DNA of 63,904 bases, the filler included, from Folioceros fuciformis (Eukaryota): assembly GCA_049999805.1 (NCBI GenBank). It is 6 parts of 6 records of this genome, joined end to end, with 100 filler letters (N's around TTAATTAATTAA, not from the genome) between each part and the next. Parts side by side here need not be neighbours in the genome. Positions count along the whole stretch, not along the records: positions 32,495 to 44,721 come from JBNGIO010004582.1; 5 more parts are not named here. One strand, given 5' to 3'. The translations under genes were made by a program, and so were the position numbers. Positions 1-63,904 of the stretch are shown piece by piece. How positions within the stretch are numbered: position 1 is the stretch's first letter; each line of letters starts with the position of its first letter. The notes beneath the pieces are model-generated. The model worked only from the letters and a program-made list of their open reading frames with translations, ran no database searches and was not told the origin of the DNA.

Positions 1-1311
1 ATGCACAGTGTGTACCCCTCCATTCAATGAGCAGCAACTGGCACTTAAATACAAGACGAGGATGTTTCTTCGCTCTACCTTGCCCCGCAACACAGCCAGA
101 ATTGCAGTGGCAGAGCCCTTGGAGGTTGTTTGGCGATGCGCCCTCGACAGGACGACAGAGGGTTTTCCAGAGTCCTTCAGGTCCAGCGCAAAAGCTCTAC
201 AGTTTGCCATCAATTCCCTGGAATAAATTCCAGCATTCACTCCTGTCATAAGCAGCTCAGGTCAGTACACAAGTGCGACACGAGCCACATGTGCTACAGA
301 GAGTGGCTGCTCACGTGTATCAGAAACGGAGAGAAGGAAAATTTAGTACCCAACTCTGCCCAGCCACCGACACCATCGGCAACCCCAATCCAGTTAGTCT
401 CCGTGATGAAAAAAGCATCCTCTCCGCCAGTAGCTACCTGCATCGATTTACGATTCAGCCAACAACAGAAGAGGGGCAACCTGGCGTTCCACGACCCAAG
501 AACTCCCCATGCAACACGCATCCGGATGTCCAACAGTACACATCGTCGCATAAGACAGAAAGGACCTTGTCAGCCTTTGGCAACATGGCACTTGCAGACT
601 CAAGCTTGCAGCCCTCTTCATCCTTAGACACATCTCCAGGCCTGCAGTTCATGCAATCCCCTTCAGTAACGGACCAAGGACGTCATTAGACGCATGCACC
701 CAGAAGGTGGAACTGCCGTAGGTGGACCACTGACCCTTGCCTTGAACCTCCATCCGCAACCTGCCCATGCCCCTCAACTTCTTTCACGTCTGGAACCTTT
801 GAACCACCAGAGTGCTCCTCCAACCCAGCTCTGCTACCGACAGGTCCCGACTCAGGCCCTCTTGTCCCTACTTCCAAGTCGATATCTTCGGCCTGTCCAT
901 CCAAAAATGAAGTTGACGGTCGGCATCCGCAGTAACCAAATAGTGATGACTGCAGCACTGCCGGCATCCAGCCAAGACTAGGCAATCCAAATGAGGAGCA
1001 ACCGCTACCGCAAGAGTATGCAACGTCGAGTCCACCGTCTCAACCACACTGCAGCCATTAGAATTGTCTTGTGGATCCACGGAATCCGACCCCACCTTTC
1101 CTGAAGACCAATTTTCCACATTCTGGACACCCACTCGCTGCCCAGCATCCCCTGCACGACGATCTTGCACTCCCAATAGAGGTGTTCCATTCACCGCCTC
1201 CTGGGCCACAGCCTCTTCTGCACCGGTCTCAGCCCATAACGTGTTTTTGCCCTCTTTCTGCGAATACGAACTTTCAGAAACAACATCATCGCGGCTGCCA
1301 AACTTAAACAT
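1..1311 (-). CDS. PTC7-type PP2C protein phosphatase, multi-exon, 3' end outside window; 5' end uncertain (may extend to ~2030)
   Basis: Spliced minus-strand exons read ...CKLESASAMLPKADK / GGEDAFFITETNWIGVADGVGGWAELG / VNAGIYSRELMANCR...SKGSATAILAVLRGK, the GEDA-F and ADGVGGW motifs of PTC7-like PP2C. GT-AG junctions are visible. Confidence 0.85.
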
Positions 1312-1454
1312 AATACTTCCATCTGGACACACTGCAACAATCCAACTGCTGAGTGCTATTAGATATCCAGCAACACACTCGTGAAACGCAACTCTCCTCT
1401 CACGCGTGCGAAAGCCAAGATTCCCACACCCACCCACTCCCAGCTGCAAAAATC

Positions 1455-1514
1455 CCAGCCCAGCCCATCCAAGCCAAGCCAAGCCAAGCCAACACACCAA
1501 AACCAAACCAAACC
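1455..1514. repeat. (CCAAG/CCAAA)n pentanucleotide microsatellite
   Basis: cccagcccagcccatccaagccaagccaagccaagccaacacaccaaaaccaaaccaaacc. Confidence 0.7.
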
Positions 1515-2160
1515 GCCCACCAAACATCCCAGCATAGGACCCACAAAACATCCGCACTACCCACAACAGGAGCCTGTAAGAGGTCCGTCACAGGGTGCAC
1601 CTTTAGTGGAGAGCAGCACGACTCCAGAGTCCCCGCAAGCGCGCGCCAGGTTCACCGTCCGCTTGATCTTCCCGGTGGAGCTCCATCCCGGGCGCAGATG
1701 CCCAGGCGGCAGGCGCAACACATGCACACTCTGGCTCCCAGTGCGCACCAGAGTGGCGGCGTTGCAGCTGTATCCCCGCTGCTGCCTCCAGAGCCCAAAT
1801 TCGTGCTGACAGAGCCGGAGCGCCGCCACCCTGACCGCAGCCGCCATGGCCGCTTGCGGAAGCTCGCTCCCGCACCGCACCGACGTGTGCAGCAAAAGGC
1901 AAAAACCCGGCACGAAGAATCATCCGCTCGCAGCCTGGGAAGAAGACATGCTCCTGCTCCTGCTCCTGGCCTTGCGCTTGCTCTTGCTCCTGCTCCCGCT
2001 GCCTGTGGGCATAACGGCAGCCGAGTTTCCAACCGGGGAGCTGCCAGTTTGTGAGGGGAGCCACTGTTTCAGGTATCGTCACGTGCGCACACGTATCCAA
2101 CGTATTTGTGTCTCCACGGCTGGGTGTCTCGTTGCGTTTCTTTGAGACGAGGAGTGCTCG

Positions 2161-4610
2161 ATGCTTTCCGCCGGGATGTCGAGTGGCGCCGCGCCTGGGC
2201 TTTTCGGGCGATGGTGCTTCATTTGCGCGGACGGAAGCAGGAATGGGGAGAAGGCGCCTGTTCGGAGGGCCGAGGTGGACCTCAAGACGGAACGCCTCAG
2301 GAGATGGCTGCACGGGCTCGGCCACGATGACTGTGCCTTGAGCCTGGAGCGATGGCCGCGGAACAGCACGGCGCCCGGATACGGGATGGTGGCTGGCGTT
2401 GGGGGCGTGAGGCAGGGGGACGTTGTTGTGCGCGTGCCCGAGCAGGCTTTCATGTCAGAGCAGGTATGTAGCCACCTGGGAAGCTGTAGTAACCCGCATT
2501 GCGAATGTAGCCGGTAAGCAAGAACGCACATTGTGGATGTAACTGTGCGTTGCATTGCAGACAGCAGCGAAATGCCCGTACGTTGGGCCGCTGGCTGCCA
2601 AAGGTGGCCTCAACTCCTGGCAGTGTATGTGCTTGCACCTCTTGTGTGAGCGTGCTCGGGGTTCGCAGAGCCCCTGGTTCCCCTACATCAGTCTGCTGCC
2701 GAGCGAGCTGGAAATGGCTGGTGCTCACCCTATGCTGTGGCCGCAGGTGAGGGGATGTTGTGGCGAGCGTGGGAAATGTCTGTAGTATGCTTAGTGCATG
2801 TGTCTGATGCCTCTTGTGTTGCATCTTGGCAGAGGATGAGGGCAGAGTGGTTGGCTGGGTCACCAATGCAAGATACGATTGAACGGAGGTTGCTCAGATG
2901 CAGGTGAGTAGTGTTTTTTCAGTGCTGTGGCCTGCTACTGATTGTTTGGAGTGAACTTTTTCAACGAGTGGAAGGCTGGTAATGGAAAGCTTGTCTGTCG
3001 ACAGTGGATCTAGGCTCTGAGCATCATGGGCCCGAAGGTATTCCTTGATGCAAACTGGAGTAACCTCATGTTTGCAGTGCTCAGGGAAGATCATGCCTGC
3101 CTGCTGGCAGCTGGTGCTAGCGAGTTGCTCCCTGCGGGGCCAGGCAGTGGTGGCTTTGTCACGGAGGTGGCAGTGCGATGGGCTGCGGTCATACTACTCA
3201 GCAGAGCCTTTTCTCTTGATCTCTTTCAAGATGTATTTCCTTCTCACCCGTCTTTCACTGCATGTGCTTGCTCGATTCTGACGACGTAGGTGCTCTCCCA
3301 AGTAGTTGCAGCTCATTTTTGAGGGGCGGACGTGCAGGATTCACCGGAGTCAGTGGACTATGGTCCACAACTTGCCCTAGTTCCATGGGCTGACATGCTG
3401 AACCACAGCAGCGAAGCAGGGAAGGAATCATGTCTTGCGTTTGATAGGTCTTCAAAGACGGCTGTCCTGCGGGCTCACAAATCCTATGAACAAGGTGAAC
3501 AAGTCTACGATTCGTATGGGCCCAGCTTATCCGGGTCCCAGTTACTACTGGACTATGGGTTTGTTGACGATGAAAACGACAATCATTCAGTGGAATTTCA
3601 GGTATGCATCCTCTGGAGCTACGCGATATTCGTGTGCATTTTGATGGGCTGGACAGCTTCATCGAACCTAGATACGGCCATCTGGTGCCAAGAAACTAAC
3701 TTTGACGAAGCCACAGGCATCTGTTTTGGGCCCGATCAGGGACAAGTTGAATGCTGAGCTATTGGAAGCCATTGGCCTTCCAGCAGGTGAGTACATATTG
3801 GAATGTCAGCTTCCAGTGACGGCAGCTCTAGTACTCTGACGGCAAGTGTGGACGGGCCCTCACGTGCGGTTAGTCATGGAGTTGCAGATGGAGCAGTGTT
3901 TCTCGCCACTGATAGGGGTGTGGACAACTCAGTGATAGCCTGGACACGAGCGGCAATTGCATCCTCCAAGGAGCTCTCAGAGGCGGGGTGGAAAGAAGGA
4001 GCTAGTCAGAGTACATGGGGTTACATGGCAGCTTCCTCTGCAATGGCCAGGTTGTCGAGGCCTGTGAGCAGAGACAACGAAGCGGAAGTACGTCCTGTCC
4101 CTTCGTTGTGCGGTGCATCCCCTTTCGTTCAAGCTTCAACATCTGACAAACTGTCACATTCATTTCTGTCCTCATCAGGTCCTAAGGCGATTACTGTGCG
4201 CATGCGAGTCCCTCTCCCAACGGTACCCGACCACCCGGCAGCAAGATATCGCCAATCTGGCTGCCAGTGACTCCACCGGTCCCGGCGTGAGTTGTCTGTA
4301 CCTATATGACAAGGAAAATGAAAACAAAGGCGGATGTGTTCTTGTTTTTCCGGTGTTCTGGGTTCAGCAGAAATGCGCGTGTGTTGTTGCGAGGGCTGGG
4401 GACGTGACCAAGTAACAGGATGACGTGGATGGATGCGTCATGCAGGCAGCTCCTCTACCTTGGGCAAAGAAGCAAGCGATGAAGGCCATCATATCCGAGA
4501 AGCTGGCACTCCAAGGTGCCCAGGAAACCCTGTGGAACGTTCTCCAGAGACTACAGTCCGGAGACGCGCTCCACTCCATCTACCGTAGACGATATGCATC
4601 ACAGGGCTAG
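2161..4610 (+). CDS. SET-domain protein lysine methyltransferase, Rubisco LSMT/SETD3-like (multi-exon)
   Basis: Exons encode GYGMVA..VRQGDVVVRVPE, LLCERARGSQSPWFPYISLLP, WAAVILLSRAF, ALVPWADMLNHS and GEQVYDSYGP...LLLDYGFV, followed by an LSMT substrate-binding-like tail ending at TAG 4608-4610. Confidence 0.9.
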
Positions 4611-5573
4611 CAAGTCACGAGGCAGGCAGTGTGCATGCATTCATAGATTGGAGCTGGATTGCCATCAGTAGGCCAGCTAGGTAGGGAGTCCAAATCATTC
4701 CAGAGAGGATTCCAGTGAGGTACCATTCGACCATGCATACCAAGGGCACTGTAGAGGATTCCCATTGGACAAGTGTGCTGTGATTGTCGTAGCGTGATTG
4801 AATTCCATGAGCTACCAAAAGCCACTTGATGTGGTGAGCGAGGCAAGCCTTCTGTGGAGCCCGGAAGCATCATAGGACGTGTAACCCCGTCTTGGCGTGT
4901 GGGGCCAAGTCTCTCTGGAGGGTCAACGGAACGGTCAAGGTATTCCGTCCCGTTGGGATCGGCCTGCCCTAAACCCTCTTAAGAGGGGCGTTTGGTGTGG
5001 CGTTTGCGCATAAAAGGTGGTTTTAAATTTTAGGAAAGGGGGTAACACTTCTCGACAGCGCGCCTGACCTTCCCTGCTTTTCCTCCGTCCTTCCCTCCTC
5101 TGTCTTTCTCCTGTGTCTGCGGCGCACGTCCTGCTGCGGCAAGCAAGGGAGCACAGCGTCGAGCGGGTGCCTGCTTCCTGCTCCGGCGACGAGTAGTCCT
5201 GCTCCGGCTACGAGTAGTCGTCACGGTTTGCCTGCACCGCTCTCGCCTCCTTGTGCCGTGTCTGAAGCCTTGATTTGTTCTGCATTGTTCCCGCGCGAGG
5301 CTTGTCTTGGAGGTCGTGCCGGTGCAGCTATCTTGACAAGCGGGGAACGGGTGGTGGAAGCGTGTTCCGTTCCCTCTGTCTGTTGCTTTCTTGCTCGCTG
5401 GTGTGGCTTGTTTGTCTAGTTTGTGTGTGTCTGGTGTCGTGTGGATTGCCGCTAGTTGAAGGAACTTTTGTACGCAATGTGGAGGCATCCGGTAGAGCAG
5501 TAGGATCGGGATGTTGTTTGTGAGTGAGATTGCCGCTGAAGTTTAGTATGAAACGCTTGATTGCAGGAACAGA

Positions 5574-6197
5574 ATGGGGCGTGGTGTGAGCAGCGGGGGA
5601 GGACAGAGCTCGCTAGGGTATCTGTTTGGATCCGGGCCGGAGGACAAGCCTCCGCCGCCTCCCAGGCAGGCCGCGCCACCTAAGGATCCGCAAAATCTGG
5701 CACCTGCTGGTATCTCTAGTGTTGTGCATAAGGCGCCGGCGGTAGCGGCCGATGGCCCGGAGAAGGGAGCTCCCTTGGAAACTGGAGCTTCTACTCTCGG
5801 CAGGAACTCCAACAACTATCACCGTGCGGACGGCCAAAATGCCGGAAACTTCATTACGGTCAGCGTCTAACGTCCTTCTCGCCATCTCCTCTACTAAGTT
5901 GTTCCTTTTGGTTTGTCTGCATTTCCTCCTTTCGTTTATCAACTTGGCACTTGCATGGCCTTCTGCCGCTGACTCAATTGCTGGCTGAAGTCAGAGCACC
6001 CTGTCTGTGCCACAGCTGTTGATCGAGTTCTTGATGTGAAGCCCGTCATTTGCACCCGAATTCGTTGGCATGTGAAGCTCACATGAACCGCTTCCTCGTT
6101 CCCTGTATGGTTGCAGGACCGTCCTTCCACGAAAGTCCACGCTGCACCTGGTGGAGGCTCGTCCCTGGGCTATCTGTTTGGTGGAGGAAGCAACTAG
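5574..6197 (+). CDS. SPR1: SPIRAL1-like microtubule-associated protein (exons 5574-5858, 6117-6197)
   Basis: MGRGVSSGGGQSSLGYLFG...SNNYHRADGQNAGNFIT|DRPSTKVHAAPGGGSSLGYLFGG*; clean phase-0 GT-AG intron. Confidence 0.96.
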
Positions 6198-7270
6198 GTT
6201 GTAGGGAACTGCCTCATTAAGGACGAGGGCAAGGATTCCGTTGCACCGAGCTGCGAGGCTCGATTTGCTTCTTTCCTCCGTTTGATGAGTCAGTGGAGGG
6301 CCTCATCCTGCTTTGTCTCCCAGCGATGTGCATACGAGCAAGTACACCGGTGCCAGCCTGTTCGGGGCAAGCAGCTGCAGCAGTCACTGTGGGACGTCGG
6401 TTTTTGTAATACCTCCCCTAATTGCCTGGGAACAGAGTTTGTAGTCAGCAGTTAGGTAAGAAGTTTGCGTGTGCTGTGGTCTCCGTTCGGACGTCCCAAT
6501 GTGAGTTCAGGTTAATCCCCTCCCTAGTCGGAGGAACTGGTTACAGTTGTCTGCCTTTTGCTGCGACTTGCGTCTTGCGTAGGTTATAAATATACATCTA
6601 AGTTACACTTCGGTGACACGCATTAGAAACAGGTTGCATTAGGTTTGTATGTATGGGGTAAGCACATCGGCAAAGCATAGACGGGTTCCTTCATCAAAGC
6701 CCGCGGTGCCTGCAGTCCGCCCTTCATGGAAGGCCTGGCACAGTTCCCATTCAGGAATCGACCCGGTTCACTTACCTCTCTCTGGCAGGGCTCATTCCCT
6801 ATACATTACCTACTCTCCTTGAAACGAGTGAGCTCAACAATACACCTATGTACATACATTGTGTGTGATTTTCTTTCGCAGCCGGTCTATCCCTCACGAC
6901 TCTCAGTCATGTACTTGTAAATGTTCACAGCTCCTATCCCGTTGCAATGCGTCGCGATCAGCCTCAGCGGCACCTGCACTTGTGGGTGTCCACCAGGCCT
7001 ATGCTTAATTGCTCAGTCCGAACAGCAGTGGGAGTCGGTTGCTGATCAACAACGCTCTTGCATGACCACAGTAAATAATCTCATCAAAATCCTCATATCG
7101 AAGATGGACAACAATGGAACACCGAAATTAGTGGAGGAGGGTGGCAAAGCTATAGCCACTGCCAAACAACCAAGCACAAAAAATGGATGGAAAAGACACA
7201 GGAAAATTGCATTTTCTAGACATCTTCCTATTAGAGAGCTTCCTTCCCATTGTCCGTGAGAAGAGAAGCG

Positions 7271-7837
7271 ATGGCGGCCACCGCCCACTGGTGTCCGCTG
7301 GCCTCCTCCCCCGCGTTGTGGAGTGGGAACCACGGACAGTAGCAAGGCAGAAGTAGACTTCCCTCCCTTTCCTTCAGCTCCAACCACAACTCCAGCTACA
7401 AGAACGCAGCTCTGCCAGGGCGGCACAGGTTTCAGCTCCTGGCAACGAAGAATGTGGCATCTACCAAGCAGGGCAAGGCGGGGGCGGGGGTGGCGGCGGA
7501 CCCGCCCACACTCAAGGTTCCCCCGCCGGACTACGACAAAGACATGCCGAAACTGCCCAGAGACGAGCCCAACTTGTGGGAGGGGTCGAAATGGGACTGG
7601 CTGGGCTTCACCGTAGAGTACCTGTGGGCGTTTGGGATCGTGTTCGCGGTGAGTCTCTCCCCAGTCCAGTGCGTGCACCCCCGCTGCATCTGCCCTGACG
7701 TCCCCGGGGCCACGGACTTCAAGCAGACCCCAGTGTACAAGGAAGCTATGGAGGCCCAAGGAGGCTACCCAGACGACTTCGACTCCTCCCCAGGCTTCGC
7801 AGACAGCCCTGCACAGGCTCCTGCTCTCCAGGACTAG
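7271..7837 (+). pseudogene. Probable pseudogene of a conserved plastid-targeted single-TM plant protein
   Basis: Transit-peptide-like start with an in-frame TAG at 7340-7342. Core WEGSKWDWLGFTVEYLWAFGIVFA and GATDFKQTPVYKE are present, but the GTGAGT donor at 7649 has no convincing acceptor before GATDFK. Confidence 0.6.
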
Positions 7838-8544
7838 ACCGCTCTGCTGCACTTTCCATGAGGAACCAAGGGTGCGGTTGTGAGGGCCAGGATCTCCACG
7901 ATCTGATTAGTTCAGTGTGTAACAACACTCCTTTCTGGATCAGCAAGACATGGCATTCACACCTCGACACTCGAGAGCTTCGTACATATTTGCGACGAAC
8001 TTCCTGCTTTCTTCGGACAATGTAACGTGCTGTGAATCGGTGCGACAAGTTCTGCAAAGGTTTGCGACCTTGGACGGCCAGTTGCTCAGTAGTTAACCCC
8101 CATACAGAAGGAGGCCTCTCTGTCTGTATNNNNNNNNNNNNNNNNNNNNNNNNNNNNNNNNNNNNNNNNNNNNNNNNNNNNNNNNNNNNNNNNNNNNNNN
8201 NNNNNNNNNNNNNNNNNNNNNNNNNNNNNGGGCCGAGCCAGGCCACAGCAATACCTATTCCTTGCGGCGAATGCGGTAAGAGGGGCTAAAGACATCGTCT
8301 TACCTGCCAAAAATGTGTACCTTGTTTCTCCTGTATCTTCCTGAATCATGTCTAATACAATATTGTATATTTTTTCAGTATAATTTATTTTCTATCGTAG
8401 TCGTCCTCGCTCTCCACGTTCGATTGAGACAAAAGCAAAATAATTTGCACGTTCTGTTGACGAGTTCATATTATAAATCTCAATAATAATTTGGTTAGTT
8501 TTTCGTTAAATTTATTAAAACTATACAGCGATAATGTTTAGCGA

Positions 8545-8615
8545 GCGCAGCTGGTGTAGTGGTATCATAGTACCCTCCCACGGTACTGACCGGGGTTCGA
8601 TTCCCCGGCTGCGCA
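8545..8615 (+). tRNA. tRNA-Gly(CCC)
   Basis: 71-nt cloverleaf: acceptor GCGCAGC/GCTGCGC+A, D-arm TAGTGG, anticodon stem GTACC-CTCCCAC-GGTAC, T-arm CGGGG-TTCGATT-CCCCG. Confidence 0.97.
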
Positions 8616-8700
8616 CATTATCGACCCCTTCTAAGTGAAAGGGTTGACGGCCATCGGACAGATGTGGTAGGGCGACCCCGCTGGCGCCTGCACCTGACCA

Positions 8701-8714
8701 TTTTCTTCTTTTTT
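8701..8714 (+). terminator. Pol III oligo-T terminator for the tRNA-Gly transcript
   Basis: TTTTCTTCTTTTTT is the first T4+ run after the tRNA, 85 nt downstream. Confidence 0.6.
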
Positions 8715-8832
8715 ATGGCTCACCACTTCACCTTTCGAACTTTTCCTTTGGTTTTGTTTTCATGGATGAAGCTTTATGGCTAACAGNNNNNNNNNNCACT
8801 AGAGGCAACTCAAGGCCCCTCGGCAGTTAAGT

Positions 8833-8986
8833 GCTTGGGGTTTTGCCACCACAATAGCATCTACGAACTGGAAGCACCACAATAGCCACCACAATAGCAT
8901 CTACGAACTGGAAGCACCACTATAGCATCTACGCTTGGGGTTTTGCCACCACAATAGCATCTACGAACTGGAAGCACCACAATAGC
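8833..8986. repeat. Patchwork direct repeat (ccaccacaatagcatctacgaactggaagcaccac x3, gcttggggttttg x2)
   Basis: Directly visible duplications immediately left of the Copia LTR. Confidence 0.85.
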
Positions 8987-9216
8987 TGTTAAAATATAAT
9001 CCTGTTTAGGCATAAATACATTATATTAATTAAACCACCCGAAACGGTATGGCTGGTGGAACGGCATGGATGGTGGAACGTTGCACGTGACACCCATAGG
9101 CAGTTATTTAGTAAGGGCGGTGGTTGGTATATTGTAATTAATTAATTTGTAAGACATTTTTTTGCATGCAATAAAGCAACTACTTTGCACGCTACTCCTA
9201 GTCTCCATCTCTGACA
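8987..9216 (+). repeat. 5' LTR of Ty1/Copia element (230 bp, TG...CA)
   Basis: Starts TGTTA, ends TGACA, contains AATAAA, and is followed immediately by the PBS. Confidence 0.8.
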
Positions 9217-9230
9217 TGGTATCAGAGCCA
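9217..9230 (+). promoter_or_regulatory. Primer-binding site complementary to the 3' end of tRNA-iMet
   Basis: TGGTATCAGAGCCA directly after the LTR-terminal CA. Confidence 0.93.
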
Positions 9231-10278
9231 TGCAGATACGCCTAGAGGAGCTTTGGAATCATGCCGCGACGCAATGCTACTTCTAGGGGCAGACACGGAT
9301 GCAGATTTTTCAGGGAATCTCCCGCTGAAAGTCAACCATCTGGACACGCAGCGCACATCTCCGTTGAGGCTGCGTGCTCCCCTAGAAGGGCAGGCGCCCG
9401 GTGGCAAACCCTCCCCAATCCGCGTTGGTTTCTACCTACGCAACGCGGAGGCCCCTCCGACGCGCATCGCGCCCATGATTCCTATGCCCCCATGTGTCAC
9501 GCATGCTGCGCGATACAGGATTCCAAGACGCGCGAAGCACCTGCAAGGCACAAAGACAAACCTGACATCAATTCCCTAAAGGGGCTGAGGAAAATTCTCG
9601 ACAGATCACAGAATACCCTCAGCCGCGTGGAGAGATTGCTGTCTAGCTTATTGTCCTCCCAAGCCCCCTCTAGGATCATCGCCCAAGGCTGTGCCACAGG
9701 CTCTCAAGTTGGTCAACCCCCAATTGATGAAGCCAAGACAAGCACCCAGCAAATTGCAGAATTTCTGGGCCAAATCTTGGCCACTTCATCAAGATCAGAC
9801 AGCCTCCACTAGATCCTTCCGCTGCAAGGGAGTAGCAGCAATTGAGAGCACCAGATCTGAACCGGCGCGATGCATTCCGCGTTCCCTGCCAAGGCCTCAC
9901 TTGGTGCTCCCCCATTGGCCCACCTGGAACACCTCTTCATGTAGTTGGGACACGTCCGTTAGAAAAACCCTAATCACACGCTGGTTTTAGGGTTTGTAGC
10001 TACATAACCGACGCACCCCTACGTTGCAATTACCCCTGGCGAGACCTATAATTGGGCTCAGGATCCAGCAGCCACCACTGTTGATGGCCCCTGAACTCTG
10101 CGCCCAACTAGGTCTCGATGGAGACAACACGACGTGAGTAAGTGAGACAGGGACAGGCAGCAGTGAGACCCACCATCACGGCTGCATAGCTTAGGTGTTC
10201 ATGTTCACCGCTGCACAGCTTAATTCCCTCATTTGTGGTTTCCAGAACCTCACACTACACCCTAATCCACAATCAGCT

Positions 10279-13200
10279 ATGGCATCTAGCAGTCTACCTA
10301 CCTTCACCTCAGAACTTAAGGAGAAGGATAGGTTCAAAGGGCATGGGTACAACGTCTGGAGGGTGAGGATGAAGGCCACCTTGCTGGCCAGGGGAGTTTG
10401 GACCACTGTAGATGGAACATACCTCAAACCTGACCCGTCCAGCAGCCCAGCACCAACCCCAGAAGAGATTGCCAAATGGGAGCAGTTCAATGCAATTGCT
10501 GTCACGCTGATTATTGGTGGACTGGACTCAGACCTTGTCCCTGATGTGGAATACCTCACATCTGCACACGCCATATGGGATCAGTTAGAGAAAACCTACA
10601 AAATTCAGAACATGATGACTCTATGCGAAGTAAGGCAGGAGTTCTACTCTCTGAAAATGAAGGAGGGAGACAAAGTAGCTTCCCACGTCTGCAAGTTTAG
10701 ACACCTACGTGCTCAACTTACAGCTATGACAGGAGAGAAGATGTCGGAAGTGGACGCTATCGCCCAGCTCCTGACCAGTCTCCCTGCCTCGTACCAGACC
10801 TTTGTGACAAGTCAAAATGGTCCCATACGTGCTGCAGCTGCTGCCTCCGGCCAGTCAGTGACCATCACCCTGGAGGAGGTGATTGGTGCACTGTTCCAGG
10901 AGGAGCAGAGTTGCACTTTCTCCTCAGCTGCCAAGAACAGAGGGGAGAAAGCATTAGTGACCAATTTCCGCAAAGGCAAGTCAAGGTTCCGAGGAGGAAT
11001 AGCACAAGGACAGAGGGGAGAACCCTCCAATGCTGCCAAACGCCCTGACAGTTGCAACTGGTGTGGCCTCCCTGGCCACTGGGCAAGAGAATGCCGCAAA
11101 CGGAAGGCAGGTGAGCCCCAACGTCAGCCAAAGGCTACAGCAAATGTAGCAGTGAAGCAGAGCAAATCAGACTCCAAGGCCCCCGTGAAGATACTTACAG
11201 TATGCCTGTTCAGCACACAGAGTGATGACAACTGCTGGTATCTTGATTCGGGGGCCACCACTCACATCTGCAAGAAAAAGGAACTTTTCAGAACCCTAGA
11301 CCTGACGCAAACAGGGGGTCAGGTATTTCTTGCGGATGAACAAAGTAAGTCACGCTTACCTATTCAGGGTAGAGGCACTTGTGTCTTCACACTGCATGAT
11401 GGCACAGAGTTAACCCTAGATGATGTCATCTATGTCCCAAGCATGGCCAAAAACCTCATGTCTATGAGTCAGATCATGCGTCAACGCATGTTCTACATGC
11501 ATGCAGACTCTGAACACTGCTGTTTCTACAGGCAGTCATCTCCCCACACATGTGTTTTCGAGGGTCTGCCCGAAAGTAACCTGTACAGACTTAACATTAC
11601 CTGTACAGGCTACTCATATGAGGCTACTCACTCAACCTCATCTTTTAACCTAAGTCAAGAACAACAGGCCTTGCTTTGGCACGCCCGTTTGGGCCACATC
11701 AACAAGTCCAAGTTGATAGACATGTCAGTCTTAAGATGCCATCGTGAGCCTCTACCGAAATGCTTTAAACAACTACCTGTGTGTGAACCTTGCATACTAG
11801 CCAAGCAAAAGGAGCTGCCACTCCCTAACTCACCTGCACAGAGAGCCACAAGAGCCCTTGAGTTAGTCCATGCTAACATCTCGGGCAAGGTCCATGAGCC
11901 CTCACTAGGAGGTGCCCGCTACTTCTTCACTATAACTAATGACTACAGCCGGTACACATGGACATTTCCAATGGAACTCAAGAGTGACACTTATGGATTT
12001 TTCAAGGATTGGCTTACCACTGCTCAGCGACAGTTTGGGCAGCTCTTGAAGACCTTTAGGACAGACAATGGCACTGAATTTGTTAACTCCAACTTTGAAG
12101 ACCTGCTGCAGTCTCATGGGATACTGCACCAGACAACAGTGCCCTATACGCCCCAACAAAACGGAGTATCAGAAAGGAAAAATCAGACTTTACTGTCCAT
12201 GACAAGAAGCATGTTGTTATGGGCAGGCTTACCTCAGGGTTATTGGGCGGAGGCTATAGTGACAGCGACGTACATCCTCAACCGTGTCCTCACCAGCATT
12301 GTCCCAAACAAAACCCCATTTGAGGTATTTTGGAACAAGAAGCCCAGCCTCCTCCACCTCCGGGTCTTTGGATCCCGCGCTTATGCCTATATACCTAAGG
12401 AGAAAAGACATAAGTTAGACAGCCGCGCTGAGGCACTTATCCTGGTTGGCTACGGTGAACACTCAAAAGCCTACAAGCTGTATAACCCAGACACTGATAC
12501 TATTGTTCTTGCTAGGAGAGTCACCTTTGTTGAACTCCATAGTCTTGCCTCCGAACACAGCCCACCAGAGGACCCTACAACTTCCTCTCCGGCTGATCAA
12601 CCTGCTGTTTTCCCCCTTGATGATGATGAGCCTGAACCCGTGGTTCCACCTCCTATGCCTGCAAAAAGTCACAATTTAGACCTTCCCCACCACATTGAGG
12701 CAGACGCAGATGCATATGTTGAAGGCGAAACCATAGATGCAGACACCATGGATGCCATCCCTGCTCAACCTGTGTTGGACGCAGAGGGGGATGTAGGGCT
12801 AGCTGATGATACACATACCTTGGCTAACCCTGCACAGCCTCCACCCCAGGTTGACCCAGATGTCGATCTCCCCCGCCGTTCCACACGTCACAGACCTCCT
12901 CCATCTGAATGGAAGGAACCTCCCTATGCATCCACTGATTTTCGAACCCATGCAGTCCCCTCCCTCGGACCAGCTTTGTCCTTACCTGAGGAACCCACTA
13001 CATTAACTCAGGCATTCACAGGTCCTCAACTTGAGCAATGGAAGCAGGCAGTTGAGGAAGAATACCAATCCTTGGTGAAGAACAAAACCTGGACGCTCAC
13101 TGATCTCCCTCCAGGCAGGAAAGCCATATCCTGCAAATGGACATTCAAACTAAAATTAAATGCCAAAGGTGAAGTTGCCAGGTTCAAAGCACGACTTGTG

Positions 13201-14577
13201 GCGCAAGGATTCACTCAAGTGGAAGGGCTGGACTACCAGGAAACATTCTCACCTGTAGTTCGCAGCCAATCCATTCGCCTCATCCTTGCTTATGCCACAG
13301 AGTTTGACCTTGACCTCGAGCAAATGGACGTATGCACTGCCTTCTTGTATGGGATCCTTGAGGAGGAGCTGTATATGTTTCAGCCTGAAGGCTTTGAAAA
13401 CCCTGCACACCCGCATCAAGTTCTCAGGTTACTGAAATGTATCTACGGACTGAAGCAAAGTGGCAGGGTATGGTATCTTACAATGCATGTTTACCTAATC
13501 AGCATTGACTTCGTTCAGAATACTGCTGACACAAACGTATACATGCTCATGAGAGGAACCTCTACTGTGCTCCTTGCTCTCTACGTCGACGACTTGATCC
13601 TTGCTACAAACGACCATGCACTGTTAGCAGACGTAAAGAAGTAGCTACACCAGAGGTTTGACATGAAGGACATTGGAGAGTTGAGGTACTGCCTAGGCAT
13701 TCAAATTCTGCGAGTTCGCGATGCTGGGATCATGTATATACACCAGAGAAAGTATATAACTGAAATCCTACGCAAGTTCCATCTAGACCAGGCAAGACCT
13801 GCCACGACTCCATATGCAGTTGGCACCAAATTAACTCGCCGGCAGAGCCCACAAACCCCAGATGAATTGAAGGACATGGAGGGCGTACCTTATAGGCACG
13901 CAGTGGGTAGCTTGTTGTTCGTCGCCAACTGGACACGGCCCGATATACAGTACGCTATCAGCACGGTATCCCAATTCCTTGAGTGTCCCGGGAGAATTCA
14001 CTGGACAGCAGTGAAACGAATTTTTCGTTATCTCCAGGGCACGATAAACTATGGCCTCATGTACAGGAGAAGTGGGGACCAACGACTCACCTTATCTGGT
14101 TACTCAGACGCTGATTGGGCCTCGGATTCAGACTCCAGGCGTAGCATTTCCTCTTATTGTTTTCATCTTGCTTCAGCAGCAGTCACCTGGAGCAGCAAAA
14201 AACAGACCACCATTGCCCTTAGCTCCACTGAAGCTGAATATAAGTCGCTGATTGAAGCAGCCAAAGAAGCAGAGTGGGAAAGAAGTTTCCTTACAGGTCT
14301 TGGCCACCCGCAACCAGATCCCACAATTATCTTATGTGACAATACTTCAGCCCTGGAGCTTGTATCCAAGCCAACCTTCCACGCACGAACGAAGCACATC
14401 GAAGTGCACCATCACTATATTCGAGATCCGGTATCCAGGGGCATCATCAAGGTTAGTCACGTAAGTACAGACTCAAACACGGCAGACATTTTTACAAAGG
14501 GTTTGCCCAAGCTCCCCCACTATCTACATATGCAGGGGCTTGGCCTCAGTGACTATTCTGCCCACATTGACACATGA
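10279..14577 (+). pseudogene. Copia gag-pol polyprotein with one in-frame stop (TAG 13642-13644)
   Basis: YNVWRVRMK gag, CNWCGLPGHWAREC knuckle, WYLDSGAT protease, WHARLGH..CEPC and RTDNGTEF integrase, LYVDDL RT, YSDADWA..RTKHIEV RNase H. The same frame continues on both sides of the stop. Confidence 0.95.
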
Positions 14578-15309
14578 AAGGGCTGCGTGAATGACAGGGG
14601 GAAACCAGCAAGCTACCTGTGGACGGCTGACCGAGCTGATGCCGCATATTCCCCCTTGCAGCCCCTACAGCCCAGCTTCCACACTCACCTGTCACACGAG
14701 GGTGCACGGCTATGCCGATCAGCTAAACCTAACCAACGAGATACAACCAGGCATCGCTGGTTATCAGTGGTCAAGCCACGATGCCCGCCCGCAACCAAAA
14801 CTGACTTACCAGATGGATGAAGCTTCAGCGTTGATATAAGCATCTGGCCTCAGTACCGCTAGGATCCAACAGCATACCATGGCGCCTGCGGCTTGCCAAC
14901 ATACAGATCAAGAGCCAAGACGCAGATCCGATCTTTTCACCACCTTGCACAAACGAGAGAAAAAGAGCTGCAGTCTCTGGAGCAGGCGCGCAAGGGGATA
15001 CCTGCAGCCTTTACAGCTCGAATGTCTCTCCAGTGCGCGCAGCCTGCAGAGACACAGCCCAACATCAGGAAACCAGCCACAGACCCGATTCCTCGCCAGT
15101 GTTGGATTAATAACCCCGACGGTTAAATATCCCTACTTACTTTTAGGTTATGTTATTTAGGGTTAATAGGGTACTTTTTGTATATAACATTTTTCTGCTC
15201 ATTATTGAATACACATCATTTTGTTCTATTGCTCTCGCATGCCTCTGCATGCTGGCCTTTCTTGCNNNNNNNNNNNNNNNNNNNNNNNNNNNNNNNNNNN
15301 NNNNNNNNN

Positions 15310-15321
15310 TTAATTAATTAA
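15310..15321. other. Artificial scaffold linker TTAATTAATTAA in N-run (also 32439-32450, 44766-44777, 58038-58049, 61047-61058)
   Basis: Identical 12-mer with stops in all six frames, centred in five N-gaps. Confidence 0.95.
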
Positions 15322-15861
15322 NNNNNNNNNNNNNNNNNNNNNNNNNNNNNNNNNNNNNNNNNNNNACTCCCAACAGGTAACATTTAGGGAGGGTGGACTG
15401 TAGTAGCCTTCCCACGACCGAACTGACAGCAAGATTGTCCTCCTCTTTTTGGAAATATCTTGCTTCCGTAAGAACGTCCTCCAGAGGGCAAAGCTGCAAA
15501 CTTGAGCCTTCTTTTGTTGTTCCTAAGGCATAATCTTGAGTGGTGCCCGCCCGAGTTTGTCCTTGAGCACAATCCACCTTAGGTGTCCGTACCTGCGAGT
15601 CTTCCTCTATCGCGGCTTTTGTCCGGCTAAGCATTAGGAAGGTTAGATTCCGTCAACACTGCGTTTTTCCCCTGCACCTTCTGTTTATTAGCACACAAGC
15701 CGACCACTACGCCCATGTGCCACCTGCCGAGCCCCATGTGGGGGGCTCATTGCCTCCATAGAGCCACCGAGCTATCAACCCTCCGCCATGGGTGGAGCAA
15801 GCCTCAACGCTAGGTCCCCTTCATGACGGCCTCTTTTGAATTCGACCACGGGGCTGCTATC

Positions 15862-18790
15862 TTAGCAAACATATGTACGAACTTTTGTACACGGAAGCCA
15901 AACCCATAAAACTTTGCACCTCATGAATGTTTCGAGGGGGCTGCCAATCTTAAATGGCCTTAACTTTATCAGGATCCATCCTGATGCCCTTGGCAGAGAA
16001 ATGAAACCTAAGAATGGAATATCTGTCTTGACAAAATCACACCTTTTGATTGCCAAGAACAAAGAATTCTCTCTTAGTCTCTATAACACTTTCCTCAAGT
16101 GTTCAACATGTTCCTCCAAGGTATGACTATAGATCAAAATTTCATCCAGATATATTACAACACACTTGTCCACCAAATCTATGAATATAGTATTCATAAG
16201 AGTTTAAAATGTGGCAAGTGCGTTAGTAAGTCCAAATGGCATGACAAGAAACTCAAAAGATCCATACTTTGTTCTAGATGTCGTTTTGTACTCATGCCCC
16301 TTCAGCAATCCTGATCTAATCGTACCCTGCCATTAGGTCTAGCTTGGTGAAATACTGGGCACCCTTTAACTTGTCAAACATGTCATCCGTTCTCAGCAAA
16401 GGATATGCATTCTTGATTATCATATGGTTCAAAGCTTTGTAATCCAAACACAATTCGAGTCCTCCATTCTTTTTGCTCATGAATAACACAGGCGCACCAA
16501 AGGAAGACTTACAAACTCTAACATATCCCTTTGCCAACAGGTTAGATAGTTGTCGCTTGAGTTCTTGCAACTCATCTTGTGACAATCTATATGGTGCTCT
16601 CGAAGGAGGCATACTCCCTGGCTTCAACTCAATCTCATGATCCACAACTCTGCGAGACGACAATGGTGGCAACTCATTTGGTATCAAGTTCTTGAACTCA
16701 TCTAGTATACCTTGTACTTCTTTTGGGATGTCTTTCTTCTTTGTGGAATCTTCTTCCAAACAATCCTCTAGCCTTAGAGTACAACCAAGTATAACTTCTT
16801 CTTTTTTCTCAGGTCTTTCTTAAGCTCTCTTTTGTAATGAGCTGTACTGATACACTCTCAAGCCTCTGGCTTCTACTAGCACAACTCACTTTGGGCTTCC
16901 TGGATATCTCAATAGTGCATGACTCAACATCCATATGCACTTCTTTAGATCTCAACCACTCCAGACTTAAGATGATATCATGGTCGTCCATCTTTACGAC
17001 TGTAAAACTCACGCTTTCTTGCCACGCCTTAACTTGCAGGTTTACTCCATGTAATTTACTCAGAAATTGCAAAGTCCTTTTAGCTTGCTTGATTCTATAT
17101 GGCGTGGAAGTTTCAGTCCATTCAAGGCCAAGCTCTCTTGCCTTACGTGAAGTTACAAAATTATGGGTGGTTGTAGAATCTAACAACAACTCTACATCAA
17201 AGCCATTCATCTTGCCACGTATATACATCAAGTCTCTACCCTCCTTAGGAATAGTGTCATCCTAAACACTCGATAACTCACCACATGTCCTCACAACATG
17301 TGGCCCTTGGCGTCACCTGGACTCTTCAAGGAGTTCTTGGATCTTGGCTCTTGGAAATAGGTGGATTTACAGCAACTAAATTCAAGTTGGGAGCTCCTAC
17401 ATGTGGACAATTTCTAGCAAAATGTCCTTGCTCTCCTCCACAACTATAACATACACCAGAGGTAGGCATTGCACGTCGTCTTCCACGACTCCTCTTATCG
17501 CCTCTACCTCGGCCTGTGCCAGTAGTCTCAATAATTGCACTGTTCCCAGTGACGGTGGCTCGTCCTTTGCCTCTAGATCTACCTTGAGATCTAGGATATC
17601 TCCCTCTCGAGATTGGAGCCTCCTGAACAAACATGTCTAGTATGGGATCTGCTGCTGCCATAGCCTCTTGGAGCGTCTGAGGATTAGTCAACGCAACCTT
17701 GTTCTGAGCCCACCTTTTAAGGCCAATAGTGAACTTGTGGAGTTTGTCCTGCTCATGCATCTCAGGACATTGTAAGACAATAGAGCTAAATTCACTCACA
17801 TACTCCAACAAAGTTCCAGTATGCTTGACATTGTCGAGCATCTTTCGCACCAAACTCGCAGCATTAGCGGGTTGGAAACGGAGTTACAGCGCTTTCTTAA
17901 AGCATGCCCATGTGAAGATTGTTGCTTTGTGATTGCCTTGCCTTACTCTCTCTACGTAAGTCCTCCACCAAGTAAGAGCATAATCGTCCAAGAAATTTGT
18001 GACGTGCTTCAAGTACTCATCTTGCGGCACTCTGCATGATTCCAAGTACGCTTCCAAAGAGAAAAACCAAGAACTGATTATCTCTACGTCACGCTCGCCC
18101 TTGTAACTCTCAAGGACTTGAACACTCAATCTCAATTTCTTGGCCTTTTTAGAAGCACTGATCTCAGGCTCGGGTTGTCACACTCGCCCTTGTAACTCTT
18201 AGGGGCTTGAACACTCAATCTCGATTTCTTGGCCTTTTTAGAAGCATTGATCTCAGGCTCAGGCTCCACTTCTTCCAACTCTTCTTCAATGAGCCTCCGT
18301 TTGCCTTTGATCTCTTGATCTAGGGCGTCAAGTCTCCTCATGATTTTCTGGAGCTGGTCCTCTATGGTGGTGCCGATCCTCTGCTCCAAAGTTTCTTCCT
18401 CCGTCGTTCTCATGACTTGAGGATCCGCCTGTGGCTCTTCCACAACGGCTTCGATAAGCGGGACCTTATCCTTCCTGCGGCGTACCCTCTCCGCAAAGCC
18501 ACAACAGCTTCGGTAAGTGGGGCCTTATCCTTCCTGCGGCGTACCCTCTTCGCAGAGCCACAATGGCTTCGATAAGCGGGGCCTTATCCTTCCTGCGGCG
18601 TACCCTCTCCGCAGAGCCACAACGGCTTCGGTAAGCGAGGCCTTATCCTTCCTGCGGCATACCCTCTCCGCTCTGCTTAGCTCACTAACTAGCATACTAG
18701 TTAAGGATGCTTCAACCTATGCACTGATATCGACCGCTCCTTCACGCTATCCTGAAGTTGTTGAAAGCCTTGAACGCTATTGGATGCACT
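15862..18790 (-). mobile_element. Decayed, 3'-truncated Ty3/Gypsy retrotransposon (gag, protease, RT)
   Basis: Gag ALTWW..TWACFKKAL, knuckle CYSCGGEQGHFARNC, protease LLDSTTTHNF, RT PYRLS..LCLDYKALN..FTKLDL and VIYLDEILIY. Several frameshifts; degenerate PBS-like gcactgatatc at ~18721-18731. Confidence 0.92.
18440..18671. repeat. 59-bp tandem repeat, ~4 copies, in the Gypsy 5' region
   Basis: Unit ccacaacggcttcgataagcggggccttatccttcctgcggcgtaccctctccgcagag. Confidence 0.92.
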
Positions 18791-19128
18791 AGATACACAC
18801 TGGAGGAAAAAGGTTTAGTGCTGAGGAGTGAACCAAAATATAAATTATAAATACGTATGTTAGAATCTTAGAGAAAGAGAGTCGAACAACATTTTGTTGC
18901 CGCGCAAATTGTTACACAGTACACTGCCACTACATACTCACTTTCGAGCGATGCTTTGCGAGGACCACAGCTTCTCTTTATTGCGCACACGACTTCCGGC
19001 ATTCCTAGCCCAGCAAGTGTGACTAGAAAGCGACGGGGGCCTACTCGAGGCCTATTCAATGAGGTGGCAGAATTGGAGTGAAAGGAATTGGAGGCTATTG
19101 TACTAGTATACTGTGAAGGAGACGGGGG

Positions 19129-20274
19129 TTAAATCAGGGCTTGCATTCCCAGCTTCTGCATCTCTCTGAGCTGCCATCGTCCTGAACCTTCCCTCAATGT
19201 CTCTTCAGTGAAGACATGCTCCATGGCCCACAGGTAGTATACCGTGTGGATATCGTCCTTAGCTCCTTCCACTATGTTGCCAGCCTGGTCTCGAGCACAG
19301 TTGATCTGCTGGGTATGGAAGGAGACGATAATGACCGGCTCGTTGCCCAGCAGTTTAGTCTCCTTCACCTGGACATCGGAGACGTGCAGGATCTTGTTAT
19401 CCAGAAACCAGCCCATGGTGCGGAGGGCCTTCGTCTCTGCCCCGCAGCGGATGAGGACGGACTCGCTGCAGCTGTTCTTCAGTGCCTCAGTGTCGCCCTT
19501 GAGGTACGCTTGCAGAACTGGCCTCACGCACTTTTGCACCTCCGAGATGAAGTCAGGGTAGGAGAAGGTGGGATCCCGCTTGCGGATCTCCCTTATGGCC
19601 ATAGCAGTCGCTGTTTCTCCGAACATGGACTCGTTCAGGTCCTGGATTTTGTGCACCACGGGGCTGTCACTCGTCTCCCACGTCTCTCGAATGTCTTCTG
19701 CAATCTCCTGGCCCCTCGTCACTACCGGATGCTGCTTCACTTTGCTCAACTTTTTGAACAGAGGATGACCCTGAGCTTTGGACTTGACGTCGTCCCAACG
19801 CTCTTCCCATGCCGTTTTCTTCCTTCTAACGTTCACAATCGCAGTGGCACTGGTGTCCGGCGCCACAGTGGGAGCAGGAGGTCCACTGGGCCTCTTCCGA
19901 GGGCCAGTGCTCGTCAGCTCCTCTTTCAGAAACGCGTACCCGTCCTTGGCAACATCCAGCACCTTGGCATCCTTAACCCTCCTAAAAGCTGCTGCAGCTG
20001 TCGATGTCGCCCTAATTACCCCCCTTCCGACCTTATCCACAAACGTTTCCCCACCTACAGCGTCTTGCCCAACTCCCGTCCCAGCACCCTGCCCTGCGCT
20101 GCTACTGCTGGACCCCGCTGCCTCCTCCCCTGCCCTACTGTGTGCCCTAGCTGTACCGATTCTATATTCCAAGCTTTGCAACTCAAATGCACTACCAATG
20201 AGACAATCCCCTCCCACAACACTTCGACTGTCACCCGCAGCTACCCTGCCTCTGCCTCCCACGATCTGTGCCAC
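19129..20274 (-). CDS. TIM44: Mitochondrial import translocase subunit TIM44 (true start unresolved)
   Basis: EDIRETWETSDSPVVHKIQD, IRKRDPTFS..F, FHTQQINCARD..GNIVEGAKDDIHTVYYLWAM, WQLREMQ match the plant Tim44 C-terminal domain. Confidence 0.92.
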   Translation of the reverse strand: MAQIVGGRGRVAAGDSRSVVGGDCLIGSAFELQSLEYRIGTARAHSRAGEEAAGSSSSSAGQGAGTGVGQDAVGGETFVDKVGRGVIRATSTAAAAFRRVKDAKVLDVAKDGYAFLKEELTSTGPRKRPSGPPAPTVAPDTSATAIVNVRRKKTAWEERWDDVKSKAQGHPLFKKLSKVKQHPVVTRGQEIAEDIRETWETSDSPVVHKIQDLNESMFGETATAMAIREIRKRDPTFSYPDFISEVQKCVRPVLQAYLKGDTEALKNSCSESVLIRCGAETKALRTMGWFLDNKILHVSDVQVKETKLLGNEPVIIVSFHTQQINCARDQAGNIVEGAKDDIHTVYYLWAMEHVFTEETLREGSGRWQLREMQKLGMQALI

Positions 20275-21381
20275 AACAAAACATGCTCACATTCAGCGCT
20301 CCCATGCCACCTCATGGCTCTACCTCCACCCAACCTTATGCCTCCCTGATTTAGGGTTTCGCAATCCGGCAACCAGCAATCCAAGACCAGAAAACAAAGA
20401 CAAAATTGCCCAACGCACCAACCTGCCCTTGTGTCTGATAGACTCGCCATCTCAGGCCCGGCGAATATGCTGCAGCAGCTCTCTGCAAATCCACACAACA
20501 CAAACAAAACCAGGCCCCGACGTCAGCTACTGAACACGAAATCCGTCCCCTGCAGAGAACAACCCTTCCCCACCGGATTCATTACCCGCACGGCTCTGAA
20601 AGCAGCTATACTCATCGGAATCACCCCAAATGAGAGATAGTCCCCTGTCGCATCAATTTCACCAGAGAATTCTGAAAATCTGCACAATCGGGCACCTCAG
20701 GTCAGCCATAACTGCATTCCCAGCTCAACAAACAGAATTCAGATGCCCAGAGGCCAGCGATGGGGCACTCACAGAGAAAAGCGACCGCGCATGGATCTGC
20801 CAGCGACACAAGCAGCTAGCTGGGCCTGGAATACGACAAGCTCCCAGCTCCAGTTGTCGGTCCTGGCTATGGGTTTCTTAGGGTTTCGTCTACACTCCAC
20901 ACGCGTTCACGTAACCTACCGTAATGAAACCCCAGGCCCCACAGCCCGTTATGGTAAAGGTATGGTTGCAGGTGCAGAAGGTGTGCCGGTAGGCACAACC
21001 ACGGTGGTTGGGCCTATCCACTGTCAGGTCCAGGGCCAGAGGGCCGGGCCAGGGCCCGTTTTTTTCGGAAAATCGGAAAATACGGGCCTGTTCGACTTGG
21101 AATAACAAAGGGTCGATGTAGGCGGGAGAGACATCGCATCCTCCGTCCCGGGTGCGGCTTGTCCGTCCGCCTGGCACATTCTTTGTGTTGCTCGCTGCCG
21201 GGCATTGCCAAGCTCGCCTCGGAGCTCACGTGTCTGCTCTAGCAGCATTTCAGCTACTCCTGCTCGCGTGCTGTCTCTGGTTCAGAAGCAGAAGCCGGAA
21301 TTCGAGTTGCATCAGCGGATTGCCGGTTTCAGGCAGCAGATCTGGTGAAGCAATTTCTTGCGTGCAGCTGCGAGGACAGAC

Positions 21382-24300
21382 ATGGCCAGTATGACGCTGT
21401 CCAAAGCTTTTTCGCTTGTGGTGAGGCGGCTCAGTCTTTTTCACTTCTGTTTAATTGTTGCTGGAATGGCCGCATGCTGGTCTAAGGACAGGTCTGTATG
21501 TTCCTCTGTGGGAGGAGGAATTGACAGACGCCGTTCGAGGCTCTAGGAAGTGCAGAATTGCTGTTGTAATGGTTGAGGCGTGGTATGAGTGGACGACCTT
21601 GTGTTTGAAAATGTGCGTGCGTGTATTCATGCCTTGTCTTGTCGTGCAGACCGGGAGCTCAGTTAAGCCGTCTGAGAGGAGCAAGGCTGCTGCTCCCGCG
21701 CTTCTAGGGAATTTCGTGCAGAGTGTGAGGTGTGGAAGTAGCAGCTTCAACTGCGGGGCCGGGTTTGAGACTCTCAGCCAGAAGGCGAATGCGTCCGTGA
21801 GCGCAGTGCCGAAATGCAGCTCTCGCGGCAGTGGAGGTGCCCTTGCTGCTACCTGCGAGGAGAAGATATTGATCGCGAACAGAGGTGAAATTGCAGTGCG
21901 TGTTATCCGATCTGCACACGAAATGGGGATCCCCTGTGTGGCTGTGCACTCCACCATCGACAGGACGGCCCTTCATGTGCAGCTCGCGGATGAGGCAGTC
22001 TGCATTGGCGAGGCACCTAGCAGCCAGTCGTGAGTTTGTCTTTCCCTGGTTGCTGAAAGTATATGCCACGGAGTCTGGCTGCTCAAGAGTATGGATTGCG
22101 TTGTGCGTGGCAAGGCTTTTGATGCATCTCACGTTACAGGTACCTTAACATCCCGAACATAGTCTCGGCGGCTTTAAGTCGAAGGTGCACTATGTTGCAT
22201 CCTGGTTATGGTTTTCTCTCGGAGAATGCTACTTTTGTCGACATCTGCAAGGACCACGGGATCAACTTCATCGGTCCCAATGTAAGGAACAGGCATGTGG
22301 CTGCGTTCAGCTTTTGGTGGTTTGTATTCTTATGCACTGTATCTTAGGCTATCGTCTGGTGTACAGGCAGACAGCATTCGTGTGATGGGTGACAAGTCCA
22401 CAGCCAGGTCAACCATGCAAAAGGCTGGAGTACCAACCGTCCCTGGCAGTGCTGGGCTTATCGAGGTGTGGCTTTCAATTCGGATGTCAATACCAGCTCC
22501 GGGTTTGTAGTCTGTGGGAACTCATCTTCGTGTTCGTTGCTGTTGACAGACAACGGAGGAAGCAGTCAGAACGGCTGAGGAGATCGGGTTCCCAGTGATG
22601 ATCAAGGTAATCCTGTGACCTTGCAACACGTACCTGGGAACCGTCTGTTGTACTTCAGGTGAGGCTTTTGGCTGATGTAGAGTTGTTGCTGCTGCTTCAG
22701 GCAACTGCGGGAGGGGGTGGTCGTGGGATGCGACTTGCCAATGAGCCAGGAGAATTTGTCAAGTTGTTGCAGGTCTGATTTCGTATTTTTTAGTGCCAGA
22801 AAGGGTTCTTAGCTGGTGACCAGTTTCACGTAATTTTGCATGATCCCATCGTCTCCTTCTTAGGAGGCTCTGATTAGAGGCAGTTTTCTGTCTCTGTTGC
22901 TAATGGAACGTGGTTTGCAGCAAGCAAGGGCTGAAGCAGGGGCTGCGTTCGGCAATGATGGCGTTTATCTTGAAAGATTCATCAAGAATCCTAGGCACAT
23001 CGAGTTTCAGGTCGGTTTGCAGAACCACCTTTCCTTTTGTTCCTTCATGTGGGTGTGTAGACATGCTTCTTACAGTTTGAACTTCATCAGGTCCTTGCAG
23101 ACAAATATGGGAATGTGGTTCATTTGGGGGAGCGCGATTGCAGTATCCAGGTAAATTCTTTGCTTTGGATAGTCACGGATCCTGGTTCATTAACTACAAA
23201 CTCAAATGAGAATACTAGGTTGATGACCGCACCATGATATTGTCTGATATTAGCGTATGGCGCCTGCAATTTTCCATGGCAATGGCAGAGAAGAAACCAG
23301 AAACTTCTTGAGGAGGCTCCATCGCCTGCACTGACTCCTGAGCTTCGCAAGGCCATGGGAGATGCTGCAGTCGCCGCTGCTGCATCCATTGGTTATATCG
23401 GAGTGGGAACAATTGAATTTCTTCTTGATGAGGATGGTAAAAGTTTCTACTTCATGGAAATGAACACACGTATTCAGGTACGACATCCCTCTTCTTGCAA
23501 GCTTTGGGGTTAGTGCCCTCCGAATGTTCGAGAAGTCTAATGCAAGGAGGGTCTCCGTTTACCAGGTCGAGCATCCAGTGACAGAGTTGATCTCTTCGAC
23601 TGATCTGATCGAGGAGCAAATTCGAGTTGCGTTGGGACATAAGCTTCGTTTCACGCAGGTGAACTAGCATTCAGGAGTATGGTTTTCCAATAGCAAGATC
23701 TGTGTATTAATGTCATTTTCTTGTCCAACTATAGGAAGACGTGGTGCTTCGTGGGCATTCCATTGAGTGTCGTATAAATGCAGAGGATGCTTTTGCAGGT
23801 TTCCGGCCAGGCCCAGGTAATGTCTAGAACCAAAGGCCGGTGTCGGGTTGTTAAGCCCTCGCATCTGGGATGTCGCTTATTGCCCCCGCCGGAACTGTAT
23901 TTGTGCAGGCCGCATCACGGGCTATCTTCCTCCAGGTGGGCCGTTTGTCAGAATGGACAGTCACATCTACGCTGACTATGTCGTGCCTCCGAGCTATGAT
24001 TCTCTTTTGGGGAAGGTGAGCACGTTGTGGGTCGCATTTGCGCGGCGTTGACTTCTTCTGAGTGCCACCCTCACTTTGTGCACCTCTGCGCCAGTTGATT
24101 GTATGGGGACCTACCAGAGAAAGAGCTATTGCGCGCATGCAACGTGCCTTAAACGATACGATTATCACAGGTATCCCTTATATTAGTTCCTAGTTGTTGA
24201 TGGAAATCGCAGATCACAACAGTATTCTCATGGGCTTCCCTCATCTAACTTCTTGCACAGGCATACCCACGACAATTGAGTACCACAAGCTTATTCTGGA

Positions 24301-24611
24301 CGTTCAGGTCTGGCTGTTCTACTTACTGTGAATTCAATGATATCACTTCCAGTAGGAGGCTTGATTGACTAACAAAAACACCCTTTCCCAGGACTTCAAG
24401 GATGGAAAAGTAGACACCGCCTTCATCCCGAAACATGAAGAGGAGCTCCGAGCTGTAGGACATCTTTCACTTTCTTGTCTGTCCCGCCTGCTGGTGTGCT
24501 TCGTGTGCAGAGAGGCAGGATCTCATCCTTGTCGGTTTGATTGTGCAGCCACAGGCGTTTCCGGTACTGCCCAAGTTAGAGGAGCCCGTGAAAGTTGGAG
24601 CCACAGCGTAG
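21382..24611 (+). CDS. CAC2: Plastid biotin carboxylase subunit of heteromeric acetyl-CoA carboxylase (multi-exon)
   Basis: Transit peptide, [69 protein letters not shown]; many short GT-AG introns; stop TAG 24609-24611. Confidence 0.96.
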
Positions 24612-24993
24612 AGAACGAGAACGTGTCTGGCCATTGAACGGCTGAGCTTTGCCGTCGAGTTCACCTCTCGTCAAACCGATGGAAAACCAAATTATTGACG
24701 TGATGGTCTTTAACTTTTTGGTAGTGAGCTACCCCAACATATTTACCTTGAGACTAGATTGAATTGCGGGCTGTTAAACCTGATACACGCATTGGAGTGA
24801 CTAGTTCACTTTCTCTTATTATCGGTTTGAAACCACATCAAAAAGCCACGCACAGGGTGTGTGGTTACGAACTTTTCGATGGTGAGTTTCTTGCGAACAG
24901 ACCTAGACCACATGGAAGCTGATTGAAGTGTTATTTTTTACCTGAACCAGAATTTTATAGAGATCAGCCTGAGGAGATAGGGAGTATGAGCGG

Positions 24994-25098
24994 GCAAGAA
25001 CAAGCATGAGATAGGAAACAATCATGAGATAGGAGACAATCATGAGATAGGGCAAGAACAAGCATGAGATAGGAGATAAGGAACAATCATGAAATAGG
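24994..25098. repeat. Irregular minisatellite built on CATGAGATAGG cores
   Basis: Five copies of catga(g/a)atagg separated by aaacaat / agacaat / gcaagaacaag-type spacers. Confidence 0.75.
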
Positions 25099-25835
25099 TA
25101 AACTGTTATGCAAGTTATTTAGGGTTTAATTTCATTATTGAAAATGAGATGGGAAGTCCATATACTCCAAAGATGGGAGGAACAAGATAGAGAGGGCCAA
25201 AGGTAACAAGGGAGAAGCCCATATGCACAACACAACATTTCATTGTTTGGAACAAATTGTACAAAACACTATTTCATGTTATCTAGGAAGAACAAAATTA
25301 GAAGTCAACAAGCCCCTCAAACATGCGCAAGACAACATTTCACGTTCGTAACTAATTGCACATGACATTATTTCATGTTCATAGCTAATACTGGGATGAA
25401 CAAAATCAAAAATCAAAACAAAATAGGAATCAGCACTTGTTAACAAATCCTTCGTGTCGCATTCCGCATACCGTTGCACAAATCTTTCCAGGTGAGACAC
25501 TTTTGTGCATTATGTGCCCTTGCTCTTCCTTGGCCAACCCTTCTATAGTGTGCCACCCATTTCCTACATGGTCACTCCGCGAATTTTAATTGGCATGCAT
25601 ACCGTTTTAAGACAACTCAACTGGCTGTGCATTGATGGGCATGCGCAGAACATGGTACCACAATCTTGAGCGAAATGGGGAAATGCGGGAATGTTGGAAT
25701 TGCGGGCAGTTAAATCCGACCGAAGGGTTGGAATCAACAGGGCAAGTTGTCTTCCATGCCTGTAAAGAGGCAACGTTGCAGAAAACCAGCTGACACCGTC
25801 ACATGTTCGTAACTAATCTGCTACCACGCGGACTT

Positions 25836-28603
25836 CTAAGTCCGAATGACATAGGAATTGGCGCTCGTGACGTATCTCACCCAGCGGTAAGGGTTGAAGG
25901 ACTTGGATTTCCTCACAAGCTGGAGATAACGCACCTGCCACAAAGGAACGACTACGTTTGAACGACTTGGACGAAGTTGGATCAGTTCAACCCATAAAAC
26001 GCAGCAAGCACGCACACGAACCTGGAGTCTAGACGCATTGAACATCGGAATCGTGAAATTCATGCTCACGGAACCGGATTCTTTCTTGATGTTCCCTGGG
26101 TAAGATCAAACAAGAGGAATTAACAGAATTCCTCCATCAAGCATGCACTTCAAAAAGCTTACGCTGTGAAAATAACGATGACAAAACCACATGGCCAATT
26201 TGGAGTACCATTTCGTTCTTGAGTCAACGTAAGCTTGACTCGCAAAGTATGATCAGTGCCTCCCACAACCTACGAGAGAAAGAATGCAGCCGAAGAACTT
26301 AGAATGGGGAAAGCCACTATTCCAAGAGAAAGGTCCCATAACAGAAAGAAAGAGAGAAAGATAGAACCCTCACCTTCTTGAGATGCCATTCCATTGTTTT
26401 GGTTGATTCTTTGAAATCCGCTGTCTGCCCGGCTGCTCCGGTTTCCAGCTCAAAGCTGACCCTGTAACAGAAGCACAGAACTACTCTGACACCTGTGTTT
26501 CAAATGTGGTAGGCTACAGCAAACTGAATCTATGAGGCTGTAACCTTGACGTTGATTTTGGAAGAGGCAAACGCAGCACAACAGTGTTTGCTGAGATGGT
26601 GGAGGCAAAATCGGCTCGGACCTTCAGGACGACCTCGGCCTGCAGGACCACACGGAACTGTGACCCAATACTCTTTGCCAAAAGGTAGTACGTATTCTCG
26701 TGACAAAATGCAGCTCTGAAGACCACCTTAAAAGGGCCGGTCTCCTCGATAACTGGAAAAACTCTGAATGGAGGTTTAAACTCCTGGGTCATCCGGTAGT
26801 TCATTACAGCAAACTCCCCATCAGGAGGTACCTGTTTGAACAACATGGTTTCAACCATGATGAAGATCCTCAGAAACTAAAACAGCACGGGTGGATACAG
26901 ATGTTAGCCAAATAGTTCAACGGTGTTAGGAACACCAACCAGAGTAAGGGTGCGATCTACTTCAAAGTCATCGAGCCGCACAGATTCATGGAAGTTGCAG
27001 TCATCCAGTATTACGGTGTTCATTCCTGTTGACACGCTATAATCCGATGCTGCATGTGAATGCCACATAGACACAGCCATGCTTCATCATTACCCTCAGA
27101 AAGCCATGGTCATACATTTGGGCATCGGTTTATGAATTCTGAAACATCTCTGACCGGCAAATGCAACAGCGACAACTGGAAGTGATTGCCCTTACTCTAC
27201 ATGCTCACAGCCTTCAAACTAGTGCAGCGAATGATATAGTAACCCCTCGTTGGACCCTTCCCACTCCCTCCCCTCAGGACGATTCCTTGCTAGAGGAAGA
27301 GAAACTTACCAAAGCCTGATTGTGAAGAACGCCCAATATTCAGATCCTCATTTAGAGCTACTTTGATCTCTGGATTCCCAGTCAAGTAGCTTTTCATCTG
27401 GATAGTACCATCAACCTCCGACGTCAAAATGTAGCCCTGCAAGTGCAACACTCCTCTCAGTGACCGCATGAAACGGATGAAGTGTGAAGATTCCAGTTGT
27501 GAGTAGTCCGTTGTACGTTTGAATCGAAAGTCACACTAATTTTCTCAATGATGTCCACAAAGACTTCTTCCCGCCTTCTGCCCCCTCCTTCAGTTGACAC
27601 AACTGACTTTGTCACAGCAGTTCCAGGCACGCGCTTAGCTCCTTGCTGAGACAGAAGGTTACCACCCTTTCGTTAACTGCCTGAACTACCAGCTCTCCTT
27701 CTTCATCTCTAACACATGCCAGAAAATTCAGAATTTAACGATCACAATCCATCCCACAGGATCGACTGTGTCTTAAAGGGCTTACAACAAATATTGCTGC
27801 AGGGCCAAGAGATGGAATACGTGCAGACTCCACAACCACAGGCTCATTAAAGACAAAGGACTTCAAAGCTTCCGTGGATGTGGTTTGTGGATAGCCAAAA
27901 TCCTGAGGACAGCCAGTCAGATCTGAGCACAAGAGCTGAACAGAAAGAAGATAGAAGCATGGGTGGGATACACGACTGACTGGTCTTCACTCACAATCAT
28001 TTCATCGAGCAGCTCGTAAACCAGCACAAAGTTCTTCCTGAGAGAATCCTCGTTCAAAACCCCGAGATAGTCTTTGGTCACTCTGGCAATCCGTTGAAGC
28101 AGTTCCAAGACGAGAGCAGGAGAAACGTTCACTCGCGTAGTGGCCACAAAAAGCAGTCCCGCAACCTTCACGTGAAGGTAGTTTACAGCATCCACATTCT
28201 GCAACGCATCGGAAAACCTTTGAAAGCATTGCAAACGAGTCTACCCTCCAGAAAACTAGCCACAAACCATTGACGGAAAAGAACCGATCAAACGGGAAGC
28301 CAGCACACCGAGTCATCGTGACGTGACAATGTTATGGAATACCTACGAACACAGGAGGTGCCTCTTCACTCTCGTCCCCCTCTTCACCCTTCCAGAATTT
28401 GACTTTGCGGAAAAAGATCTCGGCGCTTCCCTTGGGCACATCGCCTCTATCTGCGTTACAAATCTCCCCCAGCATTTCAGTAGGTGCAACACTTCTGTTC
28501 CATACCAAAGATCAGCAAGACAGACCTTCAGATAGAAATCCTTACAATCCCTGAAAATGATGTTATCACCCCGTAGGGAAAGGACAAACAACTGCGATAT
28601 CAT
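25836..28603 (-). CDS. AP4M: AP-4 complex subunit mu (multi-exon)
   Basis: MISQLFVLSLRGDNIIFRD, LNEDSLRKNFVLVYELLDEMI|DFGYPQTTSTE, PPDGEFAVMNYR, C-terminal NPYRWVRYVT. Confidence 0.95.
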
Positions 28604-29328
28604 TCTAAAACCGTCTGGAAGATCTAAGCCTGCATGAAGGAACACAACACCATCACAGGTCGTCAGCCGTCATGATCGTGGACAAAAAGCAGCATAAAGC
28701 ATGGGTACTCTCAAGAAATGCCAAGCATGTGATACACCAATCACCCAACACCTGGAAACCCGGAAGAAAACGAGCTGACCGCAGGGATCCGGGGCTACAA
28801 CGTCAGATGAAGAGCTCGACCAGAAACCAGCTGCTCGTGAGACCCACGACGGCCACTAAGCTGACCGATCCTTGCAATTGAGAGTCCGAGATCAGTTCCG
28901 ACCTTCACACATTCACTACCTCGATCGCAAGAGGATTCGCAAAGAGAGTAATGAAGTTGTCCGGCCCGTAAAACGTATGGGAACCAGGGTATTTTTCGAC
29001 CCGGTTGCTCGTAGGTCTTGGATAGAGGTACAAGTTTCGCGAGAGTGGTACCCCAGCTCTGACACTTCAGCACCACCCAGCTCTGTGAGTCTGAGTGCAA
29101 GTGAACACCTCGCTGTTGCGCGATCTGTAAGCTTTCAGAAGCCACAGTTTTTTCGTGAAGGACGTCTGGTCTTGGTGTGCTTCGTTCTTTCGAAATTTAT
29201 CTCAAGTGTTGGGTTCAGGTGTGTTGTGGCGAGGTCTACCGAATTTCAGAGAAAGCTGTTGGAGGTGATCTATCCGGGTTTGATTTTCATTGCGTTCACC
29301 TGAGGTTGCCGTCGTTGCTGTGCAGAAC

Positions 29329-29558
29329 ATGGCAATTTACAGGAGGTGGAATATTGCATCAGGGCCTCTGGTTATGCTGGCTGCCGCTTTTGTCGCTGTC
29401 ACTGCAGCTACATACTTGACCACCACTAGTGTAAGTTCATGGCGTTCTGAAAGCTTGGTGTGGGTATCTCGCTTCGTTTGTCTCGGAACTTGAGTATTGA
29501 CTTGCATTGTCAGGGCACGAGTTCCAGTGGTAACAAGCCTCCGAAGAAGGAGAAATGA
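29329..29558 (+). CDS. Putative 48-aa single-pass membrane microprotein (exons 29329-29430, 29514-29558)
   Basis: MAIYRRWNIASGPLVMLAAAFVAVTAATYLTTTS|GTSSSGNKPPKKEK*; GTAAGT donor, TTGTCAG acceptor, and an acceptor-like TGCAG just before the ATG. Confidence 0.6.
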
Positions 29559-30098
29559 GGGAATTCCGGGAATGTCACAACAGGATGTTTCGATGTTTGC
29601 ATAAGATGTTTCCATCCGTGCCTATCGATGAATTGGGTGCCGGTATTGACAATTTTTGTCGTAGCGCTCCCAGAGCTTCACATGGGTGTAGGGCTTTGTT
29701 TTGATGGACCCTCGACGCTCCAAAGATCTCTTTGTTGTGCACAGGTTTTGGGATGCGTCTTAGGGTAAACCATGGAAGTTTGAAAGAAATCCGGCAACAT
29801 TGAGACAGCGGTGGACAGCGAGTGCGAGTGTGATTGCAGTGTTCACCGTTCAACAGGGCTGTACAGCCAAACAAAAATTGAAAAGCATGTGACAAGGTGA
29901 CTGGTTTCTGTGCCTCTCGACGTATGTGCATATGTAATCACGCACCTATCGTCCAATTCTCCCTGGACTTCTCGTTGCAAGCTACCAGAGCTGCTAGCAC
30001 AATTTCGACATGTCTTAATGCCCAGTACTCGTCAGAAGTCTGAACTGGGTTTGTGCTAGCTAAACCGCAGACCAGAAATGGTACAAAGGCATAAATGA

Positions 30099-31469
30099 TT
30101 ACTGCCGCTCTATGACTTGTAGAACCTTCTTGATAATCCGCTGCAGAGCTGATGCGCTAGATGTGCATTGTGGGTCTGCAAAGCAAGAACGTCCCTCTTC
30201 AGCTGCTCTTCCCAACCTAGGATCTAGAGGAACTCGCCCAAGAAAAGGCACATTCATTGCTTTCGCCATCTTCTCTGCACCTCCGGCACCAGCATAGAAC
30301 ACCTCGGAGCAGGCAAAGACGGAGAGCAGATGAGGAGCGTGTCGTTTGATCTCATCCAGCACTTGGTCAGTAACATCCTCCTCTTCCCCACTATCTGAGA
30401 ACTTCTTGAACTCCAGGCTTTCTAGTGGCTGTTGCAAGGAACTCATGTTCTCCACAACACCGAGGACAGGGATTCCTACTTTTCTACAGAAGTTAACCTC
30501 TTTTCTGACATCGATGAGGGACACTTCTTGCGGGGTAGTCACTATGATTGCCCCATCAACGTTTGTAGCCTTCAGATACTGTGCTATAGAAATGTGCTCA
30601 TCTGAGGTGCCGGGAGGGGCATCTACGATAAGGTAATCCAAGTCCCCCCAGTAAACATCCTTCAAAAACTGCTTGATCAAACCATTCTTCCGCGGACCCC
30701 TCCAAATGACAGCCTCATCTGGATCCGACAGCATGAACCCAATGGACATGACACCAAGATTATCTTCCACATAAACAGGAGACCAACCCAGGTTACTCTG
30801 ATGTATCTCTTGACCTTCGAGACCTAACATCTTAGGTATACTAGGCCCACATATATCGATGTCCAGCAGCCCCACTTGCTTGTCTCTAGCAGCAAGCGCA
30901 AACGACAGCTGCGCTGCAAAGGTGCTCTTCCCAACTCCACCCTTCCCAGACAGCACCAGCACTTTATGTGCCACGGTACTCATACGATCTGCTATGTCGA
31001 CTAAGTCTGAAAACACAAGGTCAGCTTAATTTTCCTCTTGCTACTCACAGAGGTTAGGGATTCACAGCCACTCGGTCAGACCATTTGAACACAGCCCGAC
31101 CGCACACATCTCAACACAGCTGGACAAACACGAACCTGGATCAGGACCCTTGGGAGCCGTGGCACAAGCCTGCTGATTAGGACATCCCTCGCAGGCCGCT
31201 GCTTTTCCAGCTGTGTCAGCTTCCGTCCCAGGACAATCTGCCACAAGATACATCCATGCGATCCGGTCAGTACGCCTGCTGCGTCGCAGAATTTCCACAC
31301 CGCCTACTCAAACATGAGTGCTCCTCCTCCAGGCACACTCTCCAGCACACCGAAAGAGAATTGAAGCCTTCATTCAATTGCTTGAGCTACAAGGCACGCA
31401 GCAAGTACGTGGATTAGCGTCCTCCGGGACAGCGCCGAAGGCAAGCTCTTCGTTACCGCCATTCCCCAT
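30099..31469 (-). CDS. NBP35: Cytosolic Fe-S cluster assembly factor NBP35 (3 exons)
   Basis: [25 protein letters not shown]-terminal cluster motif, [10 protein letters not shown] Walker [27 protein letters not shown]. Confidence 0.97.
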
Positions 31470-31836
31470 CCCTCCTCCAGTACTTGCTGTCAGTCGCGCT
31501 GTGGAGTCCTCAACGCACAGCCTTTGCAGAAAGCCACAATAACAAGCAGTAGCCAGACAAACACACTTTCCGAACGGCCCCACTTCGTCCGATAGTAAAA
31601 TGAGTCTCAGGTATTCCCCCACAACAAGTCAATAACAGGAAAATAAAAAATATCTAGCGTGAATAAAAAGCTGCACATCACATTCGTCAGAACAATTCTG
31701 CCCTAAATTAAAATTCAACATTATACCCGCCCATTCAAACCATGTCATCATCCTCCTCTACAGTTATCTTATTGATTAAAGTATCATTACTAATTAAATT
31801 TTATCTAAGACATTTTATCTGGTTGGCAAGAGAATA

Positions 31837-32394
31837 CTACAAAATGTGGCAAAACTCTTTAATCTCTTGTCTCCTCTTCATTTTCTGAATGTGAAAACAA
31901 CTGCCAATTCGACATTGCGCACAACCTGGTTGACGCTTTGGTTCCACATCTTTGGTCTTGAAAGTTTTGGGTTGAGCACCTCCTCCTTGAAGCGAGAAAA
32001 TGGGCTTCCAATGCAAGTCTTCTTTCTTTGATTCATTGGATTTAGTGCGAAAAAAAAACACAACAACCGTGATATCTTCATGAAACTTCCTTCGATGGCC
32101 GATCCCAATTTTCAAAAGATCACTATAACTCATACGGTGTTTCCTTGCAGCCTCTTTTAGAGCCACTTCCACAAGAATTCGAGCAATATCCTACAAACCA
32201 TTTGAGCAAGAATAAGAGACGATAGAAAGTTAACGATAATTTTGCAAGAAAAAAAAAATGTAGCATACCTTTTGACCTGTTTTAGCAATAATATCTATTG
32301 CACGTTGATTGTTTATGTATTGCCAAAATCCACGAGTTGCAATCACAAGGAATTCGTCATTTATCGAGAGCAGACGCCCCGATACATGTGCCTC
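31837..32394 (-). CDS. C-terminal two exons of a divergent clade-D PP2C-like protein (5' part lost in gap)
   Basis: DEFLVIATRGFWQYINNQRAIDIL|DIARILVEVALKEAARKHRMSYSDLLKIGIGHRRKFHEDITVVVFF resembles the PP2C.D C-terminal signature. Confidence 0.8.
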
Positions 32395-33497
32395 NNNNNN
32401 NNNNNNNNNNNNNNNNNNNNNNNNNNNNNNNNNNNNNNTTAATTAATTAANNNNNNNNNNNNNNNNNNNNNNNNNNNNNNNNNNNNNNNNNNNNGCTTAA
32501 TCAAATGCCTCACGTGACCTTCCTACGTGTTCAAGGTGGGAGAAAAAACTTGTGATCTTGCTCACGTATTTAAGGAGGAAAAGCTTCCTCTCAAGTGGAA
32601 AAAAACACCTTATATCGTTCCAATGAAAAAAAAAAAAAAAAAAAACAAGCTTATGCTGTAGCTTAGGTACTCATTTATGCTTGCTCTAGTCTAGTTTAGG
32701 GTCTATGATTTGGATTTTTTTTTCTTATTATCTTGATTATATATTGTACATATTATATGATCCTATATATTGTATGATCATATAATATATATGATCAAAT
32801 ATATTTAATTTAATTTTAATATAACTCAATTATTAACCAGTTACTATTTGCATATGATTATTTGATTAGTTGACAACACATGTTGCGTAAGGTGTAGAAG
32901 CTAATCCTTCACATTGAAATAGAGGCAAAAAGTAGAAAATAAGTGAAAACACTAAAATTGGATTTGCTTTGAAGAAGGAAACTGAAACAAACGAAGATTG
33001 GTTTTGCTTTGAACAAGCTCAATTAAGAGGCTTCTTCCCACTCTTAAAACAATTCTCTAACTTCGAGTTGTGAATTTATGTATGTGGCTTTGCACACCGC
33101 ATTGTCTAAGGTGGGTGGAATAGCTCCAAGGGATTGCTAGGTTAATTGCATGGCAAAAAATAGATGAATTGACTTGATTGGCACTAACCCATTTCTTTAT
33201 AAACAAGTATTAGGGCTTCAACATTATTACGGTGATTGTGAACATTTTGTAGTTCTGCAATCTGCAATCTACACCCACACATTACCTCTTAATTTGTAGG
33301 CTGAACTAAATGGCTTGCACACAAATAGACCTAAGAGGGGTCTCAGCAATAAAGGTAACTTGAATGAGTGAGGTACCACAACTCCGTATAACAACTGGTT
33401 TATGATTACACTTAGAGGCTACTTTCTCTTAGCAACTTGCATGCTTTTAACTTAAAAGTTGCATATGTAGTACTTAACTTCCAAGGCCTTCTCTTAC

Positions 33498-33737
33498 TAG
33501 TTGACATTGCCAATTGCACTTCTCTATAGTAGAATATGTGTCTAGTTAAGTTATTGCTAATTGTACTTTTGTGTATTGGAATTTGTGTCCAGTGAAGTTA
33601 TTGCTAATTGCACTTTTGTGTATTGTAATATGTGTCTAGTTAAGTTATTGCCAATTGCACTTTTGTGTATTGAAATATGTGTTTAGTTAAGTTCTTGCCA
33701 ATTGCACTTTGGTGTATTGGAATATGTATCTAGTTAA
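33498..33737. repeat. 47-bp AT-rich tandem repeat, ~5 copies
   Basis: Unit tagttaagttattgctaattgcacttttgtgtattggaatatgtgtc starting at 33543, 33590, 33637, 33684, 33731, plus a degenerate copy at 33498. Confidence 0.92.
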
Positions 33738-34149
33738 TCTAACACTCTAATCTACTCTAGAATCCACTCACGACACGAGAGAAGAAGGCTACACGGGATA
33801 TGAACAGGGCCTCATAAACAAAGAAGGGTGTATCCACGAAGGGGGAGCAAATCATACTATGGAAAACTTTGATCCAAAACCTGTTCTCTGGGTCAATGAA
33901 TACTTGGATGTATCTTAAACGTAGAAGACGGTGGTCAGCGTTTTTCCTTCGGAAATCCAATGTATACTTGCTCCTAACCTTGACTACCAATAAGTTGGTT
34001 CCAAGACGCTGCAACACACCTGCATTGCGAAGTGGGCTAGAGAATGCACTGGCATCAAATCAAGTAAGCAATCCTTTAAACTTAGTCGGTATTTCTCATG
34101 TAATCATTTGGGCTCATTGCTAGTCTTAGGTTTGGGCCCCAATCAACAT

Positions 34150-34360
34150 GGGCCTCTCTGGTGTACCTGATGCGCCTAGGTCTATGCCATGGCCTAGTCT
34201 GGGTGCTTGGCACGCCCAGGTGTGCGCTAGGGCCTCTTCGGGGTGCCTAACGCGCGCAGGTGTGAGCCAAGGCCTCTCTATGGTACCTTGCGCGCACAAG
34301 TCCACGTAAGGGCCATCCTCGGCTATCTGGCATGCACATGTGCGTACTAGGGCCATCGTT
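34150..34360. repeat. Diverged GC-rich 40-bp tandem array with phased GGCC
   Basis: GGCC at 34151, 34191, 34231, 34271, 34311, 34351. Confidence 0.8.
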
Positions 34361-34555
34361 CGTAGTTCCCCATGTGCCTTGACGTCCCTCGCGTGCACTA
34401 GGCTGCGTCAGTCGTGCATCATATGCATCTACTAGTTTTCGACTCTCAAAGTCTCTGTTCGACAACTTTACAAACTGGCTGTCGAATCCTTGTAGGCGTT
34501 TGATATAGCGCTTTCTTTCATTCGGAAAGAAATTGTCATTAGTGTGACGACGAGA

Positions 34556-37500
34556 ATGGCCGAACAAGTTGAGAGCAGCAGATCCGTACCCGATGATGCA
34601 ATTTATCTACACCAAAATTGATTCAGTACCACATCAAGAGAGCTATCCTGCGCTATCGGTTTGGACGATGCAACACCAGGGGAGACAGAGAGATACATGG
34701 TGGCCGACGATGAGGACCTTTGTAACAATGACAACATTGGTGACCATCCAGATGAAGATGATGCTGAAGAGGCCTTTGCCCAAGAGGCCAACGCCGAAGA
34801 CAAACCAAACGAAGATGACAAAGACCAGAATGTCTTCCAAGAATTGGCCAGCAAAGGAGCATTGAAGCGGTCCTCAAGTTCATCCAAGAAGCAGAGTGCT
34901 GAGAGTTTACTTCAAAGTCTTGATGCTCTTGGGAGAGAATCGAATACAGCCAGAAGAACAGTAATGGTTGAGGAAGATGAACTAGATGTTCCACAAGAAG
35001 AAGACCTAGACCTCCAAGTCATAGTCGCAGACTCACTCGGGGGGCGCAAGAGCAAGGGAAAGAGGAGGACTGGTTGAAAGAAAAAAGATGTCAGTGTAGA
35101 CAAAGAACCTCCATTGAGACGTGTTATCACGAAGGCTGTTCTCACGGATAGCGATAGGGTGGGTAGGACATTGCAGCACAATGACCCAATCAACTTGGTG
35201 CGGGAATTTGCTCATCAGAAACGATGTATTCCACACACAAACATGGTTGCCATCAACATGCTTCAACCAGCGGACTACTTGATAAAAGATGTGCAAATAC
35301 ACCGGGTCGACGAGTCGTGGGGGAAACACTTACTAAGAGAGATAAAGAAGGGGCCGGTACAGGAGGGCGTCTTGCCCTTACTGTGTATGATCGACCCAAA
35401 AGAGTGCTTATCGATACCTGACTTCGACCGAGAGAAATTGAAGAAGCAGAAGTACACAATGGGTGTACTCGGAGGCAACCACAGCTTCTACGCATTTCAA
35501 TGACTATATGCAGAGGACCCAAAAAACTCACACTTCCAATACATGGAGGCGCACATATACGGAGGCCTTACCTAGAAGGGAATGCGATACCTCGCAATAG
35601 ATCACAATGTGAAGGCAGACATCTAGAAGAAAATGTCATTCATCGAACAAGTCCGCAACATCCATGATGAGCTGAAAATTGCAGCCGAGCAAAGAGTGTC
35701 TATAACAATGATATGGAAGTATGACATGTATAGAATGTTGGGAGTAATCGAAGATGCCAATGATAGAGATGAGAAGCAACGGCTTGTAGTCCAAAAGACA
35801 ACTGTGCTTTGTATTGCAAGTGTCCACCTCATGTCTAGGAAAGGGTGGATGAGGTTTTTTGCTTGTGGGAGAGAGGGGAACTCCTTGAACAAGGAAACAA
35901 GAAGAAGGCAAGCAAATAAGGCAAATCTAGGAGAACAAATGCAAATGTGGAGTCCTCAGTCCGTGACCCTAACCTTATTATAAAACCTAGGCATGCGATT
36001 GCATGGAGAGTTTTCTAGGGCAAGCCACCTGGAGAAGCGGGAGATCGTACCATGATGTCTGCATTGGAGAAAATTGTCAAGGGAGAACTTACTGTTAGAG
36101 GGATGAAGACCTGGATAACAAAAGCAAAAAGTTAAATATCATTCAAACNNNNNNNNNNNNNNNNNNNNNNNNNNNNNNNNNNNNNNNNNNNNNNNNNNNN
36201 NNNNNNNNNNNNNNNNNNNNNNNNNNNNNNNNNNNNNNNNNNNNNNNNGCGCATCTTTTGTAGAAGTGGAGGAAGAGTATCCCAAGCATTCGACACCAAA
36301 GGACATCGCCAAATTTCAGCCTGTTTTTGACCACATTGTAAGGAGGGTTTTCTGCAAGTTATTGGTTTTTGTGAATGGCGCACACTTGTGTGCACCATTC
36401 ACATGCTATGATTTAACACGTACGTTGGCTGGTATGCAGACGTTGAAATAAGCTAAGGAGTAGATAATTCCCTATAGCTTCAAAGAGCGGATAAACGTAT
36501 TCAAGAATTGGAAACGAGTGGAAGACCTTCAACGCGAACTCGTAGAGGAGGACAACAATGCTAAATTATCAACATTCCAAGTATGAAGCAACAAGTAGAA
36601 AGTGAAGTACCAGGTGATTACTGGTGATTTGCAAGAAATGGCGAGGTACTTGGGAAAGTGGGAGTACAAACTGCTTATCTTGGATCTTCCATGGGGGAAC
36701 TACAGTGAAGCATGGGACAAGGAGCTTTTTGCAGAAGACTTGGAAAAAATATTGGAAGGGTTTTTAAAAGTTATTAAGAGTCAGACCTTGTAGGTAGTAC
36801 GCCTTCACAGTTGTGCGTCCAAGTGCTGTACTCTGGATGTAGCTTGAGCTATGGATAATCAGATTTTTTTCTTCGCGGACAAAAAAAAGTATGCATGTAT
36901 GAGCCGAATCGGATGCAAGTCATGAGAGACGGGCTACGAAAGTGGTGAACGAAACGGGGCGTGTACACAACAGTTTGGGAGAAGGATAATGTTATCGTAG
37001 AAGAGGGGATATACAAAAATTGCGAATTCATGACACATGGTTATGGTGTTCATCCAATGAATGAAGATATTCGGAAAAACAGTGCTCTGAGCAATAGTGC
37101 GGCCAAAGACATTGGAGCGATGCCTGGTATCATAAAGCACAATGCCATCATCAAGAAACTATTGAACGTATTGAATGACAGGCGAGTTGTCAATCCCTAT
37201 CAAAAGCCCCTTGGTTTAATGGTGCTCCTTTTCGGTCTCTTTAGCGATAGAGGTGAATGTGTGATTGATGGGTGTGCCGAAAGTAGAAGTGAAGTGCTTG
37301 CCTCAATTTTGGAAGGGTGGACCTGTATAGCCATCGATGTAGAGCAGCGGCACACTATCTTCATCGAGCAGAGAATAACTGGGCACGAAGTGTTTCCATT
37401 GGATGAGGAGGAGTTGACGACCAAGCCGCATAATAGGGGCCACTCTATATTCTTTGCTCGTGAGGTTGCAAGCGGAAGGTCAGTTAGACCAAGAGCTCAA

Positions 37501-37731
37501 ACATTGTAAATGGTGCAGGGGAACACTGCACCTCTGGATCTGCAAGAACTCAGCCAATCTCAAGGGCACGTAAAGAAGAAGAGCAAGGGGAAAAGAAATG
37601 AGAGAGTGAACACTAAAGGTCAAGATAAAGGGAAGGGACTGGAAGAACAGCTCGGTGATGAGCCATGGGAGCCAGACCATTTTGAGACATTCTCAACCGC
37701 AGCTTCACCAGGAAGATTGGCAAACAAGTAA
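34556..37731 (+). pseudogene. Decayed gene: acidic N-terminus + ParB-like domain + beta-class amino (N6A/N4C) DNA methyltransferase
   Basis: One frame from ATG 34556 to ~35980 with scattered stops, containing VLGGNHS...YLAIDHN..MSFIEQV. After a 100-N gap: VITGD, LLILDLPWG (motif IV), TTVWEK, NPYQKPLGL (motif X), VIDGCAESRS (motif I), CIAIDVE (motif II). Confidence 0.75.
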
Positions 37732-38289
37732 GACGAGGCAAGTATGGCTAGGGTCAATGAGGAGGGAGGGAATGACATTATTGTGCCCATGATAGAATAA
37801 CCAGAATCTCCGCGATTTTAAGGGTAGGAATCGTTGAGAGGTAAGATGGGAAGTTTTTTATATCGAAGGCGCATGGTTGAGAGTGCCTTAGAATTCGCTA
37901 CTCAACATTGAGTGTGTATTTTATAAAACACTAATGGACAACATATGTTTGTCATGACGAGACCTCCCATGAAAGTAGTTGTTTTAAATGCGGGGGAGGC
38001 TTGTGGTCGACGGTCGCTAACACTATATGTGCACGTTTTTAGCTTGTAATGTGATGACCTCTAGCTGTTGGAAAAGACGAAAGGTGGCTTTCAGGAGGAA
38101 GCCGATATTTCAAGTGACATTTTATAAGGACTTGGGCTAGGCAACCTTGAATTTTTTTCCCCCCTTTGTTCAAGTTTAAGGGAAGCCAATGTGGGAAAGC
38201 CTTTAGAGCAGACGCGAGGAAGGGAATAGTTGACAACACTTGGATAAGCACAATATAGCCAATGGAGAGTTGGATGTATTCTTACGTAA

Positions 38290-39065
38290 GTTGTCTCTTC
38301 TATGATGTTTTTCTTGATCTCTTGAATTGATCTTACTTTAGGGGTCTATTCTACAACCTTTTGCTTGGTCTCCTTAAGTGATCTTACTTTATGGATCTTA
38401 TTTATGATGTTTTGGTTGATCACTTGAAGTGATCTTATTTTAGTGGTTTCTTTTATGAGGTTTTGCTTGATATCCTAAAGTGATCTTACTTTAGGGATCT
38501 CTTCTATGACATTCTATTGGATCTCTTGAAGTGATCTTACTTTAGGAATTTCTTCTATGACATTCTATTAGATCTCTTGAAGTGATCTTACTTTAGAGAT
38601 TTCTTCTATGACATTCTATTAGATNNNNNNNNNNNNNNNNNNNNNNNNNNNNNNNNNNNNNNNNNNNNNNNNNNNNNNNNNNNNNNNNNNNNNNNNNNNN
38701 NNNNNNNNNNNNNNNNNNNNNNNNTGAAGTGATCTTACTTTAGAGATTTCTTCTATGACATTCTATTAGATCTCCCGAAGTGATCTTAGTATAGGGGTCT
38801 CTTCTATGATGTTAAGGTGTCTTTTATATGATGGTAAGGTGTCTCTTCTTTAACGTTCTGCTTGATCTCCTGAAGTGATCTTACTTTAGAGATTTCTTCT
38901 ATGACATTCTATTAGATCTCCCGAAGTGATCTTAGTTTAGGGGTCTCTTCTATGATGGTAAGGTGTCTCTTCTTTAACATTCTGCTTGATCTCCTGAAGT
39001 GATCTTACTTTAGGGGTCTCTTCCATGACGTTCTACTTGATCTCATAAAGTGATCTTACTTTAAG
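38290..39065. repeat. 51-bp tandem repeat array spanning an N-gap
   Basis: Core gtgatcttacttta recurs at 51-bp spacing (e.g. 38480, 38531, 38582), with some units expanded by short insertions. Confidence 0.92.
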
Positions 39066-39823
39066 CTTCCTTGATGTTCTTCATGACCACAAAATTAGCT
39101 TGAATGTGCCTCTTCCTTATTGACTCTTTCTCTCGAGCCTTGGTCCATGGTTTATTATCCATAGATGTGGACACATATTCCTTGTGATTTGTCATTTTGG
39201 TTTACTATTGCTGCAACTTCAGCAGCAAGAGTCTAGTCATGTTGAGACTGCTTTCAATGTCTCGAGTTGAGGTAAAGATTTTCCAAGTTCCATAACATCC
39301 ATACCTTTCCTTCATTTTGATTCTTGTTATAATTACTATAGAATGTCACAAGGATATATAGTTAACAACCATTTTTCTTTTATCTTAGTAAACATTAAAT
39401 ATTCACAAAATCCTACATTGTAGAAGAGTATAAGGATGGCCCTTCCTTAGGTTATCCTAAACCTGTAATGCTACTTCACTTTGATAGAAGTACCATAATC
39501 CAGTTATAAAAGTAGAAAATATTTTACAATAAAATAGATAAAATAAGTAACGTCTGGAGTAGACGATGATAGCCCCACGTCTTTTATGACATACATATAC
39601 TAGGTACTAGTTAAATACAAATATCGTATAGAATAACTCGAGCGAGGCATGATAAGACGTGGACCTCTGATCAAGCTGCGTAGTGACTTAAAACCCACCT
39701 CAAAACCTGGTGAGGCCGTGCAGGCACTGAGGACAACGAAGTACTCAAGCTCAGAGATCAAGTGTGGCTGGCAAGAGAGCACATGAAACTGAGGGACTGT
39801 GTTGGCTGTCCTCCAGGCTCAAT

Positions 39824-42800
39824 TCACGCAGGAGGGCACGTCCAGGCCGAGGCAGTGAAGAGGCACAGATTCTTCCAGCCCAGTTTCAGAGTGCCTCTCT
39901 GCTCCGCTAGGGTGTAACCCTCTCCAGCAAACATCCCGAGCAGCAAAGCTGCTTGAGTAGCAGCGTTGCCACTCAAGGACACAGCCTGGAATCCAGCTTG
40001 AGCAAGATGCTCGGTCCACCGGTCGAATTTCACCTCCCCGGTGCGAGCAGGACCTCCCACTGCCAGAATATTCTTGATTTCGCAGCTCAGCAGCTGCTGC
40101 TCCACGATGTGCCGCTCCGCGTGGTCCTCCGGGTAAGATGCCAGGGAATCGAACAATGCAGAGTAGTAGTGCAGGGCTTCCACGAACCTGTTTAGAAATG
40201 TGCCAGCGTGGCTCAGATCCTGCTCCACTATTGTGACCACCTGGAAGGAAGGCGGACAGTATGTGTCAAGGTCTGCAATGTGGGTGTGACATGCATATTG
40301 TGTGCGTGCTATGAAGTGTGGAAGGGAGTTCTGATGGTTTTGGTGGTAGTACCTTGGGGCGAAGACTGTGGAGGAGAGCCAAGGTGCGGGTGTCGGATCC
40401 TGTGACATCGTAGAGAGAATGATGGAGCCAGTGGATGGCCACTGTATCTCCTGGGCACACCCTGAGCGCTCGGGCGTCGAGGTTGCCCACCCGGTCCGCC
40501 ACTGGGAAGAACTGGAAGGGCAGGCCAAGGGTGAGAGCAAAGTCGGAGAGCCTTCTCCCTGTGGCTTCCAGCGCTTCCTTGCTGGTGCCTAGACCAGTGA
40601 TCTTGAGGTGGGGCGGCCCACCAGGTCTGGAAGCAAGGATGTGGAACAGGGCTGGCCACTGGAGGCCCTGCATGATGTCGAGATCAATGATATGAACTCT
40701 GTCTTCTCCCTCAAAGGCCTCCAGGATAGCCTGGTTGGATGTGAAATGCGAGAATTTCACAAACGGACAGACATCGTTGAAGACTTGGAATGCAGCCACA
40801 ATGTTGTGGTTGGTAATGAGTTGAATGCCAGGCAGCGGAGGGCATACCCCCAAGCAAGAGCTGATGAGCCTGCTTGCCATTGCTTCTGCGAAGTATGCTG
40901 CAACTCTGTGCACAGAGTTGCCATATGGAGAGGCCAGCTCCGAGAGCTGAGGCAGGATGATATTGGCCTCGTCCAGGTTGTCGTTGGACACTGCCTCGGC
41001 ACACTGCAGCAGCAGGCCGATGAGATGCAGGCCCTCACTGTCGCAGGCAGGGGTGGCGACGTCCGCCATGGTAGTGTCACAATCGGAGGATACCCCAGTA
41101 CCTTGTCCTGCACTGTTCTTACCCTCTGCGTGGGCTGCAGTGGCTGCCATGGAGTGGTGGTGGCTTTCCTCAGCTGCCGTCGGAGTTTTTTGAGCCATGG
41201 ACGTCCTGAGGACAGCTAGTGGACTGCCATCGGAATTGGGATTTTGCGTGTCGGCAGCTGCAACAACGGACTGATGACGATCCGCCATGTTGGAGTTTTG
41301 ATCAGGACTCAACATCTTCTGATTGTTGTTGTTAGCAGGTGAGGATCCCTGTGCCGGTTTGAGAGCCGCAGCATCTGCACCCTTGGACCCAGCTGGTGAT
41401 TCAGACGACTGTTTGTAGTGGTGAGCGCGGTTCATCCTGTTGGAATCTGAAATCTCCTTCAACGGGTCGATGTACACCCCATCCCTATTCTGTATCTGGG
41501 ACTGGTGTAGCTGCTGCCGCTGCTGCCCCAAGGACGAAGGCATCCTCTGATCTTGCCCGAACCCCGCAGCTTGTTGATACACAACTCGCCGTCCGTCATC
41601 CACGCCCTGCCCGACCTGCGAGCTGCTCCGAGAGCTCATGCTGGACATTTCCTGCTGCCCCATCCGGGAATCTCCCCGCGGGCTGGCACCAGAAGTGACA
41701 CTCTCTGGTGGTGACCGGACCAGGGTCTGGTGCGGCACTGAGGAGTTGCGACGGCCAGTAGGGCTCATGCACCTCTCGCCCTGGAGCTCTGAAGCAGACA
41801 GTCGAGGACTTGCAGCAAGCTCCGACTGCTGTGGAACGGTTACCTGATAGATTGCACGCTCAACTTCCGGCCGCTTGTCCCCCTGGTAGCCTGTAGTCCG
41901 ACCTGGGGTACTGATGGACTCATGCTGCATGTGCATGGTCTGCTGCACCACTTCTCCCCGGTGCTGCGGGAACAGAGCTCCCAGGTGCTGCAAAAGCCTG
42001 GCCGCATCGCCTGCCGCCAGTTGCTGCTGGTGCTGCTGATGCTGCGGTTGGAGGGAAAGCTTGAGACGGTCGGTACTACGTGTGTCCATCTCCATGAATG
42101 CATGCTGGCCTTGCCCCTGGTGGGTGATGTGAGTCCCATAGCCAGCAGAGAGGACATTGGTGAAGGCCGCCTCCCTCCTGCGCTTGAGAGGGCCCCTTCG
42201 TGGGTCTGGGCAGAAGCGATTGCGGTGATGAGGAGGCACATGGAAGTGGTTGTGCTGAGGAGCGGGAGCCTGAGTGCTGAAACAGTTGTTGTTGCTGTAT
42301 CGGCTTCCCCCGTCGTCAGAGAAGGCGACAACGGCGTTGTTGTTGTTGTTGTTGTTGCCGTGGACGGCATAGCCTCTGCCTCTGCCGTAGTAGTCAGATC
42401 GCAGGCGGGAGACGATGAGCGGGCCCAAATGTGGATTGCACTGCGACAGCGTCTCGTACACAGACCGCAGCAGCTGGTGGACGGGGATAGTGGGCATCAC
42501 CTCCATGAACTCGCTCATGATCCCGTCCAGCCAGGCCACCATGGCCGCCTCGTCCATGCTCTGCACGCTTCCGGTGCTCCCCAAACTAGTGTTCCCCTGC
42601 TCATCCCGCTCCATCTCCATAATCTGCTGCCTAACAGCAGTAGTTCCCATCTCCTGCCCATGGAAAAAGCCCAGCTGCTGCTGCTGAAGCCCGGCAGCGG
42701 ATGCTGCGAAGTTGGCGTTGAAATGGTAGCCGAGGTGAGGGAGCGGGGCGCGGGGAGCAGGGTCCCTGCAGTGCCCCGGTCCGCAGGGAAGAGAGTAGTC

Positions 42801-43385
42801 AAGGGAAGAAGAAGGAAGCGATCCCGGGAAGGAAATGTGGGAGGAATTGGAATCCAGGGAAGGCACAGCGTGCATCTGCATGCCATTGCTGAAAACTGTG
42901 GGCAGTGCCTGGGAAGAGGGAGAGAGGCCTGACCAGAAGGCAGCGGCGCCCGGAGCAGAAGCGGCAGCAAGAGCAGCATTGGCATTGGCGCTGGCGGCAG
43001 CGTCGCCCGGAGCGTCATGGGTGTCGGAGGTGATGACGCTAACGGAGGCAGCTGAGGCCGGGGAGGAAGACCCCGAGGCCGCGGTTGAGTCGAGACACCA
43101 GGGGCGGGGGAGCGAGCCCAAATCCAGCAGCGAGATCGGGCAGTGCGAGAGCGGGCGCGCGCGGTTGGGACCATCCACCTCCGCCTCGGCCGAGTCGTTG
43201 CTGTGGCAGGCGCTCGACACGTCGCTGAGATCGGTGCGTGCAGCGGCGGCCATGGCTAGCGAAGGCCCGCCGTCATGCAAGGTGTGCGAAAGGTCCCAGG
43301 TGCAGCCCAGGGCAGCGGCAGCCGCAGCCGCGGCCTGGTACGCGAGCGCTTGCTGCGACGTCCAGTTGCAGAAGGCGGCTGCCAT
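39824..43385 (-). CDS. SCR: GRAS transcription factor SCARECROW (exons 43385-40353, 40240-39824)
   Basis: [65 protein letters not shown]. Also the SCR-type N-terminal AWLDGIM..CNPHLG motif and a single intron after RPK. Confidence 0.95.
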
Positions 43386-44626
43386 GATCGAGGTCGTTCA
43401 CGCCCCGAATTGCCGTGCCCTGCTGTGCCCCCGTTTGGCGTGTGCCGAGCACGAGGCCGCCACCACCATGTCCCTTCTCTCCCTGTTACAATCACAGGTA
43501 GGAGAAGAGTGTGAAGGCGAGCTTGGGCTTGATCTTCCATGACAAAGCAAGCAGAGAAACAAGCAAACCAAGGAGGGAGAAGAGGAAGGAGAGCAAGCGA
43601 GTAGCAAAGGAAAGGAGAAGAAGGAGGACGTGGTGGTGCATGGCAGAGAGACAGAGAGCGACTTGACATACCTGGGAGCGCCGCGGTGGAAGCAGGGAGG
43701 GGGCCTGGCGTGGAGGAGCGCGGCGGAGTCCCGATTCCGCCCCCCACGGGTGCGGGCTGAGTTTTGTGGAGGAATCGAATGAGGAGACAGAAACAAGCCC
43801 GGAGGAGTGCCGGTCCCGGACGCTCCGGCCTTTCCCTCTAGACATAGAGAGTGGATGGAGCGGCAGCAGGGAGTACAATCGAAGGGCTCTCACAACCCGG
43901 GCCTGCCCTGCCCTGCCCAGCCCTGCCCGGCCCGTACACCGCCGGACCCTAGCTGCCCTGCTGCTCTTGGCAAGCTCTTGTGCTCTGCGTTTGGCCCTTG
44001 CATTTGCCATCTGCCTGGAGCACTCGGCCTGCGCCTGCGCCTGCCTTGTACTCTAGTACGAGACGCAGGAATCAAATGTGGCGGCACCGGCCCCAGCCGG
44101 GGCACCGGCACTCGGCAGCCTTGTCATTTGGTGCCATTTAGGTACCCATTCCCATTTCTTTAATACTTTCCCCTCCCCCACTCGCCCCGCCTTGAAAGTG
44201 GGAGCAGGACAGGACGAGGAACGAAAAGACTGGGCTTTGGGGACAGGAGGGAAAAAGGAATTCATGCTGTTGGGGCAATGAATAACCAGTGGTGCAACAA
44301 CAACACCTGATGACATGTGAAAAAAGCTCCTCTCCTTTGATCTCGCCTTCTGTTTTTCTTCCTTCACCTGATTTCCGCTTTGCTGCTGCAGCTGCTCCTG
44401 CCCCGCTCCTGCTGATCCTGGCCCGCTCCTGTTGATCCTGCCCCGCTCCTGCTCCTCCTGTTGGTGGCCGCTCTCGAGCCCAGGGTACGGGGGGAGTCCG
44501 GCCTTTGCCCTTGTGCGGATGGAGTTTTGCAAGTGTTGGTATCCTTACAAGTCGATGATGATGGCCGAGCCCGGCCAGGAACTAGGCAGCTGTCAGGGCG
44601 GAGGCGGAAGCTGGCATCGGAGGGAG

Positions 44627-44677
44627 AGCCAGAGCCGGAACCAGAACCAGAACTAGAACCAGAACTAGAACCAGAGC
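44627..44677. repeat. (AGAACC/AGAGCC/AGAACT)n hexamer microsatellite
   Basis: gccagagccggaaccagaaccagaactagaaccagaactagaaccagagcc. Confidence 0.7.
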
Positions 44678-45928
44678 CCGATCAGAGCGGAATCAAGGAT
44701 CCCCGCTGCGAATAGCAGAGANNNNNNNNNNNNNNNNNNNNNNNNNNNNNNNNNNNNNNNNNNNNTTAATTAATTAANNNNNNNNNNNNNNNNNNNNNNN
44801 NNNNNNNNNNNNNNNNNNNNNACGCACTCGGGGATTCAAAGTGAAAGACACTGCGCTGCGAAGGATACCTGGTTTTCGCACTCTAAACGTTCCATTCCCC
44901 TAAGGACCACTCGATCGTTTTCATTCCCCATTGCAGACTTGCGTGAACTCTGGTTCTTGCACAAGAGACAAATACGCAGCACCACTTAGAGGATACAGCT
45001 TCCCGTATCAAGGAGTATTTGGAAGCTACAGCTCGTTTGGAAGATGCAAGCAGCAAAGAGCACTGAATTAATCACGTCAGCCTTCGCGCTCCTCACCAGT
45101 TTACGAATTGGAATGAGCGGGGAAAAGAAATCGGATATTCAGCTTTGTCGTTGTGGATGGGAACACCTACAATTATTGAGAACTTGTTTGTTAATATCGC
45201 TTCAAAACTCACTCAACCATGGAAGACCCTTGTGGTCAGGCTGTCACTAGACAATCTGCTTCGAGACAAATGTGACTGCCTTGTATCCTCGTTCTTTGCT
45301 GGATACCACCATTACAGCCTGTTCTATTACGTGACCATGAGATAGGTCCATTTGCTAACATAAACGCAGAACCTAAAGCAAATCTTTCTTCAACACCAAG
45401 TCAACATTTGATGTTCCTTTAAATTAGCTTGGCCTTGCAAGATTGTGTGCAGGAAGGAAAATAAGTCCAACGATGGCTGTATGCATAGCCATCATGGTCA
45501 AACTACCAAGATGGCCTTGCCTCCCAAGATGTCCTTGCCTCCCAAGAAGGCTGAAATGAAATTGAAAGCAGACCCTCCTCACAGAACTTGTCCGTGTAGG
45601 ACCGCCTCGTCCTTTCCCAATAAAGGCATATATATCGAACCGTAGCAGATGGTTGCACGAAATCGTGTCCAAATCATCCCGGTAGCCCACTTCGACATAC
45701 ACGCCCTTTCCTAAGTTTCGATTATTTCAGTTAATCAGTAAGTAAAGTGTGCTCACGTTAGACCCGTCCACCTCCTTGCAGTAAGTACATATATGGGAAA
45801 CCGTTCGACACGAGCTGTCCGTGGCGCCGGGCTGCGGCAGCTGCATGGGAAAGCTATGAGCTGCGGCACCGGAGGTGCTGAAGCTTCGCGCGTGGTGGCA
45901 GCGCTCTAGGGCTGTTGCCGTCGGTAGC

Positions 45929-47694
45929 ATGGACGCGTACCGAGCATGGGTGCTCCGCAATCGCCAATGGCTTGGCTCCATCGAGAGAATTGCAAATGTA
46001 TCGAAGCATCTCGGTGGTATCAATCATGAATTCGTGTATTTCTGGCCGGCTGATTCACTTGTGAGGTCTGTCCGATTTTGCAGACAATGACATGGCTGCT
46101 CCCGGAACGCGTCTCCAGCTCTGAGCTCGCACCGGAAGCTGGTGAATGACGAGTGTCTTATTTGATGCGGTGGTTTTTGCTGGTTTGCTTGGTGTGGAAC
46201 GTCTCTGAGGCGGAAGGAATTATTTTTTTTTGTTTTATTTGTTCTTGGCAGTCTCCACTGTGCTAGGGCTGCTCAGCATCACCAATGACCATATTATAAA
46301 AGAAGCCTCCAGTTCGGCAGCTGCGAGGGCAGTAGTGGGGGTGCAGCAAGCTAGGGCGGCAGTACCATGGCCGTTTTTCATTTCGCTGATGAAGGAGGTG
46401 GAGGTTTTCGTAGAGATGGCGTCGGAGCACTACGGGGGCAAGGACATGAAGTGGAACGCAGTGGCGACTGTTGAGGGTGTCAAGTAAGTGAGGCATTTTT
46501 GCTTTTTTGTATCTGGATTTTCGTAGGTGCGCGGGTTGAGTTGAGTTGGATGGCCATTTTCAGGGCTTTGATGCGTCTGATTATATTGCATAGAAGCGGG
46601 TATAATATGCTTCTTGACGGTGGATCAACTGAGAACAGTGGAAAGTCGTGTGAGCCTTCTCACCCCCGGAAGGTAGAAGGGCCGGCTATGAAGGCTATGT
46701 CGAAGTTCGGTAAAACTGTCACAGCCGGACGTGAACCATCCTGGGTTTACCCTAAGCAAGTCTCTTGCCTTCCTGCTGAGAAATATCACGGTTCGTTACC
46801 TTTGTATTTCTGGTTGTCTGTCTTGTGGACAGTTGTTAGCTGTTTTGTATGCAGTTTTCTGGACTTCCCCGTTCAGCAAGCGTGAGATATGCAGCTGGAG
46901 TGCAACGTCAACAGTTGTTGTGTTTTGGTCCCTCACAGCTGCTCTGAATGGCGGAGTAGCCCAACCAAACCCTTTGAGGTGGTCGGGGAGGGTCACAGCA
47001 TCCGTGATGGCGGAGGTGATGCTTATTGCAAGGCCACTGCTGTATGTGCTACTCATCAAGCGATATGGCCTCAAGTCCTGGAGACCTTGGCTCTTGTCCC
47101 TTATGGTGGAAGTGGGAGGAGTGACCCTGTTGCATCATCTTTATACTCATCACCGATGCGGTCAGGGATCTGGCGATGCTTCTGATCTGAAATTGAGTGA
47201 GCCTGCTCGGTTGACAGATGCTGAACAGAGGGAGGTGAGTGGTGAAAGCCTGAGTTGTTGACTGTTTGCCTTCCTCGAAGCAGTCAGTGTTCACCAAGTC
47301 TTGTGAATGGCAGCTAAGGAGGAGACAACTACTATTGGCTTTCTACTTAATGCGAGACCCTTTCTTCGACACGTACAGCAGGTATGCCTCTTCCTCTCTT
47401 GCGCAATAGCCTTCAACAAGTGGTCGCTGGCCCATAGATCACGGTAGGTGCCTCTTTGATTAATTGCAACGTCAACTGTTTTTGCAGGAGGCCTCTTCGA
47501 GCGATAGAGCACGTCTTAAAGCCAACTCCGTTGATAGGTGGACTCGTCGGTAAGTCTCCAAACACAAATACTCTACGCCTGCCTGTCTTTTCTTCGTTCC
47601 TGGGACTCACCTGCACGGTTGTTTGTACACAGGTAAGGCTGTAGAGCTCATTCAAGGGGTGCAATCTTTCTATATGTACACCTCAGCCTCCTGA
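45929..47694 (+). CDS. PEX16: Peroxisome biogenesis protein PEX16 (SSE1-like), multi-exon
   Basis: MDAYRAWVLRNR, TWLLPER..SELAPEA, KWNAVATVEGVK, IARPLLYVLLIKRYGLKSWRPWLLSL, YLMRDPFF, C-terminal YMYTSAS*. Confidence 0.93.
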
Positions 47695-49528
47695 GCAGAC
47701 CACAACATTGTCCCAAGTACTTGGGACTTACTCCGATTCAGACGTAATGGTCAGTCTCATGCCATTGTGTTTAACTTCCTCAAGAAGATGATCTCTATCC
47801 GAATCTAATGCGGAGTGCTCAACATCTATCAGGAGGAGGTGCTCTCATTTACTGTAACATAGACACACAACCCACCCAGTGGTTGAACCTTTCTCGTCAC
47901 CAGGGGAAGCTAGGTGGAAGGCATGTGGCGGAGATGACCCGTGGGAACACAGAAGTTGCTCTTTCACGCAGCGTCTTGTCTCCAAACTATGGCGCTAGTG
48001 TTTGGTTCGAAGAACTGAGACAGTAGGTGTACAGAGATGGTTGCAGTTGAGCTCGTTGACTTAATATCAGGCACTTTCGCCTCTAGCAGTCTGAAGCATT
48101 ACCAAGGCGAAGCAACCATGGTGCCCGTGTTGTCCAGCCTTGATATGCGGATCGTGATTGGCTATCACTCACAAGTGTATCGCAGGCCAATTTACTGTAT
48201 GCGTGGAGTTTATGGAGATGAATCAAGACGCGGTGGCTGAGGATTTCTGAACAGATGGGTGTATCCAGCCCAGGTGCAAGGTAGGCCATTGTGTGGTCGC
48301 GAGGAGCTCCCGGCCAGAGTGACAGAGGCCTGTGTGACTCACGTCACTCACCTTCAACTTGGGGCTTTGAGCGTACATTTCACGACACCGTCATATCTTC
48401 GTATCCTGGGAAATGTCACATCCTTTACTGCAGTGTTCTTATCAAAATATGCGTAGCTGGGTACGAGTGACACTGTCTTCCCTCAACCCAGCAACAGATC
48501 GTTCCCGGGTATGTTTTAACGAAAAGAGCAAGAAGTCAATTTTTAGTTCTTACTTCATGAAATAGATATATCTTCATTCCACACGAATAAGTTGAGAGAG
48601 GCCATATATTGCAAGTTCGGAGTCTACTGCATCGCGAGTGGTGGAGGAGCTGGCGAGGGTTACAGGACTAGGGCAACGGATCATGGCGGAAGCTGGAAGG
48701 CGATGCATTGGTGGAGAGCGCCGGATAGAGCTAAGCAGCCTGGCGTAATAAATTAGAGGCCAGCGTGTTTGAGATTCTCTCTGAGTCGAAGGGAGTGACG
48801 TGACGAGCTCCTGCTCGCTGTAACAGTCAATGCTGAAGAGTTTTTCTTTGAGAAACTTGCGAAATCGTGCTATTTGTTGCTGGCGACTCCACCCTGGATT
48901 TTTGATGCGGCATGCTTGGTTTCTGTTGTGAACTCTCAACTCGCCACGGTCGATCGGCCGATGGCTGGTGATTGAAGGAAGGAGGACATGCAGGAATGTT
49001 TGTTCCTCTTTTCTCTTCGATCTCTATCTCACAAGTTGCGGTGTACCAGTGTCATCGAGATTGGCTTTCGCCCATGTAGTGATAAACTTTTTCAATTGAG
49101 GAAGCTGCTTGCTTTTGCTTGGAAATCAAGCATTTGGATCGTTGTCGTTGCATTTGAATCCTCTCCGTGGGCTCATACCGCGATATGAGACGTGATCAGA
49201 GCACCACATGAGGGACCATCACCAAGAATAAGAAAAGGAAACTGGCACGATACGACAAGCTAGGTGTCATGGAAAATGAAAAGAAGGAAAAAGAAAACGA
49301 TACGAGAAGCCGAATACGATACGAGGGCTGATGCATCTTTCATGTATTTCATCTTTGAAAACACTGTTGAAAGTAGCCTCCTTGAATCCCTCTCGCATCT
49401 AGGGTTTACTCAGTTTTTAGAACCAGTTCCTTCAAGCACAGGCACGTCAAGGAGGAGGGTTCCGTCTGCTAGCTCCTTCCTCCTCTGCACCTGTGGAGCA
49501 CAGGTAGCGCCGGCTACGAGTGTTCACG

Positions 49529-50074
49529 ATGTTCAAGAAATTCACTTCGGAAGAGATCACGGCACAGAACCAGGTGAAGGCATCGGTGCAACGCAAGATT
49601 AGGTCTAGCATATCGGAGGAATACCCGCAGCTGGAACCGATTCTGGACGAGCTGCTGCCGAAGAAGGTGCCTCTGATTGTGGCAAAGTGCCAGAACCATC
49701 TCAATCTGGTTGTGGTGAACAATGTCCCTCTGTTCTTCAACGTGCGGGATGGTCCTTACATGCCAACGCTCCGCCTGCTGCATCAGTACCCCGACATCAT
49801 GAAGAAGCTGAGAGTGGACAGGGGCGCTATCAAGTTCGTGCTGGCCGGGGCGAACATCATGTGCCCGGGGTTGACGTCTCCTGGGGGAGAATTGGACGAG
49901 ACAGTGGACGCTGAGACTCCCGTGGCCATCATGGCCGAGGGCAAGCAGCACGCGCTGGCAATCGGATTCACCAAGATGTCAGCCAAGGACATCCGGAGCA
50001 TCAACAAGGGCATTGGGGTCGATAATATGCACTACCTCAACGACGGCCTTTGGAAAACTCTGCAAATATCTTGA
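49529..50074 (+). CDS. MCTS1: MCT-1/TMA20 PUA-domain translation reinitiation factor (181 aa, intronless CDS)
   Basis: MFKKF..QVKASVQRKIR, PTLRLLHQYP, VDRGAIKFVLAGANIMCPGLTSPGG, HYLNDGLW. Confidence 0.96.
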   Translation: MFKKFTSEEITAQNQVKASVQRKIRSSISEEYPQLEPILDELLPKKVPLIVAKCQNHLNLVVVNNVPLFFNVRDGPYMPTLRLLHQYPDIMKKLRVDRGAIKFVLAGANIMCPGLTSPGGELDETVDAETPVAIMAEGKQHALAIGFTKMSAKDIRSINKGIGVDNMHYLNDGLWKTLQIS

Positions 50075-50643
50075 TGTGTGAAGCAAGCATTCAGGAGTGG
50101 TGCGATCTGGAGTACAGACTTTACACCTTCTCCTTCTCCCTCCGCCCGATGGTTTCCCGTCCAGCCGCTTCCGGTTCTGTCATTTATGGTCTAGGCCCTT
50201 GAAGTCACTCTATTGAGTCGGCTCTGATGATGCGGTGTCCATCATCTGTTTGTCTTAAGGTTTTGCAGGAAGTCACCTCACAACATCTCCCTGCCGGGGC
50301 AGCAGGCTTGGACCTGGAAACGGGCGCTCTCCTTCTCTTAGCGGAGACCGGATGTTGTGTTGTTGCCAACGTGCCTCAACTTTGCGGCTGACAAAGTTGC
50401 CACTGATTCTTTTAGATGAGCTCGAATTGTACATAGAGCGAAGAGTTTTTATTTTCATAAATGGCAGTTGCTTTTTTCAACATTCCCGGCTTTAGTCTCT
50501 CCTTTTCTCCAAAGGACGTACAGCATGTTTGTGGCCTCTGCCGGCTTTTAGCATACAAGGACTTTCAAATTCGAAGCTCGGGCAATGCCAGGTGTGTTCT
50601 TGTAGAAAGAGAATACATGTCTGTTCTCCTTTCTATACGGTAT

Positions 50644-50799
50644 ACTATTATTTTGCAAGGCAAGGTTTTCTTATTAGGGAAAGCCGAAAGNNNNNNNNNN
50701 ACTATTATTTTGCAAGGCAAGGTTTTCTTATTAGGGAAAGCCGAAAGGTAGACTATTAGTTTGCAAGGCAAGGTTTTCTTATATTAGGGAAAGCCGAAA
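50644..50799. repeat. ~51-bp direct repeat x3 around a short N-gap
   Basis: actatta(t/g)tttgcaaggcaaggttttcttattagggaaagccgaaa repeated; may be partly an assembly artefact. Confidence 0.65.
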
Positions 50800-51025
50800 A
50801 TGGGTGAACCCAGCTACAACCAATACGTGAGTGTGTGCTGGACTGTGTAGACGTTCGCGCGGNNNNNNNNNNNNNNNNNNNNNNNNNNNNNNNNNNNNNN
50901 NNNNNNNNNNNNNNNNNNNNNNNNNNNNNNNNNNNNNNNNNNNNNNNNNNNNNNNNNNNNNNCGCCGGGATTTGGCACAGCTGTGAGGTTGCAGGAGGAG
51001 TTGGCAGAATTGCGGCTGGACCAGC

Positions 51026-53790
51026 ATGAACGACGGGTCGGGAAATTCATTGGCGGCGGGGCCCGATGGGAAGCACAGGAGAGTGGCCTACTACTATGAC
51101 CCGGATGTGGGCAACTACTACTACGGGCAAGGGCATCCGATGAAGCCCCACCGGATCCGCATGGCTCACGACCTGCTGTCTAACTACGGGCTGCTCCAGA
51201 AGATGGAGGTCGTCAAGCCGTACCGGGCCCAGGATAAAGACCTCTGCAGGTTTCATGCGGATGATTACATCTATTTTCTCAGGACAGTCACTCCGGAGAC
51301 GCAGCATGAGTTTGTCAAAAACCTCAAGCGGTTCAATGTCGGAGATGACTGTCCAGTCTTTGATGGACTGTATTCTTTCTGCCAAATATATGCAGGTGGC
51401 TCCGTCGGTGGCGCTAAAAAGCTGAATAGCGGGCAAGCTGACATTGCTGTGAACTGGGCCGGAGGTTTGCATCATGCTAAAAAATGCGAGGCGTCGGGGT
51501 TCTGCTATGTGAATGATATTGTGCTGGCTATTCTGGAGCTCCTCAAGTATCACCAGGTAGGGTTGGTTTGGTTGGTTTGGAGATGTTCGGTTGTGGCGAT
51601 AGCTGGTTTGATTCGCGGTTGTTTCTCTGCAGCGAGTGCTTTATATTGATATCGACATTCACCATGGGGATGGAGTGGAGGAAGCCTTTTACACCACTGA
51701 CCGTGTCATGACGGTCTCGTTTCACAAGTTTGGAGACTACTTTCCTGGAACAGGGGATGTCAGGGACGTGGGGCAAGGGGCTGGGAAATATTATGCAGTG
51801 AATGTTCCTCTGAACGACGGGATCGATGATGACACGTACCAGTCTTTGTTCAAACCCATAATGCAGAAGGTGATGGAAGTGTACAGCCCAGGGGCCGTTG
51901 TCTTACAGTGTGGAGCCGACTCGCTGTCTGAAGACAGGCTGGGTTGCTTCAACCTGTCAGTCAAGGGGCATGCGGAATGTGTGCGGTTCATGCGATCGTT
52001 CAATGTACCACTGCTACTTGTTGGAGGTGGTGGCTACACGATAAGGAATGTTGCAAGGTGCTGGTGTTACGAGGTAATATCATGCTTCCACGAGGTTCCC
52101 TTTATCCTAAGTTAGGTTACCTGTTTGCCGTCAAGATCATTGACGTTTTTCCCGTTGTTTATGTGGGGAACAGACAGCAGTAGCTGTAGGCGTGGAGTTA
52201 GAAGACAAAATGCCATACAATTCTTACTATGAGTATTTCGGACCAGACTACACTCTCCATGTACCTGCCAGTAGCATGGAAAATCTTAACTCTAGACAGC
52301 AGCTGGACGAGCTCAGGTATCTGTTCCATGGTGTAGCTTCAGGACGTGTTCGCATTGGTAGAAAGGTTTCTTTGCTTTACTCCCCGTCCTTAGACATTCA
52401 GGAGAGTTGAATCTCCTTTTTGGTTGTTACAGAACCGCCCTGCTTCAGAATCTTTCACAACTGAGGGCCGTACCCAGTGTCCCCTTTTCTGAGAGGCCGC
52501 CGGACAATGACTTTTCTGAGGTATCACTTATCTGAAAGTCTCATGGTTTAAGCTCTTGGTGTCGTAACTGGTGCATCTTAACTGGTCTTGACATTTTACA
52601 AGCTCCTTTGAACTTGTAGGATGAGGAAGATATAGCAGACATGGAAAGCAGAGGCAAAGGCAGATACGGTAGTGGGTCTTCATTGGACTCTGATGATGAC
52701 ATGGTCGAGCGAAAACAGCGAAATTCTCATTCAGAGGCAAATTATCCTCATCGGCCAAGGTATGACTTCAGGTGTACGCCTTTGTAGAGCCGTAGGTTTT
52801 GAGTAAGTGAACCATTGAAGACCTCATTTCTGTTAGTTTTGATTCCAGAGTTATCTCAGGGAGGGGAGAGACAGCGGCTAAAGTCAAACGAGATGTCACG
52901 CACGCCGCTGCTGTGGTTAGCACGGGCATTGTGTCCTATGTTTGTGCTTTCTCTGCATTTTGTACATTCCATTCACATGCCCTCTTTCGGCAGGAGTGTG
53001 ATGAAGAGCGTGATCCTGGAGCACGTATGTCACGGGTACGTATGCATCGACGTGGAGAAGAGGCCAGGCCAGTCCAAGAAGGGGAAGACGTTACAGAGGT
53101 GAGTTTTCTCCAGGACCTGAGCAGCGATCCAAAAGAGCTCCGTGAACCGCTGGGCATTTCCTGGATTCGGCATACCCTGATGGCAGTGGGATCACCACCA
53201 ATAGGCGGCCATGCATGTGGTGCAGTTGTCTTGACTGAGGATTGTTTGAACAAATGGGTTCACTAGTTGTGAATTTGTGTCCTTGGCAGCCCATGGAAGT
53301 CGAAATGCGGCAAGCTGAGCCAGCTGGAGAGACGACTGATGTTGAAATGGGGGAGCCACGAGAGGAGCTCTCTGTCCGCACATCGAGTTCAACATTGACG
53401 GAGCTTAATTCAGCAAACTCTGTGGACGGGAAGTCCTCAAATTGTGGGGGAGTGAATCATGAGAGTGCAGTTCTGAGTGCAAATGCTGCTACACCTGCCT
53501 CATCCCACCATGCGTTGGTATCACTTTCAAGACCCAGCCTTGCGAGCTCCAGCTCGGAACGGGGGGTTTCAATTTCAGGAAACTGTGGTTCTCGTGCTGC
53601 TGGTTTTCATGCAAACTTGCTACCCAGGCCCACTATGGCTGCACCGAGCGTTAACCCTTCAGTTGGATCAGGAGCTCTAGGTGGGAAAGTTCAGCAACCT
53701 AGACCAACAAGCCAAGTTCCTAGACCAACAGCAGGAGCACCAGGGCATCATCCTGCTGCAAATGGTTCTCACTCATCCCCTGACTCCTAG
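51026..53790 (+). CDS. RPD3: Class I RPD3-type histone deacetylase (HDA19/HDA6 family), multi-exon; 3' exons tentative
   Basis: [75 protein letters not shown]. Confidence 0.95.
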
Positions 53791-54062
53791 TTCACGGTCA
53801 GCCTCAACATTGGCATCTGATACCGGAAACGATCTGATTAGGTTAGGAAGCTCTAACCTTGCCGTTGGGACGGCATTGGAAAATTTTGCACTCCTTCCCT
53901 TCGATGCTAACGTCGTCGCATTTGACGAATTGAATGAAGTCTGTTGTATCGCGAAACGAAGCGCCCGTTGTCTGGAGGCTTGAACATGTGTCTGCACACT
54001 TGTGTTCCCACGTTATCAACACCGACTCTCGCTGGTATTGGAGACGTACGCCTCAGGCCGTG

Positions 54063-55653
54063 TCACCACTTAAGCTTTATTGCAATTCTGCGGAGGTCTT
54101 TAACAAGCCCAATTGCCCTCAACTTGTCTTGCTGACGTAGACGAAGAGCCACAGCATTAGCATCCAGTCCTTCTGCAACCTTCTGATCATTTTGCTGCTC
54201 CACTGTGGAAAGGAGCTCATCCACCTCTCTGATAAAATCCACTCGAAGCAGCACGGTGTCGTCTTCCTCTTCTGGGGCATCGATGGGACCACGATGCTGC
54301 AGATGCAACCATTAGAACCGCCATTGTAACTCTAAAGATTGCGAAGAGGGCCCTGGCCCAAAATAAGACGTGGAGAAAATACGTACCTGGGAAAGATCAA
54401 AACCAGGACGACCTAGGATAGTGAAGGCATCCTCTGGAGGGAAAATGTCCAGCATGGTGCGGCGGCATTGCTGCAGCCATTCTTCGTGGGAGATGCCGTC
54501 GTGCAGATTCAGAAGCTCGTTTAGCAGAACCATTGCCAGACTGGATTCTCGTTGAAACACTTCCGTCTAGCACATGCAAAACAACGGTGGTGAGAACGGG
54601 TTGTGGCAAGAGCCAGACGATGGCTCAGTCCTGCAGGTATAACGTGTGTGGCGATGCTGCACATACTTGGATTCTCCGATACAATAAGTCAAGAGCCTGT
54701 GCAGCATCTCTCTCGTCCTGTCAGGGGGAAGGTTGACGAACATCCAACACAGACCTGAGCTTTTCACATCACCGCAGCAGGAAGAAGAGAGACGAGCAAG
54801 CACAAGACAGGGCACGTTACATCTTGCTGTGCAAGCTCCAGACGGTTCTTCACCACCAGTAGCACTAAGGGGGTGAGCTCACCCTTGTTGGCTGCCTCCT
54901 CTATGAGCTGGAAACACAAACACAATTGTCAGAAAAAAATCACACGGCACCAACATGCGCGCTGGAGGAAAGGGTTTGACCACCGACTTCTTCAACCCTG
55001 GATCCAGATCTGATGAGTCCAGCCACAAACTTCTTCGCCTTCTTGATCTCTTCTTGAGAAAAATCGTGAAGGCTCTGCTGGATTTTTCGGTAGGTGTCTG
55101 CGTGTTCCATCCCTTCGTTTTCTTCCAGCTCTCTCAACCTAGCAAATTCCTTTGATTCTTCTCGTCTTTGTCTTTGCCATTCCTGCCAACCACCTGATTC
55201 AGTGCTGCTTCCCACCCTGACCAGAAATATTTCTGCTACTATCTCATCATCCTGGCATGGCATGACATGACATGTCACGAACCTCATCGTTGATCATGCT
55301 CTCAGATGGAGCATCCTTAAACAGTGAACTACACAAGACTGCTTGCCGGTGTGCTTTCTTCCATTCTCGCCACCTGACAAGGCAACACCACACAACCTAG
55401 CCTTATCAGCTACAGGAAGAGCCAGCAACAGCTACAGGCAAAGGCAGAATGGCGCATGGCCGTACTGGTTGAAAGCTGGCCTGCAGCACAGGGATGTCTG
55501 CTGTTGTTGTTGCAGCACATGACTCGAACTCCCCGACTCCGATGGCAGCCACAATCTAGGCAGAGTTCGGGAACGGCAACTTGACGGATGCCCAAGAGCT
55601 GAGATCCGGCAACCTGCCGCCCGGGTGAGCAAGGAAGGCCGCGCTGCCGCCAT
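54063..55653 (-). CDS. PAC: PALE CRESS plastid protein, multi-exon
   Basis: Transit peptide MAAARPSLL, GELTPLVLLVVKNRLELA, ALDLLYRRI, LLNELLNLHDG, FPPEDAF, LLRVDFIREVDELL, C-terminal LKW*. Confidence 0.88.
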
Positions 55654-56084
55654 CACACCGTGTCCCGCCGTCTCGCTTCCATGGCGAAAATGGAAGAGAG
55701 TTTCGCCGCCTGAAAGAACGCTCTGCTCTCTGGATTTCAACAGCTCGCAACGAATCTTCCACTTTGTAAAATCGAATTCATTCAGACACCGATCTTCTTC
55801 TATCTGTGACTGTGCGCTGCCGGTCCTGGAATAATCTTGCAGATTGCAGACAGTTTGCTTTCACCCTGTCATGGGCTGGTTGTCGGGTTGCAGACTAATC
55901 ATCGTCATGATCAGGTGGAAGGTGCAGTTTTGAGGGGGGTCGGAAGGGGGAAGGAAGGGGGGGGAGGCGGGAGCAGGCGTGGAGGAGAGTGAGGAGCGAG
56001 GGATATCCGGGAGCTCAGCAACGGACTGTAGCTGGTTTTAGCGTAGCCTTCGTGGGTCACTGGCCGTGCCCACCAGGAAGAACC

Positions 56085-57474
56085 ATGGCCGCTGCGGCGA
56101 TGCAGCAGATCAGGCACAGTTCATGCTGCACCCTGAGCAACGCAAGCAGAGGCCTTGCAGGTGACGATGGCAGGAATCTTGCCTCTACCATGAGCTTCAG
56201 GCTGGGCCGCGCGATGGTGCCCATGCACTTTGCTCAGTGTTTCTGCACTACCAGTCATCGGGGAAGGCGAAACAGGCCCGCTCGACGATCCCACACCCAA
56301 GCAATTGCCGTGACCGAGATTTCGGTGTCCGACTCTGTGGGTCTTGGCAGCTCACACTGCACCCGGCGACTCATTCTCCTGCGTCATGCTGATAGCTCCT
56401 GGGCAGATCGGTCCATCAAAGGTGCTTGTCGCTCACAACACTGCAATCTTGGGATTCATGGTTGTTGTGCTCCTCATGCCAAGCGCATGTGCCACGTGGA
56501 GTCCTGTGCGGTGTCAGGGAGTCTCATGTCCGTGGTGTGCTTCCCGTGGGCTGTGGTGTGTTGGCAGGCATTTGACGCTTTGCTGCTATAGGCCCTTCGA
56601 CCTGTGCTTCATTGGATTGTGCAGTTCTGCAAATTTCTTTCCTCTGTTGTTGCTGCCAGTGCGAAGGAAGGCTAACCGAGCTATTCACTTGCTGGATGGC
56701 TGGCTAAATGGAGGCCAGATCATCTTAGGCCATTGACTAAGCAGGGGCGTCAAGCTGCTGCTGGCATTGCTTCCAAGCTCTGGGGCAGAGGCTTGTTTCC
56801 AGACCTCATCTTGTGCAGGTACGATGCGCATACTTCACAACGTGCCCGAGCTTCATCACCTGTCCTTTTGCCTTTGCATGGCCATCTGCTTCTTAACCCT
56901 TCCCTTCAACCTTGCCATTCCAGTGATTCCATAAGGACCAGAGAAACACTGCAAGTGATGCAACAACATGTAGGAGAGCTGGTGAAAGCTCAAGTGTACT
57001 TCCTTGCCAGCTTCTATTCAGTCTCAGCCATGGATGGCCATACCGCAGAGCACCTTCAACGCAGCATCCTCGACTACTCGTCCGACGACATGAAGACCGT
57101 CATGTGGGTCTGTTGTATATTTCCTCACTGCTCAACCGTGCCTTGTGCCAGCTATAAGCCCTCACACACGTCCTTCGTAAATCAGGTGCATGGGCCACAA
57201 CCGAGGCTGGGAAGAGGCAGCCAGTGTGTTGTCAGGCATCCCTGTGGAGCTCAAAACTGCTAATGCTGCTGTGCTGGAAGCAAATGGTTCCTCCTGGGAA
57301 GAAGTATGCCACCCAACCTGCCCTCTCTCTCTTCACATCTCAAGCTGCCCTGCTTTCAAAACTTTCTAACCAGTGTCTTCCCAGGCTTTCGAGCTTGCAG
57401 GCCAAGGCGGATGGACCCTTATCGATGTTGTCAAACCTGACCTCAGTGACGATTCCGAGGATGTCCTGATCTAG
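56085..57474 (+). CDS. Plastid-targeted SixA-like histidine-phosphatase superfamily protein, multi-exon
   Basis: RRLILLRHADSSW, DHLRPLTKQG, PDLILCSDSIRTRETL, CMGHNRGWEEAAS; stop TAG 57472-57474. Confidence 0.9.
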
Positions 57475-57883
57475 ACCCTGAAAACTGTCCTGTCGAGCAA
57501 ATGTGCCACTTGCTTCCTCTTGCCATCGTCCTGTACATCCACCTGGGGCAAAAGTATCGTCACGTAAAGAATTAACTTGTCCGCTGGCTACCCTGAACTC
57601 CAGTGTACTTGTATCTGTGGCTTGAATGGGACTGTTGGACCTCAAAGCACAGCGCCCCTGTCCCTCTACGCTGCCTTCTAGGTCAACATGACCTCCCGAA
57701 GTGCTTAAACCTGTACGCTCTCGATAAGTTCCTATATCTGTCTTATCTCGCCAAGTGCTTATCGCGAAAACTGCTTTTAGCAATATTCGTTCTCCGAAGT
57801 TTCACTCCACTAGCACCCTCTTCTCACGTCCAAAGAATCGGATCTCTGCTTCTTTGGATCTCTGCACATAATTTGTAGGATTC

Positions 57884-57993
57884 GAGCATGCGACCTTCAC
57901 ATTGTACCCTGAGCATGCGACCTTCACATTGTACCCTGAGCATGCGACCTTCACATTGTACCCTGAGCATGCGACCTTCACATTGTACCCTGA
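57884..57993. repeat. Perfect 27-bp tandem repeat x4 running into a gap
   Basis: gagcatgcgaccttcacattgtaccct at 57884, 57911, 57938, 57965. Confidence 0.95.
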
Positions 57994-58093
57994 NNNNNNN
58001 NNNNNNNNNNNNNNNNNNNNNNNNNNNNNNNNNNNNNTTAATTAATTAANNNNNNNNNNNNNNNNNNNNNNNNNNNNNNNNNNNNNNNNNNNN

Positions 58094-61002
58094 TCAGGTG
58101 GCAACCTATTTGCAGAATCGCACTTCTGTGTCTTCTCTTCCAAAGTGTACGCCCTTTGAGTTATGGACAGGTGTCAAGCCTGATGTTGCACATCTTTGAG
58201 TCTTTGGAAGCACAGCCTACGCCCATATCCCAAACAAGCTTAGACAGAAGTTTGCATTTAGGTCCAAACGACATGTGTTTATAGGTTATACACCTGGGAT
58301 TCACGGGTATAAACTTTTTGAACCTGTTTCCATATGTGTTTTCCATGCTCGGACAGTTGCTTTCGATGAACGAGCTGTGTTGAATCTGATGATTCACCCC
58401 TTGTAGATGCAAAGTTAGCTCCAGCACCTGATCAGTTTGATGTGGTCGAACCAAAGTTTTTCGATATTGTTGACTTCCCCTCTGTTGATCCTGATCCTCC
58501 TGTTCAGCCTTCTTCTACATCTGATCCAGTAGCTCCTATTCATTCAGATCCTTTAGATGCTGAGTCGGAAGACCATCTGATTGATCCTCAGTCTCAACCG
58601 GAGTCAGAGCCTTGTCCAGAACCCAAGCTTGGTGTTGATGATCCCGTTGAATATACTCTTCTTATCCTTGAGCCTTATGTCCCGGTTCCTCGACGTTCCA
58701 CTCGTCTTCATCGTGGACGTGACCAGTGGTTGGAGACGCCCTATCAGGCTAAAGACTAGAGGACTCATCGGCCCTTGGTTCCACCTATTCCTCAGCTAAT
58801 GGGAGCTGGTCATGAACCTCAATCTGTTCATGAGCTCGTCCAATTGACTGTGCAGCCAGGTTATGAGCCACAGTCTTATCAGGAGGCTGTCATTGGTCCT
58901 GCATCTCAACACTAGAAAGCTGCTATCACCTCAAAGTATGAATCCCTTCTTCACAATCACACTTGGGAGCTTTGTCCCCTCCCTAAGGGAAGGAAGATCG
59001 TCAGCAGCAAGTGGGTATAAGTATAAGGCTGACGGGACTATAGAAAGGTACAAAGCTTGCCTTGTTGCTAGAGGATTCTCTCAGGTGTCGGGGTTAGACT
59101 ATCATGACACTTTCTCTCCGGTTGTCAAAGCATAATCTCTACATGTCCTGTTTTCTATGTCAGCATTCTACAGTTTGTTTATCCATCAAATGGATGTTAA
59201 GACCGCGTTCTTACATGGAAAGCTGGAAGAAGAAATTTATATGCAGCAGCCTGAAGGCTATGAGGAGAAGGGACGTGAAGACTGGGTCTGTAAGTTGTTG
59301 AAAACAATCTATGGCCTCAAGCAATCACCAAGGGCCTGGTATCAATGTATTGACGAGTTCTTACTTGAGCTTGGCTTCAGAAAGAGTGATACTGATTTGA
59401 ATGTATATTTCCTGCAAGAAGTCATAGGCTTTGTGGTGTTAGCATTATACGTGGACGATTGCATCCTACTTGGCACAGACCTTGAAGGGATAAACAAGGT
59501 GAAAGGGCTCTTATCTGGCAGGTTCGATATGGTTGATGTAGGAGAACTCTCATACTGTCTTGGTACGCAACTCCTGCGAGATACATCAAGTGGCACTTTG
59601 ATTATTCACCAAGAGAAATATATTCACGATATGTTGTTTAAGTATAAGTTGACAACCGCTAAACCTGCCTCAACTCCAATGGAAGCAGGCTGCAGGCTTA
59701 CTGCTGAGCATTCTCCCATTACTGATTCTGAAAAGCTGGAGATGGAAAGTGTACCTTACTCTCAGGCTGTTGGGTTGCTTATATTCTGTTCAAATCAGAC
59801 AAGGCCAAATATATCACTGCCTGTTAGTATGACTTCTCAATTTCTAAAACAGCCTGGAAGGACTCACTGGACAGCAGCGAAACGGATAATGAGGTACCTT
59901 AAAGGGACTAGCAGTCATGGCATACATTACACGAAGCAACAGTACGAAGGTGAGTCACTTATCTTGTTAGGGTACTGTGATGCTGATTGGGCAGCAAATC
60001 CAGACTCCATGTCACTCGCAGAAAATCATGTATTCCATGCGAGGACTAAACATATTGAAGTGCATCATCACTTCATTCGTGGAGCTGTATCCTCAGGCCA
60101 AATACATTTGGAGTATGTCCCTACAGACTCAAACGCAGCAGATGTGTTAACAAAAGCACTACCTAAAGGTAAACATCATCAGCTTAAAGAAGCTTTAGGA
60201 GTCCTGGACTCCTCTTACCTTTCCAAGTAAACAGAAAGGCAGGCCCTGACTGTCACTGTCATTGAGAGCAAGTCATGGACTAGACCTAGAAGGCCGCAGA
60301 CATAGAGTCACTGTCAGAGTTAGAGCTACTACTAACTGCCATGTCAAAGAACACACTGTGTGTATCCTCATTCAGTTTTCCCCTCTACAACTCTAAGTGT
60401 TTGGGGTCGAGGTTGTATCTTGTTGGCTTCACTTCTGTGTCATTGCCCTTTGCAGCATAGTCCGTGTTAGCCCTCTTGCACCTCCTCTGATGAAACTTTG
60501 TCAGGAGTTGATGACACTGCAGTCAGGAAGTTAGTCTGGATAGCATCCTCAAACCACAGCAATAGTGTGCGTAAGATTAGAGGCTAGCTAGGCAGACTTA
60601 CTGTAGAAAGAAATAAAATTCCTATTGTCACCGCCCCATCTGAACCAGTCTTCTCTCACCATCTCTATCCGAGTAACAGTGCAAATGTAAGCTTCAGGGG
60701 TAAGAGGGTTGTTGATCCCGTCTTCGTCAGTCACCAGTCGTACAGTCTTACTCCTATGCCCCCTAGGCAGCATGTAGGGTCTCAAATTGTGTGGCACTGG
60801 CAGGACAACATACTCGTCTTCAATCTGCGGAGGAAGCTTCACAGCGTTAAGAGGACCCATTGGTGAGAAGCAACTGCGTTCAGTGGGAGCATGCGCCGGA
60901 GGAGTGGGAGCATGTGATGAAGTGCCTGAGCCTACAGCTGGAACACCAGAAGCCTGAAGTTGTCTTCGAAGAGCTGAGATTTCTTGAGTGAGGAGAGCTT
61001 CT
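58094..61002 (+). mobile_element. Decayed Ty1/Copia internal fragment (integrase C-terminus, RT, deleted RNase H, 3' region)
   Basis: TPFELWTG..FGSTAYAHIP, HQMDVKTAFLHG, YGLKQSPRAW, LYVDDC, YCDADWA, ARTKHIEV; stops and frameshifts in 58300-59150. Confidence 0.93.
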
Positions 61003-61102
61003 NNNNNNNNNNNNNNNNNNNNNNNNNNNNNNNNNNNNNNNNNNNNTTAATTAATTAANNNNNNNNNNNNNNNNNNNNNNNNNNNNNNNNNNNNNNNNNN
61101 NN

Positions 61103-63904
61103 CCTGGCGGCGAGAGATGCTATCGAGGCGGTAGTCCAGCCCGTCGGGGGGTCCTTGGCGTGATGCAGGTCGGTGCCCCGGGGGAGTTGCTGGGTGCAGA
61201 GGAGAGGCTTGAATTGGACGGAGAACCGGTAAGAGCCAGGGAGGCGATGGACGGTGTCTTTGTGGATTTGCTAGGAGTAGTGGGAAATCCTGAGTCAGAC
61301 AAAAGGCTAGCTGTGTCAAGGGAGGCGCAAGATTGGTTTTCTAGAGAGCCCCTAGGTGCAGAAAGCAAAGCTGGCTTTTTGGCTTGGGCGGATTCCTTGG
61401 CCACGGCCCCAACAGATCCTTTCACTGGTTTTTCGATTGCGAATACAGGGACCCTATCCTTGCCAATAACGAGAGACGAGGGAGGAGCCATCAAGGAGGT
61501 TCCGGTGCTAGTTTCCAACTGTGAGACTAGGAAGAATGGTATGGAGAAACCGTCAAGTAGGGGGTCTCAACAAGCTCCTCCCGGGGTCCTAGGCAATGAG
61601 TGTGGTTAGACACGAGCCAGTGAGTCTCCTACAGGAACAGGAGAAGGGAACGGAGCGGCAGTGTTGCTTGCACCTCCTACAAAGATGGTGTGGGAGGACA
61701 ATGATTTGGAGGTGAGAGAGCCAGGTTACCACTCGTTAGCCTTGGGAGAGGTGTGTATGCAGCGTACTCTCAGCAATGGGAGTGTTCAGGTAGTGTCTGT
61801 CCAAAAGGGGAAAGATTCTTCGGCGGCAGGGATGGCTGCTACCTGCCTGCAAACAACCTTCCTGTCAACTCTTCGGAAGGCTGGTGTGGCCAGACAGGAG
61901 GAGATTTCTACAAAGGGGCTCCCAGCCGGTCCTGTGGGGAAGGGCAGGAAATCTGTAGACTGTCGGGGGGATCCAGCAGCTGAAAGGTGGGATGCCCAGG
62001 CTAAAGGCAGCTGCGTGTCATCGGATGAGGGGAACAAGACGGGAGCTCCGCCCCCGGGGCACGCCGTGGCTCAGAATAAGGAAACTCAGCACACGGGTTC
62101 CTAGGTATTGGAGAATGGCGGAGGGGAGGAGGTAGAAGGTTGGGAGATGCCACCGGAAGAGGACCCTAACTCTGGTAAAGGGGGGGGGGGGGTTTCGGTG
62201 CCCGCTCCAGGTGGACGACAGTTGGCGTTTGCCTCAGAGACCTTGGTAAGCTTCATGCCTCGAGATCGAGTTGGGGCTGCACTTGTGGGTCACCAAGTGG
62301 AGGTCTTCGCTTACGAGCAACTGGCGGCTTCTGCAACCTCGAGGCAAAGCTTCGAGGCAGGATGGCTGTTGCGGGCTTGGTCCAAGGGTCCAGTTTTGTC
62401 TTTTCCTCGCCAGCAGCTGACGGAGAGGAGGGAAGGGAGTCTTTCCAGGAGACTCATGGGCCTCAGTTCCTCACCTCTCCTCGGGGGGTCCTTACATTTT
62501 GCACCCTGCCTGCTACGAGCCATCAGTCCTCAGGGCTTGGAAGGGGCCTCGGGTCTGCTAGAATAGTTGAGTCAGGTCTAGTAGTATCGACTGCTAGCTC
62601 TGTTGTCTGGAACTTGATGGCTACTTCTGGCTTGACCATAGGCAAACGGAGGAACTTGGAGGCTGTCGTAGGGAAAAGGTCTCGAGTTTCTGAAGACTCG
62701 TCATCAGGACTTAAGCGCCAGGACCAGATTGTGGTGGTCAAAGCAAGGAAGGCGCTGAACAAAGCTGTTCAGCGCATGGCCTTGGACATCACTTCCCCGG
62801 AAGGGAAAAAGTCTAAGGTGATGGTAGTGCCTAAGGGAGGCCACAGACTTCAGGGGAGGATCAATGCTAGTGAGGTGGACGAAATTGTGGTAATGAGCAG
62901 TCAACGTAGATTTGGAGCGGAACTGGATTTTGGAAGGGAGGGATTCGGATCTGAGGGTCTCGGTTCAAAACTGGTGGACTGTGCAAGCCCCTTGAAACGG
63001 GGTAGTCACTCTATGAGAGATAACGCGGTTTACGCATCCGAGGATGAGGTATTCTTACCTCCCAGTGCTATGGACGATGAGGATTCTGAGACTGTCTGGC
63101 ATGAAGTGCAAGCTGTCTTCTCCGGGGACGAAGGTACCACATCCCCTTTAAATTCTATGGAAAAGGATCCTATACGGGTTAAGGAGGTGCAAGTGAAGTA
63201 TCCTCCCCCGGGGCCGGAGGGTTCCTGCCTGCTGAGCGGTTAGGAGTTCAAGAAGACGGTAGGTTCAACAATGAGGAAAGGCATACATTGAGTGATCAAC
63301 CTGACGGTTATAAGAAAGGTGCAAGACTTTTTCTCCTTTCTGGTTATGATAGGCGGCCGGGGGGGGAGCAGATTCCTCTTACCATTACAATGCACAAGTT
63401 GCATGCTGGGCAGAAAAGGATCTTTGACTTCCTGGCTGCCGGAGGGGTTCCTGTTGGCAGGAGTGGACTGGAGGTGGGATTCTTCAGTGGAATTAACCAG
63501 AAGGATGGTCAACTTTTTGCTGACATCCGGCTAAAACAAGGCTATGGGCCTAGTATGCCTCTTATCCCATAGTGGAAGTGGTCCTTGGACGTTCCTTGGG
63601 CAAAAGTCTTGATCCCGTCCTCAGATCTGGTAGCCGGGGAAGTTGAGGGGCGCACAAGTAGTCTGGGCAGAAGGAACACTCCCATTGTTCGCAAGTCGAA
63701 AAGGCTGCAAAGATTGTCCCTTGAATGCAAACCAAAGGATCAGCTGGCGCGGCCCAAAGCTGTGTCGGATGCTAGGTTACCCAAGCCATCTGCCGTCCAG
63801 AAGCTCTCAAGCAAGTACCGCTAATGGGTATTGACACTTTGAAGAACTATGAGAGGAGGTCTCATCTGAGGATCATTTCCTGGAATGTTAGGGGCTTGGG
63901 GGGA
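61103..63904 (+). mobile_element. L1-clade LINE: decayed ORF1 region and start of ORF2 (APE endonuclease)
   Basis: ORF2 begins at ATG 63824 and reads ...HLRIISWNVRGLGG, the APE N-terminal motif. About 2.7 kb of purine-rich, stop-interrupted frames lie upstream; only 27 codons of ORF2 are visible. Confidence 0.8.

Follow-up and report, generated by a model that had tools for sequence, protein, structure and literature searches.

What is the AT-rich island of about 7 kb that lies next to a SCARECROW-type gene in Folioceros fuciformis? The original prediction saw in it part of a giant DNA transposon or endogenous viral element encoding its own DNA-binding and methylation system. To answer the question, we consider in turn the locus, the gene that it contains, the relatives of this gene and the possible sources of the family.

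The island, its arrays and its neighbour

The window, that is, the whole stretch of 63,904 nucleotides that was analysed, is a chain of scaffolds connected by N44-TTAATTAATTAA-N44 linkers. One such linker (32395-32494; N44 + TTAATTAATTAA + N44) is the left limit of the island's scaffold piece and, as predicted, cuts the left end of the island. Because this end coincides with the scaffold end (32495), the structure of any surrounding element is out of view. The scaffold piece (32495-44721, 12.2 kb) carries both the island and a GRAS gene, and the description of the two as sharing one piece with two intervening 100-N gaps (36149-36248 and 38625-38724) is correct. The neighbour, which lies outside the relic on the minus strand (39824-43397, two exons seen, 40266-43397 and 39824-40588), is indeed of the SCARECROW type, with a Pfam GRAS match at 1e-73 and Arabidopsis SCARECROW as the best PDB match (1e-100, versus 9e-47 for SCL3). 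The AT-richness was likewise recovered: the GC content is 0.30-0.37 over 32001-34000, 0.33 over 38001-39000 and 0.56-0.65 across the GRAS gene. The left flank (32495-33505, GC 0.34) is devoid of recognisable coding sequence and contains an A20 run (32626-32645) and an AT-rich 17-bp micro-array (32750-32805).

Both of the phased repeats reported upstream of the gene are real. The 47-bp direct tandem array (33506-33737) has 4.9 copies with 87% matches and no CpG, and the 40-bp-period array (34126-34410, GC 0.60), directly upstream of the pseudogene described below, consists of about 7 diverged units; TRF alone finds only 2.2 copies, but the lag-40 identity of 0.527 exceeds the maximum of 0.433 reached over lags 1-80 in 2000 shuffles. 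Further downstream, 51-bp direct tandem arrays with higher-order periods of 124/153 bp (38280-39063) are split by the second gap. What had been read as a convergent relic encoding 17-aa repeats is this 51-bp array, which is non-coding as far as can be told: 38346-39599 holds no open reading frame of at least 60 aa in any frame, and most units contain stops. In none of the 47-, 40- and 51-bp arrays does dyad symmetry exceed that of shuffled sequence, the observed score being reached by 824, 448 and 110 of 1000 shuffles. Nor did the supposed exon-like relics find support as coding sequence. The segment 33757-34123 is stop-free on both strands (100 aa on the minus and 101 aa on the plus strand) and gave no Pfam match, no usable Atlas hit and no match to the ParB–methylase family; by a rough estimate made without a dedicated tool, 7 kb of such composition would contain about one open reading frame of ~100 aa by chance alone.

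A decayed member of a plant ParB–methyltransferase family

The segment 34622-37731 (plus strand) is a pseudogene of a ParB-like/DNA methyltransferase gene. Its read-through contains 16 in-frame stops (5, 7 and 4 in the translations of its three pieces), 7 of which fall inside stretches aligning to relatives, and the reading frame shifts between 36811 and 36889, which amounts to at least one frameshift. The N-terminal region (34622-35218), delineated from the read-through translation and alignment A2, is first acidic and then basic, with GRKSKGKRR at 35042-35068; the ATG at 34697 is a candidate start, and the first in-frame stop is at 35075. It is followed by the relic of a ParB/sulfiredoxin-fold domain (35219-35782), which retains GGNHS (35471-35485) and DHN (35600-35608), is interrupted by three in-frame stops (35501, 35573, 35624) and was recognised by tblastn with family proteins and by the fold of the relative P0036. 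A probable helical linker region in another frame, MSALEKIVKGELTVRGMKTWITKAK (35986-36148), reaches the first gap, which lies inside the pseudogene; here the evidence, from translation, is weak, and profile A3, which includes the window's own P0001 sequence, matches 35836-36120 at only i-E 0.36. Alignment to relatives places the middle region and the N-terminal half of the methyltransferase domain at 36467-36811, with the catalytic motif-IV variant DLPWG (36683-36697) and three in-frame stops (36584, 36596, 36791), and the C-terminal half, in a different frame, at 36889-37479, with NPYQKP (37192-37209) and an in-frame stop at 36946. In the latter, the SAM-binding loop has degenerated to DGCAESRSE (37267-37293), the relatives having D-[GLM]-C-[SCA]-G-[STA]-G-[STAG], so that this copy has probably lost the ability to bind SAM in the normal manner. 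A Lys-rich C-terminal tail (37480-37731, stops at 37507 and 37729) ends the read-through. With a CpG observed/expected ratio of 0.58-0.66, the pseudogene is level with the SCR gene (0.64), and there is thus no sign of heavier methylation-driven decay.

Pfam detects neither a ParB nor a methyltransferase domain in the window copy (PF01555 has no hit at E ≤ 10 when the read-through pieces are searched, nor at E ≤ 0.1 when all six frames are), and the domain assignment therefore rests on relatives. The C-terminal piece has 21 matches at E ≤ 1e-3 (HMMER, 1.84 billion representatives), and PF01555 is found in 19 of the 21 at E ≤ 0.01, in 18 above the Pfam cut-off; judged by sequence, the window copy is placed through these relatives as a decayed descendant of the PF01555 family. 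A profile search collected 26 relatives, namely, 6 Ginkgo gene models, KP509_1Z236600 of Ceratopteris richardii and 19 jgi/ena proteins, the last sitting in clusters of up to 43 members. All 24 N-terminal fern and Ginkgo relatives match 35219-35782 (tblastn, E 3e-7 to 6e-18, 33-43% identity), and the three pseudogene pieces are colinear with residues 125-208, 350-458 and 492-596 of Ginkgo Gb_37443, both domains lying in one colinear reading-frame series in the window as well as in Gb_37443. The ParB-like/MTase gene that had been proposed here was thus a real one, although what is left of it is dead and silent in Pfam. The family is multi-copy in Ginkgo and fern-like sources, the Ginkgo paralogues being mutually 58-95% identical, as expected for an amplifying family. 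Fern members have an extra N-terminal β-rich domain, the plant proteins have long acidic/basic linkers, and some gene models are truncated or patchy (e.g., P0026 and P0028). In the tree, the branch of the window copy is very long, at 7.6 changes per column, and falls outside both the fern group and the Ginkgo group; no second copy or shared flank was found elsewhere in the window.

The folds of the two halves were assessed on AF2 models of relatives. P0036, which is 40.5% identical to 35324-35671 of the window (tblastn), was modelled with pLDDT of 71.5, most of the ParB region scoring 72-91. Among its listed PDB matches, those below E 0.001 are to ParB and Noc, with E values of 1.6e-5 to 3e-4, TM by target of 0.40-0.45 and alignments of about 290 columns; next come sulfiredoxin (TM 0.54-0.66, rmsd 3-4 Å), PadC and KorB. 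These matches indicate a ParB-like fold followed by a helical DNA-binding part. In canonical ParB, the nucleotide-binding Box II reads GERRxRA, whereas the relatives have a nearly invariant GG-[SCN]-HS-x-EARR, which resembles the sulfiredoxin motif GGCHR; the window has GGNHSFYAFQ and then a stop. An Atlas feature search returned a ParB_N cluster at rank 18 (score 0.93), and Pfam ParB_N matches neither the window copy nor the relatives. DUF6551 appears in 14 of 25 members at sub-threshold level (best E 0.006, below the cut-off); this domain is listed among the phage fusion partners of the ParB fold in a survey of the ParB-CTPase fold (bioRxiv 10.1101/2025.10.10.680097).

For the other half, the model of P0016 (pLDDT 81, pTM 0.77) has 185 PDB matches at E ≤ 1e-3, with CcrM (3.6e-15), rotifer N4CMT (2.5e-12) and RsrI (8.9e-12) found by Foldseek, along with M.BceJIV and PvuII, and a profile search of PDB with the methyltransferase half retrieved CcrM at 2.9e-21; P0016 is accordingly predicted to adopt a methyltransferase fold. 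The motif order is permuted, with DLPWG upstream of NPYQKP and of the D-x-C-x-G-x-G position, in agreement with the alignment of the relatives. The β-class catalytic tetrapeptide is (D/N/S)PP(Y/F/W/H); in the family, the motif is D-[LI]-P-[R/H/Y/W] (DLPRG, DIPHG and DIPYG in relatives, DLPWG in the window copy), its first proline being replaced and the aromatic position not always aromatic.

Collectively, the locus descends from a gene in which a ParB/sulfiredoxin-fold DNA-binding module was fused to a PF01555-type DNA amino-methyltransferase, and the copy at 34622-37731 does nothing now. The notion of an island with its own DNA-binding and methylation system does not hold for the present locus: since the gene no longer encodes anything, the island currently encodes no such system.

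Origin of the relic

We consider it probable (roughly 60%) that 34622-37731 is the relic of an accessory ParB–methylase gene of a large DNA transposon. The segment is a dead, heavily decayed copy from a multi-copy plant gene family. In intact members of the family, an N-terminal region precedes the ParB/sulfiredoxin fold, which leads into a helical, HTH-like part for DNA binding; the C-terminal domain is a DNA amino-methyltransferase of the β-class (PF01555) that would produce N6-methyladenine or N4-methylcytosine. The family would have originated as an accessory gene of such a transposon, and the 47-, 40- and 51-bp arrays together with the AT-rich DNA may be non-coding remains of the same element. 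Algal Sola, Plavaka and other transposons are described as carrying accessory genes for ParB-like and MTase proteins (PMC12477816; bioRxiv 10.1101/2025.02.11.637652), genes of this kind being reported from brown, red and green algae. The former study proposes that the products of the algal ParB-like/methylase genes attach to the DNA of their own element and mark it chemically (PMC12477816). These cases provide good precedent for a mobile-element origin. As noted in the original prediction, no transposase, reverse transcriptase or terminal repeat is visible: domains of a transposase, RT, integrase or capsid were absent when 32495-39800 was scanned with Pfam in six frames, stops being read as X, and neither a terminal inverted repeat nor a target-site duplication was seen in this interval. 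Only 2.1 kb separates the pseudogene from the scaffold end upstream, and an element of 20-30 kb would not fit. With no transposase, termini, target-site duplication or second copy, and with a left end that is a scaffold end, the qualifications 'giant' and 'endogenous viral' are unproven.

A different history, which we regard as unlikely, is that an ancestor of vascular plants gained a ParB–methylase gene a single time and that the resulting non-mobile family now serves the host, e.g., in chromatin marking; the locus would be a dead paralogue left by duplication and decay, and the minisatellites would be unrelated to it. No element structure of any kind was seen, domesticated PF01555 enzymes are described in eukaryotes, including Marchantia DN4MT1 (bioRxiv 10.1101/2021.02.12.428880) and rotifer N4CMT (PMC8885841), and the intact relatives keep GG-x-HS-x-EARR, DHN, NPYQKP and D-x-C-x-G-x-G, a conservation indicative of purifying selection. 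However, an active transposon gene would be under purifying selection as well, and the range of identities among the six Ginkgo models, the clusters of up to 43 near-identical members, the truncated or patchy P0026 and P0028 and the decayed copy itself point to a family that amplifies and decays. We consider still less probable that the island is an endogenous relic of a giant or other large DNA virus, of which the ParB–methylase gene and non-coding DNA are all that is left. ParB fold–PF01555 fusions are reported as frequent in phages and prophages (bioRxiv 10.1101/2025.10.10.680097), the ParB model matches 17 BFVD entries at E ≤ 1e-3, most of them phage ParB, the giant-virus entries of CroV, Orpheovirus, Sylvanvirus and Faunusvirus being among the matches listed up to E 8e-3, and the MTase piece weakly touches 350 phage records (tblastn, best E 0.06). 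Yet this phage similarity is no more than is to be expected of every PF01555 domain, no phage record is hit at E ≤ 1 by the N-terminal or the middle piece, the closest relatives are gene models of plants, and the six-frame Pfam scan of 32495-39800 revealed no capsid, packaging ATPase, polymerase or primase(-helicase).

That the island is bacterial or phage contamination, or was fused with the SCR scaffold at the N gaps during assembly, is very improbable. In favour of this view, the two domains are of a kind typical of prokaryotes, parts of the island are separated from SCR by two 100-N gaps, and the scaffold measures no more than 12.2 kb; by contrast, a contaminant would be expected to carry a live gene rather than a many-stop pseudogene, the relatives are Ginkgo and Ceratopteris models, and 38725-39823, from the second gap to SCR, continues the 51-bp array begun before the gap. 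Among 185,579 prokaryotic species genomes, a search with a Gb_37443 pattern, limited in sensitivity, confirmed no relative. The earlier argument that the scaffold shared with SCR speaks against contamination is upheld, given the Ginkgo and Ceratopteris relatives and the decay of a pseudogene located on that scaffold. Finally, the view that the gene is still functional, its stops and frame changes representing introns, sequencing errors or recoding, is close to refuted: introns could in principle account for the frame change at 36811-36889 and for the break close to the gap, and many models of relatives stop after the '...EEM..EF.K' helix, at what seems to be an intron, but seven stops lie inside well-aligned conserved blocks and conserved residues have been lost (GGSHSAEARR to GGNHSFYAFQ-stop; G-S-G-S to A-E-S-R-S).

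The main interest of the locus lies in the occurrence of the ParB–methylase family in land plants, the genomes of which, to our knowledge, are not thought to use N6-methyladenine or N4-methylcytosine. We tentatively raise the rather doubtful proposition that land plants (at least this plant, Ginkgo and ferns) harbour an undescribed family of mobile-element genes in which a DNA clamp or binder of the ParB type is fused to a bacterial-type DNA amino-methyltransferase, intact members of which might still write these marks on the element's own repeats. If true, this would constitute a self-marking or anti-silencing system in land plants. In a bolder variant, lineages whose sperm swim may have domesticated some of the copies, by analogy with Marchantia DN4MT1.

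Comparison with known systems

As described, the accessory gene of the DNA transposon Sola1-1_Ec32 of Ectocarpus (PMC12477816) likewise combines ParB-like and N4C/N6A DNA methyltransferase domains in one protein (1104 aa), similar in size to the read-through at 34622-37731 (~3.1 kb plus the gap). The comparison is one of domain content, and the land-plant copy is dead; furthermore, the Sola1-1_Ec32 gene lies opposite the transposase inside a defined 21.5-kb element, whereas no element is visible at the land-plant locus. The red-algal Plavaka elements (bioRxiv 10.1101/2025.02.11.637652), in the sections describing their accessory genes, are large DNA transposons bearing PF01555 and ParB-like domains, with most copies degenerate, like the land-plant relic, and with the ParB-bearing PAG3 adjoining tandem arrays, as does the pseudogene. 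However, the two domains reside there on separate proteins (PF01555 + SET in PAG2, ParB-like + 2OG oxygenase in PAG3) and are fused in the land-plant family, and the PAG3 arrays are described as inverted repeats, unlike the arrays studied here, in which dyad symmetry does not rise above shuffles.

Bdelloid rotifer N4CMT (PMC8885841) and Marchantia DN4MT1 (bioRxiv 10.1101/2021.02.12.428880) are also reported as bacterial-type β-class domains in eukaryotic nuclear genomes, and the family model has the structure of N4CMT as one of its best fold matches (E 2.5e-12). According to these descriptions, N4CMT has a chromodomain and DN4MT1 has a TSPPY motif and no extra domain, whereas the plant family has the ParB-fold module and D-[LI]-P-[RHYW]-G; moreover, the former two are single or duplicated host genes, and the latter is multi-copy and decaying. 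The bacterial enzymes CcrM, M.RsrI and M1.HpyAVI (PDB 6pbd, 1eg2, 5hek) are the best profile and fold matches of the methyltransferase half and share its motif order, with the catalytic motif first and the SAM loop last, but are only ~15-20% identical, do not have the ParB module and serve in bacterial housekeeping or restriction-modification.

The same combination of domains, in the same order with the ParB fold N-terminal and PF01555 C-terminal, is described for fusions of the ParB-CTPase fold with N6_N4 methyltransferases in phages and prophages (bioRxiv 10.1101/2025.10.10.680097). The sequence similarity is weak (in tblastn against phages, the MTase piece reaches E 0.06 at best and the ParB piece has no match), and the plant family differs in its long linkers and, in ferns, in the additional N-terminal domain. 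Such fusions are the likely ultimate source of the architecture.

A decayed ParB–methylase gene beside SCARECROW

The gene at the centre of the ~7.2-kb island is a pseudogene and an inert relic. Positions 34622-37731 (+) form a single long frame series interrupted by stops, represented here by three read-through translations, P0001 (34622-35983, +, 5 stops translated as X), P0002 (36251-36946, +, 7 stops) and P0003 (36820-37731, +, in a different frame, 4 stops). Seven stops lie within blocks homologous to the relatives described below (35501, 35573, 35624, 36584, 36596, 36791, and 36946), and the reading frame shifts between 36811 and 36889. Introns were rejected as the cause of the stops, because the stops sit inside conserved blocks. 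The motif GG-S-HS-A-EARR, invariant or nearly so in relatives, reads GGNHSFYAFQ followed by a stop, and the SAM loop D-x-C-x-G-S-G-S has become DGCAESRSE. It is extremely improbable that the window gene is still functional. No Pfam domain was found in the window copy, whether single ORFs, read-through pieces or all six frames were scanned, and tblastn with family proteins revealed no second copy in the window. The CpG observed/expected ratio is 0.58-0.66 in the pseudogene vs 0.64 in SCARECROW, with no difference in depletion. Within the methylase domain, 36791-36850 (frame 2) and 36880-36940 (frame 1) align to one and the same block of the relatives ('WR-x-VV-x-HS...'), which points to a short segment duplicated locally, with a shift of frame, rather than to an intron.

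The window (63.9 kb) consists of scaffolds chained by N44-TTAATTAATTAA-N44 linkers, and piece 32495-44721 (12.2 kb), which starts at the left edge of the island, also carries a GRAS gene on the minus strand. The 2 exons of this gene match Pfam GRAS at 1e-73 and 2.6e-41, and its top PDB sequence match is Arabidopsis SCARECROW (1e-100), with SCL3 well behind (9e-47); judged from these matches, the neighbour is SCARECROW-type and, as the original prediction had it, shares a scaffold piece with the island. The pseudogene has no bearing on SCARECROW. The 2 predicted 100-N gaps are likewise present, at 36149-36248, cutting the middle of the pseudogene, and at 38625-38724. The other pieces carry plant genes (NBP35-type ParA ATPase, Tim44, histone deacetylase, and Pex16) and Copia-type retrotransposon ORFs, one with gag, integrase and RVT_2 (8.7e-56) at 10195-13644 (+), continuing after one stop at 13645-14577 (+), and a second RVT_2 fragment (6.7e-48) at 59136-60230 (+). 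No DNA common to the island and the other pieces was found within the 63.9-kb window. The ParA-type P-loop ATPase is encoded on the preceding piece by an intact, single-exon ORF of 308 aa (30099-31025, -; PF10609, 6.9e-92); this NBP35/NUBPL gene serves ordinary Fe-S cluster assembly and, whatever the name 'ParA' suggests, has no relation to the ParB-like relic.

Relatives and predicted folds of the family

An exhaustive HMMER scan of P0003 against 1.84 billion representative proteins returned only 21 matches at E<=1e-3, 19 of which contain PF01555 (N6_N4_Mtase) at E<=0.01 (18 above the Pfam cut-off), so that the methyltransferase call is upheld through the relatives. The 2 best-scoring matches, P0004 and P0009, lack PF01555 and consist of tandem repeats; they were set aside because their scores add up many weak, 27%-identity repeats. 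Each of their ~145-aa repeats is 27% identical to window 37327-37580, through the stop at 37507; the similarity is probably a summed chance match, or, alternatively, these proteins may represent a satellite descended from the ParB–methylase gene family. Among the matches is Gb_37443 of Ginkgo biloba (P0013), which has 4 close paralogues (58-95% mutual identity). Residues 125-208 of Gb_37443 align with P0001 (33%, 1e-10), residues 350-458 with P0002 (5e-7) and residues 492-596 with P0003 (31%, 2e-14), the 3 window pieces being colinear on the Ginkgo protein.

A profile search with the N-terminal half yielded 26 proteins, namely 6 Ginkgo models, KP509_1Z236600 of Ceratopteris richardii and 19 others, the latter belonging to 90% clusters with up to 43 members. 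In tblastn, all 24 of 24 N-terminal relatives match 35219-35782 (E 3e-7 to 6e-18, 33-43% identity), five further matches in the window being at chance level (E 0.4-0.9). Likewise, 16 of 19 family proteins, mostly methyltransferase-domain relatives, match the window, all within 35369-37479, with the methyltransferase-domain matches at 36467-36811 and 36889-37479. In a tree of the N-terminal domain, the window copy falls outside the Ginkgo-containing and Ceratopteris-containing groups on a branch of 7.6 changes per column, and therefore no conclusion is drawn from its placement. Against phages, tblastn gave weak matches to the methyltransferase piece (best E 0.06; 350 records at E<=1) and none to the ParB and middle pieces.

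No Pfam family was assigned to the N-terminal domain (sub-threshold DUF6551 in 14 of 25 members, best E 0.006), and its family profile gave just a chance CYP51 match against PDB sequences (E 0.32); the profile search being uninformative, fold comparison was needed to reveal ParB. The relative P0036 was modelled from a 25-row alignment (mean pLDDT 71.5, with blocks of 72-91 across most of residues 200-440). Among the PDB matches listed below E 0.001, Foldseek returned ParB (Myxococcus and Bacillus) and Noc at 1.6e-5 to 3e-4 over ~290 columns, the alignment with ParB spanning the N-terminal nucleotide-binding domain and the subsequent helical DNA-binding part. The next fold matches were sulfiredoxin (TM 0.54-0.66, rmsd 3-4 Å), followed by PadC, KorB, and SbnI; among viral models, P0036 matched chiefly phage ParB proteins and some giant-virus ParB-like proteins. 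An Atlas feature search with residues 225-430 of the Ginkgo relative P0025 ranked a ParB_N cluster 18th (score 0.93), the top ranks being unannotated eukaryotic clusters (commonest phyla Mollusca, Porifera, and Cnidaria) and fungal DUF3723, a hint of a wide distribution of divergent ParB-like domains among eukaryotic genes that are possibly mobile. The P0036 fold matches and the ParB_N cluster therefore support the ParB-like designation of the original prediction at the fold level, for the family. In fern members, the ParB module is preceded by a β-rich N-terminal domain modelled with confidence (P0036 residues 31-103, pLDDT 80-91), perhaps with a targeting or reader role; no counterpart was found in the window copy.

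For the C-terminal piece, phmmer against PDB sequences gave chance matches only (E >=1.7). The model of the methyltransferase half of a relative, P0016 (pLDDT 81, pTM 0.77), matches the folds of CcrM (3.6e-15), rotifer N4CMT, M.BceJIV, RsrI, M1.HpyAVI, and PvuII, and the sequence profile, which includes some strongly PF01555-like rows, matches CcrM at 2.9e-21. The motifs follow the β-class order, with the catalytic motif first. The catalytic tetrapeptide is D-[LI]-P-[R/H/Y/W] in the family and DLPWG in the window copy, which is unusual compared with the canonical (D/N/S)PPY/F/W. Any activity would be methylation of either adenine N6 or cytosine N4.

Arrays and AT-rich DNA

The predicted AT-richness is evident, with a GC content of 0.30-0.37 at the left of the island and 0.33 at 38-39 kb vs 0.56-0.65 across SCARECROW. 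Three arrays bracket the pseudogene. The 47-bp array lies at 33506-33737, as expected (4.9 copies, 87%). The 40-bp phased array, for which TRF reported just 2.2 copies, is confirmed at 34126-34410 by a lag-40 identity of 0.527 vs a maximum of 0.433 in 2,000 shuffles, corresponding to ~7 diverged units. By contrast with these arrays, the proposed 17-aa-repeat relic is unsupported: the 51-bp tandem arrays at 38280-39063 do have a period of 17 codons, but no ORF of at least 60 aa occurs between 38346 and 39599 and most units contain stops in every frame, and we read the array as a minisatellite. The proposed exon-like relic at 33757-34123 is similarly unsupported; it is open for ~100 codons on both strands, its 100-aa ORF has no Pfam, family or usable Atlas match, and a rough calculation puts the chance expectation at about one such ORF for DNA of this length. 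A reading of the arrays as parS-like inverted-repeat sites is not supported, because the dyad symmetry of the 3 array units is no better than that of shuffles (the observed score was attained by 824, 448, and 110 of 1,000). At the left edge, an A20 run (32626-32645), 130 bases from the scaffold start, is followed by an AT-rich 17-bp micro-array (32750-32805) with overlapping palindromes; run and micro-array could mark the tail of a retroposed sequence, or else be plain low-complexity DNA.

Origin of the island and comparison with known systems

The best explanation of the island, we infer, is a relic of a transposon accessory gene, because Ginkgo has several copies of the family (58-95% identity among paralogues), large clusters of near-identical members exist elsewhere, and decayed copies such as that of the window occur. 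The ParB–methylase gene would once have been accessory to a transposon, as in the published algal cases. In a six-frame Pfam scan the 7.2 kb show, as anticipated, no transposase or reverse transcriptase, and also no integrase or capsid domain. Terminal inverted repeats are likewise absent, the search for these and for long inverted repeats yielding AT-rich palindromes and short chance pairs only; just 2.1 kb of scaffold precede the pseudogene. Of the proposed DNA-modification module on a mobile element, descent from a ParB-like/methyltransferase gene stands, whereas no element structure is visible and the gene is dead. That the window copy instead belongs, as a dead paralogue, to a family of host genes that are not mobile seems rather unlikely, and a viral-element relic, which no hallmark gene supports, is doubtful. 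Contamination, against which the original prediction had argued from the shared scaffold piece, or chimerism is very improbable: the gene is a pseudogene, its relatives are plant gene models, the 51-bp array runs on across the second gap toward SCARECROW, and when 185,579 prokaryotic genomes were scanned for patterns of Gb_37443, with limited sensitivity, 600 pattern matches and no confirmed relative emerged.

So far, brown, red, and green algae are where transposons with ParB-like and DNA-methylase accessory genes have been noted; the window locus and its Ginkgo and Ceratopteris relatives suggest that the same kind of gene spread in land plants too. Bacterial-type amino-methyltransferases are rare in eukaryotes, the rotifer and Marchantia cases being notable discoveries. 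If intact copies are active, they would be candidate writers of 6mA or 4mC, non-canonical marks, in the genomes of ferns and gymnosperms, and candidate agents by which a transposon might mark its own DNA. The family in ferns, Ginkgo, and the source plant is the more interesting lead, the inert window copy being of modest interest. No ParB–PF01555 family of land plants is described in the full-text literature searched, which covers few subscription journals; Iyer and colleagues report few N6A-methyltransferases in land plants (PMC4738411).

Among known PF01555 enzymes, the Marchantia DN4MT1 combines a TSPPY motif with the lack of any further domain, whereas the rotifer N4CMT carries a chromodomain; the window gene is of neither type. 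The red-algal Plavaka elements carry the accessory genes PAG2 (PF01555 and SET) and PAG3 (ParB-like and 2OG oxygenase), with tandem inverted-repeat arrays adjoining PAG3 and most copies degenerate (bioRxiv 10.1101/2025.02.11.637652). The three arrays around the window gene recall this picture, although those at PAG3 are inverted repeats and those in the window lack dyad symmetry above shuffles. Fusions of a ParB fold to PF01555 are reported to be frequent in phages and prophages (bioRxiv 10.1101/2025.10.10.680097). The window locus may once have worked in the manner of these phage fusions and of the ParB–methylase genes accessory to algal transposons, to which it is likened by domain content.
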